Virus genome (UHGV): UHGV-0327679
DNA length: 35,439 nucleotides
Reading direction: 5' to 3' (one strand)
DNA from: a virus
In this document: positions 1 to 35,439 of the stretch, one piece after another
Numbering within the stretch: the stretch's first letter is position 1
Layout of the letters: each line of letters opens with the position of its first letter
Made by a program: the position numbers and the translations under genes
Notes under the pieces: model-generated
The model's database searches: none
Told to the model about the DNA's origin: nothing
Seen by the model: the letters and a program-made list of their open reading frames with translations, nothing else

Positions 1-245
1 TAGATGGGGAAACAGATGATTCAGATGCTTTTATTAAAGCTTTAAACTCTGGAAGGTCGGTTATAACAATTCCGGAAGGAATATGCATCATCAAGAAGAA
101 TATTAACATTCCTGAGGGGTGTTCACTGGTTGGATCTGGCATTGATTATTGGGATACATATAGACCCCTTCCGGAATTGTTATAACCGACCTTCCAGAGT
201 TTAAAGCTTTAATAAAAGCATCTGAATCATCTGTTTCCCCATCTA
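1..245. repeat. Perfect 79-bp inverted repeat (1-79 vs 167-245) around an 87-bp spacer, at the window edge inside the tailspike gene
   Basis: Reverse complement of 1-79 matches 167-245 base for base; innermost pair (80/166) does not match. Confidence 0.85.
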
Positions 246-696
246 TTTTTGCTCCCCACCCTCTAACATCTCCACAATCTCTCCATCGTGCCATCTGCAA
301 CTCAGGATATTTTTTAGCGCCATCTGGATCTTCTAATTGCTGCCGTAGCTGATCGGGGTCATACTTCAGCACATTGGGAAAATAAAACTGCTGCGCACCA
401 TACGCATCATAAACAGCCATAGAATGGCCTTGCACGGTAACGAATTTGGCAATCTGTCCGTTATATACCGGATATCCGGCAGCGTTAATGATGATTGGTT
501 GCGAAACAGGAACGTGAGAGCCGTCTTCGTTCTCTACATAAACCTGAATCTGGTTTTCTGGATTTACCGGGTCAGTGTCAATTTTACCGATATAAATTTT
601 GCCATTGGCATTTGCTTTAAACGAGCGAGCTAAAGTAAATAACTGACTTGGTTGTGAAACAACTACGTTGTATAATTGTTCTGGCATAATAAACAT
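103..696 (-). pseudogene. Tailspike, N-terminal head-binding domain only (P22 gp9-like); receptor-binding domain absent
   Basis: Translation [106 protein letters not shown] matches the conserved P22-type head-binding domain; frame stops at 103-105 about 30 aa into the beta-helix. Confidence 0.7.
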
Positions 697-709
697 TCCG
701 GAGAAAATA

Positions 710-1210
710 ATGAGTAAGAGACGTCACGAGGTAGTAACTCGGGAGCGCCTTATGGAGGTTCTCGATTACAATAAAGAAACAGGAATTTTCACTTGGAAAA
801 AGAAATTAAGCGCCAGAGGTGCTGTTGGGAAAGTTGCTGGCACAATTTCTTATGGATATAACGCAATTAATATTGATGGCGTAAGATATTTTGCACATAG
901 ACTTGCCTGGCTGTATGTATATGGCGAATGGCCCAAACAAGAGATTGACCACATTGATAGAAACAGAAGAAATAACGCAATCTCAAACCTTAGGGATGTC
1001 AGCAGAGTCGTAAATGCATTAAATGTCGGACCTCGAAATAGCAATGCTGGAATCAAGGGGGTAACTTTCTGTCAAGCCAGAAATCAATGGCAAGCTCAGA
1101 TAAATGTCTCAGGTAAAAACATAACCCTTGGGAGATTCAACACCATTGATGAAGCGGCTATAGCTTATAAGGCAGCAAACATGGTTGCTGACCATCTGTT
1201 GAGTAGGTAA
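710..1210 (+). CDS. HNH homing endonuclease with C-terminal AP2-type DNA-binding domain
   Basis: HNH motif [23 protein letters not shown]2-like [47 protein letters not shown] 6 nt upstream of ATG 710; AT-rich; divergent from tailspike start. Confidence 0.75.
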
Positions 1211-1274
1211 TGTCTGTCATTTAATTTGCTCCAGATACAAGGAATCGCCGCAGCATGGCTACGGTGAATTTTGG

Positions 1275-1301
1275 GCATAAAAAAACCCAGCCGAAGCTGG
1301 G
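1275..1301 (-). terminator. Rho-independent terminator downstream of ant
   Basis: Stem CCCAGC/GCTGGG with CGAA loop (1286-1301), followed on the minus strand by a run of 7 T (plus-strand A run 1279-1285). Confidence 0.6.
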
Positions 1302-1320
1302 TCGTTGCGTTGGTTATCTG

Positions 1321-2223
1321 TCAGTAGTTATGTACTGAAGGAGGTAATTCTTTATTCTTAAGTCTCATCCATGCGGAAAGATTCGTTGGTCCGTCTGGCT
1401 CATTGATATCAACATCTCGTGTGTGATTGATTAAAACGTCTCTCGCCATTCCGATAACATACGAGAACTCATGACCGTAGTCGTAGCATCTGCCTGAATA
1501 GTTCGATTGAATTTGTTTTAGCGCCGGATACAGTTCGCGGAATAATGCCTGTGAGCGGTTGGCATAATCCCATAACCATACAAGGCTGTTTGCTTCTTTT
1601 GCAGAAAGCTCGTTGGTTTTCTTCTCTTGTTTTCCGATGAACTCGCCTTCAAGCACTACCCTGTGGATGTACTCTACTGCTTGCGGTATCTGAGATGAAT
1701 CAAGCTCTTCAATACTTTCCACGTTGAAACGCTGATGAATCATTGCATAAGCTTCTGGGTACATTAGATGCTTTTTGCTGACTAGCATATTTACAGCATC
1801 ACGAAGCGGAGTCCTGTCATCAACAGATGTTTTCTTACGTGCATTTTCTGCCTTTCCCTTCGTCCAGTAGTCATGCAGCACAGTAAAGCATTCTTCCTGG
1901 TACTGAATCAGTTTATCGCGAATGTCAGCACGAACTTTCTCAGGGTTGATGCTGAACAGCCATCCATTTAACTTCTTCAAAGGAAGGCAGAGTAGCTTAC
2001 GAAGCTTACCATCAGCGGCAACCATGTTCATATGAACACAGTTGAATTTGCTAATCTGCTTCATGAGTTTTGTTTGCTGCGTTGACCAGCTCATTCCAAG
2101 GTTTTCAACGATTGGCTTCATCGCAACATATGCAACTCCGGCAGTCATGGCGGTGATAATCTGCTGACCATTGAAAGGTACGTAAGAGGTGTTCACTGCT
2201 TCTAAAATTGCTATACTATTCAT
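1321..2223 (-). CDS. ant: Antirepressor Ant (immI)
   Basis: Starts [22 protein letters not shown] as in P22 Ant; GGAG upstream of ATG at 2223; directly downstream of arc. Confidence 0.85.
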
Positions 2224-2291
2224 GTTGGTTTTTCTCCACGAATTTACTGACAACAGAAGCCCTGACTGTTCCCGCAGTTGGGGCTTCAACT

Positions 2292-2453
2292 TTACGCGCC
2301 AATACGCCCTTCCTTCTTAAAGCTGTCCATTACTCTCTGATAAATCTCAGAGTTAACAGACCGACCATTCTCTTCCGCCACCTTGCGTACCAAATCCAAT
2401 ACTTCTTTAGGCCACCGCAAATTGAACTGCGGCATTTTGCTCATTCCTTTCAT
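2292..2453 (-). CDS. arc: Arc repressor (ribbon-helix-helix)
   Basis: 53 aa [53 protein letters not shown], near-identical to P22 Arc. Confidence 0.9.
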
Positions 2454-2469
2454 GTTCACCTCACAATAT

Positions 2470-2486
2470 AGGTCCACGGTGGACCT
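2470..2486. promoter_or_regulatory. Mnt operator (Omnt), 17-bp symmetric site
   Basis: AGGTCCACGGTGGACCT, the known P22 mnt operator, in the arc-mnt divergent region. Confidence 0.8.
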
Positions 2487-2495
2487 ATTGAGAAT

Positions 2496-2516
2496 ATAGT
2501 AGAGTGCTTCTATCAT
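2496..2516. promoter_or_regulatory. Arc operator (Oarc)
   Basis: ATAGTAGAGTGCTTCTATCAT, the known P22 arc operator, just upstream of the arc start. Confidence 0.8.
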
Positions 2517-2543
2517 GTCAATACACTAACTTGGAGTGATGGC

Positions 2544-2798
2544 ATGGCTAGAGATGATCCGCACTTTAACTTCCGCATGCCTTTGGAAGTAAGAGAAAAA
2601 TTAAAATACAGAGCAGAGTCAAATGGTAGATCAATGAACTCAGAATTGTTGCAAATCGTCCAAGATGCTCTATCGAGACCATCTCCTGTAAAAGGTTATC
2701 GCAATGAAGCTGAACGATTAGCCGAGATGCAGGCTGAACAGTTCAAGTCTGTGGTATTTGAGACACTTAAAAACATGTATGGCAAGGATGCAAAATGA
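2544..2798 (+). CDS. mnt: Mnt repressor (maintenance of lysogeny, ribbon-helix-helix)
   Basis: MARDDPHFNFRMPLEVREKLKYRAESNGRSMNSELLQIVQDAL matches P22 Mnt. Confidence 0.9.
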   Translation: MARDDPHFNFRMPLEVREKLKYRAESNGRSMNSELLQIVQDALSRPSPVKGYRNEAERLAEMQAEQFKSVVFETLKNMYGKDAK

Positions 2799-3376
2799 TC
2801 GATTACAACCCAGCAAAAAAAGAAATCATCGCAGCTAAAAAGTGCCTAGAGCAGATGAAATCATCTACAAACCATGATGATTTTGAAATGCACTGGCGAG
2901 AATGTCTTGGGCATATAGAAAAGTCTTTCAGTAAGTTGCTCTGTGCAACAAAGCCGGTTAGTGGAAAATTTAGCAGCCACTTCAACCAAAAGTTCATGCT
3001 TAGAAAAACAGACAAAACACTTGCTTACCTTCACCAAGCAAGAAATGCTGATCATCATTCCACTATGGAAATCTCAAAACTTGAACCTCCTTATACTACT
3101 CTTGGGGCATTTCCTGGAGCAAGAAGCCATTATATTAAAGAGTTAATCATTGATTCAACAGGGAAAATAGCAAAATACGAAGGCGACCCTATGGTAGTTG
3201 AGTTTCATCCAGCAACAACTATGCCTATAACCGTAAGAAACCAAGGCAAAGATTATCCACCTCCAACAGAACATCTTGGCGAAAAGCTTGTTGATATACA
3301 TCCATCTGTTCTTGCCCATCTCGGTATACAATTTTATGAAAAATGGATAGATGAGTCGTGTGCAACGTTTAGATAG
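2795..3376 (+). CDS. Hypothetical 193-aa soluble protein, translationally coupled to mnt (cargo gene)
   Basis: ATGA overlap with the mnt stop; AAGGA Shine-Dalgarno; AT-rich; no motif I can recognise. Confidence 0.6.
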   Translation: MIDYNPAKKEIIAAKKCLEQMKSSTNHDDFEMHWRECLGHIEKSFSKLLCATKPVSGKFSSHFNQKFMLRKTDKTLAYLHQARNADHHSTMEISKLEPPYTTLGAFPGARSHYIKELIIDSTGKIAKYEGDPMVVEFHPATTMPITVRNQGKDYPPPTEHLGEKLVDIHPSVLAHLGIQFYEKWIDESCATFR

Positions 3377-3605
3377 TTATTTTTGATAATTTCAAGTATT
3401 TCCTCTTGACTTTGATTTACCCAAACGTGATCACACTCATGAAACCAGATTATGCTTCCTGTTTCGCCTTGTGCAATATAGGTGATCATGTTTTCATTAA
3501 CAATTATTACTGAGTTATCATGTGCGTAATTTAGTTTTATCAATTCGCATATCCTATCGTGACAAAGTAACTAGAAAAACTAAAGAGGTTGGTGTGTCTG
3601 ATTCT

Positions 3606-4088
3606 ATGAGTTACGCTGTGCTAGTTGCCGCAACTCTATTTATGGGGATAGGGTTGCAGATTGCGTGGTTCTTTTTTTCTAGTTTTATTAAACGCAAAAG
3701 AATTGAATCAAGGATATCTGAGATTTCTATTGCCATAGGGAAAAATGCTGAAAATCCAGAGAATGAGACCTGCGCACTTAATTACCTTAAAGAAAAGTTT
3801 TCCCCTGAAAAATTTGAAAATAGAATTACTGATGCTCTTGGATTGGTAATATCAGTAATTCATATGCCACTAAGTTTGCTGATAACAGTGTGGTACTTCG
3901 CCATGATCGCCGGAAGAATATTTGGTTTCATGAATATAGAGCCTGTAGTTCTTTGGGTTCCAATGATACTGCAACTGTTGTTAAGCGTTGCTATCTTTAT
4001 TTTTTCTGTTTTTATAAAAATTGTCTTTGGAAGATACCCCGGAGAAGCTAAGGGATTTAATAAAGAATTCATAAAAACTATAAAATAA
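3606..4088 (+). CDS. Putative superinfection-exclusion inner-membrane protein (SieA-like, about 160 aa, 3 predicted TM helices)
   Basis: Hydrophobic segments [59 protein letters not shown]; position between mnt and gene 16 equals the P22 sieA locus; start codon uncertain (ATG 3606). Confidence 0.45.
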
Positions 4089-4110
4089 ATGCCGTCCTTG
4101 GCTTACAGTG

Positions 4111-5952
4111 CTACTGCCGTGTCGCTTCGTTAGCTAAGAGCGGGCGCACGGCAGTAGCAGCCTGATTTAGCGCTCTTTCATAAGCTGGCGTTCCAGCTTT
4201 AGTGTTTGCCAGACGTAAGAGCGCATTCCTTGCTGCTTTGGACTCATACAAACGCATCATTGCACCAAAACCAGCCTCAATCCCCATTGATACTCCAAGA
4301 GTCGCAGTTGCGCCAATCGTCCTTATCCTGTTGGCTTGTGATTGCCCCGTCTGAGTTACTACATTTGCGGTGTCTGACCTTGCTGTTTGCTGTAGAACTT
4401 CATGAAGAGCATCGAGCTCTTTCATGTGCTTTCCAGAAAAAATAGTGTTGTAAATTTCACCGCCTGACTGAGATTTAAGCTTATTAACTTCAGTGATGAA
4501 CTTGGCTGGAGAGTCACCGGCCTTTTCCGCTATTTTGCTGACGTAAGCTGCACGCATAGCATCTTTCCCTTTATCATCCAATGCGCTCCAGATTCGTTTC
4601 ACGTCAGATGGTTTTCTGCTTAATACAACGGTATTTATAAGTTCAGGACTGGCTTCACTGCTTGCCTTGTTGAGCTTGTTGGCAATGTTTTTATTAAGCA
4701 CCTTATTATAAACGTTTGCATAATCGGAATTTGCTTTAAGGTATTTTGCTGCGTCTGATGCACCGAGGTTTTTAGCAACTGCGTTACGAAGGTCTTTTGA
4801 CATTGCATTCTCTACCATATTGGTAGCTGCTTTTGCCTGGTTGGGGAAGACCATAGCATCTCCCTGAACATTAGATCTAAATGCTGTTCTGTGCTGACGC
4901 AAGAGATCAAACGTAACATCCAAATCAGTTGCAGGGTTTGCTAATTCTTCGCGTAGGTTACGCAAGGATGTAAGCAGGCTTTGATTGGCAGACGTCCCAA
5001 GCCGTTCCTGTCTTGCGATCGCTGTATTCAGAGCATTCATAGTGTTTGTGGTATCAACTGCGGCATTCCCCATTTTATTGGTGACGTCATTGATAACAGC
5101 GCCAGCGGCATCCTTCCGTCCCCTTAACGTGGTGGTCAGAGATTTCACCACATCATCCGGGTTGTACTCACCAAAACGGTCAAAATAATTACTTACCAAC
5201 TTACTACGCGTTGCATATTGCTCCGCTCGCTTTGAGCCTGTCCCGAGCAAAGCCCCCTCGGCATCCTGAGTAAGGCCGCGAGTGAAAGCATTTTTCGGCG
5301 GGATAACATCAGATGTCATTGGTGTCACGCCAATCGATTCTGATGTGGCAATTTTCTTCGCCACTTCTGGCGCAATATCACCTTTTATAGCCGTTATTCC
5401 ACGCCCTATTCCCTTTGCTGCTGCGGAAAGAACCCCCTGAGCGGCAAGGTTAACTCCGGCATTTTTAGCTGCATTTTGTGCGAAATCGCCTTTCTGATTT
5501 GCGGCCTCTGCCAGTGATCCAATAGCCATGCTTCCTGCCGTTCCAACTCCTGGAACTAAATACCCACCAATTGTTTCACCGGCTTGTGCGTATGGGTCTG
5601 TCGGTCTGTCTACTGGACGATAAACATCATCCAAAACCTTGGGTCCACCAAGCCCATGACTGATTGCATTAATCAGACTTGCGCCGCCCTGCAATACGTC
5701 AAATGGTATGTTTACCAGACCACGACCAGCCTGCTCTGCAATTTGCCCTGCACTTTGACCACCTGTGAGCCAATCGCCAGCTTGTTGCATCAATGATGGT
5801 TCTTCACGTGCTGGTTCATTATTGGCCTGATTAACTGTTTGTTGCTGAACAGCCTGACCAGCAAAATACTCATCAATGGCGGTGCCAATATCTTCCGTGC
5901 TCGTACCATCAGGGAAGGTAAATGTCTTACCGTTTGCAGTTACTTTCATCAT
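4111..5952 (-). CDS. Ejection (DNA-transfer) protein, P22 gp16-like
   Basis: 613 aa, Gly/Ala-rich; position and size match P22 gene 16. Confidence 0.75.
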
Positions 5953-7424
5953 TCCACCGTAAATTGAATGCCTGATTTTGAGGTATATGATCCGGATTGA
6001 CTCTGCTGCTGTTGGGTATTTGTCGGTTGTTGGCTATTGCTCTGTTGTTGACTATTTGCAGCACTTGAAACCACCAAAGCATCATAAACGCGACCAGACT
6101 GACCACGTAATGAGTTATATTGGCCCTGCATTTTTCGCATTTTTGTTTCAGTAGCAGCCTTGGAATCACCGGGCTGAGGCAGGTACATTTTGGAATACTC
6201 CTGCATCTCTGGCAGAGTAATTGCTGCACCTGTTTCTGGGCGCAAAATTGCATACAAGGCGTCTCTCGCATTTACCATATATTGCTGCTCCGCTGGTGAT
6301 AGGCTTAAATTTGCAATAGTCCCATCACCAAGAGAGCGATTTATTAATGCAACTCGCTTAGGGTCAATGCTTTTACTAAGCTGATTCATTGAGTCCATTG
6401 AATCTTTTAATCGCAAAGCAAATCCTGCCGCCTTCTTGGAACCCTCATTAGCCTTATCTATGATGCTTTGCGCTTGTGGCAAGCTAATTGGTTTAATGCC
6501 ATCACCAGATATAGGTTGGTTTAGTTTTCCGGCTTCCTCGCTGCCATCGGTGTAATACTTAGTTACCGAGCCATCAGGATTGGTTTCAACCTTAAGTAAT
6601 TTCTTAGCATTGGGATTAATTCCCGCCGCTGCCGCAAATGCCGCTGCACCATCTGGATCCGCCTTTAACATTTGCGCGTACTGATTGTAATTCTGCATTG
6701 CGGCTGTTGGTGCATATGCTGACGTTAACGCATTTGCTCGGCTAATATCCTGCCCTCTCGCCTGAAGTGCTTCGCTGGCCTGATTGCTGCGGATTGTCTC
6801 TGCCAGTCTGCCTCGGTCAATCTCACGACCAGCTATCTTGTCCTGAACAGCAAACGCCTTTTCTGGCCCAAGCGCACCGAGAGACATAGTAGTCAGCATG
6901 TGTGATAACTGCTCTGGATTCTGGATACCTGTCTGAATCATCCAGTCAGCATTCGCACCAACGCGATTTAACCTGTCCTTGTTGTCAGTAATGAATTTAC
7001 TGTAGGCTTCCGGTCCCTGAGAAAGAGCGACGTTAGCCCTCATGGCTAAATCGCCCATATCGTTACGTTGCTGATCATTAAGACCGGAAAACGCCTGTTG
7101 TGCCTGTGCAACAAACGCTGGATTTTCCTGGGCAAACTTAAATAGTCCCGATGGATCACCAGAAGCCCATGCATCAGCGTGAACCTTATTGAACGCACTA
7201 ATCGCTTTCTGTTGCTGTTCCTGATTGTAAATATCAGCAACTCCAGCCAGACCACGTAACGCGGTCAGACCAACGTTATTTGCACCTGAGCGAGCCAACT
7301 CATTGTTTTCGCGGATCAGACCAAGCGTTGCGTTAATGTCGCTTGCTTTTGGCGCATTCTCATTTTGCGCACCAATGCCAGCCAGAAAACCACCAGAATT
7401 AATACCCTGTTGCCACGTAGCCAT
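5949..7424 (-). CDS. Ejection protein, P22 gp20-like
   Basis: 491 aa; synteny 7-20-16; start overlaps the gene 7 region. Confidence 0.75.
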
Positions 7425-7434
7425 TGATTACCCC

Positions 7435-8127
7435 TTAAAACAGTGAACCAAGAAGACCAAGACCGCCGCCAACAGCGGCACCAATACCAGTACCAATACC
7501 GGGAACAATGCTGCCAAGCTGTGCTCCAGCAATTGCTCCAGAGGCAGCCCCGCCTATTGCAGATTGAAGGCCGGAAGGTCTATTAGCGTTTGCCGCCGCC
7601 AGTGCCGCGCTTTGCTGTGAAATCTGGCTCATGTTGTTGGCATATGTTTGCCCGGCGTTTGCCTGCCCCTGAAGAGCGCCAAGACCAATATTTGCCAGAT
7701 TCTGGTAGTTGTTCATCTGGCCAGACAGCCACTGCTGACCAAGCGTTGGTGCGATTGTTGCTAACTGATTACTGGTTGCGGTGGAACCTAATCCACCTGT
7801 TGCTTCCGCTGCCGCCAGACTCTGATAGCGCGCCTGACCAGCAAGGTCTTTGTACTGCTGAGAGTTGTAATACTGGTTAAGCGCCTGACCTTGCCCCTCC
7901 AGAGACGATAAGTTCTCGAGGCTGCCGACATACTTCTCAGCCAGAGGAGTAAACGGTTTCAGGTTGTTCATGATGGTGTTGAACTGCTGATTTTGCAGGT
8001 CTGCGGAATACTTCTGGGCTTCTGCTGCATACTTTGCGCTTTTATCGGCTCCACCTTTCCCGCCTTTTTCAGGGCAATAAGGTTCCTCGCCGCGCAGTTT
8101 TCTGCCCAGCTTAAATGCATATAACAT
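7435..8127 (-). CDS. Ejection protein, P22 gp7-like
   Basis: 230 aa with a Gly-rich C-terminus; synteny. Confidence 0.7.
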   Translation of the reverse strand: MLYAFKLGRKLRGEEPYCPEKGGKGGADKSAKYAAEAQKYSADLQNQQFNTIMNNLKPFTPLAEKYVGSLENLSSLEGQGQALNQYYNSQQYKDLAGQARYQSLAAAEATGGLGSTATSNQLATIAPTLGQQWLSGQMNNYQNLANIGLGALQGQANAGQTYANNMSQISQQSAALAAANANRPSGLQSAIGGAASGAIAGAQLGSIVPGIGTGIGAAVGGGLGLLGSLF

Positions 8128-8129
8128 GG

Positions 8130-8588
8130 CTATCTCCCGTGATTCAGGAAGTCGATTAGTTCTTCGCGTGTGGCGCTGTAAAACGTCACGTCATCCACGC
8201 CTTTAAAGTATTTCTTGATGGTTCCGACACGCTTAAGGCCAATCATTGCGCAGTAAATCTGCCCGTGGCGGAATTTGCGTGCGGCGAACGATGTGACGCA
8301 CTGAACGGTGGTGTTAGTCAGAATGTATCGCCAGAACGCCAGCCCGATTTCCTTGCTGAATCCACGAATCTCTGGCAGGTACATGGCGTGGCAATCAAAG
8401 GTCAGCGGCTGAATCTCCTGATAGTAAACAATTCCGCCGAACTGCCCGTGCACGTTCACCTCAAAGTAACGGCATTCAGGCTTGTAGTCGTATCCATCGC
8501 CGTTGTTGCTCCCGGCGATAATGTCAGGGTGATTTCCTACTGCTTCGATCAGGTCGATGTTTCGCGTTGGTTTGAAATGAATCATCAC
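8130..8588 (-). CDS. Virion protein in the P22 gene 14 position
   Basis: 152 aa; assigned by synteny only (between tail needle and gp7). Confidence 0.5.
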
Positions 8589-9538
8589 TGCTCCGCGATT
8601 ATCTTGATGGTTGTGGCAGTAAACGCCGCACCATTCGACTGAATGGTTAACGTGCTGCCATTTGTGGCAAGAAAGCCGTCTTTATCCACACTGAAGAACG
8701 TAGCTAACAGGATGTTATCGGTCGTTGTCGCCGAGTTGCGACTGCTTACCAGTGTGTCAGGAACAGAGCCGGAAAAGGTTAGCTGCATTGACCTGTTTGC
8801 GGTTCCGCTGGGCCACGTCCCGACAATCGACAGCTTGAAGAACAGGGTTTTGTTCTCGTTGAAAACAACCATCTTGTTGTTATCAGTATCGAAGAATGGT
8901 GCCAACGTCCCGGATGACGGCGTGAGCGTTTTCAGCAGGCTAACAAGGTTGGTCGGCGCTGTTGGAATGGTTACCGATACTCCTGAGTAAACAACCTCTG
9001 ATTTCTTGCGCGTGGTGGCATACTCAAGCGCAGATATTCTTGTTGAGTGATCACCAACTGTGCTTTGTAGCGTCGAAATACTTCCCTCTGCCGCTGTGAG
9101 CCTGGTATCAAGTGCGTTGATATCGGTTGTATTCTGAGTTATTCGCGCATCATGGTTTGCTAACTCAGATTCATTGGCAGCAATTCGCGTCTCGTGATCA
9201 GCCAGCTCTGTTTCGGCAGCCGTAATCCTTGTTTCATGATCTGCAAGAGTGCTTTCCGCTGCTGCGATTCTATGTTCATGATTGACGAGAGTTGCTTCAG
9301 CAGCAGCAATTCTGGATTCATGGTCTGCAAGGGTGACATCCTGCTCATCATTCTTCACCTGTGCATCATAAGCCCCCTTCCCTGCTTCGTTGGCCTTGTT
9401 AGCCACGTTACCAACATCAGCACCCTGTGCGATAACGTACAGCAGATATGACTGCGAGAAGATATTGCGTGGAAGGACTGATGTGTCGAGTCGTGTAGCC
9501 TGAATGATTACCGGCTCATTGAGATTCGAATCAGCCAT
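8585..9538 (-). CDS. Tail needle (P22 gp26-like) with C-terminal knob extension
   Basis: N-terminus [39 protein letters not shown] matches gp26; heptad repeats [11 protein letters not shown]; 317 aa versus 233 in P22, suggesting an Sf6/HK620-type knob. Confidence 0.8.
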
Positions 9539-10957
9539 TACTCGATCCTTATCTGGCAGCCTGACAGAGTGACAGGTGACTTAGTGATAACACGCAATTT
9601 GAAGCCGACATTTTTCCTGATGCGCCCAACTCGCTTCCACAAAACGCGTTTGTCGTAAACGAACGGTTCATTCTGCTCAATCATCTGCTCACGCCCGTAA
9701 TTGATACCGTCAGTGGTTGCAGAGAGAAAAAGGCGGTCAGCATACTGCGCAACGCCAGTTGACGATTCAACCTCAAGGTCGAACACTCTGGCGTTATCCG
9801 CTTTGAACAGTGGAGTAAACAGCAGGTGTTCCTGTTGCTTGTCGTACTGGCTGCTGATATCGAACTGCAGTTTCCCGGTAACAGATTCCAGCTTATCGCC
9901 GCACGTTATCTGATTGCCTTCGTAAATGAAGTCGATAGCGCGGTACACATCGTCATACAAGCCAGTTTTCAACACACACCATTGCGTACCATTGGCGCTT
10001 GAAGATGCGTCGTACACGAGAACATGGCGCGCAAGATGGATAATCAGCAACTCATGCGCATCAAATCGCAGAGACTCCATCACGCCATCAGCCAGTTCAT
10101 CAGCAGTGTAGGAGCGTAGTATTTTCTCAATGCTCGCGCTGGCGATTGGTGATACCTGACCAGAGCCGATGATATACACAGACGGCGCACCTGTTGCCGG
10201 ATTGCTGATGAACGCATACGAATCAGCGAACTGCGTTTTGCAGTAGGTTCCAGCGATACCTTTCTGCACCATTAACGATGGCTGGGCGACATACAAAGCA
10301 GCACCAACGGTGGTTGCACCCGTCAGGGAGAAATATTCAATCGTCGATGAACCAAAGCAGACGATAAAGTCTCGCCATGTACCTATGCCGATGATGCCGT
10401 CAGGCTGCGATTCTGCACGATATTGTGCGCTGTAGCGGTCAGGGTGCGATTCGTCTTCAAGGTCAGTGATAAACCATGAATCAGTACCGTCTTTTGACCA
10501 CGCATAACGCCCACGTAAGCGCGTAATGTCGCGAACTGAACCTAACTCATACTGCGTAAAACCGCTGTCTGTAGGCCAGTTTGATACGGTTTTAACCGTG
10601 CCATCATAGCGATACTCGACCAGTTGACCATTAACGCCTACAGCCTGTAGATGTTCGACCATGCGCCATTGATACGCGACCACTTCCGGCGACGTCACCG
10701 ACTTCACTTTCGCCTTTGTACAGCTTGCCACCACACACGCGATAAACGGCACTCTGCGCCATGTTGTACTCGACGCCGCGCGATACGCCGTTCACATCAG
10801 AACGTTTGGCAATTCCCGGGAATGAGCGAAGATATCCGCTGCTGTTCAGGATTTCTTTGGGTGTAGCCAGCATATTCACTGGCAGATAGTCGATATAGTC
10901 GGCATTTCGGAAGTCTTTGCCGACGCCTTTCATGAGCGGAAGTTGCTGAATCGGCAT
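9538..10957 (-). pseudogene. Tail accessory protein (P22 gp10-like) interrupted by a frameshift
   Basis: Two overlapping ORFs (10631..10957, 108 aa, and 9538..10752, 404 aa) in different frames together reach the P22 gp10 length (about 470 aa); shift lies near 10650-10665. Confidence 0.65.
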
Positions 10958-10966
10958 TTATTCACC

Positions 10967-11428
10967 TCACGTACTCGGATCATCTTTCTCGATGTAAAAC
11001 CGATTCCACGTATACGCGCTTTTGTTACCACTACCGCGAGGCATGTCATTTCGCCGCTCAAGTGGTGGTATTTTGGTTAAAGCGATGCAGATTGTCTGAT
11101 ATGCGCTGTCAGCAGCGGTAAGGAGAGCATCCGACGGCTGAATGACGTTATCCATGCACACTTGCACAGCGAGTTTCAAAGCGACGCCATCATTTGCCCA
11201 TGCAGGGATACCTGAATCATCGTCAGGTAACGGCATGATGCCGTTTTCTGTATCAGCAAACTGATATCCAAGCTCGATACCTTTCGCCTGCCATGCTGCC
11301 ATCATGTCTTCGAGGTCATTAATGGCATCTTCAATTGCCTGAGGGTCGGCATCTGTCAACGTGGCATTGGAATACAGCCCGGCTTTTCGTAAAGCCTTTA
11401 GAACGAGATCACCCTTCGTTTTCGCCAT
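10967..11428 (-). CDS. Head-completion/tail accessory protein, P22 gp4-like
   Basis: 153 aa; synteny immediately downstream of the coat region. Confidence 0.65.
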   Translation of the reverse strand: MAKTKGDLVLKALRKAGLYSNATLTDADPQAIEDAINDLEDMMAAWQAKGIELGYQFADTENGIMPLPDDDSGIPAWANDGVALKLAVQVCMDNVIQPSDALLTAADSAYQTICIALTKIPPLERRNDMPRGSGNKSAYTWNRFYIEKDDPST

Positions 11429-11597
11429 CTTCTTCCGCCTTAGCCACTTTTTGCTTCGTTGCGGTTTCTTCAGGAGTTTTTACCCAACCTTTTTTCAGGT
11501 GAGATTTAACTTCTTCGTCATCAACAATGATGTAATCGACAGCAAACTGACCACAGGTGATCATGTTGCCCGGCTTATAGAGCATTGTTCGTGCCAT
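11409..11597 (-). CDS. Small hypothetical protein (62 aa) downstream of coat
   Basis: ATG at 11597 with GGGAGA Shine-Dalgarno; MARTMLYKPGNMITCGQFAVDYIIVDDEE. Confidence 0.5.
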   Translation of the reverse strand: MARTMLYKPGNMITCGQFAVDYIIVDDEEVKSHLKKGWVKTPEETATKQKVAKAEEDGENEG

Positions 11598-11638
11598 TGT
11601 CTTCTCCCAATAAAAATGGGGCCGAAGCCCCACCAAAA

Positions 11639-12892
11639 TTACTGCCCGGCAATAACGATGCCCGTATATTCAGGAACAAGTACAGAGCAGCCGTACAGAG
11701 TGGTGAAACGCGCAGTGGTTACGCCTTTGATGTGGTCGAAGGCGTAAGACATAATCAGCGTAGCGCCCTGCTCGGTGGTTGCCGTCATTACCTGTGGACC
11801 CTGACCAGTCGGGAACGCCAGTTTGCCGTACATCAGTTCAACAGAACCATCAGCCCAGAACAGGTTAGCCGGTGCGGCATTTTTGTTGAGAATGGTGATT
11901 GCTGCGCTACTTGCCGCATTAGCATCAACGTTTGCATATGGACGGCTGGCGACATCCGCGTTGTCAGGCGGCAGAATTTTCGGGGAGATAGTTACTGTCG
12001 TTCCGCTAACTGCCAGAACGCGGAATACCTGCGGCTGCCCGGTGGTATCTTTGGTGATCTGGTGTACGGAATTCACCCCTGCGATGGTAAACGCATCGCC
12101 AACCTGCAAACCTTCATCAGATACCGTAATGGTCCCCTGTCGGTTATCCACTGGCATTTCGTTAGCATCTTTCGCTTCAACCTTGTGCGCAGGTGCTGCT
12201 GCCAGCGTAATGGAAGTTGCTGTACCCTTCGGAACACGACCAGAAATATCGGTCTTGTAGCTATCGAAGGACGCAACCGGAGGGATCTGCGCTTTTTCGT
12301 ATGCTGTCAGGGTTGCGCCCTGAGCATAGGCACGGTGACCAAGCTCGCCAGCAAGGTCTTTGTAGTTGAAGGGGTTCCAGAAAGAGCGGCGGTTGATACC
12401 CTGTGGTACACCAATCGCCGTCATGGTGGCATCAATACCTGCCGCACAGTTCCACAAATCACGGCCCTGTGAACCAGTGGTTGAGTCAGCCATTGTGATC
12501 ACGTTAGTAGCACGCTGCGTGACCATGGAAATCAGGTCAGAGTCAATCTGTGCAGCAAGGCGCATACCTGCGGCGCGACCAGCTTCAGTTTTATGTTCCG
12601 GGTCACGCATTTCACGCGCATCCAGAGTGTACAGAATGTTTTTCGGCTCCTTGAACACAGAAGGAACAAGGCGCTGAACCAGTGCTGTTGGCGTTTTGCC
12701 GCTGAGGTCTAGGCCTTCCTCAATGTTCATGTGGTAATGCTGCGGACGATACAGAACATCACCTGCTCGCTGCATTGCTGTATCACCGGGACGGAATTTT
12801 TTAGCGTTACGGGAAACTACGCAGGCGGCCTCAAAGCCTTCAACGTAGTTTTCGAACATGATTTCAAGGTCTTTTGCTAATTGGTTAGCCAT
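11639..12892 (-). CDS. Major capsid (coat) protein
   Basis: 417 aa directly downstream of scaffold and upstream of gene 4; size and position match the P22-like coat. Confidence 0.8.
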   Translation of the reverse strand: MANQLAKDLEIMFENYVEGFEAACVVSRNAKKFRPGDTAMQRAGDVLYRPQHYHMNIEEGLDLSGKTPTALVQRLVPSVFKEPKNILYTLDAREMRDPEHKTEAGRAAGMRLAAQIDSDLISMVTQRATNVITMADSTTGSQGRDLWNCAAGIDATMTAIGVPQGINRRSFWNPFNYKDLAGELGHRAYAQGATLTAYEKAQIPPVASFDSYKTDISGRVPKGTATSITLAAAPAHKVEAKDANEMPVDNRQGTITVSDEGLQVGDAFTIAGVNSVHQITKDTTGQPQVFRVLAVSGTTVTISPKILPPDNADVASRPYANVDANAASSAAITILNKNAAPANLFWADGSVELMYGKLAFPTGQGPQVMTATTEQGATLIMSYAFDHIKGVTTARFTTLYGCSVLVPEYTGIVIAGQ

Positions 12893-12910
12893 GTTTAATG
12901 CTCCGATAGG

Positions 12911-13804
12911 TTATTTTTTTGCCTTTTTAGCGGCGAAATACGGCGTCCAGTCACCAGTTTCCAGCGCCTTGGCTTTCAATTTGCCGAGGTTGTTGATTAC
13001 TGCGCCGTTGCTCCCCTTAACTGTCGGGGTTGTGGCTGCCGTGGTTTTTGCTTTTGGCATGACTCTGGCCTTCGATTCGATACGTTCCAGCAGACGACCA
13101 ATTGCTACGGGGTTGGTAGCTTCTGCCAGTTGCTTGCGCAGTTCAGCGTTGCGACCGAGCGCCAGAACAACGATTTCCGGCTTCTCTGACTCAAACAGGA
13201 TCGCGTTTTGTGTCTCGATGGGGATTTCCTCGAGTACGGCCTGTTCTGCTTCCTGATAGCCAGGAACTTTGAGAGCCTTAACACGTTGCTGATATTTGGA
13301 TAATCGCTCTTGATAGGCAGCCTGAAGCTCCTGCTCCTTCTGCTTGCGAGCCATCTCCTGTTGCTGGTACTTGCCGTTATCCTCTGCCCACTTAGCCATG
13401 CGTTGCTGGTAGATTTCTTCATCGAAACCGATGTCCTCATCATCCAGTTTTGGCATTCGCGGTGGTTGAGTTATTACCGGCTGCTGCTCGACGGGTTTCT
13501 GAGACTGACGCATCAGCTCTTTCAGCTCGCGGTCTTTCTCTTTAATCGTCTTGCGCAGGTGTTTTACCAGTCCATGCTCTGCGCCATCTTCGCTGGTTGG
13601 CGAATCCAGCTTTTCGTCACCAAAGTAGAATTCCTGTTCTGATTCGTCGTCATCAGTTTCAGTAGCTTCCTCTGCATCATTGCCGGAGGACTCACTGCCA
13701 TCTTCTGTTTCGACTTCTTCAGCCAGTTCGACATCATCAGGAATCTGCTCTGACGCGTCGGTTTCGATTTCAACTTCTGGTGTGTTTTCTGCCATCTGGT
13801 CCAT
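12911..13804 (-). CDS. Scaffolding protein
   Basis: 297 aa, highly acidic N-terminus with predicted coiled-coil, Lys-rich C-terminus; between portal and coat. Confidence 0.8.
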   Translation of the reverse strand: MDQMAENTPEVEIETDASEQIPDDVELAEEVETEDGSESSGNDAEEATETDDDESEQEFYFGDEKLDSPTSEDGAEHGLVKHLRKTIKEKDRELKELMRQSQKPVEQQPVITQPPRMPKLDDEDIGFDEEIYQQRMAKWAEDNGKYQQQEMARKQKEQELQAAYQERLSKYQQRVKALKVPGYQEAEQAVLEEIPIETQNAILFESEKPEIVVLALGRNAELRKQLAEATNPVAIGRLLERIESKARVMPKAKTTAATTPTVKGSNGAVINNLGKLKAKALETGDWTPYFAAKKAKK

Positions 13805-13894
13805 TTGTTACCCCTGTTTACTCGATGTTCAGCCCATCGGAAGGCAATAGGGTGCCAGGCCTCATAAAGACAGCCATTGCACGTTATGGGTTAA

Positions 13895-16093
13895 TTACTG
13901 CTGTGGTTGTTGCTGAGTTGATTTTTGCAGGATGCTGCTGATGTCCATGCGCTGCGCATGACCCTGTGCCTGACTTTTCAGGACAAGCTCTGCATCAGCA
14001 CGGGCATTGTCTCCTTGCTGTTGCTGGAACTGTCCGAGCAGTTTCAGAGCCTCGCGGATATCAGATTTCTGCTGGCTATCGGCAGATGCGAGGATTTTCA
14101 CAACATTTGCCGCTGCAACCTGAGCATCAGTCTGTGCCTGGAATGCTTTAACCTGAATGGCTGCCTGTTCGTTCTGCGCTTTCTGCAATTCAGCCTGACC
14201 AGCAAGAAGCTGACCTTGCGCAGCAACCATAGCCGGATCTGGCTGACTGGCCTGTTGTTGTTTCGCCTGCTCAACCATCTGCTGTTCTTCTGGCGTTCTC
14301 GGCTTGATAACTCCAGACAGAAGCAACTGATTGCGGTTGTATTCTTTCAGGTCGTCCATCCCTTCTCCGTCCATATTGTCGAGAATCATCGACGATACAA
14401 GGTCGTGCTTCGGCGTCCCTGGCGGGATAAGTGCCAGCATGGAAAGTAACGACTTAACCGTTGCATCACGGCGAGTAGCGAACGACTGACCGACATCGAC
14501 AGTCACTTCGTAGTTACCCTGCGAAAGGTCGTTAAGCGCGATAACCTGCCCTGTCTGACGGTCAACCACTTCACCAGTCATCAGCGCCACGTCATCGCTG
14601 CCGTCCTCATTAACGATACGCATCGGCGTATCGCTGCCATAGACTTCACGCGCCATAGAAAGCCACACAACGCCAGCGCGACGCATAGATTTAGCCATGT
14701 TGTCCATGTAGATATAGGACTGCGTGTCCATCCGGTTAAAGATGCTATCAACGGTATCGGTGGCGACGTTGCTCGGCATGTTCTCAAGCTGCGACGCACC
14801 TGTAATTTGCTGAATAGCCGTTCCGGTGTACTGCAATAGCCCGGCAAGAGCTGGAGGCATTTGTGTCGGAGGCGTATAACTGCTGACCTGAGCCTGCGCA
14901 GTAATATCTCCGTTTTTGTTTTTCAAACTGACCATCGGCAGGAACGCCGGGCGCTTTTTGTTGCGCTCCGCCCAATGAGTGGCAAGAGGACCAGGAATCA
15001 TGTCAACATCAACTACAGGAATGCCATCACCGCCAGCCTGAGTAGCGTTATCTGCAATCATGGAAACCATCAGGTTCTCAAGACGCTGTGCATCCATCGC
15101 TTTTGCTGCGTGGCCTTCGATTCGCTCCTGATTATCAACAAATGAACGACGCCCATATACCGGGATGAGAGGAATATGTTCGCCCGGAATACGCTTCGGT
15201 TCTTCCAGCCATTCAGCGCCAGACAGAAGACCGCAATAAACTCGGCGTTTCTTCACCGTTCGCTCGCCAATCAGTTCGAATGCACCATCGGTCAGCTCGT
15301 CGACAATATCTTTGATTTGCTCTTCATCATAGATTGCCGTTTCTCCGCTGACAGGGTTACGCCATGCTGTGAGCTTCACCTTCTCTATGCGAACTTCGTA
15401 GTAGCGACCAACATAGATAGCATCAGGAGTTGACCAGTCATATTGAGTGCCAGTGTCATCACGAGAAAGGCTTGCCGCGATGGAATCAGGGTATTCAGCC
15501 TCGAACGCTTTAGGCGTCATGGAGAACATTTCCATAGCCCACATAGCATCAGAGCGGTCATATTGCTTGCTGTCCTGATCGAAGAAGACGCATGTCGCTG
15601 GGTCGTAAACAGGAAGAAGGCTGATGCGTCGCTGCTCGTTACTCGGATCCATTTCATCTTCGTAATCGGCACACATGCGGAAACAACCGAATCCGCCCGT
15701 TACAGCATCATCAAATGCGTTATCACACGCTTCGCCACCGGATGTTTCCTGATAGTCAGCGCGGAATTTGCCGTTCATCTTTTCGGCTAACGCTTCCGAT
15801 GCCTTGTCATCCTTCGGCCTGAATTTAACGCTGATGCGATTCTGTCGATACTCGCCAATGATGCGATCACATTCACGGGCAATCTTATTCAGCTCAAAGC
15901 GCGGGTAATGCTCAAACCTGCCTTCATCAAATGAGTAACCAGCGTTTGTGCTGCCTTCCCACTGTGCGCCGGACACCCGGACGAAACGTTGAGCTTCAAT
16001 AATCTGCTCACGCATATCCTGCGTTGCTGACCAGGCATTATCAAAGTTGCACAGCACCTTGCGATGCCAGTCAGTCATCTTTTTTTCTGCCAT
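13895..16093 (-). CDS. Portal protein
   Basis: 732 aa (P22 portal is about 725) with a Gln-rich C-terminal barrel segment; immediately downstream of the large terminase. Confidence 0.85.
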   Translation of the reverse strand: MAEKKMTDWHRKVLCNFDNAWSATQDMREQIIEAQRFVRVSGAQWEGSTNAGYSFDEGRFEHYPRFELNKIARECDRIIGEYRQNRISVKFRPKDDKASEALAEKMNGKFRADYQETSGGEACDNAFDDAVTGGFGCFRMCADYEDEMDPSNEQRRISLLPVYDPATCVFFDQDSKQYDRSDAMWAMEMFSMTPKAFEAEYPDSIAASLSRDDTGTQYDWSTPDAIYVGRYYEVRIEKVKLTAWRNPVSGETAIYDEEQIKDIVDELTDGAFELIGERTVKKRRVYCGLLSGAEWLEEPKRIPGEHIPLIPVYGRRSFVDNQERIEGHAAKAMDAQRLENLMVSMIADNATQAGGDGIPVVDVDMIPGPLATHWAERNKKRPAFLPMVSLKNKNGDITAQAQVSSYTPPTQMPPALAGLLQYTGTAIQQITGASQLENMPSNVATDTVDSIFNRMDTQSYIYMDNMAKSMRRAGVVWLSMAREVYGSDTPMRIVNEDGSDDVALMTGEVVDRQTGQVIALNDLSQGNYEVTVDVGQSFATRRDATVKSLLSMLALIPPGTPKHDLVSSMILDNMDGEGMDDLKEYNRNQLLLSGVIKPRTPEEQQMVEQAKQQQASQPDPAMVAAQGQLLAGQAELQKAQNEQAAIQVKAFQAQTDAQVAAANVVKILASADSQQKSDIREALKLLGQFQQQQGDNARADAELVLKSQAQGHAQRMDISSILQKSTQQQPQQ

Positions 16094-16094
16094 A

Positions 16095-17510
16095 TCAACC
16101 TACACCACAAGGAATTGAGTAACTGGAATAGTCGGGTTGCGCAGCCGACTCCGGGCAATGCATACACATCATCAACGCATCAGCCAGGTTAGGAGATGGA
16201 ATACCGAGCTTCTGCTTCATTTCGACCTTAGTCATTAGCTCCAGCTTCCCGTTATTATTGAATTTGCGCTGAATCTGCGTCAGTTCTGCAAACAGCTTCT
16301 CCAGCATCTTCTCGCCTATCGCTTCTTTGTCGAAACTCAGCATGTCGTCTGGGTCTGCATACTCACCGTAGACAACCGCCCGATATGTCAGATACAGCCT
16401 GTCAGCCAGCGCGTAATAGAATTGCGCTCGCTTATTGCGGAATACATCGCCAATAGTGCGAACATTGTCGCCCTGTACGACTTCATCAGCCCATGCTCCG
16501 GCCTGATATGGCGCATCTTCATCGAATGGCGATTCGCTGCCCTTGAACATCGTGGCGGTGATTTTCTTGCCGGAGAACGCTTCCGTTGTCTGCCTGCGTA
16601 GCCCGGCACCAACACCATCACCATCCCACAGGTAGTGGTCAGCGCCGTCTTCAATCGCCAGCGAAGTAGCCCAGTCAGCACCCTCGTTGATGTCCATCAG
16701 CAGACCTTCGGCAATGCGCTTAACTACCGAACCGTGGCGCGATGCATAACCTTTGGCATCCGGCCCTGTATCTGATGGGTCATGCGCAGAGACAACAGCG
16801 CCTTTCGCTTTCCATCCGAGTTTCTTGTGCGCATCGGTAGCAGCTTCAAGCCATTCACGTTTGATGATTGCCATATCACTTGCGCTTACTGGCTCACCAA
16901 GCCAGATGTGACGATACAGTGTCGGATTTCTGCGTTTGCACTCTTCCATCTCCAGACGGAGAACTTCAGGAAAGTGCGGGTTGTCGGTGTAGTTCACCGT
17001 CAGCAGACAAATATCATCAGGAGGGTTTACGACGAATCGCTGATAGGTATCGTCGAGGATGTTTTTCGGGTTGAAGCTCACCCATATTTCGGAAAACGGC
17101 TTGCGGATGGTTGGTATCAGGATGTCCCATGATTCCTTCGTTACCGCTTCCGCTTCTTCCACCCAGCAGATATCAATGCCTTCGAGCGATTTAATCTTCG
17201 TCGGGTTGTTTTTTATGCCGTAGAACATGAATTCAGCATTCGTTCCGAGATGACGAATCATTGAACGCTGAATTTCAAACTCAGCCGAATACCCTTCCCG
17301 CTCTATGGTGTCTTCAAGCAACCGGATTACCGAATCGCTGATACTGTTTTGCAGTTCACGAGCGCAGAGAATACGCACTGGCTGCCGACGCGCCGCTTCA
17401 ACAAGCAGCCTCGCAATTGCCCATGATTTACCGCTACCTCGACCGCCTTTGGCGACTTTGTAGCGATGCGCCTCAATGAACGGTTCAAAGATAGGATTAA
17501 TCGAGGTCAT
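16095..17510 (-). CDS. Terminase large subunit
   Basis: 471 aa; Walker A GGRGSGKS; nuclease domain; overlaps the small-subunit stop. Confidence 0.9.
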   Translation of the reverse strand: MTSINPIFEPFIEAHRYKVAKGGRGSGKSWAIARLLVEAARRQPVRILCARELQNSISDSVIRLLEDTIEREGYSAEFEIQRSMIRHLGTNAEFMFYGIKNNPTKIKSLEGIDICWVEEAEAVTKESWDILIPTIRKPFSEIWVSFNPKNILDDTYQRFVVNPPDDICLLTVNYTDNPHFPEVLRLEMEECKRRNPTLYRHIWLGEPVSASDMAIIKREWLEAATDAHKKLGWKAKGAVVSAHDPSDTGPDAKGYASRHGSVVKRIAEGLLMDINEGADWATSLAIEDGADHYLWDGDGVGAGLRRQTTEAFSGKKITATMFKGSESPFDEDAPYQAGAWADEVVQGDNVRTIGDVFRNKRAQFYYALADRLYLTYRAVVYGEYADPDDMLSFDKEAIGEKMLEKLFAELTQIQRKFNNNGKLELMTKVEMKQKLGIPSPNLADALMMCMHCPESAAQPDYSSYSIPCGVG

Positions 17511-17932
17511 TTTCCGAATAGAGTGCTCATCGGTGATGTTTCAATCTGGATTGCGCCGCCGTCCTTACCGACAAGCTCGTTAGTTACCTTGTCGCCATAC
17601 TTACGGGGATTCATTCGGGCCAGCGCCCATTTGCGGGTATCAACGCGAAGTCTTGCCTTTGCCACCTCAGCAGCATCTGGAATCGCAGTGTCAGCAATTT
17701 CGAATATCTCTTCGAAAATAGAATCAGCTCGTGCCTCAGTTGCCTTCGCGTACTTGTCTCTAAATTCTTCATGCTCTGACAGCCAGCGAAATACAGTAGC
17801 CTTTGCTGGCATGCCGGGGCGCTTGCAAACCTTAACCAGACTTTCCCCGGAGGCAAGCAGCGCACAGATATCATCAGCCACCTCCGGCAGGTAATCCGAA
17901 GGGCGACCGACATTCTTTTTCTCAGTCGCCAT
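17507..17932 (-). CDS. Terminase small subunit (Sf6 gp1-like)
   Basis: 141 aa MATEKKNVGRPSDYLPEVADDICALLASGESLVKVCKRPGMPAKATVFRWL, close to the Sf6 small terminase. Confidence 0.85.
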   Translation of the reverse strand: MATEKKNVGRPSDYLPEVADDICALLASGESLVKVCKRPGMPAKATVFRWLSEHEEFRDKYAKATEARADSIFEEIFEIADTAIPDAAEVAKARLRVDTRKWALARMNPRKYGDKVTNELVGKDGGAIQIETSPMSTLFGK

Positions 17933-18011
17933 ATTGATTATTTCCCTTCTGCTTGCTTATCCCATTCATCGCGGAATTTGGATGGGTTGTCGAAACCTTG
18001 AGTTGCCATGT

Positions 18012-18254
18012 TTATGCTCCGGTAGTGAACAGGTCTAACGCTTCCTTCGATTTACGCACCGCTTCGATAGTGCGGGTCGTGATATCTGAATTAGCGCCAC
18101 CTGACTGGAAGTGAATTTTGAATAGCTCAAGCTTCAGTTCGTCAGTACCAATGAACTGAAATGCTTCTTCTGCGGCTGCGTTCTGGTTCATGACCAGCTT
18201 GTAAATCTCTAACTGGAATTTCTGTTCTTCAGTCATGGGAATAATCTCTGCCAT
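18012..18254 (-). CDS. Hypothetical 80-aa protein upstream of terminase
   Basis: GGAG upstream of ATG 18254; conserved position in P22-like phages. Confidence 0.5.
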   Translation of the reverse strand: MAEIIPMTEEQKFQLEIYKLVMNQNAAAEEAFQFIGTDELKLELFKIHFQSGGANSDITTRTIEAVRKSKEALDLFTTGA

Positions 18255-18581
18255 TGTTGGCTCCGTTTATCCGTTAAAAGGGATATCAGTTAAGTTATCC
18301 CGTGTAGGGTATAAGCCATTGTCGAGACCACTCATTGAATGGTCTCTGCAATAACCGATGTCTTTCCATCAGTCCGCCACCACAAAGAATCTTTTTTGCC
18401 ATAAGGCAGGAGGTTCATCTTTCAGTGGCTGCCAGTGTTATTTCCCCACTTACTGGCTTGGGTTGTTTCGTGGTACTGCCGTTAACTGGTGGCCCAGAAT
18501 AAATTCCGGTTTCATTATCAAGCCCACCCGTAAATGGGCTTTGTAATGAAGAGTTGTTATGAAAATTGCTCTAAACAAGCA

Positions 18582-19070
18582 TTAATAGCCATCAGAAGTA
18601 ATCGCTACAGATTTCAATCCCTCAATGTCATCCTTGGACAGGGCGAACCATTCACCGTGCTTTCTCTTTGCGGCAAATTTGCGATGAAGCATGTTTTCAG
18701 TTTCTCTTCCACCAGGGATCAGGCACTCAAGCTTCAAGCAGTCTGGTCCAGAGTTGCCAAGCGATTTGATGCGTTGTGGAATGTTGGATGAATACCCAAT
18801 TTTGGTTAGCCCAGTTTTCTTCGATGACAAAACGTATACCTGAGGAGGTTCTTTTCTCTGGTCTTCCATTACACGTCTCATTGTTGCCATAAGTCCGCCG
18901 TGCATCAGCATTTCAACAAAGAACGCTGACCGAACACCTGACGACTTAAGCATGCCAGAAAATTCACTTGCCAATTCCATTAACTCTGCGATGTTTTCAG
19001 GAACTTTTTGGCAGTTATCTTCCTTGTATAAGGAAATCATTCTTTGAAGCTTTTCTTCTAATTGGTTCAT
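18582..19070 (-). CDS. T5orf172/GIY-YIG-like domain protein (moron)
   Basis: C-terminal pattern VYVLSSKKTGLTKIGYSSNIPQRIKSL ... ENMLHRKFAAKRKHGEWFAL fits the T5orf172 (MUG113) family; AT-rich; lies after the lysis-cassette terminator; start ambiguous (ATG 19070 or GTG 19106). Confidence 0.6.
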   Translation of the reverse strand: MNQLEEKLQRMISLYKEDNCQKVPENIAELMELASEFSGMLKSSGVRSAFFVEMLMHGGLMATMRRVMEDQRKEPPQVYVLSSKKTGLTKIGYSSNIPQRIKSLGNSGPDCLKLECLIPGGRETENMLHRKFAAKRKHGEWFALSKDDIEGLKSVAITSDGY

Positions 19071-19220
19071 AGCGTCTTTACCTTTTAGAAAGTGAGCCTG
19101 TCTCACAGAAAAGCCGCCCCGAGATGGTCGCCACCATATACGGCAGTTCTCAGGCTCAACTTTCTGAAAGGCTCGGGTGATGTAATATGCGCGTGAGATG
19201 CGCTGTGAAATTCAGATGTA

Positions 19221-19244
19221 AAAAAAGCCCCGCATCGCGAGGCT
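19221..19244 (-). terminator. Rho-independent terminator after the lysis cassette
   Basis: Minus-strand hairpin GCCTCGC-GAT-GCGGGGC followed by TTTTTTT, 30 nt downstream of the Rz stop. Confidence 0.7.
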
Positions 19245-19328
19245 CATTAAATGGACTTTGTGATTTGCAAAAAAATTATTTCAGGCACTGAGTCCTGATG
19301 TACTCCTGCAGGTAGTTAACCTGCGCGG

Positions 19329-19487
19329 TTATCCTGTCGATTCCAATTCGGAGACGGTAATAATTGAGTTCAGCATCTGCTGTAAGTCTTGGGCTTTCTC
19401 CATTGCCCATGCCGCTGGCTCCGGTCGTTGACTTTGCACAGGTGGCGGCGACTTGCAGGCGCTTACGACCAGCAGAAACAGCCACAT
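19329..19487 (-). CDS. Rz1: o-spanin Rz1 (embedded lipoprotein); start probably affected by the Rz rearrangement
   Basis: Lipobox VSAC followed by the Pro-rich KSPPPVQSQRPEPAAW and LNSIITVSE, resembling lambda Rz1; +1 frame within Rz. Confidence 0.5.
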   Translation of the reverse strand: MWLFLLVVSACKSPPPVQSQRPEPAAWAMEKAQDLQQMLNSIITVSELESTG

Positions 19488-19657
19488 CCACAATCGCTGA
19501 CATGCAGAAGCGTCAACGTGATGTAGCAGAACTTGACGCCAGATACACAAAGGAGCTTGCTGATGCTAACGCGACTATCGAAAGTCTCCGTGCTGATGTT
19601 CCAAGTTCTGCTACATCACGTTGACGCTTCTGCATGTCAGCGATTGTGGATGTGGCT
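19480..19657. repeat. Perfect 56-bp inverted repeat (19480-19535 vs 19602-19657) around a 66-bp inverted segment inside Rz
   Basis: Reverse complement of the left arm equals the right arm exactly; spacer is 66 bp (22 codons). Confidence 0.85.
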
Positions 19658-19769
19658 TTATCGCGCTGCTCTTTGTAGGCGATGGCGTTATCACGGTAAT
19701 GATTGACCGCCCACGACAGACAGACGACGATGCAGATAATCAGAGCAGATATAATCGCGGTTACTCTGC

Positions 19770-20246
19770 TCATACCTCAATCTCTCTGACCGTTCCGCCA
19801 GCTTCTTTGAATTTTGCAATCAGGCTGTCAGCCTTATGCTCGAACTGGCCATAACCAGCGCCCGGAAGTGAAGCCCAGATATTGCTGCAACGGTCGATTG
19901 CCTGACGAATATCGCCGCGGTCAATCATCGGTAAAGCGCCACGCTCTTTAATCTGTTGCAATGCCACAGCGTCCTGGCTTTTCGGAGAGAAGTCTTTCAG
20001 TCCAAGCTGCTTGCGGTAGGCATCCCACCAACGGGAAAGAAGCTGGTAACGTCCGGCTGCTGTTGATTTGAGTTTTGGGTTTAGCGTGACAAGTTTGCGA
20101 GGGTGATCGGAGTAATCAGTGAATAGCTCTCCGCCAACAATGACGTCATAACCATGATTTCTGGTTTTCTGACGTCCGTTATCAGTTCCCTCCGACCACG
20201 CCAGCATATCGAGGAACGCCTTACGTTGATTATTGATTTCCACCAT
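19770..20246 (-). CDS. R: Endolysin (lambda R-type lytic transglycosylase)
   Basis: 158 aa [49 protein letters not shown], near-identical to lambda R. Confidence 0.9.
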
Positions 20247-20553
20247 CTTCTACTCCGGCTTTTTTAGCAGCGAAGCGTTTGATAAGCGAACCAATCGAGT
20301 CAGTACCGATGTAGCCGATGAACACGCTCGTTATATAAGCGAGATCGCTACTTAGTCCGGCGAAGTCGAGAAGGTCACGAATGAACCAGGCGATAATGGC
20401 GCACATCGTTGCGTCGATTACTGTTTTTGTAAACGCACCGCCATTGTATCTGCCGCGAAGGTACGCCATTGCAAACGCAAGGATTGCCCCGATTCCTTGT
20501 TCCTTTGCCGCGAGAATGGCGGCTAACAGGTCATGTTTTTCTGGCATATTCAT
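20230..20553 (-). CDS. S: Holin (lambda S-type, dual start MxxM)
   Basis: 107 aa [45 protein letters not shown], near-identical to lambda S. Confidence 0.9.
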
Positions 20554-20845
20554 GTCTTACCCCCAATAAGGGGATTTGCTCTATTTAATTAGGAATAAGG
20601 TCGATTACTGATAGAACAAATCCAGGCTACTGTGTTTAGTAATCAGATTTGTTCGTGACCGATATGCACGGGCAAAACGGCAGGAGGTTGTTAGCGCAAC
20701 CTCCTGCCACCCGATTTCACGAAGGCAGCCATTGAGCTGGTTTTGTTTTATGCAAAGCACACCGCACCGTAGCCACAGCGGATAAGGTGATTATTTTGGT
20801 CTGTCTGGTATTTGGTTTGATGTGCTTTCAGAAAGGCCGTGCTTA

Positions 20846-20880
20846 AAACGCAAAAAGCCCCGAGCTATTAACTCAGGGCT
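20846..20880 (-). terminator. tR'-like terminator of the short late leader (6S-type) RNA
   Basis: Minus-strand hairpin AGCCCTGAG-TTAATAG-CTCGGGGCT followed by TTTTT, about 40 nt downstream of the predicted PR' start. Confidence 0.55.
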
Positions 20881-20915
20881 TTATTTAACGAGTGCATTTA
20901 TCCATCGTTAGGTCA

Positions 20916-20944
20916 AATTTACCCAACTTTATTCAATAAGTCAA
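20916..20944 (-). promoter_or_regulatory. Late promoter PR' (-35 TTGACT, -10 TAAATT) with the adjacent Q-utilisation region
   Basis: Minus-strand TTGACTTATTGAATAAAGTTGGGTAAATTTGACC closely matches the lambda PR' region; 17-nt spacer. Confidence 0.7.
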
Positions 20945-20986
20945 TATCATGCCGTTAATATGTTGCCATCCGTGGCAATCATGCTG

Positions 20987-21610
20987 CTAACGTGTGACCG
21001 CATTCAATATGTTGTCTGCGATTGACTCTTCTTTGTGGCATTGCACCACCAGAGAGTCATACAGCGGCTTAACAGTGCGTGACCAGGTGGGTTGAGTAAG
21101 GTTTGGGATTAGCATCGTTACAGCGCGATATGCGGCGCTTGCTGGCATTCTTGAATAGCCGACACCTTTGCATCTTCCGCATTCTTTCTCAACAACTCTC
21201 CCCCACTGCTCTGTTTTGGCTATATCAACCGCACGGCCTGTACCGTGGCAATCTCTGCATCTTGCGCCCGGCGTCGCGGCACTACGGCAATAATCCGCAT
21301 AAGCGAATGTTGCGAGCACTTGCAGTACCTTTGCCTTAGTATTTCCTTCGAGCTTTGCCACACCACGGTATTTCCCCGATACCTTGTGTGCAAATTGCAT
21401 CAGATAGTTGATAGCCTTTTGTTTGTCGTTCTGGCTGAGTTCATGCTTACCGCAGAATGCAGCCATTCCGAATCCGGCTTGTGATTGTGCCATCCCCATA
21501 GCAGCCATCACATCAGTACCGGAAAGAGAGTCAGACGCCGTGGCCCGTGGTGAGTCACTCATCATCGGGCTTTTTGGCGAATGAAATTTAGCTACACTTT
21601 CGAGTCTCAT
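20987..21610 (-). CDS. Q: Late antiterminator Q (lambda-type)
   Basis: 207 aa MRLESVAKFHSPKSPMMSDSPRATASDSLSGTDVMAAMGMAQSQ, near-identical to lambda Q. Confidence 0.9.
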   Translation of the reverse strand: MRLESVAKFHSPKSPMMSDSPRATASDSLSGTDVMAAMGMAQSQAGFGMAAFCGKHELSQNDKQKAINYLMQFAHKVSGKYRGVAKLEGNTKAKVLQVLATFAYADYCRSAATPGARCRDCHGTGRAVDIAKTEQWGRVVEKECGRCKGVGYSRMPASAAYRAVTMLIPNLTQPTWSRTVKPLYDSLVVQCHKEESIADNILNAVTR

Positions 21611-21795
21611 GGTCTACCCCTCTTGCCCTGTTTGACCATCAGGACGCCGTTAACTATTACGTGACGCTCACCTTTGCTGTCTCGGTTGTACTTGAGCACT
21701 GTTCCTCTTGCGCAGGAAAGCATCCTCGCCACTTCGGTCTGATTGCCTCGTGTCTGGATAAGAAGCTCTGGTATCGTTTGAATTGTGGCGTTCAT
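21607..21795 (-). CDS. ninH: NinH-like DNA-binding protein
   Basis: IPELLIQTRGNQTEVARMLSCARGTVLKYNRDSKGERHVIVNGVLMV resembles lambda NinH. Confidence 0.7.
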   Translation of the reverse strand: MNATIQTIPELLIQTRGNQTEVARMLSCARGTVLKYNRDSKGERHVIVNGVLMVKQGKRGRP

Positions 21796-22154
21796 ACGTT
21801 CTCCAGTTCGGTGATTTTTATTCCAAGCCTTCCGCCTGGTACTTTCACACCACGAATTACGCGAATGTCATCGAATTGCTCGTCGTCTTCCGCAAATCCG
21901 GCGTGGATAAGTGAGTCGAGTAAACCTTTCAGGATGTTGTCGAGGTCGCGGCGGCGGGAGTCTGGAACGTCTGCGATGACTTTGATACGGAGTCGTGATT
22001 TGGTAAAAATGTCTAACTTGAGTTGGCGGATGATTTTCTGAACGTCTTTTCGGTATTTCTGGCCTTTATCGCTTATGTAATATTGGCTTCCCCGTCTTCG
22101 CCAGTAGGTATTCAGCGACGGTGGGTATGGAAGTACAAACTGATATTCGTTCAT
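21792..22154 (-). CDS. rusA: Holliday-junction resolvase RusA
   Basis: 120 aa; motifs LPYPPSLNTYW and DSRRRDLDNILKGLLDSL. Confidence 0.85.
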   Translation of the reverse strand: MNEYQFVLPYPPSLNTYWRRRGSQYYISDKGQKYRKDVQKIIRQLKLDIFTKSRLRIKVIADVPDSRRRDLDNILKGLLDSLIHAGFAEDDEQFDDIRVIRGVKVPGGRLGIKITELENV

Positions 22155-22441
22155 GGCTTAATCTTCCCCTCCTTCAGCAGTATCGCCTGCGTCCTGATCA
22201 CGCCTTCGAGGTGGTAAAGTCTGGCGTCTTTGTTGTCGAGAATCCGGGTGCGTCGGTCGATCTCCGCGTGGCAGTCACTACAAGCCCATGCGCAGATCAG
22301 GTCGTCAGGCTTCATTCCCGTTCCGCAAATTCCAGCCATCCGGTAATGTGCCAGAACTGTAGTTTCAGGATTACCATTGCATACGCCGTAAATACGTACC
22401 TGGCATTCTCTTCCGCGCGCTTCTTTGCGTAGGTTAGCCAT
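22151..22441 (-). CDS. ybcO: YbcO-like (DUF1364) putative nuclease
   Basis: 96 aa Cys-rich ECQVRIYGVCNGNPETTVLAHY ... CSDCHAEIDRR; nin-region synteny. Confidence 0.65.
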   Translation of the reverse strand: MANLRKEARGRECQVRIYGVCNGNPETTVLAHYRMAGICGTGMKPDDLICAWACSDCHAEIDRRTRILDNKDARLYHLEGVIRTQAILLKEGKIKP

Positions 22442-22646
22442 TTACCTTCCCTCGCAATTGAAGAATTGACTGAAGGTCTTTTTTAATAAATATGCGAGTG
22501 CGAATTGAGCAGTAGTTTTCCTTCATTCTGGCGTAGTAATAGTCTTTTCTTTGCTTAAGCTTGTTGGCATCCGCTGTCATCCAGTCTTTTACAGCAAACT
22601 TAATTAACCAGCGGTGGTAGAGATACCATTTCAGGTAATCATTCAT
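22434..22646 (-). CDS. Hypothetical 70-aa nin-region protein
   Basis: Overlapping start/stop arrangement with neighbours; AT-rich. Confidence 0.45.
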   Translation of the reverse strand: MNDYLKWYLYHRWLIKFAVKDWMTADANKLKQRKDYYYARMKENYCSIRTRIFIKKDLQSILQLRGKVNG

Positions 22647-22821
22647 CGTCTTCTTCCTCGTACATTGAGCTATTCGGATCGCTCATCAGTTCTGCACAGC
22701 AGTGCTCACACACGTGAACTTCCAGCACATGCAGCTTCTGACCGCAGTTAGCGCACGTTAAAGCCCGCTCGACGCTTTCTTTCTGGTATTGAATGGATTG
22801 GGATGGGCTAAGCATTAACAA
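22639..22821 (-). CDS. ninF: NinF-like zinc-finger protein
   Basis: [60 protein letters not shown] matches lambda NinF. Confidence 0.8.
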   Translation of the reverse strand: MLMLSPSQSIQYQKESVERALTCANCGQKLHVLEVHVCEHCCAELMSDPNSSMYEEEDDE

Positions 22822-23758
22822 CCTCCATACAAACTTTCACGAATGCCGTTGCTACTTCTGCATTGATTGCGTTTCCATATCCAATAATTCGCTGATCTTG
22901 ATTGCGCTTTGCCATTCTTCCCAGTGTGGACTTGCCTCGTCCCAAGCTTTTGGCAATGCCATTAACCATCGGGAATGAGCCGGGTCTAACTGGACGATAT
23001 TTTTCATCTCTACAGTAAAGCCAGTCTGCATCTCTCCAGAAGCCGTTAACCGGTAATGGGTACATAGCTTCACCGTCCCGGGAAGTTTCAAGCAGATTCT
23101 TGGGGTTCCGCTCTTGTCTTTTCCGCTGTAGCAATGCGTTGAACCTGTTGCATCGTTCGCTAAAGGAGTTTGCCATCCCGCTAGTCTCACGCATCCAGAT
23201 AGGTTCTGAATTCCCCTGCGCGTCTCTGGCTGAAAGTTGATATTTGTCGTTGGAGTAGGCCACCCAATACAATCGCTGCCTAATGTGCGGAGAACCGAAG
23301 CCCGCAGCGCAAATATCGGTACCTGCAGAGGTGTAGTTCGCACCTTCCAAGTCAGTTTGTACAAGGTCGAGCCAAGCGAGGCCGTCTGCGCTTGCAACCT
23401 GTTCGCCAATAACGATGCCAGGATTGCATTTTTCAATAAGCCAGAAGAATGCCGGCCATAAGTGCCGCTCGTCATCAACCCCTTTTCCTTTGCCTGCCGA
23501 GCTGAAAGGTTGGCATGGGCAACTTCCTGTCCAGATACTCTTGTTGTCTGGCCATCCTGCTTTTCTAAGTGCATAGCTCCAAACTCCGATTCCTGCAAAA
23601 AAGTGGTGCTGGGTAAATCCTCGCAAATCACCTGGTGTGACATCTTCAATACTCCTTTCATCTACATAACCGGGGGCAATTTCTCCAGCGTCAATTAAGT
23701 TACGCAGCCATTGCGCTGCATACGGATCTATTTCGTTGTAATACGCAGTCATCGTCAT
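22808..23758 (-). CDS. Orphan DNA (cytosine-5) methyltransferase
   Basis: Ordered C5-MTase motifs: [37 protein letters not shown]; no adjacent restriction endonuclease; start taken at the ATG overlapping the ninD stop. Confidence 0.75.
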
Positions 23759-23931
23759 TTCCTCGCACGATGTCTTAGCCACCGGATATCCCACAGGTGA
23801 GCCGTGTAGTTGAAGGTTTTTACGTCAGATTCTTTTGGGATTGGCTTGCGTTTATTTCTGGAGCGTTTCGTTGGAAGGTATTTGCAGTTTTCGCAGATGA
23901 TGTCGGTGAAACTTCGTCGCTGTCGTCTCAT
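23755..23931 (-). CDS. ninD: NinD-like small zinc-binding protein (58 aa; absent from the ORF track as it is under 60 aa)
   Basis: Translated by hand: [62 protein letters not shown] overlaps with ninB stop and with the MTase start. Confidence 0.6.
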
Positions 23932-24338
23932 TCGTACCTCCTGTCGGTAAATCTGACACCCTGACCAATAGCCCAGGCTGTTGTGTACTCAATCAGACTT
24001 GCCATACGCTTCACACTCATCTGCGCGCTGCTTTCGCGGATGTTGACGTATTCGCCTTCAAGCCCGGGCAAAACATCAGCTTCCTGCTTTGTTGCCACTG
24101 CATGACCGCTGATCAACAAAACCTTCCATTGTTCTGGTTTTAACCATTTATCGCGCCACTGAACTTGCCTGGCGATATCTGCGACCATCGCGTGAAATTT
24201 TGCGTTCTGGTCAAGATTTCGCTTGTAGTCAGTAATGCGGATGGTGACTGGCTTGTCTTTATCGAGTGGTGTTGCGAGGATGGCGTTGATTGCGGCTTGC
24301 TGTTGTTGCTTACTCCTGAGGAAAATTGTCTGTTTCAT
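23928..24338 (-). CDS. ninB: NinB (Orf-family recombination mediator)
   Basis: 136 aa with [22 protein letters not shown], resembling lambda NinB. Confidence 0.8.
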
Positions 24339-24346
24339 GGAATTCC

Positions 24347-24559
24347 TCAGTATGCGTAAAGGCTGTATCCATTTTTATTTGTCCTGGTGCCATAGCCATA
24401 TAGGCTCCAGCCATCCTGTTTTCTCTCACCAAAAATATGCTTGCGGTATTCTTCCTGCTGGCGTCTCCATATTTCCATCATGTCTGGCTGGTTCTTTTCT
24501 CGCATTTTTCGGATCTGCTCAAGGATGAACTCTATTTGCTGCTGATTTGTCATGCTCAC
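24347..24559 (-). CDS. Hypothetical 70-aa protein
   Basis: Complete ORF in the nin region. Confidence 0.4.
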   Translation of the reverse strand: MSMTNQQQIEFILEQIRKMREKNQPDMMEIWRRQQEEYRKHIFGERKQDGWSLYGYGTRTNKNGYSLYAY

Positions 24560-24563
24560 TCCT

Positions 24564-24779
24564 TCACTTTAAATCCAGGTTCCGGATAATTCTGTCACAC
24601 TGAAAATCAGTATCGATTTTAACCAACCGGCGAAGAACGCGGTCACGCGGATAGCTCCGTGGCTTAGGGGCGTTTTTCTGTCTCTCGCCAGTCGGAAGTC
24701 TGGAAGCAGACCAGTACCGCTTTGCACGACCAATGTTCTCCTGAAAGTCGGCGCGGACAAGCTCAGCTATCGTACTCAT
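24564..24779 (-). CDS. Hypothetical 71-aa basic protein
   Basis: GGAGG Shine-Dalgarno 9 nt upstream of ATG 24779. Confidence 0.5.
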   Translation of the reverse strand: MSTIAELVRADFQENIGRAKRYWSASRLPTGERQKNAPKPRSYPRDRVLRRLVKIDTDFQCDRIIRNLDLK

Positions 24780-24805
24780 TTCTTAAAGCCTCCAATTACT
24801 CTCCC

Positions 24806-24838
24806 CCAAATAAAAAGGCCTGCGATTACCAGCAGGCC
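24806..24838 (-). terminator. tR2-like terminator between the replication genes and the nin region
   Basis: Minus-strand stem GGCCTGC/GCAGGCC (24817-24838) followed by TTTTTATTT. Confidence 0.6.
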
Positions 24839-24864
24839 TGTTATTAGCTCAGTGATGTAGATGG

Positions 24865-26241
24865 TCATACGTCAGCCCCTTGTGCATATCGTCTGCCACG
24901 CGCAGCAGGTGCATTTGATGCTGTGCAAATCTGTCTGGCTTCATCCTGGTCACATGCAACAAAGTGTCCGTTGCAGAACCGCTGGTAAACCGTACCAAGT
25001 GAGCCAAAACGGTTTTTCGTCACAATGATTTCAGCAAATGGCGCGGCGCTACTGTTCTCGTCATATACAGCTTCCCGATAGAGCATGATGATTGAGTCTG
25101 CGTCCTGTTCAATGCTTCCTGAATCACGCAAATCTGCGTTTGTCGGGCGTTTGTTTGGTCGCTTCTCAACATCGCGCGAAAGCTGACTCAGGGAGATAAC
25201 AGGCGTTTTCAGGTCTTTCGCCATCGCCTTCAGGCTTCCGGAGATGTGAGCAATTGCGAGGTCGTTGCGATCTGCTTTCGGCTTCTCAATCAGGCCAAGA
25301 TAATCCACCATGATGAGTGACAGGTTTGGATTTTCCTGTTTGTGCCGTTCTGCGATTGAGCGTATTTCTTCGACCGATAACCGCGAGGCATCGACTACCC
25401 ATACATCCAAATCTGCAAGCTGACTCATGCCGTTAGCAACGCGCGCCCAGCCTTCGTCATCCATCGATGCAGGATTTCGCAGCACACTAACCGACATCCT
25501 CCCGGCGTTGGCAATACTTCGCTCTGCAATCTGCAATGCGCTCATTTCCATTGAGAAAATCAACACTCCGCGCCGGACGTCAGAACCAGGAATAACGCGG
25601 CTTGCAACGCCTTCGGCAATCTTCAGCGCCAGTTCGGTTTTACCCATACCGGGACGAGCGGCGATAATCACCAGGTCTTCTGCGTTCATCCCTCCGGTGA
25701 TGGCGTCAAGTTCGTCGATTCCGGTCTTCAGGGTATCTGACTCTTCTCCGTTCCTCAGACGCCTGTCAAGCGTGTCAGTGTAGTCAGTGATGATTTCCCC
25801 TAACCGTACCGGTTTAACCTCGTCACGGGGCTTTCTGATGGCTGAAAGACGCTTTACAAGTTCATCCATCGCCTGACTCGATGCGTCGATGGTTCCGCTC
25901 TGAATTGGTTCACGCATTTCATCCATGATTTCCAGCACCAGACGGCGGTGATAGTTATCCGCGACCATTCCGGCATATCCCTTCAGGTTTGCGGCACTCG
26001 GGCAGTTTTTGCTGGTCATCAGGATTGACGTGAAATGCTCCTCTCCGCACGCCTCGGCAACCATCAGCGCGTCGATTAAATTTCTGTTTCGCGCCTGCTT
26101 GCGGATAACCTCGAAGGCTTTCCGGTAGAGCGGAATTGAAAACGCTTCCGGCTCCAGCGTTGCCAGAACGTCGCTGGCGGTTGGAGTTAATCCACCAATC
26201 AGCAGGCCACCGATAACGCTCGCTTCGATATCCTGTCTCAT
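24865..26241 (-). CDS. Replicative DNA helicase (DnaB-like, P22 gene 12 type)
   Basis: 458 aa; Walker A GMGKT; DnaB C-terminal domain motifs. Confidence 0.85.
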
Positions 26242-27185
26242 GCAATCCCCCTGTCTGCAAACTTCCCTTCCCGTACTCCCGTTAACGAATCTTCCCTCAA
26301 CAGGTAATCAAAATCAGCCGTCCAGCCCGTGTCGTTGTCTCCGAAGTAAAACGGCTTGGCCTGATGCACAAACGCCCTGACATACGCTCTGAAACCGTCC
26401 ACGTTTGGCGTTTTCAGTTGCGGGATGATTTTCTTCAGGCGGCGTTTGCGTTTCTCGTTGACTGCAACAGCATGTGGAAGTCTGTCACCGACTTCGGTGT
26501 TGTAGGCGTTCAGGAAGGATTCGTAGTCGATTCGTTCTGCCTTGCGACGTTCAGGTTTAACCTGCCCATCGCCGCCCCCATTGGGGGGTAGGGGGGTATT
26601 ATTTATATTCTTGTTAATACCTTCTTGTTCATGATGTGCGGTTGTTTGTGCGGCTTCATGTGCGCTTTCATGTGCGGAATGTGCGCTGAAAGCTGCGCCA
26701 TTACTGGCTTCGTCATGTGCGGCATCATGTGCGGTTGTTTGTGCGGCATCATGTGCGGGTAAATTGTCCATTTTTTGAGCATATTCATGGTAATTTGTGA
26801 TGGTGATCACACGACCTTTTTGCTTCTCTCCATCAATGGAGATCATCCCTTCTTTCACAAAAACCTGAAGCATCCGCTCAACCTGATCACGGCTTGCTGG
26901 CTTGCCATGTCTGTCGCATAACTGAAGACCTAAATCAGCTGCTGTCACAACCAGTTGACCGGGTTGCAGATGCCATTCATGACCTTTGAAATTCGCTTTG
27001 TATGGCTTTCTGGCGGCATTCAGGAGAAGGTTTTCCCACAGGGTGCGAAGATAAACATCTTTCGCCCATGACTGTTTCAGAATGCTCCGGTACAACGGAA
27101 TGTAACCAGTTTTCTGGTTCTCCATCCTGTTGCTCCTGCGCTCGTGTGCGGCGCTGAAATCGTAGATTTTTGCTGTATTGCTCAT
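26238..27185 (-). CDS. O: Replication initiator O-like protein
   Basis: N-terminus [10 protein letters not shown] resembles lambda O (MTNTAKILNF); His/Ala repeat linker encoded by the iterons. Confidence 0.8.
26629..26759. repeat. Probable origin iterons: about 8 tandem copies of a roughly 12-bp unit (tcATGTGCGGc) inside the O gene
   Basis: Repeated CATGTGCGG read directly; adjacent G-rich then AT-rich stretch 26575-26625; same arrangement as ori-lambda within O. Confidence 0.6.
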
Positions 27186-27187
27186 AA

Positions 27188-27460
27188 CTACCTGCCTTGA
27201 CGAAAGACCTTAAGAACATCGTTAAACTGACTTACGGATATGTCTTCTTTGAGAAGCTTTTCCAGAAATGCGTTTGGAATGAACGTATATCCCTCCTCTT
27301 TTGGTAGAGACGGGAGCAACGCCATCGCCTCAGCCTTCAGAAGCTCAGTTCTGGCAACTTTCACAAAAGAGATTTGAGTTCTTTCATCAATGGAACGAAG
27401 GAAGCGCAAACGCTTAGCTTCTTTGTGTGTATCAGGTGGATTAAAGCCTTTGTTTCGCAT
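27188..27460 (-). CDS. Hypothetical 90-aa protein inserted between cII and O
   Basis: ATG 27460 with GAGG Shine-Dalgarno; lambda has no gene at this junction. Confidence 0.5.
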   Translation of the reverse strand: MRNKGFNPPDTHKEAKRLRFLRSIDERTQISFVKVARTELLKAEAMALLPSLPKEEGYTFIPNAFLEKLLKEDISVSQFNDVLKVFRQGR

Positions 27461-27535
27461 ATAATTACCTCGTTGGATGTTGTTAAAATTCCATTTGTAT
27501 TTGATCAGAACGCTCGGTTGCCGCCGGGCGTTTTT
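27460..27535 (+). ncRNA. oop: oop-like antisense RNA with its terminator
   Basis: 3' portion TTCAGAACGCTCGGTTGCCGCCGGGCGTTTTTTATT matches lambda oop and its terminator; 5' end uncertain. Confidence 0.5.
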
Positions 27536-27776
27536 TATTGGTGAGAATCGAAGCAACTTGTCGTGCCAATCGAGCCATGTCGTCGTCAACGACGCCCCAT
27601 TCAAGAACAGCAAGCAGCATTGAGAACTTTGGAATCCAGTCCCTCTTCCACCTGCTGATCTGCGACTTATCAACTCCCACAGCTTCCGCTGTCTTCTCAG
27701 TTCCAAGCATTGCGATTTTGTTAAGCAACGCACTCTCGATTCTTAGAGCCTCGTTGCGTTTGTTTGCACGAACCAT
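27483..27776 (-). CDS. cII: Transcriptional activator CII
   Basis: MVRANKRNEALRIESALLNKIAMLGTEKTAEAVGVDKSQISRWKRDWIPKF, near-identical to lambda CII; lambda-type Shine-Dalgarno TAAGGAAATACTTACAT. Confidence 0.9.
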   Translation of the reverse strand: MVRANKRNEALRIESALLNKIAMLGTEKTAEAVGVDKSQISRWKRDWIPKFSMLLAVLEWGVVDDDMARLARQVASILTNKKRPAATERSDQIQMEF

Positions 27777-27855
27777 ATGTAAGTATTTCCTTAGATAACA
27801 ATTGATTGAATGTATGCAAATAAATGCATACACCATAGGTGTGGTTTAATTTGAT

Positions 27856-27887
27856 GCCCTTTTTCAGGGCTGTGATGTGTAAGAGCG
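27856..27887 (-). promoter_or_regulatory. nutR (boxA CGCTCTTAC, boxB GCCCTGAAAAAGGGC)
   Basis: Minus strand reads CGCTCTTACACATCACAGCCCTGAAAAAGGGC, matching lambda nutR. Confidence 0.8.
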
Positions 27888-27895
27888 AGAATGTC

Positions 27896-28111
27896 TTAAG
27901 CGGCTTTGTGTTCCGGCGGGAACACGTCATCAAGACTGACTTTTGCGCCTAACTTGTTTAGGCACTCAACAAGAGCACGGCATGTTTTAAGGTCTGGGAA
28001 GCGACGACCAGATTCCCAATGTCCGATAGCTCCCTGTGTGCATCCAACTGCCTTAGCAAGTGTTGTTTGAGAGATATTCAGTGACTCTCGATATTTTCGT
28101 AGGTTGCTCAT
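27896..28111 (-). CDS. cro: Cro-like HTH repressor (not lambda Cro)
   Basis: 71 aa MSNLRKYRESLNISQTTLAKAVGCTQGAIGHWESGRRFPDL; GGAGG upstream; divergent from cI. Confidence 0.75.
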   Translation of the reverse strand: MSNLRKYRESLNISQTTLAKAVGCTQGAIGHWESGRRFPDLKTCRALVECLNKLGAKVSLDDVFPPEHKAA

Positions 28112-28223
28112 ATGCCCTCCATAGTAACCATGAAACAATAATACGATATGTACTTTTAGAATGCAAACAAAAAAATACATCTTGTGCATGGATGGTTTTA
28201 GTACAGAGCGTAATAATAATGGT
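28112..28223. promoter_or_regulatory. OR region with divergent PR/PRM; candidate operators at 28140-28154 and 28200-28214
   Basis: Related palindromes AATACGATATGTACT and AGTACAGAGCGTAAT; a third copy, AGTACAAATCGTACT, sits in PL. Confidence 0.45.
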
Positions 28224-28883
28224 ATGAAAATGAAATGGTATGAACTGGCTAGATCCAGAATGAAAGAGCTCGGCATAACTCAAGAGAGGTTAGCTGAAGA
28301 GCTTGGTATGACGCAGGGTGGAATTGGTCACTGGTTGCGCGGATCTCGTCATCCATCTCTTGACGAGATTGGTGTGGTGTTTAAATACCTTGGTATTGAT
28401 AACGTCTCATTCAACCACGACGGTACATTTTCACCTGTTGGCGAATACTCTCTGCCCCCGTTAAAAAAACAATATGAGTACCCTGTTTTTTCTCATGTTC
28501 AGGCCGGGATGTTCTCGCCTGAGCTTAGAACCTTTACCAAAGGTGATGCGGAGAGATGGGTCAGCACAACCAAAAAAGCCAGTGATTGTGCGTTCTGGCT
28601 TGAAGTTGAAGGTAATTCCATGACCGCGCCAACAGGATCCAAGCCAAGCTTTCCTGACGGGATGTTAATTCTCGTTGACCCTGAGCAGGCTGTTGAGCCA
28701 GGTGATTTCTGCATAGCCAGACTTGGTGGTGACGAGTTTACCTTCAAGAAACTGATCAGGGATAGCGGTCAGGTGTTCCTACAGCCACTAAACCCGCAAT
28801 ATCCAATGATTCCATGCAATGATAGCTGTTCCGTAGTAGGGAAAGTTATCGCCAGCCAGTGGCCTGAAGAGACATTTAGTTAA
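28224..28883 (+). CDS. cI: CI repressor, hybrid: novel N-terminal HTH domain fused to a lambda-type C-terminal LexA-like (S24) domain
   Basis: C-terminal [37 protein letters not shown]...[25 protein letters not shown] matches lambda CI; N-terminal [26 protein letters not shown] resembles the cro HTH; start 28224 or 28230. Confidence 0.8.
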
Positions 28884-28914
28884 CAGCCTCACAACTCTAA
28901 AATACACAACAATA

Positions 28915-28943
28915 ACCCGACCTTAGCGTCGGGTTTTCTTTTT
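28915..28943 (+). terminator. Terminator downstream of cI (no rexAB present)
   Basis: Stem CCCGAC/GTCGGG with a 6-nt loop, followed by TTTTCTTTTT. Confidence 0.6.
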
Positions 28944-29008
28944 CCAAAATATAAACCCATTAAATACAAAGCGTTATAAAAAACTAATTATATTTAGAAC
29001 ATTTTGTA

Positions 29009-29037
29009 TTGACTCAATAAAGTACAAATCGTACTAT
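29009..29037 (+). promoter_or_regulatory. PL promoter (-35 TTGACT, -10 TACTAT) with overlapping operator
   Basis: 17-nt spacer; palindrome AGTACAAATCGTACT at 29021-29035. Confidence 0.55.
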
Positions 29038-29077
29038 TTAGCCATCAGCAGGACGCACTAACCACCATGAAGGTGAG

Positions 29078-29106
29078 GCTCTTAAAAATTAAGCCCTGAA
29101 GAAGGG
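29078..29106 (+). promoter_or_regulatory. nutL (boxA GCTCTTAAA, boxB GCCCTGAAGAAGGGC)
   Basis: GGCTCTTAAAAATTAAGCCCTGAAGAAGGGC matches lambda nutL. Confidence 0.8.
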
Positions 29107-29290
29107 CGGCATTCAAAGCAGAAAGCTTTGGGGTGTGGTGAAGCTCAACGGCGAGCTAGGGAATAGTTTTGCGGTGAAGATTCTAGACAACTAACCGCAG
29201 GATGCGCGTAACCCAATCGGCAGCGCACCGATGGAAGCTGGTTCGACTCCAGCCACCACACCACCAAAGCTAACTGACAGGAGAATCCAG

Positions 29291-29617
29291 ATGGATGCAC
29301 AAACACGCCGCCGCGAACGTCGCGCAGAGAAACAGGCTCAATGGAAAGCAGCAAATCCCCTGTTGGTTGGGGTAAACGCAAAACCAGTTAACCGCCCTAT
29401 TCTCTCGCTGAATCGCAAACCGAAATCACGAGTAGAAAGCGCACTGAATCCGATAGACCTTACGGTGCTGGCTGAATACCACGAACAGATTGAAAGCAAC
29501 CTGCAACGTATTGAGCGCAAGAATCAGCGCACATGGTACAGCAAGCCACGCAGTGAAATGGGTGTGACTTGTGTTGGTCGCCAGAAAATGAAATTAGGCA
29601 GCAAACCACTTATTTGA
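29291..29617 (+). CDS. N: Antiterminator N
   Basis: MDAQTRRRERRAEKQAQWKAANPLLVGVNAKPVNRPILSLNRKPKSRVESALNPIDL, near-identical to lambda N. Confidence 0.9.
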   Translation: MDAQTRRRERRAEKQAQWKAANPLLVGVNAKPVNRPILSLNRKPKSRVESALNPIDLTVLAEYHEQIESNLQRIERKNQRTWYSKPRSEMGVTCVGRQKMKLGSKPLI

Positions 29618-29625
29618 GGTGATAT

Positions 29626-29814
29626 ATGGAACGTAAATTTGAAATTTGGTTGGATTCCGGCGCAAACATTCATTCTTGCAAAAAGACAGTTGTAACACTC
29701 GATGATCTTGGCTTATCCGAGAATGAGTGGAATGAAATGGATCAGGACGAAAAAGACGAAAACATGCGTGATGTAGCATTTGAAACGCTTGATTGGGGAT
29801 GGAAGGAAATTTAA
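29626..29814 (+). CDS. Hypothetical acidic 62-aa protein
   Basis: GAGGTGATAT Shine-Dalgarno before ATG; AT-rich; in the lambda ral/sieB position. Confidence 0.55.
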   Translation: MERKFEIWLDSGANIHSCKKTVVTLDDLGLSENEWNEMDQDEKDENMRDVAFETLDWGWKEI

Positions 29815-29818
29815 GTGA

Positions 29819-29845
29819 TGGCCGCATAGTCGGCCTTTATTTTTG
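29819..29845 (+). terminator. tL1-like terminator
   Basis: Stem GGCCG/CGGCC followed by TTTATTTTT. Confidence 0.5.
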
Positions 29846-29866
29846 GCATAAACAACAGAGGCTAAC

Positions 29867-30163
29867 ATGGAATTTAAAGGTACTGAAGGTAAGTGGGAAA
29901 TAATGATGGATGGCGATGAGATTAAAATCATCCAGGCAGACTCACTTGAAAATGGCGCAGGCTGGCGTTCGTATATTGCAATCTGTGAGGAAGTTCAATG
30001 CATTGAAGATGCCAATCTAATAGCGGCAGCACCTGACCTTCTCGAAGCACTTCAGTTATTACTTAAGCAAACCAAAAATAGAACAACGACAACATATCCA
30101 GAATGGTATGGAGCTGTTAATAAAGGTCTCGCAGCAATAAGAAAAGCTCTTGGGGATAAGTAA
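29867..30163 (+). CDS. Hypothetical 98-aa protein
   Basis: AGAGG Shine-Dalgarno; stop overlaps the next start (TAATGA). Confidence 0.55.
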   Translation: MEFKGTEGKWEIMMDGDEIKIIQADSLENGAGWRSYIAICEEVQCIEDANLIAAAPDLLEALQLLLKQTKNRTTTTYPEWYGAVNKGLAAIRKALGDK

Positions 30164-30351
30164 TGAAAGTAAAAATAACTGCTTCTAATACCAGTTTTGT
30201 TAGTGTTGGTGATATTACAGAAGTAATAACAAACCATGATGGAACACAAGTTATGTGGTCTGATTTTTGTAAAAGATATGAGCGAGTCACTTGGTGTAAA
30301 CTCGTATGGGGCGTCGAATACGAAGAATTACCTGAAATGCATGACGAATAA
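30163..30351 (+). CDS. Hypothetical 62-aa protein
   Basis: Translationally coupled to the upstream ORF. Confidence 0.5.
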   Translation: MKVKITASNTSFVSVGDITEVITNHDGTQVMWSDFCKRYERVTWCKLVWGVEYEELPEMHDE

Positions 30352-30446
30352 GCACTGTGTATTCATTCCAACGAGTGAATACACGGAGCAATGTCGCTCG
30401 TAACTAAACAGGAGCCGACTTGTTCTGATTATTGGAAATCTTCTTT

Positions 30447-30474
30447 GCCCTCCAGTGTGAGGGCCTTTTTATAT
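30447..30474 (+). terminator. Rho-independent terminator upstream of cIII
   Basis: Stem GCCCTC/GAGGGC with loop CAGTGT, then CTTTTTATAT. Confidence 0.65.
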
Positions 30475-30536
30475 GCATACCAATAACGCTTCACTCGAGG
30501 CGTTTTCGTTATGCAATCAAACAGAAGGAGCATCCT

Positions 30537-30707
30537 ATGCAACAGTTCGCTATTGCAGGGGCGGCATCGGTTCGCCCTTTCAACCCGATTTTATCGGTAC
30601 AGCATTCACGAAAAAATATTTTAACCGGAGCAGACTTTAAACAACCAAGAATGAAAAGTTTGCTCGAAAAGATTTGGGATATTTTGAAACAACAAGGCCG
30701 TCCATGA
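30537..30707 (+). CDS. cIII: CIII-like protease inhibitor
   Basis: 56 aa MQQFAIAGAASVRPF...LLEKIWDILKQQGRP, same pattern as lambda CIII (MQYAIAG...LLERITRKL...ILNQPG); GGAG Shine-Dalgarno. Confidence 0.6.
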   Translation: MQQFAIAGAASVRPFNPILSVQHSRKNILTGADFKQPRMKSLLEKIWDILKQQGRP

Positions 30708-30862
30708 GTTTTACAGATAACTGTTCAGACGAAGAATTCATTCGTCAGATGAAAGAATTAATCGGTAACGAAGGAGATATTCATGTCACTTGCAACCACA
30801 GTGAAGGAGAGCAAGTTACAGAGGCGCATGTACACGCAGAAAGCTCTCTGGTATCGCCATAA
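30704..30862 (+). CDS. Hypothetical 52-aa protein
   Basis: ATGA overlap with the cIII stop. Confidence 0.4.
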   Translation: MSFTDNCSDEEFIRQMKELIGNEGDIHVTCNHSEGEQVTEAHVHAESSLVSP

Positions 30863-30961
30863 TGGCGACCGCGAAGGAATGCGGGTATGCCTTAATTTGT
30901 CCCGAGTCGAAGTATTAAATCAGCGTTATTTCCTTGGGCCGTGTCCATTCTGAGGTGAATT

Positions 30962-31669
30962 ATGGATTTGAACAAATTCGATGAGCCATTCAGCCCTGAA
31001 GATATCGAATGGCGAATACAGCAAAGCGGTAAAACACGCGATGGAAAGGTGTGGGCTATGGTGCTGGCTTATGTCACGAACAGGGCAATCATGAAACGCC
31101 TGGACGATGTTTGCGGCAAAGCAGGATGGCGCAATGAATACCGCGATATTCCCAACAACGGCGGCGTTGAATGCGGCATATCAATAAAGATTGATTCCGA
31201 ATGGGTAACCAAATGGGATGCTGCTGAAAACACGCAGGTAGAAGCCGTCAAAGGTGGTCGTTCCGGTGCAATGAAGCGCGCTGCCGTTCAGTGGGGAATC
31301 GGTAGGTATCTGTATAACCTTGAGGAAGGTTTCGCACAAACATCTCTCGATAAAAAGCAGGGGTGGCACAGGGCAAAACTGAAGGATGGAACAGGATTTT
31401 ACTGGCTCCCTCCATCACTTCCGGGATGGGCAATCCCAGCATCAGATAACAAACCATCACCAGAAAATACCAACCAGAAATCTCCATCGGTTGACTGCGA
31501 ACAAATCCTGAAAGACTTCAGCGATTATGCAGCGACAGAAACTGACAAGAAAAAACTCATCGAGCGTTATCAGCGTGACTGGCAATTAATGGCTGGCAAC
31601 GAGGAGGCGCAGGCTAAATGCGTTCAGGTAATGAACATCAGAGTTAACGAACTAAAACAGGCGGCATAA
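30962..31669 (+). CDS. Single-strand annealing recombinase (Rad52-like N-terminal domain with Erf-like C-terminus)
   Basis: C-terminal ILKDFSDYAATETDKKKLIERYQRDWQLMAGNEEAQAKCVQVMNIRVNELKQ closely matches the P22 Erf C-terminus; N-terminal domain differs. Confidence 0.7.
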   Translation: MDLNKFDEPFSPEDIEWRIQQSGKTRDGKVWAMVLAYVTNRAIMKRLDDVCGKAGWRNEYRDIPNNGGVECGISIKIDSEWVTKWDAAENTQVEAVKGGRSGAMKRAAVQWGIGRYLYNLEEGFAQTSLDKKQGWHRAKLKDGTGFYWLPPSLPGWAIPASDNKPSPENTNQKSPSVDCEQILKDFSDYAATETDKKKLIERYQRDWQLMAGNEEAQAKCVQVMNIRVNELKQAA

Positions 31670-32185
31670 ATGGCAAGCAGAGGCGTAAATAAGGTGATCA
31701 TTATTGGTCGCCTTGGGCATGATCCAGAAATCAGATATTCACCATCAGGAACGGCATTTGCAAACCTTACCGTTGCTACGTCAGAACAATGGCGTGATAA
31801 GAAAACTGGAGAGCAAAAGGAGCAGACGGAGTGGCACCGCGTGGTAATGAGCGGGAAACTGGCAGAAATTGCCAGCGAATATCTGCGAAAAGGCTCTGAG
31901 GTTTATCTTGAAGGCAAATTGCGGACAAGAAAATGGCAGGATCAAAGCGGACAGGATCGGTTCACTACCGAAGTCATCGTGGGCGTTGGTGGAACCATGC
32001 AAATGCTTGGTGGCAAGCAAGGAGGCAATGAACAGTCTTCACCTCAGCGAAATAATGGTCAGCAACAAAGACAGCAACCTCAGCAGCAGGGAAATCACAG
32101 CGAACCACCTATGGATTTTGACGACGATATCCCCTTTGCACCAGTAACTCTCCCTTTCCCTCGTCACGCTATTCACGCAATTTAA
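31670..32185 (+). CDS. ssb: Single-stranded DNA-binding protein, with a 15-aa extension past the usual DIPF terminus
   Basis: OB-fold N-terminus [23 protein letters not shown]...TEWHRVV; acidic tail MDFDDDIPF followed by [15 protein letters not shown] before the stop. Confidence 0.85.
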
Positions 32186-32193
32186 GGACTTAC

Positions 32194-32742
32194 ATGAATC
32201 ACTTGATGGTTGACCTTGAAACAATAGGCAACGGGCCATACGCGCCAGTTATTTCTATTGGGGCGGTATTCTTTGACCCGAATACCGGAGAAACAGGAGA
32301 AGAGTTCTCGGTAAATATCTCGCTTGAGTCATCAATGCGATATCGAGCGCGTCCTGACGCTTCAACGATTTTATGGTGGATGGAACAGAGTGAAGAAGCC
32401 AGAAAATCGCTAACCAGCAACACTCAGGAGCTTTCAACGGCTCTTTCATGGTTATCTGAATTCATCATAAAGAACGCTAACCACAAATTCGTTCAGGTTT
32501 GGGGGAATGGAGCATCATTTGACTGCGTTATTCTCCGAAACAGTTATTCGCTGACAGGGCAGCCAGTTCCGTGGCAGTGGTGGAATGACCGCGACGTAAG
32601 AACAATCGTCGAGCTTGGAAAGGTAATAGGATTCGACCCTAAGCGAGATATGCCATTCAAAGGAACTCGCCACAACGCTCTTGATGATGCCATTCACCAA
32701 GCCAAATACGTTTCAGCGATCTGGAAAAAGTTAGCTAAATAA
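32194..32742 (+). CDS. DEDDh-type 3'-5' exonuclease
   Basis: Exo I motif MVDLETIG near the N-terminus; C-terminal HNALDDAIHQAKYV. Confidence 0.7.
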   Translation: MNHLMVDLETIGNGPYAPVISIGAVFFDPNTGETGEEFSVNISLESSMRYRARPDASTILWWMEQSEEARKSLTSNTQELSTALSWLSEFIIKNANHKFVQVWGNGASFDCVILRNSYSLTGQPVPWQWWNDRDVRTIVELGKVIGFDPKRDMPFKGTRHNALDDAIHQAKYVSAIWKKLAK

Positions 32743-32758
32743 TCAACAGGAGAAAACC

Positions 32759-33052
32759 ATGCCAGCGCCTCTGTATGGTGCGGATGACGCGCGCCGCTGT
32801 TCCGGCAATTCCGTATCGGAGGTGCTGGATAAATTCAGGAAAAACTACGACCGGATAATGTCGCTACCGCAGGAAACGAAAGAGGAAAAGGAATTTCGCC
32901 ATTGTATATGGCTTGCAGAGAAAGAAGAACGCGAGCGAATTTACCAGACATCAATCCGACCATTCCGCAAAGCCACATATACCCACTTCCCTGAAATTGA
33001 CCCGCGCCTGCGTAATTACCGCTCACGCTATGGCGCTATCAGTAATGACTGA
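32759..33052 (+). CDS. Hypothetical 97-aa protein
   Basis: Complete ORF with an upstream Shine-Dalgarno. Confidence 0.45.
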
Positions 33053-33062
33053 GGAATTTACC

Positions 33063-33227
33063 ATGAGAGGACTTGCATACAATCCCGGCATTCTTCCGGC
33101 AGAAATGATTATTCGCCAACGCGTAAAGCCAATGCCATCGAGAGAGGAATTGCTTAAGAGAAATTCTTTTCCATCAGTGAATCAAAACAAATATCTGAAT
33201 GCGATGTGGCGGAGTGGGAAAAAATGA
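33063..33227 (+). CDS. Hypothetical 54-aa protein
   Basis: GAGGA Shine-Dalgarno before ATG 33063; [20 protein letters not shown]. Confidence 0.4.
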
Positions 33228-33661
33228 AACAAATGTCACTAATTGAGATGGATGGTTTTCTGAAAGGTAAATGCATCCCACGAGATTTAAAGGTTAACGA
33301 AACAAACGCTGAATATCTGGTGCGTAAATTTGCTGAAGCGGAGGCCAAGTGCGCGGCGCTGGCTGCTGAAGTTGAGGCTGTGAAATCAGCACATCAAGAT
33401 GCTGTAAACACCATCATGTATACCGCCAATCGAACGGGTGTTTTATACACAGAGAAGGCAATTCAAATGTCCTGCAAAACCCCGGCCACCGATGCTTTCC
33501 TGACTGAAGTCCGGGCTAAGGCGTTTGATGACCTTTGCGCGGCGTTCGTTAAGCACGCGTCGGTGTCCGGGCTGGACGATGGCGACTGCGTTACGGTGAA
33601 AGAGGCGACTGACGCCCTGCTGCATTGTGCGGAACAGCTTCACAAGGGAGTGCATTCATGA
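33224..33661 (+). CDS. Hypothetical protein (about 145 aa)
   Basis: Start probably the ATG at 33224; stop overlaps the lar start (ATGA). Confidence 0.45.
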
Positions 33662-33891
33662 GCAACCTACTACCATGTCCATTCTGTGGCGGTGCAGCGC
33701 ACGTTGCCAGCGAAGCAGATCACCCTGAATATGGCTCTGGCGGTCGATTCTATTTCGTTCGATGCGGTACGTGTCGCGCTCAATCTGGTAGCAAATATGC
33801 AGCGCCTGGAAATGACTGCGCGATTTTTTATTCAGAGGTTAGAGCAGAGTGGAATCAGCGAGCAAAGGAGGCAACCAGTGAGCAAGATTGA
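33658..33891 (+). CDS. lar: Lar-family restriction-alleviation protein
   Basis: [43 protein letters not shown], the Cys-rich Lar zinc-finger pattern. Confidence 0.7.
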   Translation: MSNLLPCPFCGGAAHVASEADHPEYGSGGRFYFVRCGTCRAQSGSKYAAPGNDCAIFYSEVRAEWNQRAKEATSEQD

Positions 33892-34285
33892 CTATCAGGC
33901 ACTGCGTGAAGCGGCAGAGAAAGCCGGTGAAGATAAGTGGCAGGCTAAAAAAATAAATGGTGATTTTTTCGTTATTCGTCACGGTAGTTATACAAGACAG
34001 CATGGCTACACATCGTATCAACCCATTGCGGAGATTGATTGTAAGCCAGTCCGGGATTTTGTTGCCAAGGCTAATCCGGCTACCGTGCTGGAATTACTGG
34101 ATGAACTGGAAGCAGCAAAAAAGCGCATTGCAGAACTGGAAGCGCGGGAAATATCGCTCCCGGAACGTAGCAGCATGCTTCATCGAACAGATTTTCACGA
34201 TGATTACCAAACGGTAATGGCATACAAAGTTTCTGAAGTCATCGATGCAATCCGCGCTACTGGCATTCGCATCAAAGGAGAGTGA
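33878..34285 (+). CDS. Ea22-like family protein, GTG start
   Basis: AAGGAGG 7 nt upstream of GTG 33878; VSKIDYQALREAAEKAGEDKWQA; predicted coiled-coil LELLDELEAAKKRIAELEA. Confidence 0.5.
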   Translation: MSKIDYQALREAAEKAGEDKWQAKKINGDFFVIRHGSYTRQHGYTSYQPIAEIDCKPVRDFVAKANPATVLELLDELEAAKKRIAELEAREISLPERSSMLHRTDFHDDYQTVMAYKVSEVIDAIRATGIRIKGE

Positions 34286-34286
34286 T

Positions 34287-34802
34287 ATGGCGTTAACACA
34301 CAGCGAACTCTGTCAGATTGCGTACAAGTTCCTTAAGCGCAACGGGTTCAAGGTTTATTTTCATGACCGCTTTATAGCTGTAACCAGTACCGGAGAACAG
34401 CCAGATGCTATGGGATTCAGAAATTCAGCATCATGCCTGATAGAGGCGAAGTGTTCTCGTGCTGACTTGTTGGCAGATAGAAAAAAGCGTTTCCGTAAAA
34501 ATCCGTCTTTTGGAATGGGCGACTGGCGATTCTTTATTAGTGAGCCGGGAATTATTTCAATTGAGGATTTACCTCCCGGCTGGGGATTACTTCACGTTGT
34601 TAACGGAAGAGTACGGAAAGTACATGGGTGGCCCAAGGGTAATTGCTGTTGGGGTAATCCTGACGATAAGCCATTTACTGGAAATAAGCAGGTTGAATGC
34701 GATTACATGTTATCTGCATTAAGGCGCATGGAGTTGAGAGGGCACCTTAATGAAATATATGACGGTGTAATTGTTAATAAGAAAGAAGGAAACGCGGCAT
34801 GA
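34287..34802 (+). CDS. Hypothetical protein with a possible PD-(D/E)xK nuclease motif
   Basis: QPDAMGF followed 13 aa later by CLIEAKCS (PD...ExK spacing); GGAGAG Shine-Dalgarno. Confidence 0.4.
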   Translation: MALTHSELCQIAYKFLKRNGFKVYFHDRFIAVTSTGEQPDAMGFRNSASCLIEAKCSRADLLADRKKRFRKNPSFGMGDWRFFISEPGIISIEDLPPGWGLLHVVNGRVRKVHGWPKGNCCWGNPDDKPFTGNKQVECDYMLSALRRMELRGHLNEIYDGVIVNKKEGNAA

Positions 34803-35439
34803 TCACGATTACCAAAGAGTTCACCAAAGAGCAGTTGATTGAGCAGGCTAAGAAGAATATTGAGGTTCTTCGCGTTGCGGTGGAAAGAGTCCCAGGCGCT
34901 TATGATGCGGCGGTTATTCACCTCAAGCTGGCTGAAATTACGCTGGCATCGCTGGAAGCAGAGCCAGTGGCAAAGATTATAGCTCACTACCCATTAGGAA
35001 TTGACGTAGGCAAACAAAAGTTCGTACAGGCCATTGGAGAGCTTCCTGATTTTGGCGGATATCTATTCGCTGTGCCGCCAGCGCCGATAGCGTTGGAGGC
35101 TATTGAAAATGCAATTGAATACATTCGCAGTATCGCTTTTCACATAGATGAAGACGATTACCACGGCAAACATATTGCGTATTTCATGCGACAAGCATTG
35201 GCCTGGCTGGAAGGGCGTTCATGCAGCGACGACAGACTGGGTAAAGCCGAGAATCAACCAGTACGCGGCAATGAGTGGACTGGCAATCCTGATATTGATA
35301 ACGCCATCATCATGCTCGACCGCATAGATACGCTGGAAAATTGTGATGATGACCGTATTGAGGGTGTTAAGGCTGTTTTGCGCAGACTGGCTGTCAACTA
35401 TCCGGTAACTCCGGATGGTTGGATAAGCTGTAGTGAGCG
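34799..35439 (+). CDS. Hypothetical protein, partial (open to window end, over 213 aa)
   Basis: ATGA overlap with the upstream stop; no stop codon before 35439. Confidence 0.45.
   Translation, partial: MITITKEFTKEQLIEQAKKNIEVLRVAVERVPGAYDAAVIHLKLAEITLASLEAEPVAKIIAHYPLGIDVGKQKFVQAIGELPDFGGYLFAVPPAPIALEAIENAIEYIRSIAFHIDEDDYHGKHIAYFMRQALAWLEGRSCSDDRLGKAENQPVRGNEWTGNPDIDNAIIMLDRIDTLENCDDDRIEGVKAVLRRLAVNYPVTPDGWISCSE

Follow-up and report, generated by a model that had tools for sequence, protein, structure and literature searches.

The tailspikes of P22-like phages (P22 gp9, Sf6, HK620 and CUS-3) have in common a PF09008 head-binding domain and a position beside the ant/arc/mnt immunity region, and they carry exchangeable receptor-binding modules. 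Joins of a sequence to its own nearby reverse complement are known both as artefacts and as mutations. Among the chimeras of MDA, more than 85% are inverted joins of nearby sequence and more than 70% of the junctions have 2-21 nt of complementarity (Lasken & Stockwell 2007, PMC1855051), and chimeras with same-locus inverted repeats have been described from library preparation, in sonication as well as enzymatic fragmentation libraries (Chen et al. 2024, PMC10908179). Template-switch mutations are short-range replication events described by a four-point model; they are inherited, occur in related genomes, are usually much shorter than the lesions reported here and are thought to need annealing (Loytynoja & Goldman 2017, PMC5453318).

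The stretch of DNA analysed here (35,439 nt, referred to as the window) is a P22-like E. coli prophage nearly identical to the prophage located beside tRNA-Arg/yfdC in the closed genomes of FDAARGOS_1256 and Combat2C1. Its genes follow the order tailspike, HNH endonuclease, ant/arc/mnt, injection proteins, needle, gp10/gp4, coat, scaffold, portal, terminase and lysis cassette, after which come the nin region, the replication genes, the immunity region, the recombination genes and the ea genes. In what follows, positions with a T prefix (e.g. T5961) are coordinates of the reference (L003), and L001 designates a locus from a closed genome. Two other observations were made along the prophage. The HNH endonuclease gene (PF13392, with a weak AP2 match), which lies at 710-1210 on the opposite strand between the tailspike and the antirepressor, is common to phage Kapi1 and some prophages and is missing in others, e.g. 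DP051, and it may be a mobile insertion. Within the replication protein gene (L003 32026-32913), window positions 26630-26757 hold 12-nt-spaced, CATGTGCGG-like repeats in 5 overlapping copies, which may be origin iterons as in lambda O.

The terminal inverted repeat and the truncated tailspike gene

At its left end, the window opens on an inverted repeat that lies within the tailspike gene and is made of the following parts.

1..79, plus strand: left arm, an inverted second copy of tailspike codons ~148-174, redundant and non-native; its reverse complement is L001 4001-4079
80..166, plus strand: loop, the tailspike's own next 87 nt (codons 175-203, ICIIKK...DTYRP), in single copy and flipped; its reverse complement is L001 3914-4000
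166..167, no strand: junction, the complement of T5961 joined to T6048, with a strand flip and an 87-nt offset
167..245, minus strand: right arm, native tailspike sequence at its normal position; window 167-1300 equals L001 4001-5134 at 100%
167..687, minus strand: native 5' part of the tailspike, codons 1-173 plus 2 nt, with the head-binding domain in residues 1-113 and, after it, the beginning of a pectate-lyase-like beta-helix
103..166, minus strand: tail of the chimeric ORF, 20 unrelated residues with the stop at 103-105, produced by reading the flipped segment backwards

The preliminary description of this DNA had claimed a 79-bp perfect inverted repeat with 87 bp between its arms and its first base at coordinate 1, and the inverted-repeat search confirmed this geometry in full: the arms at 1-79 and 167-245 are 79 nt each, 100% complementary and separated by an 87-nt spacer. 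No second inverted repeat of this kind was found in the first 3 kb of the window. The arm length is exactly 79 nt, as the pair 80/166 is an A/C mismatch and neither of the two reference matches extends one base further. About 2e-39 perfect 79-nt inverted pairs are expected in 35,439 nt, and the longest perfect arm in shuffled sequence measured 13-17 nt (20 shuffles). When positions 1-245 were folded as single-stranded DNA, a value of -98.6 kcal/mol was obtained, compared with -21.9 +/- 3.6 kcal/mol in shuffles (z = -21). The 79-nt inverted repeat is thus far beyond chance. Over the whole window, the only canonical 31-mers that occur twice are those of two inverted repeats, the terminal one and another located in the Rz gene.

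No microhomology (0 nt) and no filler base are found at the 166|167 junction. In the closed genome, the sequence whose reverse complement forms the loop (L001 3914-4000) directly adjoins the arm sequence. Judged by these matches, 166|167 is the sole non-native adjacency of the terminal structure, which holds no foreign sequence.

The consequences for the reading frames are as the preliminary description had stated. On the minus strand, the ORF at 103..696 (103..687 from the annotated start) encodes the P22-type head-binding domain, runs through the right arm to ...SVITIPEG and continues into 20 unrelated residues before the stop at 103. On the plus strand, a 55-residue reading starting at base 3 (3-167) corresponds to residues 149-203 of the uninterrupted tailspike in the closed genomes. 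Accordingly, the claim that the 87 bp between the arms are readable as beta-helix on the opposite strand only was borne out by translation, and these 87 bp turn out to be the gene's own codons 175-203 in the wrong orientation.

The head-binding domain matches PF09008 (Head_binding) with E = 2.4e-65, over residues 1-113 of the window ORF and the full length of the profile; the match of the same ORF to PF12708 is weak. In the closed genomes, the intact gene has 2475 nt and encodes 824 aa, annotated as 'phage tailspike protein' (WP_021549864.1), and its receptor-binding part gives weak, sub-threshold matches to PF12219 (endosialidase) and PF13884 (its chaperone). The tailspike present in the window is limited to codons 1-203, of which the last 29 are flipped; the complete beta-helix receptor-binding domain is absent, the remainder of the gene lying past the contig end. 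An alignment to the HK620, Sf6 and CUS-3 tailspike genes had been proposed beforehand and succeeded for one part of the gene: the N-terminal head-binding part aligns at 87-93% DNA identity over ~290-390 nt (from ~250 or 349 to 639), and the receptor-binding part is a different module.

The tailspike region in related genomes and contigs

Window positions 167-1300 are matched at 100% in both closed E. coli genomes, Combat2C1 and FDAARGOS_1256. L001 contains the reverse complement of window 1-166 a single time, at 3914-4079 exactly, and this match is colinear with the match of 167-1300 at 4001-5134, the overlap between the two being the 79-nt arm. The reference tailspike is therefore uninterrupted, since both matches lie colinear in L001 and overlap by 79 nt. 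A closed genome with a continuous tailspike gene and no inverted duplication had been named in advance as the observation that would speak against a real rearrangement, and Combat2C1 and FDAARGOS_1256 are two such genomes.

The same arrangement was met in every other source where the site could be read. In 20 of 20 complete E. coli genomes with the tailspike segment, a query made of window 1-330 was split, with 1-166 and 167-330 on opposite strands, and no place covered 80% or more of it. The 48-nt junction sequence had no exact match in three contig collections (viral, species-representative genome and metagenome), and exact look-up returned no record for the chimeric tailspike ORF, with either of its possible starts, or for the broken Rz ORF. 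Contigs of the same genotype as the window were found in ENA (ERZ28622663, a metagenome scaffold), NCBI (GCA_032330935.2, an isolate) and Logan (SRR18212177, SRR26133269 and SRR26133267); they carry the window's substitutions and show 0 mismatches with the window over up to 17.8 kb. The fold-back at 166|167 is present in none of the four same-genotype contigs that cover the site, and all contigs of this genotype are colinear with the closed genome in the tailspike region. In IMG/VR, a native 60-mer query retrieved 19 contigs, none with the fold-back, including 2 that carry this tailspike colinear with the closed genome. The junction was thus left unreproduced by the closed genomes (0/20), the same-genotype contigs (0/4), the IMG/VR contigs (0/2) and the three collections, as expected of an artefact.

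Four of the same-genotype contigs also end within the tailspike, at T5808, T5923, T5948 and T6164, none with a fold-back. The native sequence of the window ends at T5961 (nt 608 of the gene), and the other ends are spread from ~150 bases to its left to ~200 bases to its right. The segment T4486-5990 (1505 nt) is the receptor-binding module and extends past the window on the left. It shares 98.9% identity with a pseudogene annotated as 'tail fiber domain-containing protein', which belongs to another type of prophage and occurs in E. coli ECONIH2 and in no fewer than 8 further genomes; the identity is exact at T5856-5990. The window stops ~30 bases inside a 1.5-kb module that, in the intact relative, differs from the receptor-binding parts of the described P22-like tailspikes and is shared with this unrelated tail-fibre gene. 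From its sequence, the module looks like a recent exchange between unrelated tail proteins. Two matching places for the segment were counted, by match only, in 4 of the 20 genomes that have the whole segment, which would be consistent with a second copy of the module. The 98.9% identity of a module in another prophage is the likely cause of the shared break point, and it is probably the reason why assemblies break at the tailspike.

The right end of the window (35380-35439) lies 26-44 nt inside a DUF551 block, which is repeated in ~2500 of 5426 complete E. coli genomes at up to 9 places per genome; no fold-back is found there, and this end looks like an ordinary repeat-induced contig end. Both window ends resemble de Bruijn-graph contig ends because each of them lies shallow in a repeat. 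The tailspike, for its part, appears truncated because the contig stops there. Consequently, the proposal that a real foldback inversion had deleted the receptor-binding domain is unsupported: the domain is missing as the contig ends, and other assemblies stop ~150-200 bases away without any fold-back. The preliminary description had left two alternatives, a real inversion or, at a contig end, a chimera produced in assembly or amplification. The uninterrupted gene in relatives and the unique junction support the second one, and the terminal repeat is very probably no real feature of the phage.

Two further private lesions and the origin of the fold-back

Compared with FDAARGOS_1256, the window has 4 missense substitutions, 1 natural module swap and 3 further differences, namely the terminal fold-back, a second fold-back in Rz and a +1 insertion in gp10. 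The differences lying outside the tailspike that are discussed below are the following.

19475..19662, no strand: fold-back in the Rz/Rz1 spanin gene; native sequence ends at T25328 and is followed by 121 nt of T25325-25445 in reverse complement, an extra C, and native sequence again from T25390
10648, gene on the minus strand: +1 T insertion in gp10, outside a homopolymer, giving a frameshift with a stop at codon 109
18483-19220 (ORF 18582-19106), minus strand: GIY-YIG/T5orf172 nuclease module, which replaces a KilA-N gene between DUF2560 and the lysis cassette

The last of these, a 738-nt stretch, was considered as a further artefact and rejected, as it is a natural mosaic module present in 80 complete genomes at ~99%.

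The Rz lesion has exact arms of 56 nt at 19480-19535 and 19602-19657. Its layout is like that of the terminal repeat, with a flipped piece followed by a re-entry further downstream (65 nt, compared with 87 nt at the terminus), but native sequence is present on both sides of it. The true continuation of Rz (22 residues) can be read on the opposite strand only, as is the case for the broken tailspike. At the three strand-flip junctions, i.e. 166|167 and the two of Rz, microhomology amounts to 0, 1 and 0 nt respectively, the last one having the filler base. Where this Rz is carried, the lesion was seen in none of 3836 E. coli genomes and in none of 227 phage records, and the same-genotype contigs L004-L006 lack it as well. 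The gp10 gene, which encodes the packaged-DNA stabilisation protein, occupies 9538-10957 on the minus strand, and the T at 10648 is absent from the closed genomes and from every related contig that covers the site, with a single gap at that position in the alignments. The private differences of the window are thus the terminal fold-back, the Rz fold-back and the gp10 insertion, all three of which disrupt late genes, and no private substitution (0) was found over the 21 kb covered by same-genotype contigs. The Rz lesion and the gp10 insertion show that the window contig carries consensus errors in general.

In all likelihood, the terminal inverted repeat is a non-biological fold-back artefact at the end of a short-read-type contig. 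The contig runs leftwards in its native order to T5961, and in the window the last 87 native bases together with 79 overlap bases appear as reverse complement. One false adjacency, at 166|167, then yields automatically a perfect 79-nt inverted repeat beginning at base 1. A fold-back of this kind is expected to consist of native sequence from the same locus only, joined from one strand to the opposite strand over a short distance, and the reverse complement of 1-166 is indeed identical to the reference, with an offset of 87 nt. The source is most likely a strand-switched (fold-back) chimeric molecule or read of the kind formed in strand-displacing amplification or library preparation, and such a chimeric read could lengthen a contig end where the correct path is ambiguous or thinly covered. 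An error at or after assembly would be the alternative source, and the two would look alike in the sequence alone.

The repeat is read as not belonging to the phage because its junction is unique, the gene is continuous in relatives, the structure starts at base 1 and the break point has an independent cause, and also because the window has further private, implausible lesions without ordinary mutations, and no microhomology that would serve a replicative switch. The likeness to amplification and library fold-back chimeras (PMC1855051, PMC10908179) extends to the nearby opposite-strand join, the inverted duplication with a spacer, the occurrence in one data set only and the poorly supported contig end. 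The window differs from them in that short complementarity at the junction, which is typical of MDA chimeras without being obligatory, amounts to 0 nt at 166|167, and in that the Rz lesion needs two switches per molecule. This lesion is a point against an artefact, since its two coordinated junctions, 121 nt apart, have been assembled through. Random short chimeric reads would rarely give such a product; accounting for the Rz lesion takes a molecule or read that switched strands twice and spans at least ~180 nt, or else a jackpot product of amplification, two contigs joined together, or a real mutation.

As a version of the artefact, the flip could have been made entirely in silico, with no chimeric molecule, by a mis-oriented end piece (in graph traversal, contig merging or scaffolding) or in later processing; this is a possible but tentative variant, towards which some clues in the sequence lean. 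It fits the native end at T5961, which lies exactly 30 nt inside the exact repeat ending at T5990, where a k=31 unitig would stop, and the right window end, which also lies only a short way into a repeat. The two inverted repeats of the window, in which 31-mers are used twice, could not come out of a compacted k=31 graph. The zero microhomology, the one-base filler and the lone one-base insertion outside a homopolymer are in line with a computational origin, and the Rz lesion could represent a contig flipped at its end and then fused to the left-hand contig across a 4 nt overlap. Against this stand the contigs of the same phage, which stop elsewhere: the Logan contig, presumably assembled at k=31, at T5948 (13 nt further in) and the ENA scaffold at T5923 (38 nt further in). 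The agreement between T5961 and k=31 may thus be a coincidence, and it is kept as a weak hint only. The arm length of 79 nt is also a k value in use by some assemblers. We know of no assembler reported to yield exactly this fold-back pattern, and a literature search for assembler behaviour giving such a pattern found nothing relevant.

Real mutation, other readings and significance

The rival of the artefact reading is a real and recent mutation. It proposes that, in a decaying prophage, the opposite strand was copied over 120-170 nt, by a replication template switch or in fold-back repair, before the copying returned downstream, which would leave perfect inverted duplications in both the tailspike and Rz, the contig breaking at the former since the arms are longer than the assembler's k. 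The Rz lesion is the outcome predicted for template-switch mutations (PMC5453318), i.e. a stretch replaced by the adjacent reverse complement so that a perfect hairpin-forming repeat results, and it fits the four-point scheme, with the switch at T25328, copying of the opposite strand running from T25445 to T25325, and the return at T25390; its two junctions agree with each other and were assembled through. Rz thus shows an inverted copy in place of the original, flanked on either side by native sequence, and the terminal repeat, which has no left flank in the window, shows the same return geometry with an offset of 87 nt compared with 65 nt. Moreover, if the inverted repeat were genuine and exceeded k, the contig would also begin exactly at the outer edge of the arm. 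The gp10 frameshift would suit a prophage that gathers inactivating mutations.

The remaining observations point the other way, and a real mutation is considered improbable. Template-switch mutations are found in related genomes, whereas the window lesions are private to one contig: they were absent from all relatives examined, that is from 20 of 20 closed genomes, from the same-genotype contigs covering each site and, for Rz, from the large genome and phage record sets given above. At 121 and at least 166 nt they are long, and no junction has a microhomology that could prime a switch. Three rare disruptive events set against no private substitution over 21 kb is the opposite of the usual spectrum. 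In mutation-accumulation studies of E. coli, indels and complex events are much rarer than substitutions. Nor would any of the three lesions protect the host, so that selection offers no explanation, and the terminal flip sits where other assemblies break for an unrelated reason. That both inverted duplications are real is slightly more doubtful still. Under that reading the tailspike and Rz of one prophage would very recently have undergone two long, microhomology-free events (at least 166 nt and 121 nt), together with the gp10 frameshift, ahead of any point substitution. If they were nevertheless real, they would imply an unusual mutational process, e.g. aberrant repair in abortive induction, that creates perfect hairpins de novo and inactivates late genes, and the window would provide a rare bacterial example of long template-switch events creating intragenic hairpins.

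Invertase switches of host-range genes are known in Mu, P1 and p15B. A programmed inversion of the tailspike segment by a Gin/Cin/Min-type site-specific invertase, with the arms as crossover sites, is suggested by the location in a host-range gene and can be set aside as refuted, its likelihood being negligible: relatives have a single arm copy and no inverted repeat, the left arm (the second copy) being found in this window only, no invertase and no recombinase besides the integrase is annotated in the near-identical closed prophage, the flipped orientation leads to a stop after 20 residues and not to an alternative C-terminus, and the arms are 79 nt long and lie within coding sequence, unlike 26-34-bp crossover sites. 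A hairpin telomere of a linear prophage (N15 type) was rejected on account of the 87-nt non-palindromic spacer and of the integration of this P22-like prophage at tRNA-Arg, with no protelomerase annotated. A natural regulatory hairpin or terminator was likewise rejected, the structure being inside a coding region and absent from relatives.

Taken together, these results call for caution with contigs of this kind: where a contig opens, exactly at base 1, on a perfect inverted repeat made of nothing but the gene's own next bases, flipped, the repeat is to be treated as an end artefact, and it should not be taken for a rearranged host-range gene. From the window it can also be seen why contigs of P22-like prophages often end in the tailspike: its receptor-binding module is nearly identical to part of a tail-fibre gene in an unrelated prophage, and the module boundary is where short-read assemblies break.

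Follow-up and report, generated by a model that had tools for sequence, protein, structure and literature searches.

A gene overlapping the mnt stop codon of a P22-like phage genome encodes a predicted HEPN-like protein

In the viral genome UHGV-0327679 (35,439 nucleotides, analysed whole and referred to here as the window), the lysogeny repressor gene mnt ends in a stop codon that overlaps the start codon of ORF193, an unannotated gene whose product belongs to a large unnamed protein family and is predicted to adopt a HEPN-like fold. We tentatively propose that ORF193 is cargo of a P22-like prophage, expressed in the lysogen, and that its product is a stand-alone HEPN-like nuclease, most likely acting as an abortive-infection or defence effector.

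The mnt–ORF193 junction and its surroundings

The mnt gene is preceded by an immI control region (Table 1), in which a promoter scan placed Pmnt at 2488–2516 (plus strand) and Pant at 2521–2493 (minus strand), with 10 and 11 matches out of 12, respectively. After coordinate mapping, these positions coincide with those of the annotated P22 promoters, and the same region contains a 19-nt palindromic match to the P22 Mnt/Arc operator. The Mnt protein (Pfam Arc, 2.8e-27; Repressor_Mnt, 3.4e-11) combines an N-terminal Arc-like ribbon-helix-helix (RHH) domain with a C-terminal Mnt tetramerisation domain, and its gene is divergent from arc–ant, with overlapping promoters; we assign it to Mnt on these features. 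In blastn comparisons with P22, DNA similarity within mnt stops at position 2725 (around codon 61), and the protein is Mnt-like up to its C terminus.

The initial annotation held that the 193-amino-acid gene begins on the mnt stop codon, and the sequence and ORF layout confirm this: the ATG of ORF193 (2795–2797) overlaps the TGA of mnt (2796–2798), forming ATGA. The gene is carried by 21 of the 5,426 complete Escherichia coli genomes, and the overlap is identical in all three annotated E. coli prophages examined. It is also kept at another locus (L039), where the ORF193 homologue is 63% identical and the upstream Mnt-like RHH gene only 23% identical. We considered this locus as an independent, non-immI setting for the RHH–ORF193 pair and rejected it, because its upstream region matches the immI regions of E. 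coli prophages. The anatomy of the junction suggests that ORF193 is translationally coupled to mnt. Ribosomes that end translation of mnt would re-initiate at the ATGA, aided by the AAGGA upstream, so that ORF193 would be made whenever Mnt is made.

ORF193 (38.8% GC), the intergenic DNA that follows it (32.8%) and sieA (34.8%) are AT-rich compared with the whole window (47.7%) and with gene 16 (47.2%), and they converge with the late operon, gene 16 being on the minus strand, as had been described. The product of the last gene before the convergence point had been called a SieA-like membrane protein in the position of P22 sieA. Its position and its three TM segments stand (hydrophobic stretches at about residues 1–28, 74–109 and 108–146), but the protein is SieA itself, the type-A superinfection exclusion protein. 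It is 91% identical to P22 SieA (E 4e-110), matches PHROG 7745 at 6.4e-106 and is encoded between genes 16 and 9, as in P22-like prophages. SieA has three predicted TM domains and is located in the inner membrane (PMC10883804). Judged by this similarity, the sieA half of the earlier observation is already known.

Comparison with P22 shows how the interval is built. The flanks of the P22 immI–gene 16 interval (ant, arc, Pant/Pmnt and mnt on one side; sieA and gene 16 on the other) are the same here, at 92–93% DNA identity. Between them, an 850-bp segment (2726–3575) takes the place of 740 bp in P22. The replaced P22 DNA comprises orf59a, a minus-strand ORF that is unannotated, the mnt terminator and the putative PsieA, the location of which is taken from PMC10883804. 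A small cargo gene within the mnt transcript is thus common to both genomes (orf59a in P22, ORF193 here), but ORF193 overlaps the mnt stop codon whereas orf59a starts 100 nt downstream. The spacer between ORF193 and sieA stands where P22 has orf59a, the mnt terminator and the putative PsieA; we found no intrinsic terminator in it (fold z = -0.44) and no good sigma-70 promoter on its plus strand. From the P22 precedent and the sequence, an active Pmnt in the lysogen would give rise to an mnt–ORF193 transcript, and this transcript may continue through sieA because no terminator was found ahead of that gene. The hairpin at the convergence point possibly forms its end. A 69-amino-acid ORF on the minus strand is unsupported as a gene: it has no significant Pfam, PHROG or PADLOC match and no tblastn match in phages, it is not called by PGAP, and its SNPs are too few for a judgement.

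Table 1 Features of the mnt–gene 16 interval (window coordinates)
Feature	Position	Strand	Description
immI control region	2465–2521		Divergent, overlapping Pmnt and Pant; Mnt/Arc operators
mnt	2544–2798	+	84 aa; Arc/Mnt ribbon-helix-helix repressor; PGAP 'Arc family DNA-binding protein', WP_000090238.1
Coupling junction	2784–2798	+	AAGGA Shine–Dalgarno sequence (2784–2788), 6-nt spacer, ATGA
ORF193	2795–3376	+	193 aa, unannotated, soluble; member of a large, unnamed family; HEPN-like by prediction (four-helix bundle, beta insert)
R83-N84-A85-D86-H87-H88 codons	3041–3058	+	R-[N/D/H]-x3-H motif, C-terminal end of helix 3 (74–88)
Beta-rich insert	3074–3256	+	Residues 94–154; eight predicted strands between motif and last bundle helix; pLDDT 93–98
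P157–H160 codons	3263–3274	+	P-T-E-H of PPxxHLG motif, just ahead of helix 4 (170–192); P157 99%, H160 95%
69-aa ORF	3334–3543	-	Overlaps 3' end of ORF193; unsupported as a gene
Spacer	3377–3605	+	229 bp, AT-rich; between ORF193 and sieA
sieA	3606–4088	+	160 aa from ATG (start 3606, not 3607); 164 aa with the P22-annotated start, GTG 3594
Hairpin	4109–4159		-38.9 kcal/mol, z = -5.4; where sieA and gene 16 converge; lacks a U-tract
Gene 16 homologue	4111–5952	-	DNA transfer/ejection protein; end of late operon, convergent with sieA

Family and predicted fold of ORF193

No hydrophobic segment was found in the ORF193 protein (Kyte–Doolittle mean over 19 residues at most 0.56), in line with its earlier description as soluble. 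It has no match in Pfam, NCBIfam or PADLOC (PADLOC-DB v2.0.0, E ≤ 1), and its sole annotated match is PHROG 23516, 'unknown function'. In this sense the 'unknown family' of the initial annotation stands, but the protein is not an orphan. It had appeared to be one in a word-indexed homologue search, which returned 7 and then 29 clusters; an exhaustive HMM search raised the family to 1,773 clusters or representatives (50% identity, E ≤ 1e-3) with a HEPN-like predicted fold and motif. Nearly all members are stand-alone proteins of about 190–200 residues (170–220), and they range over Proteobacteria, Acidobacteria, Planctomycetes and Cyanobacteria. A tblastn search of 50,697 phage records gave no match to ORF193; the gene is therefore known only from prophages and metagenomes, and the concern that it might be a conserved core gene of P22-like phages falls away. 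Consistent with this, a blastn search of sequenced phages with the 850-bp segment returned only an 8% fragment.

The AlphaFold2 model of ORF193 (m6c6b8d05b70c; pLDDT 96.4, pTM 0.88) contains helices at residues 5–23, 27–55, 60–88 (kinked) and 170–192. They form a four-helix up-down bundle of two alpha-hairpins, the arrangement of a HEPN core. HEPN proteins are characteristically metal-independent RNases in which a dimer brings two Rx4–6H motifs together, and in many of the families, but not all, helix 2 contributes a conserved acidic residue close to the motif. Among 141 diverse homologues, W34, R83 and H88 are invariant, and Y78, D73, P157, A82, R70 and H160 are conserved in at least 95%. R83 is followed by N, D, H or G, as in HEPN proteins. 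E31, at the top of helix 2, is matched by glutamate in 66% of sequences and by aspartate in 11%; it is D73, in helix 3, that is the near-invariant acidic residue. The R-x4-H motif closes the helix spanning residues 74–88 at its C terminus, in agreement with the rule for motif location in HEPN domains (PMC3710099). Judged from the topology of the model, R83 and H88 at the end of helix 3 would cluster with H160 near one end of the bundle, where D73, Y78 and W34 would also lie, making this a presumed site of catalysis. The beta-rich insert between the motif and helix 4 is a candidate sensor or partner-binding module.

The assignment to HEPN is one of predicted fold and motif. No sequence-level link to established HEPN families was found in the three comparisons made: the 141 homologues gave no Pfam match at E ≤ 1, the family profile found nothing among PDB sequences, and hhalign, run against a 43-sequence HepT/DUF86 alignment only, returned a probability of 0.3%. 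Foldseek with an early model of ORF193 (pLDDT 83) likewise found nothing significant in the PDB. A precomputed listing assigns one homologue to PF26900; this assignment was not reproduced with our local copy of Pfam and was discarded.

Genomic contexts and alternative explanations

The mnt stop codon carries other genes in related prophages. In one E. coli P22-like prophage (L048), it is joined by ATGA to a Rap1a/Tai immunity gene (Pfam Rap1a, 9.8e-15); in another (L047), a TAATG junction leads from mnt to a ClpP-like gene (Pfam CLP_protease, 4.3e-12). These genes resemble ORF193 in junction type, in the mnt allele that precedes them and in where they sit, with mnt on one side and the sieA slot on the other, whereas the proteins they encode are unrelated to it. 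Elsewhere, the same mnt allele has no cargo. Such varied, unrelated cargo marks the slot as a hotspot, which does not imply a shared function. Together with the presence of orf59a in the P22 mnt transcript, these junctions strengthen the idea that the position is a cargo slot. With Rap1a immunity, the slot holds protective cargo other than ORF193, an observation that we counted towards a defence role.

Relatives of ORF193, sought with a back-translated motif pattern among other searches, turn up as cargo of temperate phages in at least five settings: directly after mnt in P22-like immI regions, at a prophage end adjoining the tailspike gene, in a siphovirus tail region, next to large tail-fibre-like genes, and after gpD in a P2-like prophage. 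Two small MOBQ Acinetobacter plasmids carry relatives among Fic and BrnTA genes, and in a type I R-M locus a relative lies upstream of hsdR, after an ORF that is HsdS-like by visual inspection. Frameshifted copies are present at 6 of 26 genome loci, and we therefore regard the gene as a dispensable accessory gene. Neighbour clustering across 30 loci found no conserved neighbour, partner or antitoxin. Around distant chromosomal members, the neighbours are mostly housekeeping genes, with IS1595 three times and a few R-M and PDC matches; enrichment in defence islands is weak there, and we set it aside as support for a role of ORF193.

Canonical type II TA systems share the layout seen here, in which an RHH gene precedes a larger gene that overlaps it by 4 nt (ATGA), and the coupling is kept at L039, where the RHH protein has diverged far more than ORF193. 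Mnt and ORF193 might then form a TA-like pair, in which Mnt is autoregulator and antitoxin to a toxic ORF193, stabilising the prophage or providing TA-type defence. We consider this highly improbable: the same mnt allele precedes unrelated cargo or none, ORF193 relatives are solo genes in their plasmid and phage copies, and no RHH or HTH partner is conserved upstream across the 30 loci, where the preceding genes examined include those for RtcB, a RecD2-like helicase, an ABC ATPase and a YgjP-like protein, or a same-strand gene is lacking altogether. In addition, the role of Mnt in P22 is already defined, as the repressor of Pant. In view of the neighbour clustering, Mnt as cognate antitoxin was rejected for our main model. 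Alternatively, ORF193 could serve the phage itself, as an anti-defence factor or by modulating either SieA or the immI (Mnt/Arc/Ant) switch, with mnt co-expression serving lysogeny control rather than the exclusion of other phages. Such a function would fit its location beside sieA within the regulatory operon of immI, as well as the lack of a PADLOC match to known defence proteins. However, most family members are found in genomes or plasmids that have no immI or sieA context, and those in other phages occupy unrelated positions, making an immI-specific role unlikely; we give the phage-serving explanation very little credence.

An accessory role outside both nuclease activity and defence deserves more weight, although we think it rather unlikely. 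ORF193 would then act as a regulator or an adaptor, or as a helical bundle that binds a metal or ligand through H88, H160 and D73, and the mnt operon would be no more than a permissive slot for it. Against this, the two invariant residues have exactly the R-x4-H spacing, the arginine is followed by N, D or H, and they sit at the end of helix 3; placement as cargo recurs in five or more phage types, in plasmids and in an R-M locus, as is typical of conflict genes; and frequent pseudogenisation also fits a conflict gene. Both expression of ORF193 in the lysogen and a function in defence are inferred.

Proposed mode of action and relation to known systems

Since neither an antitoxin nor another partner is conserved across the family, the ORF193 protein is presumably inactive at rest. 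By analogy with the HepS protein described below, a product of the infecting phage would activate it, perhaps through the beta insert, and the activated enzyme would cut RNA, for example tRNA, halting phage growth. The neighbouring SieA would act separately, blocking DNA injection by P22-like phages.

A broader proposal, which we regard as possible but doubtful, is that ORF193 founds a large, undescribed family of stand-alone HEPN-like nucleases, with a beta sensor module directly after the Rx4H motif and single-gene abortive infection, and that the mnt stop codon is an unrecognised hotspot of coupled cargo (ORF193, Rap1a, ClpP-like), tying host-protective genes to the maintenance of lysogeny so that they are on in the lysogen and outside lytic expression. 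Were ORF193 an active solo HEPN defence protein, some 1,800 sequence clusters missed by Pfam, NCBIfam and PADLOC would be added to the anti-phage effectors, and it would be the second partner-less HEPN protein after HepS, structurally distinct from it, with both sensing infection and killing. The slot would offer a compact hotspot, easy to scan, in which to look for lysogenic-conversion genes, P22-like prophages being very common in E. coli and Salmonella, and a natural system for the translational coupling of cargo to a repressor. Overall, ORF193 is a candidate for a new anti-phage defence encoded by a prophage, and one that can be tested.

Among known systems, the closest parallel is with HepS of the Salmonella prophage Gifsy-1, a solo, partner-less HEPN abortive-infection protein that is expressed in the lysogen; it is inactive at rest, and a phage structural protein triggers tRNA cutting (PMC13043305). 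Both HepS and ORF193 are single small proteins encoded in prophage accessory slots with no conserved antitoxin or partner, lysogen expression of ORF193 being probable from its operon. Both have an R-x4-H motif in a helical HEPN-type core (R100–H105 in HepS; R83–H88, by prediction, in ORF193). In contrast, HepT/DUF86 of the HEPN-MNT systems (type VII TA; PDB 5yep, 7ae2 and 8xdj; PF01934) is always paired with the nucleotidyltransferase antitoxin MntA, of which ORF193 has no counterpart, and lacks the beta insert seen in the ORF193 model; the 'MNT' of HEPN-MNT refers to this nucleotidyltransferase, to which the Mnt repressor of phages bears no relation. Finally, Csx1 and Csm6 are larger, CARF-fused CRISPR accessory enzymes activated by cyclic oligoadenylates, whereas ORF193 is a small protein with neither a CARF domain nor a CRISPR context.

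Layout of the prophage and its mnt junction

The window represents a P22-like E. coli prophage. Its flanks are 92–93% identical to P22, and it nearly matches a prophage of strain Combat2C1, with 1 difference in 1.8 kb. The ATG of ORF193, the gene for a 193-residue protein, shares bases with the TGA of mnt, which encodes the RHH-type lysogeny repressor of the immunity region immI; this ATGA overlap is preceded by an AAGGA Shine–Dalgarno sequence 6 nt upstream of the ATG. GC content is 33–39% over ORF193, the spacer and sieA, compared with 47.7% for the window. The initial annotation had described a protein starting on the mnt stop codon, followed by a SieA-like membrane protein, both AT-rich and convergent with the late operon; because layout, ATGA junction and GC values all agree, this observation is confirmed in every element.

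Features of the window from the tailspike gene to gene 16
Feature	Position	Strand	Remark
Fold-back	1-166		contig end
Tailspike, 5' end	103-696	minus	'197-aa' ORF
HNH/AP2 endonuclease	668-1210	plus	between tailspike and ant
ant	1321-2289	minus	
arc		minus	beside ant
Pant	2521-2493		overlaps Pmnt; position exactly as in P22
Pmnt	2488-2516		overlaps Pant; position exactly as in P22
mnt	2544-2798		
ORF193	2795-3376	plus	
ORF193–sieA spacer			229 bp
69-aa ORF	3334-3543	minus	antisense to ORF193 3' end and spacer
sieA	3606-4088		
Hairpin	4109-4159		−38.9 kcal/mol, z = −5.4
gene 16	4111-5952	minus	convergent with sieA

P22 homology ends at 2725 (approximately codon 61 of mnt) and restarts at 3576, 30 nt upstream of the sieA ATG. 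The 850-bp segment between these points stands in place of four P22 features: orf59a, the mnt terminator, an unannotated 125-aa minus-strand ORF and the putative promoter PsieA. Because neither an intrinsic terminator nor a good sigma-70 promoter was found between ORF193 and sieA, sieA may be read through from Pmnt. The membrane protein is an ordinary SieA, 91% identical to that of P22 and matching PHROG 7745 ('SieA-like') at 6e-106; it occupies the sieA position as annotated, but is already known rather than novel. SieA blocks DNA injection and, in P22-like prophages of E. coli, sieA genes of types A and B are located between genes 16 and 9 (Leavitt et al.).

Several further features were observed. 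Bases 1-79 and 167-245 are perfectly reverse-complementary, and the whole fold-back is the reverse complement of the Combat2C1 sequence preceding and overlapping position 167; a real truncation of the tailspike ORF was therefore rejected, as this contig-end artefact explains the cut. The HNH/AP2 gene is homing-endonuclease-like (HNH_3 at 2.5e-16, plus an AP2 domain) and is found in some, but not all, sibling prophages. Its longest ORF, which opens with a TTG at 668, overlaps the start region of the tailspike gene; the start assigned by PGAP in Combat2C1 (window ~752) avoids this overlap. The 69-aa ORF gave weak, non-significant profile matches and no homologue among phage records, and is probably not a gene. 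The hairpin lies within the final codons of gene 16, at the point of convergence with sieA, and has no U-tract on either strand. In P22 (BK000583), the 125-aa ORF (2389-2766, minus), located between the mnt terminator and sieA, carries an HExxH motif (HECAH) and overlaps the annotated PsieA.

Alternative cargo at the mnt stop codon

A related mnt was found in 223 E. coli genomes, some with another gene at the junction. The same mnt allele is followed in one prophage (L048 2565-3151) by a Rap1a/Tai immunity gene with an ATGA overlap (Pfam Rap1a 9.8e-15) and in another (L047 2565-3355) by a ClpP-like gene with a TAATG overlap (CLP_protease 4.3e-12); elsewhere the junction holds no gene, or an IS element (L049). 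In L039, a 63%-identical ORF193 homologue is ATGA-coupled to a Mnt-like RHH gene only 23% identical to mnt, and the DNA upstream is again immI-like. Gene content also varies in the sieA slot ahead of gene 16, with unrelated genes of 122 aa (L003 4821-5189), 161 aa (L047 3890-4375) and 104 aa (L048 3242-3556) in sibling prophages, none of which has a Pfam match. As read from these junctions, the mnt stop codon (window 2795-2798) is a hotspot for putatively translationally coupled cargo in E. coli prophages, a useful by-product of this study. Because other genes fill the junction and the sieA slot varies too, ORF193 is one of several alternative cargo genes predicted to be expressed with mnt.

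A large family with a HEPN-like predicted fold

ORF193 has no match in Pfam, NCBIfam, PADLOC or PDB sequences, its sole match being PHROG 23516 ('unknown function'). No copy turned up among 50,697 records of sequenced phages; of 5,426 complete genomes of E. coli, 21 carry the gene, which lies directly 3' of mnt in all three examined. A word-indexed search returned only 7 clusters of homologues; exhaustive profile searching, the kind of check that had been suggested, returned 1,773 representatives at E<=1e-3 (1,296 at E<=1e-10). The family was thus rightly called unrecognised, but ORF193 is no orphan: it belongs to a large unannotated family of nearly always stand-alone proteins of 170–220 aa. 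In an alignment of 141 members, mostly 24–35% identical to ORF193 and with no Pfam matches among them, W34, R83 and H88 are invariant, and Y78, D73, P157, A82, R70 and H160 are at least 95% conserved.

In phages, the family is a recurrent cargo gene, found in at least five contexts: after mnt in P22-like immI, at a prophage end adjoining the tailspike (47% identical), 3' of the tape-measure gene in a siphovirus tail-gene region (48%), adjoining large tail-fibre-like genes (52%) and after gpD in a P2-like prophage (30%). The last is co-oriented with the tail genes; in the other four, the gene is oriented against the late or structural genes that flank it. Outside phages, copies are carried by two small mobilisable plasmids of Acinetobacter, with Fic and BrnT/BrnA genes nearby. 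Of the 26 genome loci that a motif-pattern search recovered, 6 (L014, L019, L029, L031, L034 and L035) carry frameshifted or truncated copies, which points to a dispensable, often decaying gene.

The AlphaFold2 model built on the 141-sequence alignment is very confident (pLDDT 96.4, pTM 0.88). It has four helices (5-23, 27-55, 60-88 with a kink at 73, and 170-192) and an eight-strand β-module (94-154) between helices 3 and 4. The invariant R/H pair lies in a motif, A-R-[N/D/H/G]-x-[D/E]-x-H, at the C terminus of helix 3. From the up-down topology, W34, Y78, R83, H88, P157 and H160 would all lie towards one end of the bundle. The predicted fold agrees with the description of the HEPN core as a four-helix up-down bundle, and its β-module follows the motif much as a β-hairpin is inserted directly after the HEPN motif in Csx1 (Anantharaman et al. 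2013, PMC3710099).

Structural matches include a HEPN domain protein at rank 2 (4nqf_B, score 9.2), Csm6 (8jbc_A, 8.4; 6tug_A, 7.5), HepT (7ae2_A, 8.2; 5yep_B, 8.1; 8xdj_A, 7.8), the archaeal HEPN homologue ST0689 (1wol_A, 7.8) and the hypothetical protein TTHA0636 (1wwp_B, 7.8), an MNT-adjacent HEPN (PMC3710099). A nucleotidyltransferase-like protein (3c18_A, 8.4) and the aminoglycoside nucleotidyltransferase ANT(4')-IIb (4ebj_A, 7.4) were counted as HEPN-superfamily. However, generic bundles score equally well (a designed binder, 9.2; catenin and vinculin, 8.0–8.3), Foldseek with an earlier, lower-confidence model returned nothing significant, and profile–profile comparison with a real HepT/DUF86 alignment gave a probability of 0.3%. 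Fold and motif therefore favour HEPN, whereas sequence statistics do not, and we lean slightly towards placing ORF193 in the HEPN superfamily.

Possible function and known systems

The analysis itself shows junction anatomy, family size, conservation, predicted fold and contexts. We hypothesize that, in the lysogen, Pmnt would drive mnt–ORF193, possibly on through sieA, and that ORF193 would be translated through coupling to mnt. Its product would be a solo HEPN-like nuclease, kept inactive until a product of an infecting phage switches it on, perhaps via the β-insert; RNA cleavage would then abort infection. The whole chain, from Pmnt transcript to abortive cleavage, is tentative, and we give it somewhat less than an even chance. 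The interpretation offered in the initial annotation is supported in part, and the hypothesis is concrete and cheaply testable.

The chromosomal surroundings of distant members are mostly housekeeping, with mobile or defence genes scattered, which counts against a defence role. That ORF193 is instead a non-nuclease helical-bundle accessory protein is rather unlikely, but the foremost of the alternatives. Mnt and ORF193 adjoin as a toxin–antitoxin pair might; no conserved partner emerged when neighbours from 30 loci were clustered (no family in common). As members are solo genes, and unrelated cargo also follows the same mnt allele, we reject this as the main model and consider it very improbable. 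A similarly slight probability attaches to ORF193 serving the phage as an immI or anti-defence factor.

Within the solo-HEPN defence theme, ORF193 probably represents a structurally new variant. RtcB-family RNA ligases seal 2',3'-cyclic-phosphate ends, and in one Acidobacteria genome (L011 2023-3853) 8 nt separate an RtcB gene from a distant member downstream of it. In a Rhodoferax type I restriction–modification locus (L015 3-5012), a member lies upstream of hsdR, after an ORF that is HsdS-like by eye, a place resembling that of the anticodon nuclease PrrC. By analogy, the nearest functional precedent is HepS of the Gifsy-1 prophage, a partner-less HEPN protein whose expression is constitutive but which is not toxic until tail-tip proteins trigger it to cut tRNA anticodon loops (Sargen et al. 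2026, PMC13043305).

What the first reader, a model, noticed from the sequence alone, without database searches (positions are those of the whole stretch)
10631..10752. Frameshift splits the gene 10 homologue
Two overlapping ORFs in different frames together reconstruct a roughly 470-aa gp10-like tail accessory protein, implying a 1-nt indel near 10650-10665 that is not in a homopolymer. With the tailspike and Rz lesions this suggests either a decaying cryptic prophage or sequencing/assembly error.
Basis: seen in the sequence. Interest (0 to 1): 0.4.

Follow-up and report, generated by a model that had tools for sequence, protein, structure and literature searches.

The report
One-base insertion splits phage tail-hub gene
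A single extra base breaks the tail-hub gene (P22 gene 10 / Sf6 gene 8) of a P22-like E. coli phage into two pieces; near-identical copies of the phage elsewhere have the gene intact, so this is an ordinary one-off lesion, more likely a sequence error than biology.

Summary
On the minus strand, ORF 10631-10957 (108 aa) and ORF 9538-10752 (404 aa) match Pfam Phage_stabilise positions 1-101 and 101-469. The cause is one extra A on the coding strand (T at window 10648), directly after codon 103 and not in a homopolymer. Deleting it restores a 472-aa protein identical to gp10 of the E. coli FDAARGOS_1256 prophage, which otherwise differs from about 30 kb of the window by only four substitutions.

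The inserted allele was found nowhere else. That covers 917 complete E. coli genomes carrying this gene, 129 phage records, IMG/VR, GTDB representatives, JGI metagenomes and the gene-product index. There is no slippery motif and no conservation, so it is not programmed recoding.

The Rz and tailspike "lesions" are two fold-back junctions of 121 and 166 nt, one at the very end of the window. Both are absent from every complete genome. The four substitutions are all nonsynonymous, and three are private.

I lean to a consensus or assembly error (about 0.55) over a very recent real null mutation (about 0.4). Long-term prophage decay is not supported. Only raw reads or PCR can decide. Interest is low.

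The parts
9538..10957 (-). Whole tail-hub gene (P22 gene 10 / Sf6 gene 8 homologue). It is 1420 nt here and 1419 nt in every relative examined.
   Evidence: every listed full-length match spans 1419 bases in the record; the repaired protein matches PDB 7sg7_T (Sf6 gene 8 protein) and 8tvr_S (P22 gp10) over residues 1-472.
10648..10648 (-). The inserted base (A on the coding strand, T on the + strand), immediately after codon 103 (Ser) and before Gln104.
10631..10957 (-). N-terminal fragment ORF of 108 aa: 103 native residues plus 5 out-of-frame residues (TGCRR), with stop TAA at 10633-10631. It keeps the native start with a GAGG Shine-Dalgarno sequence upstream.
9538..10752 (-). Downstream frame, open from GTG at 10752 (404 aa) with the first ATG at 10662 (374 aa). 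Native residues 104-472 are encoded by 10647-9541, with the stop at 9540-9538. No Shine-Dalgarno-like sequence precedes either start.
10631..10752 (-). The 122-nt overlap of the two frames, which are the coordinates of the finding. It contains no homopolymer of 4 or more and no X XXY YYZ motif.
10967..11428 (-). Upstream neighbour: gene 4 homologue (head-to-tail adaptor, 153 aa), intact.
   Evidence: It is collinear with the annotated gp4-family genes in L004/L005 and with PF11650 genes in relatives.
8585..9538 (-). Downstream neighbour: tail needle with knob (gene 26 homologue, 317 aa), intact. Its start overlaps the gene 10 stop by 1 nt.
   Evidence: the identical protein occurs in 196 blocks of the collection. 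All 10 places shown have an intact 472-aa gene 10 upstream.

Best explanation
Shown: one extra A after codon 103 of the tail-hub gene shifts the frame. As written, the sequence encodes a 108-aa N-terminal stub and an untranslatable or poorly translatable C-terminal remainder. The hub is a hexamer of six-bladed beta-propellers whose apical domain is built from both the N- and C-terminal extensions. It bridges the gp4 adaptor to the tailspikes and the needle, so this allele would be null, and particles would lack tails and lose their DNA. The insertion is not conserved and not programmed. Inferred: the extra base is most likely an error in the sequence record (consensus or assembly error) and not a mutation in the phage. 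The same 35-kb sequence carries two fold-back junctions of read-length scale, one of them terminal, plus private amino-acid-changing substitutions. All of these are absent from otherwise near-identical genomes.
For: The insertion is the only gap against FDAARGOS_1256 over 18.3 kb plus 11.4 kb of alignment at 99.98% identity. Removing it gives a protein identical to the relatives' gp10. The inserted 40-mer is absent from IMG/VR, GTDB representative genomes and JGI metagenomes, whereas the intact 39-mer is in 49 viral contigs. None of the 16 loci fetched by then (L001-L016) carries the insertion motif, including L005 and L011 at 99.96% identity or better over 8 kb; 12 of them carry the exact intact 16-mer and 4 carry neither motif. 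All 10 places with the identical needle gene have a 472-aa gene 10 upstream. The three possible truncated products are not on record. Fold-back junctions lie at window 19480-19657 and 1-245, with 0-1 nt of microhomology and one untemplated G. The second ends exactly at the window edge. Neither junction is spanned in any complete E. coli genome (0 of 1,913 and 0 of 20 genomes with partial matches). The four substitutions are all nonsynonymous. Three are private (0/21, 0/275 and 0/1,123 genomes) and one occurs in 1/181. That pattern fits random errors better than evolution under purifying selection. The hub architecture comes from PMC9728967.
Against: No reads are available, so error is inferred and not shown. 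A non-homopolymer +1 insertion is not the typical consensus error of Illumina, 454, Ion Torrent or Nanopore data. A private real mutation would also be absent from every database. NCBI annotates frameshifted genes as pseudogenes without products, so the failed product look-ups are weak evidence. Relatives do carry genuine prophage lesions, such as the IS100 insertion and frameshifted KilA-N gene in Combat2C1 and a frameshifted hypothetical gene in FDAARGOS_1256, so real frameshifts in such prophages are common. All-nonsynonymous substitutions also fit neutral decay. The fold-back junctions lack the microhomology of 2 bp or more reported for 93.5% of proximal inverted MDA chimeras (PMC1855051), so no specific artefact mechanism is established.
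Confidence: 0.55

Rival explanations
1. The lesion is a genuine, very recent inactivating mutation. A +1 insertion arose in the tail-hub gene of a resident P22-like prophage, which in relatives is integrated at argW next to yfdC. It persists because a repressed prophage is not under selection for virion genes. The phage could still excise, replicate and package DNA, but it would make tail-less heads that leak DNA.
For: The base is unambiguous in the sequence (no N or ambiguity codes). Its non-homopolymer context is atypical of most platform errors. Real lesions are common in sister prophages. All four substitutions are nonsynonymous and three are private, as expected under relaxed selection. 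The window is a distinct natural recombinant (GIY-YIG module at 18483-19220 in place of KilA-N), so it is an independent lineage in which private mutations are expected.
Against: Three disruptive indel or structural changes against four substitutions is a very high ratio for spontaneous E. coli mutation (my own knowledge: small indels are roughly a tenth of substitutions and are mostly in homopolymers). An untemplated +1 insertion that does not duplicate a neighbouring base is rare in vivo. The accompanying lesions are blunt fold-back junctions, one at the sequence end, which look technical. No other assembly shares the allele.
Confidence: 0.4
2. The prophage is cryptic and decaying over the long term: gene 10, Rz/Rz1 and the tailspike are pseudogenes accumulated over evolutionary time.
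For: Three virion or lysis genes appear damaged within one element.
Against: The rest of the element is 99.98-100% identical to intact prophages. There are no deletions, IS elements or further stops. Every lesion is private to this sequence. The tailspike 'lesion' coincides with the end of the window.
Confidence: 0.03
3. The gene is functional through programmed +1 recoding, or through fragment complementation in which the two ORFs are translated separately and reassemble into a hub.
For: The frames overlap by 122 nt, so a +1 shift anywhere in the overlap would give a near-native protein. A rare AGG codon sits just before the ORF1 stop.
Against: The overlap has no slippery heptamer or homopolymer. 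No Shine-Dalgarno sequence precedes ATG 10662 or GTG 10752. The arrangement is not conserved: every relative has a single 1419-nt ORF. The break falls inside the beta-propeller fold (PMC9728967).
Confidence: 0.02

Closest known systems
P22 gp10 / Sf6 gp8 tail hub (Pfam PF11134 Phage_stabilise; PDB 8tvr, 8eap, 7sg7)
   Same: The repaired 472-aa protein aligns end to end with the solved Sf6 and P22 hubs (E = 0). It is 98.1% identical to Sf6 gp8 and 98.9% identical to HK620 gp10. It has the same position between the gene 4 adaptor and the gene 26 needle.
   Different: In this sequence the ORF is interrupted after codon 103 by a +1 insertion. No other member examined has this.
Prophage at argW/yfdC of E. 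coli FDAARGOS_1256 (NZ_CP069451.1) and Combat2C1 (NZ_CP019243.1)
   Same: Identity to FDAARGOS_1256 is 99.98% over about 30 kb, and 100% over a further 5.2 kb. The gp10 protein is identical once the extra base is removed.
   Different: In those genomes gene 10, Rz/Rz1 and the tailspike are intact. They carry a KilA-N gene where the window has a GIY-YIG nuclease gene.
Frameshifted pseudogenes annotated in resident prophages (for example KilA-N in Combat2C1)
   Same: A single-gene frameshift in an otherwise intact lambdoid or P22-like prophage.
   Different: Those examples sit in finished genomes and were annotated as frameshifted by NCBI's pipeline. Here the allele is unsupported by any second assembly and is accompanied by fold-back junctions.
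Inverted chimeras with an intervening deletion from whole-genome amplification or library artefacts (Lasken and Stockwell 2007, PMC1855051)
   Same: The two fold-back junctions join nearby segments in inverted orientation with a skipped stretch of 65-87 nt, which is the dominant form of such chimeras.
   Different: The junctions here have 0-1 nt of complementarity and one extra base, whereas 93.5% of proximal inverted MDA chimeras had 2 bp or more. The artefact class does not itself explain a 1-nt insertion.

Membership tests
P22 gp10 / Sf6 gp8 tail hub (PF11134) | Sequence match to the family profile over its full length | tested here: met
   Profile positions 1-101 fall on ORF1 and 101-469 on ORF2, with scores of 188.9 and 786.4 bits against a cut-off of 25.
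P22 gp10 / Sf6 gp8 tail hub (PF11134) | End-to-end homology to a solved tail-hub structure | tested here: met
   The repaired protein matches 7sg7_T and 8tvr_S over residues 1-472 with E = 0.
P22 gp10 / Sf6 gp8 tail hub (PF11134) | Position between the gene 4 adaptor and the gene 26 needle in the late operon | tested here: met
   Window ORFs 10967-11428 and 8585-9538 flank it. The order is collinear with the annotated genes of HK620, Sf6, L004 and L005.
P22 gp10 / Sf6 gp8 tail hub (PF11134) | A single uninterrupted ORF of about 472 codons (a functional member) | tested here: not met
   A +1 insertion at 10648 leads to a stop at 10633-10631. The sequence is a disrupted copy of a member gene.
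Programmed ribosomal frameshift / recoding site | Slippery motif or homopolymer in the overlap | tested here: not met
   The overlap 10631-10752 has no X XXY YYZ motif and no run of 4 or more.
Programmed ribosomal frameshift / recoding site | Two-frame arrangement conserved in relatives | tested here: not met
   All relatives have one 1419-nt ORF. The inserted allele has 0 hits against 49 hits for the intact allele in IMG/VR.
Decaying cryptic prophage | Multiple independent inactivating lesions together with divergence or gene loss relative to functional relatives | tested here: not met
   There are only 4 substitutions and 1 indel in about 30 kb, no deletions or IS elements, and the other genes are intact. 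The other two lesions are fold-back junctions, one at the window end.
Decaying cryptic prophage | Integration in a host chromosome (att sites, integrase, host flanks) | not testable with these tools
   The window ends inside phage genes on both sides: the tailspike on the left and the DUF551 gene on the right. Integration is seen only in relatives.
Sequencing / assembly artefact | Reads do not support the base | not testable with these tools
   No reads are available, and the source assembly was not found in any collection.
Sequencing / assembly artefact | Other signs of misassembly in the same sequence | tested here: inconclusive
   Two fold-back junctions are absent from all complete genomes, and one is terminal. 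This is suggestive, but their technical origin is not proven.

The most novel reading that the evidence does not exclude
All three lesions are real and recent. On this reading, an untemplated +1 insertion and two blunt fold-back inverted duplications hit gene 10, Rz/Rz1 and the tailspike of an otherwise pristine P22-like prophage. They would be the footprint of an unusual in vivo break-repair or strand-switching process, and a snapshot of the very first steps of prophage inactivation.
Probability: 0.1. Interest if true: 0.35.

Novelty: already known. Interest (0 to 1): 0.08.

Why it matters
It matters little beyond annotation hygiene. If the base is an error, the gene should be annotated as an intact tail hub and the element treated as a potentially inducible P22-like phage. 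If the base is real, the element is a freshly disabled prophage that cannot make infective particles. Either way the gene, its function and this kind of lesion are well understood. The practical lesson concerns the three 'lesions' that made the window look like a decaying prophage. One is a private single-base change and two are fold-back junctions, so they should not be counted as independent evidence of decay.

Tried and rejected
(1) I tried to find the source assembly or any second carrier of the allele. Exact-product look-ups for the 108-, 404- and 374-aa fragments and for the chimeric tailspike ORF found nothing. Scans for the insertion-bearing 40-mer in viral contigs, genome contigs and metagenome contigs also found nothing. 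A positive control with the intact 39-mer gave 49 viral contigs.
(2) I looked for a relative with the same GIY-YIG mosaic to see Rz and gene 10 in that exact background. The exact protein occurs only on four short contigs of 2.1 kb or less, which is uninformative.
(3) I considered programmed frameshifting and rejected it, because there is no motif and no conservation.
(4) I considered a simple biological inversion in Rz and rejected it. The structure is forward, reverse, forward with a 56-nt inverted duplication, an extra G and staggered breakpoints, not a clean inversion.
(5) I considered MDA chimeras as the specific cause of the fold-backs. The form matches but the junction microhomology does not, so I left this as a resemblance only.
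(6) I used the substitution pattern to try to separate error from decay. Four of four substitutions are nonsynonymous and three are private, which argues against ordinary purifying selection but cannot separate random error from neutral decay.

Full report
**Observation.** The finding lies on the minus strand. ORF 10631-10957 (108 aa, native ATG) and ORF 9538-10752 (404 aa from a GTG; 374 aa from the first ATG at 10662) overlap by 122 nt in different frames. Pfam places the first on positions 1-101 and the second on positions 101-469 of PF11134 Phage_stabilise (E 1.8e-55 and 1.1e-236). The two ORFs are therefore the two halves of one gene 10-type gene.

**Locating the lesion.** In the phage collection and in 5,426 complete E. 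coli genomes, every listed full-length match to the 1420-nt query spans 1419 nt. Two complete genomes, FDAARGOS_1256 and Combat2C1, match at 99.9%. A base-by-base comparison shows the only difference in the gene is one extra base at window 10648 (T on the + strand, A on the coding strand): CATCT[A]CAGG against CATCTCAGG. A multiple alignment shows the same gap in FDAARGOS_1256, Combat2C1, HK620, Sf6 and EC.P3. The base follows codon 103 (Ser) and precedes Gln104. Its neighbours are T and C, so it is neither in a homopolymer nor a duplication of a neighbouring base. Deleting it yields a 472-aa protein identical to WP_021549865.1, 98.9% identical to HK620 gp10 and 98.1% identical to Sf6 gp8.

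**What the gene is.** The repaired protein aligns end to end with the solved tail hubs of Sf6 (7sg7, gene 8 protein) and P22 (8tvr, 8eap, gp10). According to the Sf6 tail-machine structure paper (PMC9728967), the hub protomer is a six-bladed beta-propeller with an apical lamin-B1-like domain formed jointly by the N- and C-terminal extensions. Six copies extend the portal channel below the gp4-type adaptor, recruit the six tailspikes and are plugged by the needle. These tail factors stop the packaged genome from leaking. A break after residue 103 separates the N-terminal extension and the first part of the propeller from the rest. The downstream frame has no Shine-Dalgarno sequence before either possible start. 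As written, the allele is a null. The needle gene start overlaps the gene 10 stop by one base, so I infer a polar effect on needle translation as well.

**Is it programmed?** It is not. The overlap has no slippery heptamer and no homopolymer. The arrangement is not conserved: 49 IMG/VR contigs hold the intact 39-mer and none holds the inserted 40-mer. All ten contigs that carry the identical needle gene have a 472-aa gene 10 upstream. None of the 16 loci fetched by that point (L001-L016) has the insertion motif. Twelve of them carry the exact intact 16-mer. The other four carry neither motif, three because their flanking sequence differs and one (L006) because it does not cover gene 10.

**Context.** The window is almost the same phage as the prophage at argW/yfdC in E. 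coli FDAARGOS_1256. Window 167-18482 and 19602-31049 align with four substitutions and this single gap, and 30213-35439 aligns at 100%. The window is nevertheless an independent lineage. At 18483-19220 it carries a GIY-YIG nuclease gene where FDAARGOS_1256 has a KilA-N gene, and that module is found in the same position in 76 other complete genomes. The window contains no integrase, att site or host DNA. It ends inside the tailspike on the left and inside a DUF551 gene on the right, so prophage status is inferred from relatives only.

**The other 'lesions'.** Both are fold-back junctions with the same architecture.
- In Rz, the gene-orientation sequence is collinear up to reference position 11448 (window 19602). 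It then has one unassignable G (19601), followed by the reverse complement of reference 11513-11393 (window 19600-19480), and resumes at reference 11510. As a result 61 nt are present only in inverted form and 56 nt are duplicated in inverted orientation, giving hairpin arms at 19602-19657 and 19480-19535. The right breakpoint also destroys the ATG of the embedded Rz1 gene.
- In the tailspike, the sequence is collinear up to reference 30790 (window 167). It then runs as the reverse complement of reference 30877-30712 (window 166-1), and the window ends there.

The junctions have 0-1 nt of microhomology. Neither junction is spanned in any complete E. coli genome: among 1,913 and 20 genomes with partial matches, none covers 80% or more of the junction query. 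Two events of this unusual type, at read-length scale (121 and 166 nt) and with one at the very end of the sequence, look technical. In form they resemble the 'inverted with intervening deletion' chimeras described for MDA (PMC1855051). However, they lack the junction complementarity of 2 bp or more seen in 93.5% of proximal inverted chimeras there, so I do not assign a specific mechanism.

**Substitutions.** All four differences from FDAARGOS_1256 change an amino acid: coat A259D, I134V in a hypothetical protein, R46M in a hypothetical protein, and holin N70D. In complete E. coli genomes that contain the surrounding 61-mer, the window's allele is found in 1 of 181, 0 of 21, 0 of 275 and 0 of 1,123 genomes respectively. 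Four of four nonsynonymous, mostly private changes are unlikely for a phage lineage under normal purifying selection. They are expected both for random consensus errors and for neutral drift in a silent prophage, so this does not separate the two remaining explanations.

**Weighing.** Several points favour error.
- The assembly shows two structural anomalies of artefactual appearance.
- The ratio of three disruptive indel or structural changes to four substitutions is far above what spontaneous mutation gives (my own knowledge of E. coli mutation spectra).
- An untemplated, non-duplicative +1 insertion is rare in vivo.
- No second assembly carries any of the seven private changes except the coat allele.

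Other points favour a real mutation.
- The context is atypical for most platforms' consensus errors.
- Sister prophages do carry true frameshifts and an IS100 insertion.
- A private mutation would equally be absent from databases.
- The failed product look-ups are weak evidence, because NCBI gives pseudogenes no product.

I put error at about 0.55, a real recent null mutation at about 0.40, old decay at about 0.03 and functional recoding or a functional split gene at about 0.02.

**Verdict.** The gene family, its function and this kind of lesion are all well known. The finding is ordinary and of low interest. Its value is to correct the annotation and to warn that the three lesions are not independent evidence of prophage decay.

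Noticed in passing
window 19480-19657 (minus-strand Rz/Rz1): A fold-back junction inside Rz. The sequence is collinear with intact relatives up to window 19602. It then has one extra G (19601), followed by a 121-nt segment in inverted orientation (19600-19480), and then becomes collinear again. A 56-nt inverted duplication forms a hairpin with a loop of about 65 nt. The Rz frame is broken (86-aa chimeric ORF 19513-19773) and the Rz1 ATG is changed to CTG. The junction is absent from all complete E. coli genomes.
   Followed up: yes
window 1-245 (tailspike N-terminal region): The first 166 bases are the reverse complement of what should follow window 167 (reference 30712-30877, inverted). This creates 79-nt inverted arms (1-79 and 167-245) around an 87-nt spacer, exactly at the window's left end. 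The tailspike is therefore truncated after about 174 codons and continues into inverted sequence (ORF 103-696). The pattern looks like a chimeric read extending a contig end.
   Followed up: yes
window 18483-19220: A mosaic module swap relative to the otherwise near-identical FDAARGOS_1256 prophage. The window has a GIY-YIG nuclease family gene (ORF 18582-19106, minus strand) between the lysis genes and the terminase region, where the relative has a KilA-N gene. The same arrangement occurs at 98-99% identity in 76 complete E. coli genomes. The exact protein allele is on record only on four short contigs.
   Followed up: partly
window 12117, 3194, 27324, 20346: The only four substitutions against FDAARGOS_1256 are all nonsynonymous: coat A259D, I134V, R46M and holin N70D. 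Three are found in no complete E. coli genome, and the coat change is found in one (strain QML220601). Two are C>A/G>T changes and two are A>G/T>C changes.
   Followed up: yes
L008 1910-2635 (GCA_000458765.1 KE700651.1); also phage UPF_BP1 (hit H27): In some relatives an HNH (NUMOD4/HNH_3) homing-endonuclease gene is inserted at the 5' end of gene 10. It leaves a 34-aa duplicated gp10 N-terminal fragment upstream of an intact 472-aa gene. This is a natural, non-disruptive way in which gene 10 appears 'split' in annotation.
   Followed up: no
L004 1344-3342 and 11910-12441 (E. coli Combat2C1 prophage): The sister prophage in Combat2C1 has an IS100 insertion in its replication gene and a frameshifted KilA-N gene. 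These are real decay lesions in a close relative whose gene 10 is intact.
   Followed up: no
window 26630-26664 and 26723-26757: A 35-nt direct repeat (94% identical, 93 nt apart) lies inside the replication-initiator gene (ORF 26238-27185, minus strand). It may represent lambda-type origin iterons.
   Followed up: no
window 35439 (right end) and window 1 (left end): Both ends fall inside phage genes: a DUF551 gene on the right and the tailspike on the left. Relative to the FDAARGOS_1256 prophage, about 5-6 kb is missing (tailspike C-terminus, integrase, att site, TorI-like excisionase and early-left genes). The window looks like a contig broken within the phage and not like a complete element.
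   Followed up: partly

What the first reader, a model, noticed from the sequence alone, without database searches (positions are those of the whole stretch)
18255..19244. T5orf172-domain moron after the lysis-cassette terminator
A roughly 160-aa protein carries a T5orf172/MUG113 (GIY-YIG-like) C-terminal pattern with an unrecognised helical N-terminal domain. It sits between a strong terminator downstream of Rz and an unusually long 327-bp non-coding stretch, in an AT-rich block, which is typical of an independently transcribed moron. This domain recurs in defence islands; whether it is defence or anti-defence here is unknown.
Basis: partly seen in the sequence, partly recalled or inferred. 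Interest (0 to 1): 0.6.

Follow-up and report, generated by a model that had tools for sequence, protein, structure and literature searches.

The report
Swappable nuclease gene behind structured leader
A small GIY-YIG/T5orf172 nuclease gene sits in a slot of a P22-like E. coli phage where related phages carry rha, kilA-N or antirepressor genes. All these alternatives share one terminator and one conserved, unannotated RNA-hairpin leader, while the gene itself is already annotated elsewhere and its function is untested.

Summary
On the minus strand, 18582-19070 encodes a 162-aa protein with a three-helix N-terminal domain and a C-terminal T5orf172/MUG113 (GIY-YIG fold) domain. It follows a real terminator (19225-19245) and precedes 327 ORF-free bases.

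The gene is not new. Nearly the same DNA is in HK106 gp64, and a 33%-identical allele is epsilon34 gp68. Both are annotated "GIY-YIG nuclease family protein", and both fall in PHROG 4284 (function unknown).

Only 18550-19065 is specific to this gene. The flanks are shared with phages whose slot holds Rha, KilA-N or ANT genes. The swap is exact at a conserved ATG.

The shared upstream flank is the terminator plus a ~93-nt hairpin (19080-19172). Its 3' base contains or abuts the Shine-Dalgarno sequence. Covariation is strong, there is no Rfam match, and it occurs unannotated in 906 of 5426 complete E. coli genomes, including upstream of phi80 rha.

I found no sigma-70-type promoter, so "independently transcribed moron" is not supported.

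The 327-bp stretch is an ordinary conserved mosaic block; P22 carries the pid moron inside its copy.

Best reading: a late-operon cargo nuclease under translational gating, acting in homing or inter-phage conflict. That function is untested.

The parts
19225..19245 (-). Rho-independent terminator after Rz (stem GAGCCTCGC/GCGGGGCTT, then T7). A fixed part of the slot.
   Evidence: 9 pairs, 6 GC. Folds alone at -20.3 kcal/mol. Compensatory pairs across 67 leader variants (CG:60/GC:3/UA:2 and GC:61/AU:5). Annotated as a terminator in HK106 and epsilon34.
19173..19224 (-). Spacer between the terminator and the leader hairpin, with a small GC hairpin (GCGC 19200-19203 / GCGC 19189-19192). The weak -35/-10-like TTCACA-16-TATTAC here is not conserved in other leader types.
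   Evidence: No promoter called on this strand.
19080..19172 (-). Conserved leader hairpin of about 93 nt, with an asymmetric internal loop on its 3' side. Its 3' base pairs CCUUU (19167-19171) with the Shine-Dalgarno AAAGG.
   Evidence: MFE -44.3 kcal/mol, z about -4. Covariance model R1 finds it immediately 5' of the cargo ATG in 60+ loci, at 32-136 bits. 30 of 31 pairs show double changes; 97% of cells are paired against 36-50% in slid controls. Nine diverged copies fold alone to the same shape. No Rfam hit.
19081..19084 (-). Shine-Dalgarno core AAGG, 10 nt before the ATG, inside the base helix of the hairpin.
   Evidence: Sequence and folds. In P22-type leaders the SD abuts the helix or is only partly paired.
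18582..19070 (-). CDS of the 162-aa T5orf172/MUG113 protein (stop TAA at 18582-18584).
   Evidence: (PHROG 4284, 4.6e-91).
18858..19070 (-). N-terminal three-helix domain (aa 1-71). No family assignment.
18606..18842 (-). C-terminal GIY-YIG-fold nuclease domain (aa 77-155). Family-conserved Y79, K90-I91-G92, R100, E125, H129 (all invariant) and E140 (9 of 10), then W141 and F142 (invariant).
18550..19065 (-). The only DNA specific to this cargo. Everything outside it is shared with phages that carry other cargo genes.
   Evidence: blastn breakpoints against HK620, epsilon34, 720R6, phiv205-1, Kapi1 and HK140.
18255..18549 (-). Conserved non-coding mosaic block downstream of the slot. It includes the point where P22 carries the pid moron (18268-18296), a 35-aa remnant ORF (18295-18402) and an almost invariant core (18357-18470).
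18012..18254 (-). DUF2560 gene (P22 orf80 / HK620 hkbM homologue), the next late gene.
   Evidence: Pfam DUF2560 1.1e-43. Annotations.

Best explanation
Shown: the gene is one of several interchangeable cargo genes in a fixed 'socket' of the lambdoid late operon, between the lysis cassette and the packaging genes. The socket is a terminator, a ~93-nt hairpin leader whose 3' base holds or abuts the ribosome-binding site, a conserved ATG, and a conserved non-coding block downstream. In this window the cargo is a 162-aa two-domain protein: a three-helix N-terminal domain plus a GIY-YIG-fold T5orf172 domain that keeps the family-conserved Tyr/Arg/Glu-type residues.

Inferred mechanism:
1. The gene has no promoter of its own. 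It is transcribed only when Q-modified RNA polymerase from pR' reads through the terminator during lytic growth.
2. The stable leader hairpin keeps translation low, or makes it depend on RNA processing. This would suit cargo that is harmful in excess; phi80/P22 Rha is reported to block phage growth in IHF-defective hosts (cited in PMC4936722).
3. The protein cuts or nicks DNA. It acts as a selfish or conflict nuclease against co-resident lambdoid genomes or satellites that lack it (homing or marker exclusion). That would explain why a ~1.25-kb module travels at about 99% identity between phages with different packaging modules.
For: Identity and fold.

Socket and exact swap:
- Cargo-specific DNA is limited to 18550-19065.
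- The leader and 'ATGAA' are conserved in front of unrelated genes.
- Of 98 leader-bearing loci, 71 carry Phage_pRha, 12 KilA-N, 2 ANT and 13 T5orf172 (8 this allele, 5 the epsilon34 allele).
- Identical 194-nt leaders precede different cargo.

Leader structure.

Long association of the nuclease family with the socket:
- The 33%-identical epsilon34 allele has the same leader.
- A 49%-identical homologue, P0014, sits in a phage with a different lysis cassette. It still lies between lysis and terminase genes and has a diverged copy of the leader at 65 bits.

No promoter on the coding strand. In the BTP1 lysogen transcriptome the highly expressed prophage genes are bstA, cI, pid, gtrC and gtrA, not the slot gene rha (PMC7067206).

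Spread: 18357-19480 is about 99% identical in most of 44 T5orf172 loci, while Rz beyond 19604 drops to about 80%. Carriers include P22-like phages, the Hendrixvirinae phage HK106 (an HK97 gp74-like HNH gene lies downstream) and phages with a probable lambda Nu1-type small terminase, recognised by eye and not profile-tested.

Precedent: phage T5orf172 genes are treated as homing endonucleases that cluster near terminase genes and at recombination boundaries (PMC10448857). ICP1 Odn is an active T5orf172 nuclease whose activity depends on the conserved Glu (PMC8263062).
Against: - No nuclease activity, target site or phenotype has been tested for this family.
- The N-terminal domain is not a recognisable DNA-binding module. 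The CapR-type zinc fingers, DUF723 and DUF4397 domains described for phage T5orf172 homing genes did not appear in the Pfam scan or fold search.
- The other occupants of the socket are antirepressor-type DNA binders, not nucleases. The socket may therefore select for a regulatory role.
- A 114-member Salmonella cluster (P0002) has Gly in place of the Glu, so some copies may be catalytically dead.
- The 99%-identical flanks fit ordinary homologous recombination as well as homing.
- SD pairing is clear in the window-type leaders but only partial or adjacent in P22-type leaders.
- Absence of a consensus sigma-70 match does not exclude a weak or non-sigma-70 promoter. The P22 pid promoter has a poor -10.
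Confidence: 0.4

Rival explanations
1. Prophage-expressed moron. The gene is transcribed from its own promoter in the lysogen. Its nuclease protects the host against superinfecting phages, or counters a host defence.
Against: No promoter-like site lies on the coding strand. The upstream DNA is a leader shared with Rha, KilA-N and ANT cargo, and a hairpin occludes the SD. No terminator follows the gene. The PADLOC hit covers only the T5orf172 domain (aa 85-158 against profile positions 3-83 of 212). The slot gene is not among the highly expressed BTP1 prophage genes.
Confidence: 0.12
2. Domesticated DNA-binding regulator. The T5orf172 domain is used for binding rather than cutting, as in the satellite protein CapR. 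The protein would do the same job as the Rha, KilA-N or ANT proteins that occupy the socket in other phages (antirepressor-like or transcriptional interference).
For: All other cargo classes of the socket are Phage_pRha, KilA-N or ANT proteins. CapR is a T5orf172 protein acting as a repressor (PMC8096241, listed; described). One large cluster has lost the Glu.
Against: Tyr79, Arg100, Glu125 and His129 are invariant, and Glu140 is kept in 9 of 10 sequences down to 35% identity. The protein shows no similarity to Rha and lacks the ORF11CD3 tail shared by Rha and KilA-N cargo.
Confidence: 0.18
3. Anti-satellite or anti-competitor nuclease in the manner of ICP1 Odn. Made late, it destroys a specific sequence of a parasite (P4-like element, PICI) or of a rival prophage, rather than promoting its own spread.
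For: Odn is a stand-alone T5orf172 nuclease with a borrowed N-terminal specificity domain. Here two alleles with very different N-terminal domains (33% overall identity) occupy the same socket. That fits diversifying specificity.
Against: No target can be named. The N-terminal domain matches no replication-initiator or other DNA-binding family. With these data this rival cannot be separated from the homing variant of the main explanation.
Confidence: 0.15
4. Packaging helper nuclease, analogous to the HNH protein gp74 that HK97-type terminases need.
For: It lies next to the terminase genes. In HK106 it sits beside the gp74-like HNH gene.
Against: It is present in a small minority of otherwise similar phages and is replaced by non-nucleases. 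It is found with at least two, and probably three, different packaging modules.
Confidence: 0.04

Closest known systems
HK106 gp64 (YP_007151734) and epsilon34 gp68 / g341c gp64, RefSeq 'GIY-YIG nuclease family protein'; PHROG 4284
   Same: HK106 gp64 is the same gene at 96-97% nucleotide identity, with the same terminator and leader. epsilon34 gp68 is a 33%-identical allele in the same socket. Both fall in PHROG 4284.
   Different: Nothing material for HK106 gp64. None of these has an assigned function or any experiment that I could find.
T5orf172-family homing endonuclease genes of ICP1, T5-like and other phages (Barth, Dunham and Seed 2023, PMC10448857)
   Same: T5orf172 nuclease domain at one end of the protein; free-standing gene; near the terminase gene; sits exactly at a boundary of genetic exchange (one search compared).
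   Different: Those proteins usually carry CapR-type zinc-finger, DUF723 or DUF4397 DNA-binding repeats. This one has a 70-aa three-helix domain with no match. Its alternatives at the site are regulators, not an empty site. Homing is untested.
ICP1 Odn (gp88) and PLE CapR
   Same: Small two-domain T5orf172 proteins used in phage-satellite conflict. The catalytic Arg and Glu are conserved in Odn.
   Different: Odn's N-terminal domain is a RepA_N copy that explains its target. No such clue exists here. CapR acts as a repressor.
rha of phi80 and P22 (orf201), and kilA-N gene hkbK of HK620
   Same: Same position after Rz, and the same terminator plus hairpin leader (P22 at 53.6 bits, phi80 in NEB 5-alpha, HK620).
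   Different: Unrelated proteins. Rha and KilA-N cargo share an ORF11CD3 tail that the nuclease lacks.
RBS-occluding hairpins before T4 homing endonuclease genes, and RNase III sites of T7 and the lambda N leader (named from my own knowledge, not tested here)
   Same: A long imperfect hairpin just 5' of a ribosome-binding site inside a polycistronic phage mRNA. The asymmetric internal loop resembles T7 RNase III signals.
   Different: No late promoter inside the hairpin could be seen. No processing data exist. No sequence similarity was tested. This is a functional analogy only.
P22 pid moron (Cenens 2013, PMC3573128; Wolput 2022, PMC8835761)
   Same: An accessory gene in the same inter-module region.
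   Different: pid lies on the opposite strand, with its own weak promoter, long 5' UTR and terminator. It is inserted in the downstream non-coding block (P22 locus L004 725-1357) and is absent from this window.

Membership tests
Pfam T5orf172 (PF10544) / MUG113 (PF13455) | Profile HMM score above the curated gathering threshold | tested here: met
   MUG113 55.7 bits (cutoff 22.3); T5orf172 40.8 bits (cutoff 20). The epsilon34 allele also passes.
GIY-YIG nuclease superfamily | GIY-YIG alpha/beta fold | tested here: met
GIY-YIG nuclease superfamily | Catalytic residues (first-strand Tyr, helix Arg, metal-binding Glu) | tested here: inconclusive
   Y79, R100, E125 and H129 are invariant and E140 is kept in 9 of 10 sequences of A1. 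They sit in the motif order expected from the Odn/I-TevI alignment described in PMC8263062. The second motif reads KIG, not YIG. No residue-by-residue structural superposition was available, and no activity is known.
Homing endonuclease gene (free-standing) | Separate sequence-specific DNA-binding module | tested here: not met
   The N-terminal 71 aa have no Pfam match and only generic helical-bundle fold matches.
Homing endonuclease gene (free-standing) | Sporadic presence at a fixed site between conserved sequences, with near-identical copies in diverged genomes | tested here: met
   18 of 5426 E. coli genomes. About 99% identity of the 18357-19480 module in backbones whose Rz N-terminus is about 80% identical. 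Different packaging modules.
Homing endonuclease gene (free-standing) | Cleavage of the gene-less allele and biased inheritance | not testable with these tools
   Needs biochemistry and phage crosses.
Moron (Juhala/Hendrix sense: autonomous transcription unit added to a phage genome) | Own promoter upstream | tested here: not met
   No sigma-70-like site on the minus strand in 17900-19800. The weak TTCACA-16-TATTAC is not conserved in other leader types. The consensus scan cannot exclude a weak or non-sigma-70 promoter.
Moron (Juhala/Hendrix sense) | Own terminator downstream | tested here: not met
   No minus-strand terminator-like site lies between 18255 and 18581. The hairpin at 18519-18541 lacks a U-run, and its variable positions are not compensated.
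Moron (Juhala/Hendrix sense) | Absent from close relatives; deviant base composition | tested here: met
   Replaced by other genes in relatives. GC 0.42-0.46 against about 0.50.
Known anti-phage defence systems (PADLOC-DB v2) | Full-length match to a system protein | tested here: not met
   Only candidate PDC-S57, E=8e-6, covering aa 85-158 against profile positions 3-83 of 212. DefenseFinder models were not available.
Described RNA families (Rfam 15), for the leader hairpin | Covariance-model match | tested here: not met
   No hit at gathering threshold in the whole window except sar. No hit at E<=1 in 18000-19300.

The most novel reading that the evidence does not exclude
The covarying ~93-nt hairpin plus terminator is an undescribed cis-regulatory RNA. 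It would form a universal expression socket for harmful DNA-targeting cargo (Rha, KilA-N, ANT, T5orf172 nuclease) in lambdoid late operons. It would gate translation through processing or a trans factor; RNase III or IHF are candidates. That could be the missing link in the old observation that IHF controls rha. The T5orf172 protein would then be the nuclease member of a set of alternative inter-phage weapons.
Probability: 0.3. Interest if true: 0.65.

Novelty: new member of a known kind. Interest (0 to 1): 0.4.

Why it matters
The gene itself adds little. It is an already annotated, uncharacterised GIY-YIG/T5orf172 protein in a known variable region.

What is useful is the frame around it. 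One terminator-plus-hairpin leader, unannotated in 17% of complete E. coli genomes and present in the phi80 prophage of DH5alpha-type strains, precedes every alternative cargo gene. Exchange happens exactly at the start codon.

That gives a concrete, easily tested handle on three questions:
- how lambdoid phages express proteins that harm their own growth;
- the unexplained IHF-rha relationship;
- whether T5orf172 genes in temperate coliphages home like those proposed for ICP1.

It also warns annotators that ORF calls running through the leader (the 174- and 224-aa forms) are too long.

Tried and rejected
- Sequence search of the PDB: no hit. NCBIfam: no model.
- The k-mer homologue search gave only 16 proteins. 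The exhaustive HMMER search showed the full-length family is tiny (3 hits at 1e-30), while the domain has about 38,000 hits.
- The genome-contig scan returned one short, probably mis-binned contig.
- Looked for STnc6030-type antisense RNA here. That RNA lies at the tailspike, not in this region.
- An IHF consensus scan gave two one-mismatch sites near the leader. The window-wide count is at chance level (80 against 67 +/- 8.6), and the site is not kept in other leader types.
- Tested whether the N-terminal domain is related to the Rha or KilA-N cargo: no.
- Tested the 327-bp block for coding. The plus-strand 62-aa ORF loses frame in P22. The minus-strand 35-aa ORF shows no third-position bias after codon 16. 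It is a remnant of an ST64T orf118-type gene.
- The block's invariant core folds only marginally better than shuffles (z about -2).
- The hairpin at 18519-18541 is not supported by compensation.
- A sequence-only MAFFT alignment of diverged leaders recovered only the apical helices with compensatory changes. The lower helices were misaligned. The full-hairpin covariation therefore rests on the model-fitted alignment plus nine independent single-sequence folds.
- Henthorn and Friedman 1995 (PMC177009) could not be read.
- The 'anti-CRISPR' label in phage Louie belongs to a different gene (PHROG 872, also in Kapi1) that follows Rz without the leader.

Full report
**What is there**

The window is a mosaic P22-like coliphage or prophage. 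It has the sar RNA of immI at 2224-2291. Its best overall matches are phiv205-1, Kapi1, CUS-3 and HK620, at 40-65% coverage.

The late operon runs on the minus strand:
- Q: 20987-21610
- holin: 20230-20553
- endolysin: 19770-20246
- Rz: 19276-19773
- the feature under study
- DUF2560/orf80: 18012-18254
- small terminase: 17507-17932
- large terminase: 16095-17510

After the Rz stop comes a strong terminator at 19245-19225. An ORF then ends at 18582. Bases 18255-18581 have no substantial ORF.

**The protein**

Pfam places MUG113 (7.4e-15) and T5orf172 (3.3e-10) on the C-terminal half, both well above threshold. Nothing matches the N-terminal half.

Y79, K90-I91-G92, R100, E125 and H129 are invariant, and E140 is kept in 9 of 10 sequences, down to 35% identity. 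Arg and Glu are the residues that matter in the characterised T5orf172 nuclease Odn (PMC8263062). One 114-member Salmonella cluster has Gly instead of Glu140.

The full-length family is small: 3 representatives at E<=1e-30, against about 38,000 domain hits. It equals PHROG 4284, function unknown.

**It is already in the databases**

HK106 gp64 is the same gene at 96-97% DNA identity. epsilon34 gp68 and g341c gp64 are a 33%-identical allele. RefSeq calls them 'GIY-YIG nuclease family protein'.

Only 18 of 5426 complete E. coli genomes carry this gene together with Rz.

**The slot**

Breakpoints against HK620, epsilon34, 720R6, phiv205-1, Kapi1 and HK140 show that only 18550-19065 is specific to this gene.

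Upstream, 19066-19244 is shared at 86-88% with phages whose slot holds a KilA-N gene (HK620 hkbK) or an Rha gene. The alignment runs through 'ATGAA', so the true start is ATG 19070 (162 aa). The 174- and 224-aa database forms read through a shared leader.

A scan of IMG/VR for a 15-mer of the leader gave 120 loci, which with earlier loci made 126 pattern matches; 99 of these carry the leader. Among the 98 cargo genes found behind it, Pfam-checked representatives give 71 Phage_pRha, 12 KilA-N, 2 ANT/KilAC and 13 T5orf172 (8 of this allele, 5 of the epsilon34 allele). Identical 194-nt leaders precede different cargo.

The nuclease is unrelated to Rha. It lacks the ORF11CD3 tail that Rha and KilA-N cargo share.

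**The leader**

The 93 nt at 19080-19172 fold into one long imperfect hairpin (MFE -44.3 kcal/mol, z about -4). It has an asymmetric internal loop on the 3' side. Its base helix pairs CCUUU with the Shine-Dalgarno AAAGG, 10 nt before the ATG.

A covariance model built from 38 variants finds the element immediately 5' of the cargo ATG in several diverged contexts:
- P22 rha, at 53.6 bits;
- loci of a 49%-identical T5orf172 homologue whose phage has a different lysis cassette, at 65 bits;
- many diverged Rha loci, down to 32 bits.

On the resulting 64 distinct sequences, 30 of 31 pairs show changes on both sides. 97.2% of cells are paired, against 36-50% when partners are slid. The covariation score is 0.495 against 0.04-0.09.

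That alignment is fitted to the model, so I ran two checks:
- Nine diverged copies folded singly give the same architecture, with z from -3.0 to -4.5.
- A sequence-only alignment recovers compensatory changes in the apical helices but misaligns the lower ones.

In P22-type leaders the SD abuts the helix or is only partly paired. The invariant feature is therefore the hairpin directly in front of the ribosome-binding site.

Rfam has nothing here. The leader is present, never annotated, in 906 of 5426 complete E. coli genomes. One of these is the prophage in NEB 5-alpha (by my own knowledge the phi80 element of DH5alpha-type strains; the record does not name it), where the leader lies directly upstream of a Rha-family gene.

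The terminator also shows compensatory changes.

**Is it independently transcribed?**

The promoter scan finds nothing on the coding strand in 17900-19800, and no terminator after the gene. A weak TTCACA-16-TATTAC at about 19182-19209 is not kept in the other leader types.

In the BTP1 lysogen, which has rha in the slot, the highly expressed prophage genes are bstA, cI, pid, gtrC and gtrA (PMC7067206).

I therefore infer expression only from the Q-antiterminated late transcript. A weak promoter cannot be excluded by a consensus scan.

**The 327-bp stretch**

It is a conserved mosaic block, not a peculiarity of this phage. It occurs at 90-98% identity in about 200 phage records. These include P22, HK620, epsilon34 and the siphoviruses HK106, HK140 and mEp234.

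P22 has an even longer gap at this place because the pid moron is inserted in it. pid has an opposite-strand ORF, its own weak promoter, a long 5' UTR and a terminator (PMC8835761). The window lacks that insert; the junction is at 18268-18296.

The 35-aa ORF at 18295-18402 is the truncated start of an ST64T orf118-type gene. It is not under coding constraint after codon 16.

A 114-nt core (18357-18470) is almost invariant in 75 distinct sequences. It has no Rfam match and only a marginal fold signal. I cannot explain it.

**How it most likely works**

Shown:
- an accessory GIY-YIG/T5orf172 protein with intact family motifs;
- a fixed socket with exact cargo exchange;
- a covarying hairpin in front of the ribosome-binding site;
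- a ~1.25-kb module (18357 to about 19600) at about 99% identity in most of 44 carriers, whose Rz N-termini are only about 80% identical;
- carriers whose downstream modules are P22/Sf6-like, HK106-like (Hendrixvirinae, with an HK97 gp74-like HNH gene) and probably lambda Nu1-like, the last recognised by eye.

Inferred:
- late, read-through transcription;
- translation throttled or processing-dependent because of the hairpin. By analogy only, and from my own knowledge, this resembles the RBS-occluding hairpins of T4 homing genes and RNase III sites with asymmetric loops;
- a DNA-cutting role in homing or in conflict with co-resident lambdoid genomes or satellites. This follows the precedent of phage T5orf172 genes that sit near terminase genes and at recombination boundaries (PMC10448857) and of Odn.

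Against a classical homing gene:
- there is no recognisable DNA-binding module;
- the site is never seen empty among the leader-bearing loci but is filled with regulators;
- the family has a long association with the socket (alleles at 33% and 49% identity behind the same leader).

Rivals are a lysogen-expressed defence moron, a domesticated DNA binder, an Odn-like anti-satellite nuclease and a packaging helper. They are weighed in their own section.

**Verdict**

The 'independent moron' interpretation is not supported. The gene is a new member of a known kind and is already annotated elsewhere.

Noticed in passing
window 19475-19662 (within Rz, 19276-19773, minus strand): Rz is rearranged. 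19480-19600 is an inverted copy of the normal Rz segment, flanked by 61-nt inverted-repeat arms (19475-19535 / 19602-19662, 97%). This breaks Rz into 86- and 75-aa ORFs and, judged from the epsilon34 Rz1 coordinates, also removes the embedded Rz1 start. All ~44 other T5orf172 loci have the normal orientation, and none of the 18 E. coli genomes covers more than 91% of the query. It is therefore either unique to this sequence or an assembly artefact.
   Followed up: partly
window 18357-18470: An almost invariant 114-nt core lies inside the non-coding block: essentially no substitutions in 75 distinct homologous sequences, while the flanks vary. It covers the upstream region and the first 15 codons of a truncated orf118-type ORF. 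There is no Rfam hit, and fold z is only about -2 on either strand.
   Followed up: partly
L087 341-435, L010 8533-8627, L176 631-741: Some phages carry a second copy of the leader hairpin (38-60 bits with model R1) elsewhere in the fetched region. The genes behind these copies were not examined.
   Followed up: no
L261 1801-1928 (E. coli K-12 NEB 5-alpha chromosome 1225905-1226032): The leader lies directly upstream of a Rha-family gene in a prophage of this laboratory strain, which I take to be its phi80 element (own knowledge; the record does not name it). This gives a convenient experimental system. The leader is unannotated in all 906 E. coli genomes that have it.
   Followed up: partly
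protein P0002 (Salmonella cluster, 114 members): This otherwise 98%-identical variant has Gly in place of the conserved Glu (HGGWF instead of HGEWF), and Tyr for an Asp. It is possibly a catalytically dead allele.
   Followed up: no
window 19071-19106 and protein P0001: Database ORF calls of 174 aa (GTG 19106) and 224 aa extend through the shared leader and are almost certainly over-long. PHROG 4284's profile also includes the 174-aa form.
   Followed up: yes
window 18497-18499: There is a 62-bp indel relative to HK106 and most other T5orf172-carrying loci. The window and a few loci lack the 62 bp.
   Followed up: no
L003 2849-3346 and L005 1728-2270: KilA-N and Rha cargo proteins share the same C-terminal ORF11CD3 domain. 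These two cargo classes are therefore N-terminal domain swaps on a common tail.
   Followed up: partly
L152 (IMGVR_UViG_2541047825_000009): This is the closest relative of the window in this region: 100% identity over 15000-18496 and 99% over 18500-19480, but with a normal Rz.
   Followed up: no
window 2224-2291: sar RNA (RF00262, 91 bits), marking a P22-type immI region.
   Followed up: no

Follow-up and report, generated by a model that had tools for sequence, protein, structure and literature searches.

A foldback with the form of a template switch disrupts Rz/Rz1 in a P22-like prophage contig and is probably an amplification artifact

Lysis genes and the foldback within Rz

The lysis genes of the window (the whole 35,439-nt stretch of DNA that was analyzed) are encoded on the - strand and comprise a holin (20230-20553), an endolysin (19770-20246) and Rz, whose start lies at 19773. 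Rz is positioned directly downstream of the holin and endolysin, as in embedded spanins. Inside Rz there is a perfect inverted repeat of 56 nt, with arms at 19480-19535 and 19602-19657 and a spacer of 66 nt between them. This structure had been described in a first-pass annotation and was recovered both by direct reading and by a scan of the 35,439-nt window for inverted repeats of at least 25 nt and at least 97% identity. The scan placed the arms at 19475-19535 and 19602-19662 (61 nt, 97%); the five outermost positions include two mismatches, and this lengthening of the arms by 5 positions is a chance effect. The only other pair to pass the scan, which had been proposed earlier as a search for further repeats of this kind, lies in the tailspike gene (1-79 and 167-245). 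Folded as single-stranded DNA, 19465-19672 reached -83.7 kcal/mol, compared with -30.4 +/- 3 for shuffled sequences (z = -17.8), and a chance origin of the Rz repeat is excluded.

Translation of the + strand from 19535 to 19600 gives 22 codons that are residues 58-79 of the native 145-aa Rz, which occupies 31577-32014 of the FDAARGOS_1256 prophage locus (L003). Rz itself is encoded on the - strand, so that codons 58-79 now lie on the opposite (+) strand, as had been claimed for the middle of the gene. The earlier description of a segment inverted together with an inverted copy of the adjoining 56 nt also stands, although it needs correction in its extent: the inverted block is 121 nt long, it includes an extra 4-nt duplicate, and it is followed by an orphan C at 19601.

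Read along the + strand, the final native bases before the first junction are AACA (19477-19480), where the BLAST blocks overlap at 19480 (point 1 of the reconstruction given below). The left arm (19480-19535, +) is an extra inverted copy of the sequence for Rz residues ~39-57 and is the reverse complement of 19602-19657, a sequence that is single-copy in relatives. It is followed by the inverted native core of Rz (19536-19596, +), 61 nt that hold most of codons 58-78 and contain the Rz1 start codon (19563-19565). The inverted block then passes the departure point by 4 nt, so that AACA is copied as TGTT (19597-19600, +), and the BLAST blocks place the end of the back-copied fragment (point 3) here. 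The orphan C (19601, +) sits at the return junction, is templated by neither native continuation and is required for exact reconstruction. The right arm (19602-19657, +) carries codons ~39-57 at their native position, and the native sequence restarts at its first base (point 4 = 19602). In total, a 61-nt core is inverted and 56 nt plus 4 nt are duplicated in inverted orientation, for a net gain of 60 nt. The first junction is ambiguous by 1 nt (an A); the second has no ambiguity and carries the orphan base.

Damage to Rz and Rz1

Native Rz is 145 aa long, and the 61-aa lipoprotein Rz1 is embedded within it in the +1 frame, starting 199 nt into Rz. In the window, the N-terminal part of Rz is an 86-aa ORF (19513-19773, -) in which 57 native residues are followed by 29 junk residues and a stop. 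This stub retains the transmembrane segment and the start of the periplasmic domain, and it gave no match to the PF03245 profile. The remainder is an orphan C-terminal ORF of 75 aa (19276-19503, -), which begins with 8 junk residues, continues with native residues 79-145 and matches PF03245 at positions 58-125 only (E = 3e-19), compared with positions 13-125 for the native Rz of a relative. What is left of the o-spanin Rz1, from codon 13 to the stop (19329-19479, -), is severed from its own start codon; that codon and the first 12 codons now lie on the + strand at 19563-19598. No single ORF in the window joins a membrane anchor to a complete PF03245 domain, and there is no embedded +1 ORF that has a start, a signal sequence and a lipobox Cys of its own.

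Flipping the spacer in silico brings Rz1 into frame with a 20-aa insertion, and Rz then stops after 79 native and 7 junk residues. With Rz interrupted after residue 57 and codons 1-12 of Rz1, start codon included, on the wrong strand, the spanin is predicted to be lost, as the first-pass annotation had anticipated, and it would be non-functional with the spacer in either orientation. The damaged gene is otherwise an ordinary lambda-type Rz/Rz1 spanin and no new biological system.

Closest relatives of the window

By its sequence matches, the window is a P22-like (Lederbergvirus-type) E. coli prophage. Its top phage matches were E212, Sf101 and CUS-3 with their relatives, and near-identical prophages occupy the argW tRNA-Arg site in two complete E. 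coli genomes, FDAARGOS_1256 and Combat2C1. The FDAARGOS_1256 prophage locus (L003) provided the reference coordinates onto which BLAST blocks were mapped. Window positions 1-166 are the reverse complement of L003 12579-12414 (100%), 167-18482 correspond to L003 12501-30815, 18483-19188 have no L003 match and form a replaced module, and 19189-19480 correspond to L003 31492-31781 (96%). The inverted block at 19480-19600 is the reverse complement of L003 31898-31778 (100%), the orphan C at 19601 has no L003 counterpart, and 19602-35439 correspond to L003 31843-47680. The window differs from FDAARGOS_1256 at four positions (3194, 12117, 20346 and 27324), all non-synonymous: I134V in a hypothetical protein, A259D in the major capsid protein, N70D in the holin and R46M in a small protein next to cII.

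A closer relative than FDAARGOS_1256 was located through exact-protein look-ups of rare variants. It is a metagenome scaffold, ENA ERZ28622663 SHAL23-1_SAMN27256323_METAG-scaffold_79, which shares all four of these differences with the window; a look-up of two of them recovered both in further public contigs. Three pieces of the scaffold (L031, L015 and L034) jointly span window 167-35439 with 0 mismatches, and the sole differences over this range are the Rz foldback and one 1-nt gap that corresponds to an extra T in the window. From 19602 to 35439 the two are 100.000% identical (0 mismatches, 0 gaps). The scaffold encodes a collinear 145-aa Rz (PF03245), a 472-aa gp10 and a T5orf172 gene downstream of Rz. 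Other assemblies of the same lineage are native over the parts they cover: NCBI GCA_032330935.2 and Logan SRR18212177 at the tailspike end, Logan SRR26133267 over gp10 and the inverted Rz block, and Logan SRR26133269 over gp10.

The replaced module is mosaic and holds a T5orf172/MUG113 (GIY-YIG-like) ORF (18582-19106, -) just downstream of Rz, at a site where FDAARGOS_1256 has a KilA-N gene. Because the ENA scaffold has the same arrangement, this module is natural variation within the lineage and no part of the Rz lesion. A gene for an endonuclease with HNH_3 and AP2 domains (710-1210, +) lies between the antirepressor and the start of the tailspike. The collection lists 1,710 blocks with the identical protein, and at the ten loci shown the neighboring tailspikes are of seven lengths (570-981 aa); the gene resembles a homing-type passenger at the conserved head-binding end of the tailspike. 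For both foldbacks, a nuclease-like gene is no more than about 500 nt away.

Search for other carriers

By megablast, the Rz foldback was found in none of the 3,939 complete E. coli genomes with an Rz match and in none of the 373 phage records with this Rz, so the possibility that intact Rz homologs naturally contain the repeat, which had been named as a check, did not hold in either set. Exact junction strings were absent from IMG/VR, JGI metagenomes and GTDB representative genomes, and an exact-sequence look-up of the four chimeric ORFs of the window returned no second carrier. None of the three lesions described in this work occurs in other public assemblies of the lineage, over the parts covered. 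The Rz foldback is a private, derived lesion and not a functional element.

A programmed element, either a site-specific invertible switch or a regulatory or terminator hairpin acting on the lysis genes, is almost inconceivable as an explanation. Invertible segments are known from phage tail-fiber genes, and one of the two foldbacks does lie in the tailspike gene. However, the arms exactly duplicate coding sequence of which every relative has a single copy, a near-identical prophage is annotated without an invertase, the integrase being its sole annotated recombinase, and Rz is truncated whichever way the spacer points (57+29 residues as observed, 79+7 when flipped). The structure is also present in no other genome among those compared.

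Logan contigs from other samples break at window 19690-19699, inside Rz. A graph branch at the foldback was considered as the cause of these breaks and was rejected, the offset from the arm edge being unfit. Co-resident lambdoid prophages with a similar Rz (median 2 places per genome) probably explain the breaks better.

Reconstruction of Rz as a single template switch

Four-point template switches have been defined by the order of their switch points, and in this scheme the order 3-1-4-2 gives two inverted repeats around an inverted spacer (PMC5453318). At Rz the points in L003 coordinates are 31778 (point 3), 31781 (point 1), 31843 (point 4) and 31898 (point 2), that is, 3<1<4<2. Joining fragment F1, the reverse complement of F2, a C and fragment F3, all three fragments taken from the native ENA scaffold, reproduces window 17128-35439 exactly (18,312 nt). 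The Rz sequence is exactly what one switch-and-return template switch of type 3-1-4-2 yields.

The steps of such an event would be as follows. Copying would proceed along the native template, + strand, up to L003 31781, and would then switch to the complementary strand, running from 31898 back to 31778 (121 nt) with a 4-nt overshoot. One untemplated C would be added, and the native template would be regained at 31843, 61 nt past the departure point. Such an event would leave the 56-bp and 4-bp perfect inverted repeats and the inverted 61-nt core, lengthen the sequence by 60 nt and abolish both spanin subunits. The template-switch events of Loytynoja and Goldman appear to be shorter than the 121 nt back-copied at Rz.

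A two-step origin is formally available, in which an inverted 55-nt copy of L003 31843-31897 plus a G enters the sequence behind 31781, duplicating a 4-nt target (AACA), and recombination between the arms later flips the spacer. The flip isomer is formally a 60-nt insertion between direct AACA repeats, in which Rz1 is in frame with a 20-aa insertion. This route requires two events instead of one, there is no mobile element or transposase, the inserted DNA is all local, and the first step would put point 4 before point 1, a class unseen in real data (PMC5453318). We regard it as very improbable. Insertion of an IS element or MITE was also considered and rejected: all inserted bases but one are local copies, and the 4-nt duplicate is inverted, not direct.

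Priming at short inverted repeats of the native sequence was examined as well. A lone 7-nt pair, AGCAGAA/TTCTGCT, lies near points 3 and 4 (p about 0.03) and was unused, and the remaining breakpoints show chance-level 5-mers only. This candidate was rejected.

A twin foldback in the tailspike gene and a single-base lesion in gp10

The second foldback has the same architecture as that in Rz as far as it is visible, in agreement with the earlier description. The native order of two segments in the tailspike gene is B (87 nt) followed by A (79 nt), and the order in the window is A', B', A. The left arm (1-79, +) starts at window base 1 and is the reverse complement of 167-245. It is followed by the inverted 87-nt segment (80-166, +), a region where the lineage assemblies L030-L032 are collinear, and by the right arm (167-245, +), in which the native sequence restarts; window 167-8376 is 100% identical to L030, L031 and L032. 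After the inverted stretch 1-166, the native sequence thus resumes at L003 12501, and no microhomology is seen across the junction at 166/167. Of the two tailspike junctions only this one is visible, since base 1 of the window coincides with the outer edge of the 79-nt arm.

Together, the left arm and the inverted segment (1-166) encode tailspike residues ~148-203 on the wrong strand, and the chimeric tailspike ORF keeps the head-binding domain and then continues into junk. Across this region, 20 complete E. coli genomes and three lineage assemblies are collinear. Four independent short-read assemblies of the lineage (L030-L033) end inside the tailspike within ~350 nt of the foldback, at L003 12261-12617. 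A branch of the assembly graph near L003 12430 would account for the ends of two of them, one from Logan (k=31) and one from ENA (provided that its assembler used k=55). A second partial copy of the tailspike segment is present in some complete genomes and may explain these breaks. That copy was also considered as the source of the foldback and rejected, as it cannot create an inverted junction.

The third lesion is an inserted T at 10648, the sole single-base gap relative to the lineage. It turns the native quasi-palindrome CTACAG-C-CTGAG, with its 6-nt arm, into the perfect CTACAG-C-CTGTAG (10638-10650, +). The insertion frameshifts the gp10 homolog, and the native 472-aa protein is replaced by ORFs of 108 aa and 404 aa. 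It was present in none of the 876 complete E. coli genomes carrying the gp10 gene and was absent from three assemblies of the same lineage. In simulations, a random 1-nt insertion fell inside a new perfect repeat of at least 6 nt in 0.9% of cases with a spacer of up to 3 nt and in 2.9% with a spacer of up to 10 nt. The link between the T and the palindrome was noticed post hoc and is suggestive (p about 0.01-0.03).

Origin of the three lesions

Compared with identical public copies, the window carries three private changes, each of which creates a perfect inverted repeat, and 0 substitutions in ~35 kb. A mechanism shared by the two foldbacks, as had been suggested, is supported by these observations and extends to the T at 10648, which also perfects an inverted repeat. 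The first-pass annotation had left the choice between template switching and an amplification artifact open. Of these we favor the artifact: the foldback is probably no natural feature but a product of amplification or library preparation from a bottlenecked and amplified template.

Because the three lesions create repeats, no substitutions accompany them and the contig starts at an arm edge, we infer a polymerase that would have had high base fidelity and frequent strand switching and would have acted on one or few template molecules. Whole-genome or low-input amplification, or a related library artifact, may have generated the rearranged molecule, which short-read assembly would then have preserved. 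The same process would also have produced the T in gp10 and, at the contig start, the foldback in the tailspike. The right end of the window (35439) lies inside a DUF551 gene. Because the ENA scaffold continues unchanged through the same sequence, this end is specific to the assembly of the window, and it is consistent with uneven coverage. The contig start at the arm edge and the right end together suggest the behavior of a graph assembler at an unresolved inverted repeat under uneven coverage.

One observation also counts against an amplification artifact. The contig traverses both Rz junctions, so the native junctions must be absent or rare in the reads and the rearranged molecule dominant in the sample, and this is also expected from a true clonal mutation. 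A genuine 3-1-4-2 template switch in vivo during replication of the prophage in E. coli, with all three lesions arising likewise, is the main alternative, and we consider it possible but rather unlikely. Replication stress, or a host that suppresses such switching poorly, could for example have favored it, and the prophage would be defective and decaying. The inserted T has the form of a classic quasi-palindrome correction, inactivating lesions do build up in prophages, and E. coli tolerates an inverted repeat of 56 bp with 66 nt between its arms. However, a cell would have had to acquire three repeat-creating lesions and zero substitutions in ~35 kb relative to independent lineage assemblies, when ordinary mutation spectra would be expected to favor substitutions far above large template switches. 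The large events lack the pre-existing microhomology normal for switching in vivo, and the 7-nt repeat nearby went unused. There is no obvious gain to the host from losing the spanin, the tailspike or gp10, and none of the three lesions is in any other public assembly of the lineage. That all three arose in one short strand-switching burst in vivo, confined to the prophage, seems to us unlikely. Such a burst might, for example, have been set off by replication stress or by a nick close to the neighboring HNH and T5orf172 (GIY-YIG-like) genes.

In contrast to both a laboratory and a cellular origin, a purely computational error would mean that no such molecule existed and that the assembler, scaffolder, gap-closer or polisher created the sequence, e.g., through a hairpin path in the assembly graph. 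The first foldback is at the contig start, its 79-nt arm could equal the k-mer length of the assembler, and the window ends within unique sequence. However, a de Bruijn assembler would need reads containing the two new junctions, the orphan base and the inserted T, and five whole Logan (k=31) contigs of the phage, mostly of the same lineage, stay collinear over their full length. We consider an error of this kind distinctly improbable. Inverted-repeat reads of the nanopore ligation type (PMC13141652) were another candidate and were rejected; these are strand fusions of whole reads, and they leave the 66-87 nt spacers and the internal two-junction event unexplained.

Implications for viral contig collections

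If the contig were annotated as it stands, the spanin would be called broken, the tailspike truncated and gp10 frameshifted, and the phage might be taken for a defective or unusual one. The base-identical public copies are intact, and the main relevance of the finding is to quality control. Changes that only create repeats, with no substitutions and a contig start at an arm edge, could serve as an artifact flag in viral contig collections. If the lesions were real, they would show that enterobacterial prophages undergo large template switches with almost no homology, and that such switches can knock out several essential genes together. Were a burst in vivo the true origin, the window would hold natural bacterial 3-1-4-2 switches (121 nt and at least 166 nt) with almost no microhomology, and would show a route to the disabling of prophages without point mutations.

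Comparison with known systems

The site of the damaged gene, after holin and endolysin, is that of the embedded Rz/Rz1 spanins of lambda and P22, and relatives of the window encode a 145-aa Rz and a 61-aa Rz1 there. The window differs from this type in that the gene is split into a 57-residue stub and an orphan C-terminal ORF.

The invertible tail-fiber segments of the Gin/Cin/Hin type also have an inverted segment between inverted repeats, and one of the foldbacks here is in a tail gene. Unlike these segments, the foldbacks come with no invertase, their repeats are fresh and absent from relatives, there is no intact orientation, and 60 nt have been gained. Coding palindromes of Nematomorpha mitochondria, as outlined in PMC6649704, are likewise long perfect inverted repeats inside protein-coding sequence. 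There both arms are described as protein-coding, whereas the repeat in the window breaks the reading frame and occurs in one sequence only.

The T in gp10 resembles a frameshift templated by a quasi-palindrome (the Ripley model, PMC5453318) in that it perfects a pre-existing imperfect inverted repeat. The resemblance is limited to the small gp10 lesion, as the large foldbacks arose without a usable quasi-palindrome.

Products of multiple displacement amplification (MDA) with phi29 polymerase are closer in several respects. They contain one junction per 10-22 kb, of which 85% are inverted (Lasken & Stockwell 2007, PMC1855051), and the window has a similar density, with 2 foldbacks and 3 visible junctions in 35.4 kb. 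As in the window, local segments (<10 kb) are joined in inverted orientation with high base fidelity. The junctions themselves differ. Among proximal inverted phi29 MDA junctions, 93.5% have at least 2 nt of complementarity (PMC1855051), and the overlaps of MDA chimeras peak at 6 nt (Tu et al. 2015, PMC4595205), compared with microhomologies of 1, 0 (plus 1 inserted nt) and 0 nt at the three junctions visible here. The jumps, all of them strand-inverting, cover 117, 65 and 87 nt, compared with a reported mode of 250-300 nt. Because junction microhomology is only 1, 0 and 0 nt, a textbook phi29 MDA chimera is disfavored, and we keep it as one member of a broader class of amplification artifacts.

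The closest formal match is the 3-1-4-2 type of Loytynoja and Goldman (2017, PMC5453318). Apart from the untemplated base at the Rz return junction, which that type does not include, the Rz foldback has the same composition: a first fragment, a reverse-complemented fragment that overlaps it, and a third fragment in which the native sequence is regained.

What the first reader, a model, noticed from the sequence alone, without database searches (positions are those of the whole stretch)
27188..27460. Extra 90-aa gene inserted between cII and O
In lambda, O follows cII within about 30 nt and the oop promoter sits at that junction. Here a 273-bp ORF with its own Shine-Dalgarno fills the gap while the flanking cII/oop terminator sequence is lambda-like. 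As an early PR-operon gene of unknown family it could modulate replication, the lysis-lysogeny decision or host defence, and it displaces the oop 5' region.
Basis: partly seen in the sequence, partly recalled or inferred. Interest (0 to 1): 0.45.

Follow-up and report, generated by a model that had tools for sequence, protein, structure and literature searches.

The report
Small conserved gene between cII and O
The 90-codon reading frame is a real, selection-maintained phage gene of unknown function, and it sits in a variable slot between cII/oop and the replication initiator that is already described for lambda-like phages, so it is a modest curiosity rather than a new kind of system.

Summary
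The window is a CUS-3-like (P22-like) prophage, with its early-right operon on the minus strand. The ORF at 27188-27460 (-) exists as described: ATG start, GAGGT Shine-Dalgarno, 90 aa, 22 nt after a lambda-identical cII. Its stop lies 2 nt before the O-like initiator gene.

It is a genuine gene. It matches PHROG 2519 (unknown function). Length and stop are kept down to about 41% identity, and dN/dS is 0.05-0.19 with synonymous sites near saturation. About 5% of complete E. coli genomes carry it, labelled "hypothetical protein". CUS-3's own GenBank record leaves it unannotated.

Published work already describes a cII-oop-"orf"-O-P layout in lambdoid phages, with lambda as the exception. P22 orf48 (DUF2740) and epsilon34 gp49 fill the same slot. 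ORF90 is a further family there, flanked by two highly conserved DNA linkers. It reassorts independently of cII type, O DNA-binding domain and helicase/loader type.

Residues 55-88 resemble residues 26-59 of lambda-type O; the rest of that domain is absent. The oop 5' end is not displaced. An invariant TATAAT overlaps the ORF's start codon, as in lambda and P22.

Function is unknown. My best guess, at low confidence, is a non-essential accessory of replication initiation made together with O.

The parts
27188..27460 (-). ORF90: 90-aa protein gene (10.5 kDa, pI 9.8; basic N-half, acidic C-half), member of PHROG 2519
   Evidence: coordinates; phrog_2519, E 1.7e-56; dN/dS 0.05-0.19, pI; AF2 model: 4 helices plus a short beta hairpin, pLDDT 80-84
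27467..27471 (-). Shine-Dalgarno GAGGT of ORF90, 7 nt before the ATG
   Evidence: sequence; AGGT is invariant in the 6-locus alignment
27383..27439 (-). Codons 8-26 (motif HK..KR.RFL.S): weak similarity to the same positions of P22 orf48 / DUF2740
   Evidence: hhalign P 0.012-0.014; 3 of 200 column shuffles reach the score. Suggestive only.
27197..27298 (-). Codons 55-88: segment resembling the first strand and two helices of the Phage_rep_O domain (lambda O residues 26-59); the remaining ~55 model positions of that domain are absent
   Evidence: hhalign score 25.3, P 9e-4, 0 of 200 shuffles, max 19.1; PF04492 below threshold in 16 of 19 members, always model positions 5/6 to 35-39; TIGR01610, E 0.011; phrog_678
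27460..27465 (+). Predicted -10 (TATAAT) of a pO-like promoter, overlapping the complement of the ORF90 start codon
   Evidence: sequence; invariant in 10 ORF90 loci and equivalent to CATAAT at the lambda O, P22 orf48 and epsilon34 gp49 starts; the P22 record annotates the oop promoter at that place
27437..27442 (+). Weak -35 candidate TGGATT (3 of 6), 17-nt spacer, inside ORF90 codons 7-8 on the opposite strand
   Evidence: Not flagged by the consensus scan, which requires 4 of 6 in each hexamer. Prediction only.
27472..27537 (+). Predicted oop-like antisense RNA of about 65 nt: short 5' hairpin plus the lambda-identical terminator. Overlaps the last 55 nt of cII.
   Evidence: searches (terminator stem 27507-27534; fold -21 kcal/mol, z -3.1) compared with lambda oop; (identity to lambda). 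Ends are inferred by analogy; no Rfam model matched.
27483..27776 (-). cII, 97 aa, lambda-type
   Evidence: PF05269, E 5e-48; ~97% DNA identity to lambda cII
27191..27198 (-). Shine-Dalgarno-like AAGGCAGG for O, lying inside the last codons (Q-G-R) of ORF90; the ORF90 stop is 2 nt before the O ATG
   Evidence: CGTCAAGGCAGGTAG-NN-ATG conserved in 8 closer loci; 4-nt stop/start overlap in the two most distant loci
27132..27192 (.). Highly conserved DNA linker: end of ORF90 plus the first ~20 codons of O. Homologous to the lambda stretch that holds the pO -35/spacer, but with a spoilt -10 (CATAAC).
   Evidence: 0.89-0.94 pairwise identity, against ~0.5 in the cII and O bodies; (no unusual RNA fold, z -0.09)
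26238..27185 (-). O-like replication initiator, 315 aa, with iteron-like repeats (presumed ori) at 26628-26770
   Evidence: PF04492, E 3e-15; phrog_345; repeats; domain mosaic

Best explanation
ORF90 is a real early gene of the pR operon. It occupies the known variable "orf" slot between cII/oop and the O-like initiator gene of lambdoid phages.

Shown here:
- It encodes a small helical protein under strong purifying selection.
- It has its own ribosome-binding site. Its last codons carry the ribosome-binding site of O and its stop lies 2 nt before the O start, or overlaps it by 4 nt in distant relatives.
- Its start codon overlaps, on the other strand, an invariant consensus -10 placed like lambda pO.
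- It lies between two strongly conserved DNA linkers and reassorts independently of cII type, O DNA-binding domain and helicase/loader type.
- Its C-terminal third resembles the first strand and two helices of a lambda-type O N-terminal domain and lacks the rest of that domain.

Inferred:
- The gene arose partly from the 5' part of an O-type gene left at a module junction, perhaps fused to an orf48-like gene.
- It is now kept as a dispensable accessory of replication initiation, made in step with O. It would act on O-type initiators or on whatever that O segment contacts, rather than binding iterons itself.

I put the identity and anatomy at about 0.9 and the functional guess at about 0.3.
For: Gene reality: phrog_2519 E 1.7e-56; dN/dS 0.05-0.19 with pS 0.41-0.85; same end point down to 41% identity, and 86-93 aa length down to ~50%; 279 of 5426 complete E. 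coli genomes; more than 1000 contigs.

Slot: cII-ORF-O synteny in 14 further loci. The literature describes the cII-oop-orf-O-P layout and lambda as lacking the orf (PMC3349717). P22 annotation. epsilon34 and ENT1.

Coupling to O: a 2-nt gap or 4-nt overlap in every locus, with O's Shine-Dalgarno inside the last codons.

pO-like -10: invariant TATAAT. In lambda the pO -10 lies 2 bp from the first O codon (PMC3985674).

Linkers and reassortment: (identity peaks of 0.8-0.9 and 0.89-0.94 flanking the ORF). (window against Stx2a phage: cII 42%, ORF90 99%; L004 against L005: ORF90 86%, rep 46%). (found with a lambda-P loader) against (found with a DnaB-type helicase).

O-like segment: hhalign against lambda-type O, score 25.3, P 9e-4, 0 of 200 shuffles. 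PF04492 hit in 16 of 19 members at the same model positions, best E 5e-5.

Dispensability: O proteins with 74-86% identical N-domains occur without ORF90.

Against: The O-like similarity covers only 34 residues and stays below Pfam's cut-off (14.6 bits against 28.7). It is not seen against the neighbouring O subfamily (hhalign P 0.42).

ORF90 does not co-vary with its partner O, which argues against a specific ORF90-O interface.

Physical adjacency to O and translational coupling could reflect operon packing alone. Unrelated genes, including KilAC antirepressors, occupy the same slot in other phages.
Confidence: 0.4

Rival explanations
1. ORF90 is an autonomous accessory (moron-like) gene that happens to sit in a recombination-friendly slot. 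Its product acts on the host or on competing phages (host takeover, anti-defence, exclusion) and has nothing to do with O.
For: It reassorts independently of cII, of the O N-domain and of the loader type. The slot holds unrelated genes in other phages, including KilAC antirepressor-like proteins. It is flanked by conserved linkers typical of mosaic joints. The same O type works without it.
Against: No hit to known defence or anti-defence models (PADLOC best E 0.021, short and partial). Every locus shows tight stop/start juxtaposition with O. It contains an O-like segment. It is transcribed from pR, so it would be silent in a lysogen unless it has a promoter I did not find.
Confidence: 0.25
2. 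The region matters mainly for the lysis-lysogeny switch. It carries the pO promoter and the 5' end of oop, and the protein, if it acts at all, modulates cII or oop.
For: The invariant TATAAT overlaps the start codon and the oop terminator is lambda-identical. In lambda, pO/oop affects cII and replication (PMC3985674; PMC3349717). The gene immediately follows cII with a fixed spacer of 20-23 nt.
Against: Purifying selection covers all 90 codons, and the half furthest from pO is generally the more constrained. ORF90 pairs with cII proteins that are only 37-42% identical to each other. The -35 candidate is weak and is confounded by coding constraint.
Confidence: 0.1
3. It is a leftover of an earlier O gene's 5' end, or just a translated leader. 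It would be kept open only because translation through it delivers ribosomes to the O start, and the amino-acid sequence would not matter.
For: Residues 55-88 resemble the lambda-type O N-terminus. O's ribosome-binding site lies inside the last codons, and the invariant C-terminal RQGR could be explained at the DNA level.
Against: dN/dS is 0.05-0.19 with synonymous sites near saturation. There are 41 invariant residues among 12 sequences, spread over the whole length. Homologues of ~50% identity or more keep 86-93 aa, and the shorter ones keep the same C-terminal end. AlphaFold gives a consistent compact fold (all five models pLDDT 79-84).
Confidence: 0.07
4. It is not a gene: a chance open frame.
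For: CUS-3's GenBank record does not annotate it. Other unconserved ORFs of similar length occur nearby.
Against: All the comparative evidence above.
Confidence: 0.01

Closest known systems
P22 orf48 (Pfam DUF2740 / PF10872; phrog_1913) and its homologues such as HK620 hkaW
   Same: Same slot: immediately after c1/cII and oop, with the oop promoter over its start codon. It abuts or overlaps the start of the initiator gene (18/O). It is small, basic and of unknown function. Its residues 9-27 align weakly with ORF90 residues 8-26 (HK..R.RFL.S; hhalign P 0.012, 3 of 200 shuffles).
   Different: 48 aa against 90 aa. ORF90 gives no Pfam DUF2740 hit even at E up to 1. orf48 has no O-like C-terminal segment. 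PHROGs files the two in different families.
epsilon34 gp49 / ENT1 small ORF (53 aa, phrog_1331); Hayes et al. list a 162-nt gene (named both gp53 and p43) in this slot of HK97, not compared here
   Same: Same slot, the same GAGGTAATTATG junction with the pO -10 on the other strand, and overlap with the O start.
   Different: No sequence similarity (hhalign probability 0.2%).
Lambda O N-terminal (origin-binding) domain, Pfam Phage_rep_O PF04492 / TIGR01610
   Same: ORF90 residues 55-88 align with lambda-type O residues 26-59 and with model positions 6-39: the G[YF]xxIPN strand followed by two helices.
   Different: Only about a third of the domain is present, and the remaining ~55 model positions are absent. 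The score is below the curated cut-off. There is no iteron-binding C-terminal part and no helicase-recruiting domain. ORF90 is not an initiator.
Lambda pO promoter / oop antisense RNA
   Same: The terminator is identical to lambda. The -10 overlaps the start codon of the gene that follows cII. The RNA overlaps the last 55 nt of cII and is predicted to form two hairpins.
   Different: The predicted RNA is shorter (about 65 nt against 77 nt), with a shortened 5' hairpin. The -35 lies in ORF90 rather than in O and is weak. Transcription has not been shown.

Membership tests
PHROG 2519 (unknown function) | Full-length match to the family profile | tested here: met
   E 1.7e-56, residues 1-90 against profile positions 1-90 of 90. 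Each half matches separately.
[quoted passage not shown] 2012) | Small ORF on the pR strand between the oop terminator/cII end and the O-like initiator gene | tested here: met
   synteny in 14 further loci; literature.
Lambdoid "orf" slot | oop promoter -10 overlapping the RBS/start codon of the gene that follows cII | tested here: met
   The sequence shows an invariant TATAAT at 27460-27465, matching CATAAT in lambda, P22 and epsilon34. Promoter activity itself cannot be tested with these tools.
Phage_rep_O (PF04492) / phage_O_Nterm (TIGR01610) | Score at or above the curated cut-off over the ~95-position domain | tested here: not met
   14.6 bits against a cut-off of 28.7, and only positions 6-39 matched. 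TIGR01610 gave 16.2 bits against 45.5 for homologue P0009.
Phage_rep_O (PF04492) | Local homology to the start of the domain | tested here: met
   hhalign against lambda-type O: score 25.3, P 9e-4, 0 of 200 column shuffles. 16 of 19 members hit the same model positions, best E 5e-5. Not seen against the neighbouring O subfamily.
DUF2740 (PF10872, P22 orf48) | Match to the Pfam model | tested here: not met
   No PF10872 hit at E up to 1 for any of the 19 members.
DUF2740 (PF10872, P22 orf48) | Profile-profile similarity | tested here: inconclusive
   hhalign P 0.012-0.014, probability 3-10%, and 3 of 200 shuffles reach the score. The aligned positions are congruent (8-26 against 9-27).
PHROG 1331 (epsilon34 gp49 / ENT1 small ORF) | Sequence similarity | tested here: not met
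   hhalign probability 0.2%.
Known anti-phage defence proteins (PADLOC) | Match to a defence-system model | tested here: not met
   Only a JetB fragment at E 0.021 for one member and nothing for two others.
Protein-coding gene under selection | Excess of synonymous over non-synonymous change; conserved length and frame | tested here: met
   (dN/dS 0.05-0.19).

The most novel reading that the evidence does not exclude
ORF90 is an exapted piece of a replication initiator. The first strand and two helices of a lambda-type O domain are fused to an orf48-like basic hairpin. The product would act as a small anti-initiator or decoy that binds O-type proteins or their partner and tunes O-some assembly. 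Because the segment looks like lambda-type O rather than the phage's own O, it might instead sabotage the replication of co-infecting lambda-type phages.
Probability: 0.1. Interest if true: 0.6.

Novelty: new member of a known kind. Interest (0 to 1): 0.28.

Why it matters
If the functional guess holds, this would be a phage-encoded small modulator of an O-type initiator, built from a fragment of an initiator. It would be a tidy example of a module-junction remnant becoming a gene. It is also carried by Stx2a-converting phages, where replication efficiency is thought to affect toxin output (PMC8044961).

Three smaller practical points follow:
- CUS-3's reference annotation misses a conserved gene and mis-starts cII.
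- The slot between oop and O holds at least three unrelated small-gene families, all of unknown function, plus larger regulator-like genes in some phages. These can be tested in cultivable phages such as P22, CUS-3, Kapi1 and HF4s.
- The ORF is bracketed by two of the most conserved DNA stretches of the early region, which makes it a clear example of a mini-module bounded by recombination linkers.

Tried and rejected
- **PDB sequence-profile search.** No hits at E up to 10.
- **Exhaustive profile search of 1.8 billion representatives.** Only 15 hits. None was a long Rep protein with ORF90 as its N-terminus, so the idea that it is the N-terminus of a split or longer initiator is rejected.
- **hhalign against the neighbouring O subfamily.** Not significant.
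- **Link to the DnaB-type helicase / P22 gp18-type O C-domain.** This looked promising but was refuted by loci where ORF90 sits with a lambda-P loader.
- **"ORF90 tracks O, not cII."** Refuted by L004 against L005. It can separate from either neighbour.
- **Programmed frameshift fusing ORF90 to O.** No slippery site before the stop, by inspection of the sequence.
- **Structured RNA element in the conserved O 5' linker.** z -0.09.
- **Rfam.** No oop or other family in 26000-29500.
- **Species-representative genomes.** Only 2 loci found; the alignment of distant members was too variable to scan with.
- **Literature.** No paper on this family. DUF2740 returned zero papers.

Full report
**Where we are.** The window is a CUS-3-like member of the P22-like phages. 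A 461-nt query across the finding is 99.8% identical to Enterobacteria phage CUS-3 (CP000711, Lederbergvirus). The early-right operon runs on the minus strand:
- cI, within the + strand ORF 28161-28883
- cro, about 27896-28113
- cII, 27483-27776
- the ORF in question, 27188-27460
- an O-like initiator, 26238-27185
- a DnaB-type helicase, 24865-26241

**Observation.** The ORF is exactly as described. It has an ATG at 27460 and a GAGGT Shine-Dalgarno 7 nt upstream. It is 90 codons long with a TAG stop at 27190-27188. cII is about 97% identical in DNA to lambda cII, and the homology stops at the cII stop codon. The oop terminator is lambda-identical. Relative to lambda, where O starts 32 nt after cII, about 275 bp are extra. 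Length alone proves nothing, because unconserved ORFs of 80-86 aa lie in other frames nearby.

**Is it a gene? Yes.**
- It matches PHROG 2519 (unknown function) end to end, E 1.7e-56.
- The family is small and confined to Enterobacteriaceae prophages. It comprises 34 clusters at 90% identity, 15 representatives among 1.8 billion proteins and 2 species-representative genomes.
- It is common within E. coli. 279 of 5426 complete genomes carry a copy at least 95% identical, annotated "hypothetical protein", and it is seen on more than 1000 contigs.
- Homologues down to ~50% identity are 86-93 aa. Shorter ones (52-72 aa, 41-54% identity) lack N-terminal residues. All end at the same place.
- Between lineages, synonymous sites are at or near saturation (pS 0.41-0.85) while pN is 0.06-0.20, giving dN/dS of 0.05-0.19.
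- AlphaFold gives a consistent compact model: helices 10-23, 26-51, 63-71 and 76-87 plus a short hairpin at 53-59, with all five models at pLDDT 79-84 (first model).
- The protein is basic overall (pI 9.8), with a basic N-half and an acidic C-half.
- CUS-3's own GenBank record leaves the ORF unannotated.

**What the slot is.** The arrangement is not peculiar to this phage. Hayes et al. [quoted passage not shown] The occupants I found are:

| Phage | What sits between cII/oop and O |
|---|---|
| lambda | nothing |
| P22 | orf48 (48 aa; Pfam DUF2740, phrog_1913); the record annotates the oop promoter over its start |
| epsilon34 and Enterobacter phage ENT1 | unrelated 53-aa gene (phrog_1331) that overlaps the O start |
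| Klebsiella phage 2b LV-2017 | 265-aa regulator-like gene |
| Yersinia phage vB_YenM_210.17 | 59-aa ORF plus a KilAC antirepressor-like gene |
| CUS-3-like phages (this window) | ORF90 (phrog_2519) |

The Klebsiella and Yersinia O proteins have N-domains 74-86% identical to this window's O. ORF90 is therefore not required by this type of O, and it is a further family in a known slot.

**Anatomy of the two junctions.**

Upstream junction:
- The antisense strand reads TTTCGCATATAATT in all ten ORF90 loci I examined, including those whose protein is only about 50% identical.
- This places a perfect TATAAT (27460-27465, +) over the complement of the start codon.
- Lambda, P22 and epsilon34 have CATAAT at the same place. 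In lambda the pO -10 is known to lie 2 bp from the first O codon (PMC3985674).
- A weak -35 (TGGATT, 17-nt spacer) lies in codons 7-8. It cannot be separated from coding constraint.
- The predicted transcript runs from about 27472 to 27537, roughly 65 nt. It keeps a short 5' hairpin and the lambda terminator (against lambda) and overlaps the last 55 nt of cII, as in lambda.
- So the oop 5' end is not displaced. It sits where it does in P22.

Downstream junction:
- The ORF's last codons (CGT CAA GGC AGG TAG) contain the Shine-Dalgarno for O.
- The O ATG follows after 2 nt in the eight closer loci. In the two most distant loci the stop and start overlap by 4 nt.
- In several contigs, gene callers started O at an internal Met, but the upstream in-frame ATG and the MSNTAK(V/I)YDF leader are conserved.

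**Mosaic behaviour.** I computed sliding-window identity among five lineages.

| Region | Window coordinates | Pairwise identity |
|---|---|---|
| cII 3' end / oop terminator (peak) | 27491-27536 | 0.71-0.89 |
| ORF90 body | between the two peaks | about 0.7 |
| End of ORF90 plus first ~20 O codons (peak) | 27132-27192 | 0.82-0.94 |
| cII and O bodies | | about 0.5 |

ORF90 can part from either neighbour:
- Against an Stx2a phage, cII is 42% identical but ORF90 is 99% and O is 97%.
- Between two other lineages (L004 and L005), ORF90 is 86% identical and cII 83%, but O is only 46%.
- It occurs with a DnaB-type helicase, with the same helicase carrying an intein-like insert, and with a lambda-P-type loader.

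I had briefly thought it tracked the P22 gp18-type O C-domain and its helicase. refutes that. ORF90 is a separately exchangeable mini-module. Its only constant neighbours are a cII/oop end on one side and the start of an O-type gene on the other.

**Relationships of the protein.**
- No Pfam, NCBIfam or PADLOC model reaches threshold.
- The PDB sequence search found nothing, and the fold searches gave only generic helical matches.
- Residues 55-88 (EGYTFIPNAFLEKLLKEDISVSQFNDVLKVFRQ) repeatedly hit the first ~35 positions of the O N-terminal domain:
  - PF04492 in 16 of 19 family members, always at model positions 5/6 to 35-39, best E 5e-5
  - TIGR01610, E 0.011
  - phrog_678, E 0.002-0.009
- A profile-profile comparison with lambda-type O N-termini aligns residues 55-88 with O residues 26-59. 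The score is 25.3 (P 9e-4) and none of 200 column-shuffled controls reaches it (maximum 19.1).
- Against the phage's own, more divergent O subfamily the similarity is not significant.
- The rest of the domain, about 55 model positions, is absent. By analogy with winged-helix initiators I take that part to hold the DNA-recognition elements, so ORF90 probably cannot bind iterons as O does. It is not a member of Phage_rep_O.
- The N-terminal motif HK..KR.RFL.S aligns at the same offset with the P22 orf48/DUF2740 motif HKNILRDRFLSS. Support is weak (P 0.012; 3 of 200 shuffles; no Pfam hit).
- No long Rep protein has ORF90 as its N-terminus.

**How it most likely works.**

Shown:
- The gene is made from the pR operon position directly after cII.
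- It has its own ribosome-binding site.
- Its stop is juxtaposed to the O start, with O's ribosome-binding site inside its last codons. I infer translational coupling from this.
- Its 5' end doubles as the pO-like -10 on the other strand.

Inferred:
- The gene arose at a module junction from the 5' part of a lambda-type O gene, perhaps fused to an orf48-like gene.
- It has been kept as a dispensable accessory of replication initiation that acts through protein contacts rather than by binding DNA as O does.

I hold this at roughly 0.3. The identity and anatomy statements are near-certain. The main rival is an autonomous accessory gene unrelated to O (0.25). It is favoured by the free reassortment and by the unrelated occupants of the slot in other phages. 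The universal stop/start juxtaposition with O and the O-like segment count against it. Roles centred on cII/oop (0.1) or a mere translated leader or remnant (0.07) fit poorly with protein-level selection across all 90 codons.

**Novelty and interest.** The gene is catalogued (PHROG 2519; "hypothetical protein" in hundreds of genomes) and the slot is described in the literature. I found no paper on this family. The new points are modest:
- a further family for the oop-O slot
- its partial O-like make-up
- the two conserved linkers that bracket it
- the invariant -10 over its start codon

A specialist would not be surprised. I score interest at 0.28 and class it as a new member of a known kind.

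Noticed in passing
window 27132-27192 (both strands): This is the most conserved DNA of the whole cro-to-O region: 0.89-0.94 pairwise identity among five lineages whose synonymous sites are otherwise at or near saturation. It covers the end of ORF90 and the first ~20 codons of O. It is homologous to the lambda stretch that carries the pO -35/spacer, but its -10 is spoilt (CATAAC here, CATCGC elsewhere). It has no unusual RNA fold (z -0.09). It could be a recombination linker or a cis element; this is unexplained.
   Followed up: partly
L001 (CUS-3 record CP000711), locus 2698-3375: The reference CUS-3 annotation leaves the 90-aa gene unannotated. It also gives cII 126 aa by starting 29 codons upstream of the lambda-identical 97-aa start.
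   Followed up: yes
window 26628-26677 and 26709-26770: Two clusters of iteron-like repeats with 12-nt spacing (YCATGTGCGG) lie inside the O gene and are presumably the replication origin. They are translated as the odd [15 protein letters not shown]... stretch of O.
   Followed up: partly
window 26238-27185 (O gene): O is a domain mosaic. Its N-domain is 74-86% identical to the O proteins of Klebsiella and Yersinia phages that have a lambda-type C-terminus and a P loader. Its C-terminal 110 aa are 61% identical to the C-terminus of P22 gp18, the partner of the DnaB-type helicase gp12.
   Followed up: partly
L002 3805-5446 (Stx2a-type phage TL-2011a): The DnaB-type helicase of the Stx2a phages is the same protein as in this window (96% identical over the first 200 aa). 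It is interrupted right after the Walker A GMGK by a long, intein-like insert and is annotated only as a hypothetical protein of about 800 aa.
   Followed up: partly
window 27323-27325 (codon 46 of ORF90): The window's copy has Met at position 46, where 16 of the 17 other family members that cover this position have Arg (R in all 11 others of the closer set). This exact variant is seen on 54 contigs, so it is a circulating allele and not a sequencing error.
   Followed up: partly
L019 1052-1957; L015 227-1878: Related prophages carry different cargo between N and cI: a BstA_C-domain defence-like gene in L019, and a DUF3037 gene plus a gene with a faint HipA_2 hit in L015. This is another variable slot in the same neighbourhood.
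   Followed up: no
L020 1216-1497 and L021 3501-3779: The most distant ORF90 relatives (about 50% identity, 92-93 aa) overlap the rep start by 4 nt instead of leaving a 2-nt gap. They end in ...FDPR(G/R)... rather than FRQGR. This fits the idea that the C-terminal tail is shaped by the rep ribosome-binding site.
   Followed up: partly

Follow-up and report, generated by a model that had tools for sequence, protein, structure and literature searches.

A predicted VT2-Sakai-type immunity module in the lambda-like early region of a P22-like Escherichia coli prophage

Background

One immunity type is common to the Stx phages VT2-Sakai (Sp5), Stx2 phage II, the Stx1-converting phage of O157:H7 Morioka V526, 1717, YYZ-2008 and 2851. 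In the typing of Stx phages it is called cI2c/cro4. The repressor variant CI2c has a C-terminus common with lambda CI and a unique N-terminus (Smith et al. 2012, PMC3430580); later literature (PMC10742460, PMC4587872) credits the hybrid domain structure also to Fattah et al. 2000. The 17-bp operators OR1-3 and OL1-3 of VT2-Sakai are published (PMC10742460, Table S1), and for Sakai-type PST1 phages OR1-3 and OL1-3 were predicted (PMC4587872). Stx phages carry an HK97-like N together with additional ORFs in the interval between cI and OL, and their cII and O resemble those of HK022.

The immC region of Salmonella phages L and ST64T is a relative of this type. It is flanked by P22-type gene 24 and c1, and the specificity of phage L is distinct from that of P22 (PMC8022706). 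The more distant P22 c2 repressor and the 434 repressor and Cro belong to the same all-alpha five-helix HTH_3 fold class, with the repressor N-domain and Cro alike.

Organization of the immunity region

We analyzed a stretch of 35,439 nucleotides, below called the window. The region 27896-29037, which comprises PL/OL, cI, PRM/OR/PR and cro, very probably constitutes the primary immunity region of an E. coli prophage that is P22-like (Lederbergvirus type), with a VT2-Sakai/Sp5 recognition module recombined into a lambda-like early region. By sequence comparison, the module consists of Cro, the N-terminal HTH domain of cI and six predicted 17-bp operators with the consensus AAGTAC-N5-GTACTT. This assignment is based directly on sequence identity, the positions and conservation of the operators, and domain content. 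The genes and signals of the region and its flanks are as follows.

27483..27776, minus strand: cII, lambda-type; 95/97 residues as in lambda CII; Pfam Phage_CII, E=5e-48
27856..27887, minus strand: nutR; boxB GCCCTGAAAAAGGGC at 27856-27870 and boxA CGCTCTTAC at 27879-27887, both identical to lambda
27896..28111, minus strand: cro, 71 aa; all-alpha HTH_3 protein with a fold other than that of lambda Cro; Pfam HTH_3, E=1.4e-12
28138..28167, minus strand: putative PR; -35 TTTGCA/TTGCAT, -10 TATTAT, OR1 in the spacer; from the promoter scan and the PL-like layout
28189..28216, plus strand: putative PRM; weak -35 TGGATG at 28189-28194, -10 TAATAA at 28211-28216
28224..28883, plus strand: cI repressor, 219 aa; the start may instead be the ATG at 28230; Pfam HTH_3 and Peptidase_S24; alignments to PDB 3bdn and 8gmu
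28914..28945, plus strand: intrinsic terminator 3' of cI, from the terminator scan; homologous to the lambda terminator that follows rexB
29009..29037, plus strand: PL; -35 TTGACT, 17-bp spacer, -10 TACTAT; from the promoter scan
29077..29107, plus strand: nutL; boxA GGCTCTTAA, one base off lambda, and boxB GCCCTGAAGAAGGGC, exactly as in lambda
29291..29617, plus strand: N antiterminator; 97/107 residues as in lambda N; Pfam N36, E=2.9e-25

The genes cro and cI are divergent, and their 112-bp gap contains OR1, OR2 and OR3. A second tripartite operator, OL1-3 (28962-29036), overlaps PL and is followed by nutL and N. The PR promoter has an annotated homologue in NC_004913.3, and PRM is homologous to the 'putative maintenance promoter for CI' of the same entry. 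The PRM transcript possibly starts near the cI ATG at 28224, which would make the cI mRNA leaderless as in lambda.

Alignment with lambda (J02459, blastn) delimits the mosaic. The segments 27487-27887 (cII and nutR), 28473-28877 (the cI C-terminal domain), 28906-28941 (the terminator) and 29043-29592 (PL transcript start, nutL and N) are 97.3%, 93.8%, 88.9% and 84% identical to lambda, respectively, leaving 27888-28472 and 28942-29042 as non-lambda DNA. Thus lambda homology restarts approximately at the start of the PL transcript (29043). Homology with Stx phages begins exactly at the cro stop and ends exactly at the cI stop (27896-28883, 92.5%, blastn). In the window, unlike the Stx phages, OL lies 79 bp past the cI stop with nutL and N of lambda behind it, and cII is that of lambda. 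No rexA or rexB is present between cI and PL, since only 125 bp separate the cI stop (28883) from the PL -35 box (beginning at 29009) and, in the lambda alignment, the end of cI is followed directly by the post-rexB terminator. The preliminary description of this region had reported lambda-like cII, N, nut sites and cI C-terminal domain and the lack of rexAB; both observations agree with the alignments and protein identities, and its coordinates were accurate.

Inactive copies of this immunity type exist, as the cI gene of VT2-Sakai itself has a premature stop (annotation; PMC3430580). The module could be a decayed remnant in a cryptic prophage, with palindromes that no longer serve as operators. 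We consider this most improbable: cI, cro, cII and N are intact in the window, together with the promoters, terminator and nut sites; the plaque-forming isolated phages Louie and 720R6 have a Cro identical at 71/71 positions and a cI identical at 213-215 of 217-219 residues; and the remainder of the window is a complete P22-like genome including portal, terminase, replication and lysis genes.

In itself, the hybrid is of little importance, being a further example of lambdoid mosaicism, in which immunity cassettes are swapped at junctions that are conserved, namely the cro stop, the boundary between the cI domains and the start of the PL transcript. For annotation, the sequence type leads one to expect homoimmunity between this prophage and Sp5-type Stx phages as well as Louie, Dewey and 720R6, which bears on superinfection and on acquisition of Stx phages by carrier strains.

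Repressor and Cro

The repressor consists of an HTH_3 domain (residues 11-58) and a Peptidase_S24 domain (residues 87-209). The Ala-Gly cleavage site and the context of the catalytic Ser/Lys dyad are intact and align with lambda cI. The C-terminal S24 domain, responsible for oligomerisation and cleavage, is identical to that of lambda at 133/136 positions and to that of the Stx type at 132/136. In contrast, the N-terminal domain shares only 25% identity with lambda cI (21/83) and has no N-terminal arm.

Cro is effectively unrelated to lambda Cro. Among solved structures, its closest relatives are 28tn and the N-terminal domain of P22 c2. It is similar to the N-terminal domain of cI (35% identity across 62 residues, E=7e-13), and the recognition helix, TQGAIGHWESG in Cro, is nearly the same in cI. 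As in 434, the two proteins have paralogous DNA-binding domains. Sequence similarity to P22 c2 and the 434 proteins is weak (E about 0.006-0.1), and the operator sequences differ. These results confirm the earlier observation that the cI HTH domain and Cro are unlike lambda and resemble each other.

The preliminary description had concluded that the region is a hybrid with a likely new operator specificity. The hybrid nature holds with lambda as the reference. The DNA-binding domain of cI, Cro and the palindromes could indeed represent an uncharacterised specificity, as the module is not imm-lambda, the N-terminal domain of cI has 7 substitutions in 83 residues relative to the Stx-phage version, and no experiment on binding of the cognate repressor or Cro to these sites was found in the literature searched. 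The one EMSA in that literature was done with lambda CI on VT2-Sakai operators and gave weak, micromolar binding.

However, the known type accounts for both proteins. Cro is identical at 71/71 positions in phages Dewey, Louie and 720R6 and at 70/71 to Cro of the Stx1-converting phage, which has the VT2-Sakai immunity type; in tblastn searches it is 98.6% identical in VT2-Sakai, Stx2 II, the Stx1 phage, 1717, YYZ-2008 and the PA series. The N-terminal domain of cI is identical to the Sakai type at 76/83 positions (91.6%; 91.6-96.4% among phages of the known type by tblastn) with the same recognition helix (helix 3), and the full-length protein matches that of the Stx1 phage at 208/219. The module is present in 776/5426 complete E. 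coli genomes (14%). Judging by the alignments, the combination of the two cI domains pre-exists in Stx phages, consistent with the hybrid structure published in 2012. A new specificity is thus very unlikely: the cI/cro pair is that of a described immunity type. None of the seven substitutions in the N-domain and linker falls in helix 3. One (R22K) falls in helix 2, and a subtle shift of affinity relative to the Stx-phage repressor may have occurred.

In the more distant immC of phages L and ST64T, Cro is 70% identical with the helix TQGAIGHYESG, and the N-terminal domain of the ST64T c2 repressor is approximately 52% identical to that of the window cI. These proteins, found in another host genus and with other flanks, have diverged. 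Klebsiella phage phiKp_30 has a Cro with 97% identity and both OL and OR sites; there is no cI between them, and therefore this phage is of no use for comparison of repressors.

Candidate operators

The six predicted operators were scored with a matrix built solely on the published VT2-Sakai sites.

28139..28155, no strand assigned: predicted OR1, TAATACGATATGTACTT; 18.3 bits; matches published VT2-Sakai OR1 AAGTACATATTGTATTT on the opposite strand
28173..28189, no strand assigned: predicted OR2, AAATACATCTTGTGCAT; 11.1 bits, the weakest; abuts the putative PRM -35 box; matches published VT2-Sakai OR2 ATGCACAATGTGTATTT
28199..28215, no strand assigned: predicted OR3, TAGTACAGAGCGTAATA; 15.2 bits; overlaps the PRM -10 region; one flanking base off published VT2-Sakai OR3
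28962..28978, no strand assigned: predicted OL3, AAATACAAAGCGTTATA; 15.2 bits; one base off published VT2-Sakai OL3; a homologous site is annotated in NC_004913.3
28995..29011, no strand assigned: predicted OL2, TAGAACATTTTGTATTG; 16.3 bits; overlaps the PL -35 box
29020..29036, no strand assigned: predicted OL1, AAGTACAAATCGTACTA; 20.7 bits, the highest score in the window; lies within the PL spacer

Three palindromes AGTAC-N5-GTAYT had been reported at PR/PRM and in the PL spacer. Two are exact, at 28140-28154 in the PR spacer and at 29021-29035 in the PL spacer, whereas the third, at 28200-28214 in PRM, has one mismatch (GTAAT). The three weaker sites OR2, OL2 and OL3 had been overlooked, giving six in all.

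As both the intergenic regions and the motif are AT-rich, the palindromes might be chance features of promoter DNA rather than protein-binding sites. Indeed, OR2 scores no higher than two unrelated positions in the window and ranks eighth. On the other hand, the five best matches in the entire 35-kb window are OL1, OR1, OL2, OL3 and OR3, and there are five sites with at least 15 bits compared to 0.07 per shuffle. With one mismatch allowed, AGTAC-N5-GTAYT has 11 strand matches in the window against 1.8 expected, a number reached in none of 100 shuffles. All sites, moreover, occupy canonical OR and OL positions in a lambda-like arrangement with OL1 and OR1 in the promoter spacers, and among the E. 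coli, Klebsiella and Salmonella phages compared the variation falls in the central five bases and leaves the half-sites conserved. A chance origin is hardly credible, and we retain the interpretation of these sites as operators. A seventh candidate, located at the cII stop (27486-27502, 11.8 bits), was taken as a chance match, given about 0.9 such sites per shuffle.

The operators also argue against a new specificity. The published VT2-Sakai 17-mers correspond one-to-one to the six window sites with 1-2 base differences each, mostly in the central bases, and the 'putative operator' features of NC_004913.3, three at OR and three at OL, align with them. The Stx phages have the same half-sites in the same order and the same layout of PR, PRM and PL. 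By these comparisons the immunity type of 27896-29037 is already known and its predicted operator specificity is not new.

The operators are unrelated in sequence to those of lambda (TATCACCGCCAGTGGTA family). The lambda-operator matrix has no match in 27800-29100, and its best matches in the window, at most 12.3 bits, lie elsewhere. The operators of the BAA2326 (O104:H4-type) repressor (Chakraborty et al. 2018, PMC5977221) were also considered; they are of another type and unrelated.

The centre-to-centre distances in the window are 34 bp for OR1-OR2, 26 bp for OR2-OR3, 25 bp for OL1-OL2 and 33 bp for OL2-OL3. The OL distances are the same in the Stx phages, where the OR distances are 32 and 26 bp. 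Phages L and ST64T have the same motif, e.g. TAGTACGAAATGTATTA and CAATACAAAATGTACTT, with OR distances of 34 and 26 bp as in the window. The motif, order and spacing are preserved in phages Louie, 720R6 and L, and even the position of the weak OR2 is conserved in phage L. In lambda, however, the OR1-OR2 and OL2-OL3 distances are 24 and 20 bp.

Possible mode of regulation

Features shared with lambda are the divergent cI and cro genes, the tripartite OR and OL, the location of OL1 and OR1 within the promoter spacers, the cI C-terminal domain, N, nutL, nutR, cII and the post-rex terminator; a leaderless cI mRNA made from PRM may be another. By analogy, it most likely functions as a lambda-style bistable CI/Cro switch. 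Binding, site order, cooperativity and PRM activation, like the other steps below, are inferred by homology with lambda. Dimers of cI would bind OR1 and OL1 in the PR and PL spacers together with OR2 and OL2, turning off transcription of cro and N. At OR2, the centre of which is approximately 43 bp upstream of the cI start, the repressor would activate the weak PRM, while at OR3, over the PRM -10 region, it would mediate autorepression. Prophage induction would proceed by RecA-stimulated self-cleavage at the conserved Ala-Gly site of the S24 domain. Cro, with its almost identical recognition helix, would bind the same sites and shut off PRM.

Lambda-style pairwise cooperativity at OR is only assumed, because OR2 matches the matrix weakly (11 bits) and the OR1-OR2 distance is 34 bp compared to 24 bp in lambda. 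The conserved non-lambda spacing, combined with a cooperativity domain approximately 98% identical to that of lambda, makes a different pairing conceivable, although we regard it as doubtful. It could involve the close pairs OR2-OR3 and OL1-OL2, or contact between OR1 and OR2 across three helical turns. Via the lambda-identical C-terminal domain, the repressor could also oligomerise with lambda-type repressors in polylysogens. Such mixed oligomers might underlie the cross-immunity of lambda and VT2-Sakai, which later literature attributes to Fattah et al. 2000.

A tRNA-like RNA in the N leader

The N leader, adjoining the immunity region, contains a tRNA-like RNA (29132-29262) with covariation support. 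ARAGORN identified no tRNA or tmRNA genes in the window, and the sole Rfam match with E<=1 in 27400-29700 is a sub-threshold, tmRNA-like one. A relationship to YrlA and Y RNAs was considered and set aside, as there is no Rfam YrlA match and the termini of YrlA lie on the opposite arm. A contig scan for the element yielded two records, both of sequence types already known from the comparison. The RNA is apparently undescribed so far. One of its loops contains a 6-nt palindrome that is always conserved. This RNA is a more interesting lead than the immunity region.

Layout of the immunity region

The map of the window runs opposite to that of lambda, as read from the sequence and the ORFs. The genes and the regulatory gap listed below come from sequence and ORF reading, and the nut sites from sequence reading.

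27483-27776 (-), cII
27856-27887, nutR
27896-28111 (-), cro
112-bp regulatory gap, the cro/cI interval
28224-28883 (+), cI
28914-28945, hairpin terminator after cI
PL region, between the hairpin terminator (28914-28945) and nutL
29077-29107, nutL
29291-29617 (+), N

The remainder of the window is a P22-like (Lederbergvirus-type) genome that resembles phiv205-1, Kapi1, CUS-3 and 720R6 and encodes an O-like initiator and a DnaB-like helicase.

Four blocks align with lambda in blastn: 27487-27887 (97.3% identity; cII and nutR), 28473-28877 (93.8%; cI from the YEYPVF motif on), 28906-28941 (88.9%; in lambda, the terminator after rexB) and 29043-29592 (84%; nutL and N, beginning at the PL transcript start). 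The non-lambda DNA, 27888-28472 and 28942-29042, is almost exactly the span that a preliminary description had taken for a hybrid lambda-like immunity region with a likely new operator specificity. The blocks and the protein identities bear out the lambda-like nature of cII (95/97 residues), N (97/107), the C-terminal domain of cI (133/136), nutL and nutR. The N-terminal HTH domain of cI (21/83 to lambda) and Cro are indeed non-lambda and alike. They are paralogous (35% identity, E=7e-13), both contain an HTH_3 domain, and their recognition helices are near-identical. The rexAB genes are absent from the immunity region, as had been stated.

Identity of the cro-OR-cI block

Phage records were searched by megablast and tblastn. 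The Cro of Dewey and 720R6 is the same as that of the window (100% identity), and that of VT2-Sakai, Stx2 phage II, 1717, YYZ-2008 and others is 98.6% identical (tblastn), as is that of the Stx1-converting phage of O157:H7 Morioka V526 and of PA-series Stx2a phages. The DNA homology to Stx phages (92.5%, blastn) covers 27896-28883, its limits being exactly the cro stop and the cI stop. For the N-terminal domain of cI, identity is 91.6% to the Stx-phage version and 95-96% to those of Louie and 683R2. The seven differences from the Stx-phage version are R22K (helix 2), D47S, E48D, V61I and three in the linker, none being in helix 3. The module was found in 776 of 5426 complete E. coli genomes, in one of them with 100% identity over 585 bp.

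The C-terminal domain of the Stx-phage cI is already of the lambda type (135/136 to lambda), and thus the "hybrid" repressor is the standard form of the VT2-Sakai type. This is "CI2c" of Stx2 II, YYZ-2008, 1717 and VT2-Sakai, a variant with a carboxy terminus shared with lambda CI and a unique amino terminus, which is paired as a whole with "cro4" (Smith et al. 2012, PMC3430580). The same domain pattern was reported by Fattah et al. 2000, as cited in PMC10742460. The block is therefore an already described one with no new operator specificity. The region is hybrid only relative to lambda, and its immunity module is of the VT2-Sakai type.

The annotation of the VT2-Sakai cI gene (NC_000902.1; positions 1401-2096 of extracted stretch L004) is split into a "c1 repressor protein fragment" and a truncated cI, in agreement with a premature stop codon described in the literature. 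The repressor of the type phage is therefore defective.

Operators

The motif AGTAC-N5-GTAYT is enriched in the window compared with shuffles. Of the three palindromes noted preliminarily, two are exact (28140-28154 and 29021-29035) and the third has one mismatch (28200-28214); three further sites had been overlooked. The VT2-Sakai operators are printed in Table S1 of PMC10742460. The window operators are one or two bases off their published counterparts, mostly at central uncontacted positions or in the flanks.

Operators of VT2-Sakai and of the window (site; published VT2-Sakai sequence; window sequence, written on the strand matching the published orientation)
OR1; AAGTACATATTGTATTT; AAGTACATATCGTATTA
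OR2; ATGCACAATGTGTATTT; ATGCACAAGATGTATTT
OR3; TATTACGCTCTGTACTG; TATTACGCTCTGTACTA
OL1; TAGTACGATATGTACTT; TAGTACGATTTGTACTT
OL2; CAATACAATTTGTTCTA; CAATACAAAATGTTCTA
OL3; TACAACGCTTTGTATTT; TATAACGCTTTGTATTT

A weight matrix was built from the six published sites only and is thus independent of the window. Its top five scores in all 35,439 bases are OL1, OR1, OL2, OL3 and OR3, with OR2 ranking eighth; five sites score at least 15 bits, compared with 0.07 per shuffled sequence. A lambda-operator matrix gave no match in the immunity region. In GenBank record NC_004913.3, "putative operators" of 17 bp are annotated, three at OR together with PR and PRM and three at OL, and alignment shows that they are the same sites as those of the window. 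OR1-3 and OL1-3 were also predicted for Sakai-type PST1 phages (Yin et al. 2015). With the VT2-Sakai matrix, six sites were also retrieved from Louie, 720R6 and Salmonella phage L, their order being the same as in the window. Phage L has a Cro 70% identical to that of the window, and its immC is a classical specificity distinct from that of P22.

An operator-like 17-mer, AAATTCCATTTGTATTT, lies outside OR and OL at the 3' end of cII (27486-27502). It scores 11.8 bits, and as about 0.9 such sites are expected by chance, it is probably not meaningful. In Klebsiella phage phiKp_30 (LC768498.2; extracted stretch L008:2240-2473), whose Cro shares 97% identity with that of the window, OL-like and OR-like sites of the Sakai type are present, but the cI gene that would separate them is missing. 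This phage seems to derive from a temperate P22-like phage by loss of cI and is presumably obligately lytic.

Proposed working of the switch

We infer binding order, cooperativity and activation by analogy with lambda from the identities and positions of the sites. Dimers of cI at OR1 and OL1 would occupy the 17-18-bp spacers of PR and PL, and early transcription would be blocked by cI at these sites together with OR2 and OL2. The end of OR2 adjoins the start of a weak PRM -35 box (TGGATG), and about 43 bp lie between its centre and the downstream cI ATG, a location that would be expected for PRM activation. Overlap of OR3 with the PRM -10 region would mean autorepression. Given the location of the -10 box, the transcript may start at the ATG at 28224, making the mRNA leaderless as in lambda. 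Cro, whose recognition helix is the same, should bind these operators too. The repressor has an S24 domain with an Ala-Gly site, and thus RecA-dependent induction is predicted.

In the literature covered, neither footprinting nor EMSA experiments with the cognate repressor were found. The sole binding data found on VT2-Sakai operators are for lambda CI, with a micromolar apparent Kd (PMC10742460). A 2018 "hair-trigger" study was rejected as a source, since it concerns a different repressor.

The centre-to-centre distances are 34 bp (OR1-OR2), 26 bp (OR2-OR3), 25 bp (OL1-OL2) and 33 bp (OL2-OL3), whereas those in lambda are 24, 23, 24 and 20. The difference is conserved across the VT2-Sakai-type family, with 32-34 bp for OR1-OR2 and 30-33 bp for OL2-OL3 in the window and in extracted stretches L003, L006 and L007. 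Despite this spacing, the cooperativity domain of cI is about 98% identical to that of lambda.

A tRNA-like RNA in the N leader

The base stem of the lambda N-leader hairpin is kept in the window (29124-29140 paired with 29253-29270), and the leader has a folding z of -5.1. The interior of the hairpin is replaced by a 112-nt insert, present in Louie and absent in lambda and 720R6. Among phage records, 92 contain homologues with about 75% identity, as do 175 E. coli genomes, and the locations are unrelated. In HK75 the homologue is between tR' and the holin gene. In Salmonella Skatevirus phage Seszw_1 it occupies an intergenic gap that adjoins the gene for the major tail protein, with a tRNA-Ile gene about 115 bp downstream. 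Other homologues lie in the portal/terminase gene interval or at the tip of N-leader-like stems. In other phages the element occupies "tRNA slots", examples being those after tR' in HK75 and near tRNA-Ile in Seszw_1.

29132-29262, tRNA-like element, inside the N-leader hairpin (29124-29270)
Homologues in extracted stretches: L010:1501-1616 (HK75), L011:1501-1611 (Seszw_1), L009:1501-1612, L012-L104, L106:7276-7383
Helix 1, acceptor-like stem, 9 bp
Helix 2, D-arm-like hairpin
Helix 3, long arm, loop of about 20 nt
Helix 4, extra hairpin, 5 bp, 7-nt loop
Helix 5, canonical T-arm, loop UUCGAYU

An exact-pattern scan found the element in 93 viral contigs, and 52 distinct sequences align to this five-helix cloverleaf. 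Cells of the alignment are paired in 98.6% of cases, compared with 28-49% when the partners are slid, and compensatory changes occur in 15 of 37 pairs; none of 500 shuffles reached the observed score. Two of the helices were set by the search pattern and thus carry no evidence. The element was not called by ARAGORN and was not found in Rfam 15 or in literature searches. It appears to be an undescribed tRNA-like cloverleaf RNA supported by covariation, and could be one of the 10,006 candidates left without a name in PMC10690425.

The loop of the long arm contains a 6-nt palindrome (TCTAGA at 29182-29187 in the window; alignment columns 67-72), kept by covariation in all 52 distinct sequences as ACUAGU, UCUAGA, GCUAGC, UCGCGA or ACCGGU. 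The palindrome cannot pair inside one molecule, which suggests either homodimerisation by a loop-loop (kissing-loop) contact or, at the DNA level, binding by a dimeric protein. In lambda, N represses its own translation, and cleavage of the N-leader hairpin by RNase III lifts this repression. Speculatively, tRNA-processing nucleases could be drawn to a tRNA-like substrate at the tip of the hairpin and would cut the leader, as RNase III does in lambda.

Genes next to cII

A 90-aa ORF (27188-27460, -) separates cII from the O-like gene, an interval that is empty in lambda. It matches phrog_2519 of unknown function (E=1.7e-56). The same slot contains an HNH endonuclease in Louie and a different small ORF in 720R6, and thus is a variable moron slot. 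Arrays of 12-bp imperfect repeats lie at 26647-26758, within the O-like replication gene (26238-27185, -), with 2.6 copies of TGTGCGGCTTCA and 3.8 copies of TCATGTGCGGCA. The repeats encode the His/Ala-rich linker of the initiator and are probably the ori iterons.

Follow-up and report, generated by a model that had tools for sequence, protein, structure and literature searches.

Genes and signals of the early-left operon

The DNA analysed here (the window, the whole stretch of 35,439 nt of viral genome UHGV-0327679) is a prophage of E. coli FDAARGOS_1256 with a lambda-type N gene and nutL, and its early-left operon holds three small genes on the plus strand. ORF1 (29626-29814; WP_021549877.1) encodes a 62 aa DUF7167 protein, ORF2 (29867-30163; WP_000394578.1) a 98 aa member of PF27050 (Phage_P22_Y8K6 in Pfam, ‘XkdD/Y8K6 family’ in PGAP), and ORF3 (30163-30351; WP_000865176.1) a 62 aa protein of phrog_10407. 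A preliminary description had proposed ORFs of 62, 98 and 62 aa with good Shine-Dalgarno sites, partial coupling and high AT content, and all of these features were recovered at those positions. A Shine-Dalgarno sequence could be read upstream of each ORF (GAGGTGA, 6 nt 5' of the ATG, for ORF1; AGAGG for ORF2; GGGGA for ORF3), the ATG of ORF3 overlaps the stop codon of ORF2 (TAATG), and GC content is 39%, 41%, and 35% for ORF1, ORF2, and ORF3, respectively, against 47.7% for the whole window. The same description called the products mostly acidic, of which the acidity stands and the ‘mostly’ does not, since all three are acidic (pI 4.23, 4.67, and 4.82; net charge −10, −5, and −5 for ORF1, ORF2, and ORF3).

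Transcriptionally, a pL-like promoter (29009..29037, plus strand; TTGACT, a 17 nt spacer, and TACTAT, with nine of 12 consensus positions matched in a promoter scan) sits between the cI-like repressor gene, which ends at 28883, and N, at the position where a putative PL is annotated in phage mEp043, and is predicted to drive the early-left operon. A nutL-like site (29078..29107, plus strand) comprises a boxA-like GCTCTTA and then a boxB hairpin, GCCCTGAAGAAGGGC (29093-29107), that was also detected as a stem-loop in the terminator/hairpin scan; we take it to be the counterpart of lambda nutL. The antitermination protein N gene (29291..29617, plus strand; 108 aa, WP_021549876.1) encodes a lambda-type arginine-rich N terminus, matches Pfam N36 (E 2.9e-25) and phrog_271, and is labelled as antitermination protein N in RefSeq. 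The ATG of ORF1 begins 8 nt past the N stop codon, and with a lambda-type N and a lambda-like nutL boxB upstream, the earlier placement of the three genes in the ral/sieB position after N was borne out.

The terminators are arranged differently from what had been described, in that the block is not bracketed by them: none was found 5' of ORF1, and the first hairpin lies between ORF1 and ORF2. This tL1-like intrinsic terminator (29820..29845, plus strand; a GGCCG-loop-CGGCC hairpin at 29820-29835 followed by the T-run TTTATTTTTG; folding energy −11.9 kcal/mol) forms the 5' edge of the ORF2 cassette, and because ORF1 is located between N and this conserved hairpin, it should be cotranscribed with N. 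Directly 3' of the ORF3 stop codon is a stable hairpin without a T-run (30352..30388, plus strand; −21.7 kcal/mol, z-score −6.9, with 0 of 200 shuffles folding equally well), which could stabilise the 3' end of the mRNA, serve as a processing site, or belong to the module boundary. The ORF2-ORF3 cassette ends at two tandem terminator-like hairpins, each with a T-rich tail (30447..30514, plus strand; 30447-30464 and 30485-30504; −10.7 and −9.9 kcal/mol, z-score −2.7 each), before a cIII-like gene (30537..30707, plus strand; 56 aa; phrog_550 ‘CIII’, E 5.7e-22) that is the downstream limit of the variable slot. No promoter-like site belonging to ORF1-ORF3 themselves was found in the promoter scan of the window.

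Short, AT-rich ORFs next to a strong RNA hairpin could also be read as a non-coding spacer or a regulatory RNA, with at least one of the three left untranslated, and ORF1 is indeed broken in two relatives: the copy of E. coli Nord122 contains a nonsense codon, and that of mEp043 is frameshifted. That reading is scarcely credible, given that the proteins recur at about 36-50% identity in unrelated Vibrio, Aeromonas, Synechococcus, T4-like and 9NA-like phages, that differences among relatives are mostly synonymous, that Shine-Dalgarno sites are present, and that no Rfam family matched (a chance-level tmRNA fragment, E 0.14, fell inside N only). Against close DNA relatives, pN/pS was 0-0.27 for ORF2 and 0.06-0.39 for ORF3; both genes are under purifying selection. 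By these sequence measures, ORF1, ORF2, and ORF3 are all genuine conserved genes, each matching a curated family.

Gene exchange between N and cIII

Sibling E. coli prophages carry either Ral or an Nmad5 protein in place of ORF1, before the same ORF2-ORF3 cassette, and the hairpin, T-run, and Shine-Dalgarno site are kept 5' of ORF2 regardless of the preceding gene; in the Ral-bearing versions the stem sequence of this hairpin differs while its pairing is retained. The other end of the cassette is also exchanged, as mEp043 keeps ORF2 and has an unrelated 52-aa gene at the position of ORF3, and another locus (L010) likewise has a different 52-aa gene after ORF2. Among 5426 E. coli genomes, ORF1 was present in 31, ORF2 in 160, and ORF3 in 94, and all three occurred together in only three; elsewhere the trio was found again in a different order, at 57-63% identity. 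Disruption of ORF1 in E. coli Nord122 and in mEp043 indicates that this gene is dispensable. Thus, ORF1, ORF2, and ORF3 are separately mobile accessory genes of the lambdoid pL operon, in a recombination-prone slot between N and cIII.

Functionally, ORF1 invites comparison with Ral. The two share a position just after N, upstream of the same hairpin and ORF2 cassette, are similar in size (about 64-66 aa for Ral, 62 aa for ORF1), and belong to a common pL operon, but they have no sequence similarity. The ORF1 family is strongly acidic. The preliminary description had seen no likeness to Ral, SieB or Kil in any of the three ORFs, and the profile searches agree: the Ral model (PF11058), which does find Ral in sibling loci, matched none of them at E ≤ 0.1, and neither did Kil (PF06301) or SieB in Pfam or PHROGs at the same cut-off. 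Ral acts through allosteric hyperactivation of a type I methyltransferase (Silas et al., bioRxiv 10.1101/2023.04.06.535777); this is a feature of Ral, to which ORF1 is likened by position, size, and operon.

In the ranking of accessory regions by Silas et al. (bioRxiv 10.1101/2023.04.06.535777), the slot from N to cIII comes second, as the ‘Ral’ region; counter-defence genes, both known and new, cluster there with cell-death triggers, and the present locus is an ordinary case of that previously described hot spot. Since the three genes occupy a swap-prone slot in which related phages carry the anti-restriction gene ral, a counter-defence role is plausible for them, if unproven.

Three uncharacterised families with wide distribution

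Profile searches, as the preliminary description had suggested, placed the ORFs in catalogued families, all annotated as of unknown function and without a solved structure related by sequence. Neither the single sequences nor the family profiles of the three ORFs matched a solved structure with E below 0.1, NCBIfam gave no match, and PADLOC defence-system models gave no families at E ≤ 1. Literature searches on DUF7167, PF27050, XkdD/Y8K6, the ORF accessions, and the LIAAAPELL motif returned nothing relevant, and one on P22 orf78 returned a single unrelated paper. By their profile matches, the three ORFs are new members of already catalogued, uncharacterised families rather than orphans, and these families range far beyond lambdoid phages.

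ORF1 matched DUF7167 (PF23768) with 34.7 bits against a gathering cut-off of 24.4 (E 2e-8; residues 3-62 on profile positions 1-58 of 60) and phrog_8831 (E 2.5e-32), and is named ‘DUF7167 family protein’ in RefSeq. Its homologues also occur singly in virulent or unrelated phages, as well as in the form of lone, opposite-strand inserts within tail modules. In 27 distinct homologues, the most distant of them about 42% identical, net charge ranged from −7 to −15 and pI from 4.05 to 4.55, so that the high, conserved negative charge expected of a mimic is a property of the family. In being a small, very acidic, early phage protein in an anti-restriction hot spot, ORF1 is like T7 Ocr, ArdA, T4 Arn and phi29 p56, the last of these a mimic of only about 56 aa. 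None is related to ORF1 in sequence, and the likeness serves as a working analogy rather than as membership; by charge and position, ORF1 would fit a decoy or nucleic-acid mimic.

ORF2 matched phrog_1273 (E 5e-32) and returned no Pfam family in a copy of Pfam that lacked the PF27050 model. Its membership in PF27050 appears indirect but strong, because PF27050 is precomputed on relatives 97-100% identical to ORF2 (P0001-P0003) and also recorded on distant members recovered by the ORF2 profile. The family numbers 7252 cluster representatives at E ≤ 1e-3 (clusters at 50% identity) from many phyla, with a length of about 100 aa and the motif FKGTxGxW ... NAxLIAAAPxLLEAL ... AIxKALGE, which ORF2 carries as FKGTEGKW, DANLIAAAPDLLEAL, and AIRKALG. 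These motif columns are at least 90% conserved in 141 diverse members. F3, T6, G8, W10, A49, L51, I52, A54, A55, P56, L58, L59, A61, L62, I91, K93, and A94 are near-invariant, and the conserved residues are, almost without exception, hydrophobic or small. An AF2 model from a deep alignment (pLDDT 90.8), which superseded a first model from a shallow alignment with a poor N-terminal half (pLDDT 73.6), predicts a five-strand beta-meander followed by three helices. Evolutionarily, the N-terminal sheet and the distal helical hairpin of ORF2 are exchanged independently among relatives: in relative P0024 the N domain is 100% identical and the variable segment 12%, and in P0071 the N domain is 25% identical and the variable segment 100%. 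The sheet subtype and variable hairpin of ORF2 are thus one among many PF27050 combinations.

Through Pfam and PGAP names, ORF2 is linked to P22 Orf78/Y8K6 and to XkdD of PBSX (Bacillus subtilis), which belong to the same family, and orf18 of the P22-like phage ST104 (‘similar to P22 orf78’) is an ORF2 homologue in a matching location, from ral to gene 17/cIII. No PF27050 member has a known function, and membership is therefore uninformative on mechanism. Distant members again lie in early operons, beside repressor, recombination, or integrase genes, and some of these neighbours raise the possibility that ORF2, by itself or jointly with ORF3, assists phage recombination or replication as an accessory factor, with ORF1 as unrelated cargo. 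In Oceanobacillus a PF27050 gene is beside genes for an SbcC-like ATPase, a RecT-like protein, and a metallo-beta-lactamase nuclease; in Microvirga one is near a YqaJ exonuclease; in enterobacterial phages such genes are upstream of ERF or Rad52-type annealing proteins; and in the window a Rad52-like annealase, an SSB, and an exonuclease are encoded within about 1 kb downstream. However, terminators, cIII, and other small ORFs separate ORF3 from these recombination genes, and the type of module (ERF, Rad52, or RecT) varies independently of PF27050. Conserved polar or charged patches are also absent from the family, and the ORF2 model found no related fold among solved structures, nucleic-acid-binding folds included, leaving a recombination role decidedly improbable.

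A further comparison within the operon concerns the Ead/Ea22-like gene (PF13935; 33878-34285), whose product resembles ORF2 by eye in having a short N-terminal, W-containing strand region and then a helix like ...ANPATVLELLDELE. When the PF27050 profile was run against the 693 ORFs of the window, the Ead/Ea22-like protein was the best non-self match (hmmsearch E 0.037), and hhalign of the ORF2 family with Ea22 gave E 9e-4 at a probability of 22.6%, which fell to 0.8% with a small Ea22 alignment. ORF2 had no PF13935 match in the Pfam search, and we rejected a relationship as statistically unsupported.

Were the link real, it would suit a reading of the three proteins as modulators of the phage's own development (lysis-lysogeny, timing, or control of cell division or proteases), in the manner of cIII, Kil, and the small exo-xis/Ea22 proteins. 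In keeping with that, a cIII-like gene is part of their operon, as is Kil in siblings, and the conservation of PF27050 in early operons of temperate elements from many phyla is a better fit to a general role in phage biology than to a strain-specific arms race. The Ea22 link is not significant, however, and the patchy presence of the genes in E. coli (31 to 160 genomes), the free replacement of cassettes, and the ORF1 pseudogenes are what dispensable accessory genes typically show. Nor would a regulator with a conserved phage or host target be expected to have its surface modules swapped independently, as those of ORF2 are, and we consider a developmental role possible but unlikely.

ORF3 matched phrog_10407 over its whole length (E 1.5e-45; residues 1-62 on profile positions 1-62 of 62) and also the C-terminal part of phrog_16117 (RB49p076 type); like ORF2, it had no match in the Pfam copy used. 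Its homologues are found in prophages of E. coli and Salmonella; RB49p076 carries one as its C-terminal domain, 9NA-like phages have one as a solitary gene, and others are lone opposite-strand inserts within the tail modules of other phages. In 56 of 77 viral loci an ORF3-family gene lies directly next to one of PF27050, and either can come first (ORF3-family first in L188-L191), with partners from at least eight distinct PF27050 subtypes and ORF3 identity down to about 50%. An obligatory pairing was nevertheless rejected: the majority of PF27050 genes lack an ORF3 neighbour, ORF3 homologues are also found alone in virulent or unrelated phages, and both mEp043 and L010 have a different gene, of 52 aa, after ORF2. 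In one locus (L020) ORF3 follows an unrelated 44-aa ORF ending ...ALGDK, and adjacency could partly be hitch-hiking on the conserved 3' end of the PF27050 gene. Fusion of the two families in RB49p076, as in a Rosetta-stone protein, was rejected as well, since its N-terminal part has no PF27050 motif.

Candidate roles in conflict with hosts and other elements

Members of the ORF2 family have already passed through a phenotypic screen of 200 accessory genes, with ECOR strains as hosts and T phages, P1, and lambda vir as the challenging phages (Silas et al., bioRxiv 10.1101/2023.04.06.535777). Two of the screened genes encode ORF2-family proteins, orf110 (35% identical) and orf123 (hhalign probability 98.5%), and orf149 is identical to the mEp043 gene that stands in for ORF3; no member of DUF7167 or of the ORF3 family was among the screened genes. 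Neither orf110 nor orf123 appears in the main text of that study, where the screen hits are named. By eye, orf168 of the screen is a close homologue of a 56-aa ORF at 30783-30953 of the window. Among orf110, orf123, orf149, orf168, and orf184, a phenotype was reported for orf184 only: this gene of mEp213, from the same accessory region, triggers the P4-encoded gop-beta-cII (Silas et al., bioRxiv 10.1101/2023.04.06.535777). Its product is acidic, at 107 aa, and by eye unrelated to ORF1-ORF3.

The orf184 result is among the observations that point to conflict between phages or other mobile elements, in which the three proteins would serve in superinfection exclusion, in anti-exclusion of the kind known for P22 gene 17 against SieB, or as decoys or triggers of abortive infection. 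The ORF2 homologue of ST104, orf18, lies between ral and gene 17 and near sieB, and elsewhere ORF1 and ORF3 homologues stand alone on the opposite strand of tail modules. Yet the window genes lie behind pL, with no promoter-like site of their own, and are repressed in the lysogen, which makes protection of the lysogen by them impossible. Given also that they have no similarity to SieB, gene 17, or PADLOC models, and that orf110 and orf123 are unreported as cell-death triggers, we regard inter-element conflict as quite unlikely.

The explanation that we favour, tentatively and at roughly four chances in ten, is that these swap-prone accessory genes of the pL operon encode small binding proteins for counter-defence or host takeover. 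ORF1 would be made alongside N in the immediate-early transcript, ahead of antitermination, and ORF2 and ORF3 would be N-dependent, delayed-early genes. None would be an enzyme; rather, all three would be small soluble proteins that bind proteins of the host or of competing elements. The acidity and Ral-equivalent position of ORF1 would suit a mimic or decoy that blocks a DNA-binding defence (e.g., restriction) upon entry of the phage DNA, and ORF2 would be a conserved scaffold with exchangeable recognition surfaces, probably acting jointly with ORF3. More speculatively, and with a low expectation of being right, PF27050 as a whole might be a very large, pan-bacterial class of inhibitor scaffolds, in which a Trp-anchored beta-meander and a LIAAAPxLLEAL helix display two exchangeable recognition modules, with ORF3 as the partner in enterobacterial lambdoid phages, often accompanied by DUF7167 as a non-homologous immediate-early replacement of Ral in a modular counter-defence set.

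PF27050 comprises more than 7,000 clusters at 50% identity and is one of the larger phage families still without a function, and its module swapping and pairing with ORF3 offer handles for experiments by pointing to the variable surface and to the partner for co-expression. The same two features may also account for the null outcome of single-gene screens. If ORF1 truly replaces Ral, it would be an anti-restriction or anti-defence protein of a new type, and one whose relatives occur in phages of Vibrio, Aeromonas, and cyanobacteria.

Three acidic genes in the early-left operon

The three small genes were recovered exactly where the preliminary description had placed them, all on the + strand: ORF1 (29626-29814, 62 aa), ORF2 (29867-30163, 98 aa), and ORF3 (30163-30351, 62 aa). 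ORF1 starts 8 nt downstream of the stop codon of N with the Shine-Dalgarno sequence GAGGTGA, the start of ORF2 is preceded by AGAGG, and that of ORF3 by GGGGA, with the ORF3 ATG and ORF2 stop codon overlapping as TAATG; the ribosome-binding sites and partial coupling claimed earlier are both present. The genes are also AT-rich as described (39%, 41%, and 35% GC, versus 47.7% window-wide), whereas "mostly acidic" understated the case, since all three products are acidic (pI 4.23, 4.67, and 4.82; net charge −10, −5, and −5, respectively).

Upstream, a repressor gene of LexA/cI type ends at 28883; then come a pL-like promoter (29009-29037), a nutL-like boxA/boxB (29093-29107 for boxB, GCCCTGAAGAAGGGC), and, at 29291-29617, the gene for a lambda-type N (Pfam N36, E 3e-25). 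Downstream lies a cIII-like gene (30537-30707). Flanked by N and the cIII-like gene, the three ORFs fall in the N-to-cIII segment of the early-left operon, the slot originally proposed; this region, termed "Ral", is second in a published ranking of phage accessory regions (Silas et al., bioRxiv 10.1101/2023.04.06.535777, Supplementary File 2). The accompanying claim of bracketing by terminators held only downstream, where two terminator-like hairpins (30447-30464 and 30485-30504) follow ORF3; none precedes ORF1, and the first (29820-29835 plus TTTATTTTTG, −11.9 kcal/mol) falls between ORF1 and ORF2. Directly 3′ of the ORF3 stop codon is a very stable hairpin without a T-run (30352-30388, + strand; −21.7 kcal/mol, z-score −6.9, equalled by 0 of 200 shuffles), which could serve to stabilise the 3′ end of the mRNA, present an RNase III site, or mark the edge of a module. 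Numerous phage matches to the query 29200-30500 stop at about 30470, just past this hairpin, and partial E. coli matches to 29600-30420 number more than 2,200.

Beyond the cIII-like gene are two small ORFs and genes for a Rad52-type annealase, SSB, an exonuclease, Abc2 (anti-RecBCD), and Lar-family and Ead/Ea22-like proteins. Since the Abc2 and Lar-family restriction-alleviation genes belong to the same operon (32759-33052 and 33658-33891, +; RefSeq annotation), the prophage, although it lacks Ral, has further counter-defence genes. Its nin region includes a gene for a DNA cytosine methyltransferase (about 22808-23752, −; RefSeq annotation), possibly another self-protection function against restriction. 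Small overlapping ORFs at 30674-30862 and 30783-30953 (+), both absent from the RefSeq annotation, match the "recombinase" PHROGs phrog_2123 and phrog_1723, and a close homologue of the latter ORF, judged by eye, is orf168 of the Silas screen.

All three genes belong to catalogued families, annotated in every case as of unknown function: ORF1 to Pfam DUF7167 (34.7 bits; cut-off 24.4) and phrog_8831, ORF2 to phrog_1273, and ORF3 to phrog_10407. Relatives 97-100% identical to ORF2 bear precomputed Pfam PF27050 (Phage_P22_Y8K6), and PGAP labels a close one "XkdD/Y8K6 family phage-associated protein"; NCBIfam and PADLOC returned zero matches for any of the three. Against close DNA relatives, differences are mostly synonymous (pN/pS 0-0.27 for ORF2 and 0.06-0.39 for ORF3), and it is hardly credible that the region is non-coding sequence. 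In E. coli Nord122 (L018 327-515) the DUF7167 gene is interrupted by a nonsense codon, and in phage mEp043 (gp47, L001 3403-3558) it is frameshifted and annotated from an internal TTG; these lesions fit a dispensable gene.

A mosaic slot and its predicted transcription order

Across this region, the window matches a prophage of E. coli FDAARGOS_1256 at 100% identity. In a set of 5426 complete E. coli genomes, ORF1 occurs in 31, ORF2 in 160, and ORF3 in 94, with all three together in only 3; these are real accessory genes, individually mobile, in a known hot spot. ORF1 occupies the Ral position: the same ORF2-ORF3 cassette follows Ral in strain PCP07083 and, in strain GF4, the gene for an Nmad5 protein, and mEp043 retains ORF2 followed by an unrelated 52-aa gene. 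Whatever gene precedes ORF2, the hairpin, T-run, and Shine-Dalgarno sequence are kept, and Ral-linked versions of the hairpin have another stem sequence with pairing retained. The first-position gene (Ral, Nmad5, or ORF1) thus sits between N and this conserved terminator, at which we infer that transcription terminates; it should then be transcribed together with N, before antitermination, and ORF2 and ORF3 should be N-dependent.

The whole trio recurs at 57-63% identity upstream of cIII in locus L197 in a different order (PF27050, ORF3 family, DUF7167), adjoining a pentapeptide-repeat gene. Such genes recur in the N-to-cIII slot beside Ral or PF27050 genes (L009 1817-2461, which is ST104 orf19; L015 5108-5647; L197 1665-2219). 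Since Qnr and MfpA, themselves pentapeptide-repeat proteins, act as DNA mimics, the copies in this slot may, by analogy, be further anti-restriction candidates.

ORF2, a probable modular scaffold, and its pairing with ORF3

Searching 1.84 billion cluster representatives with an ORF2 profile yielded 7252 proteins at E <= 1e-3, almost all of about 100 aa, and when one genome was scanned for each species, PF27050 members turned up in Proteobacteria, Bacteroidota, Planctomycetota, Bacillota, Actinomycetota, and other phyla. The AlphaFold2 model is confident (pLDDT 90.8; 141-sequence alignment), predicting a five-strand beta-meander (10-43) followed by helices 46-53, 55-70, and 78-95. Foldseek searches against the PDB gave E >= 0.29, the whole fold being unlike any solved structure, and all BFVD matches were uncharacterised phage proteins. 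That the near-invariant residues (F3, T6, G8, W10, and the LIAAAPxLLxAL helix) are nearly all hydrophobic or small speaks for a scaffold and against an enzyme. The protein is modular: the N-terminal sheet (1-44) varies independently of the distal segment (64-88) in close relatives, with P0024 100% and 12% identical in the two segments and P0071 25% and 100%, and with breakpoints in the conserved central helix and C-terminal AIxKALGE segment. By eye, the N-terminal region and ...ANPATVLELLDELE helix of the Ead/Ea22-like protein (33878-34285, +; PF13935, E 1.2e-18) look similar to ORF2; profile comparisons between the two are not significant.

In P22-like ST104, the ORF2 homologue, described as "similar to P22 orf78", has ral on one side and gene 17 on the other, and distant PF27050 genes lie in early operons, either between repressor and integrase genes or adjoining recombination genes. 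We regard it as unlikely that the three genes are regulators of phage development, and as improbable that ORF2 is a recombination accessory. The 200-gene Silas screen included the PF27050 members orf110 (35% identical to ORF2) and orf123 (hhalign probability 98.5%), neither of which is among its named hits.

The ORF3 family is small (21 homologues in an indexed search) and is found in enterobacterial prophages. In Krischvirus (T4-like) phages, the 119-aa RB49p076 (L005 2312-2671) carries the ORF3 domain at its C terminus, fused to an N-terminal region of roughly 60 aa; a second ORF3-family paralogue lies just upstream of the RB49p076-type gene in two Krischvirus loci (L195 and L196, each 1966-2223). 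In 9NA-like Salmonella phages, the homologue is a lone gene on the opposite strand. A PF27050 gene directly abuts the ORF3-family gene in 56 of 77 IMG/VR loci, with partners from at least 8 very different subtypes, ORF3 identity down to about 50%, and the order reversed in one lineage (L188-L191), which together point to a functional link and perhaps a complex. Hitch-hiking on the PF27050 3′ end, which is conserved, may contribute to this adjacency, given that in E. coli PEC422 a 44-aa ORF ahead of ORF3 (L020 567-701), otherwise unrelated to PF27050, ends in ...ANALGDK, resembling the ORF2 C terminus and suggesting recombination within the 3′ end of PF27050 genes.

ORF1 acidity and a reading of the three genes

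DUF7167 homologues occur in enterobacterial lambdoid and P22-like phages, 130-kb Vibrio phages, and a Synechococcus phage, and as a lone opposite-strand gene within the tail module of an Aeromonas phage; none is among the Silas screen genes. Net charge ranges from −7 to −15 across 27 distinct homologues (identity down to about 42%), so strong acidity is a conserved property of the family. The DNA mimics Ocr, ArdA, Arn, and phi29 p56, which act as decoys for DNA-binding defences, are likewise small and acidic. Taken together, the conserved acidity, Ral-equivalent position, and immediate-early placement would fit ORF1 as a decoy for a DNA-binding defence. A role for the three genes in phage-versus-phage conflict seems quite unlikely.

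The three families, the RefSeq annotation of the locus, and the hot spot were already known; new here are the exact equivalence of the Ral, Nmad5, and DUF7167 slots ahead of the conserved terminator, the conserved acidity of DUF7167, the independent module swapping inside PF27050, and the PF27050-ORF3 linkage. We tentatively posit, with a probability of about 0.4, that all three products are non-enzymatic binding proteins directed against host defences or other host functions, with ORF1 produced immediately, alongside N and before antitermination, and ORF2 and ORF3 following once antitermination has occurred.
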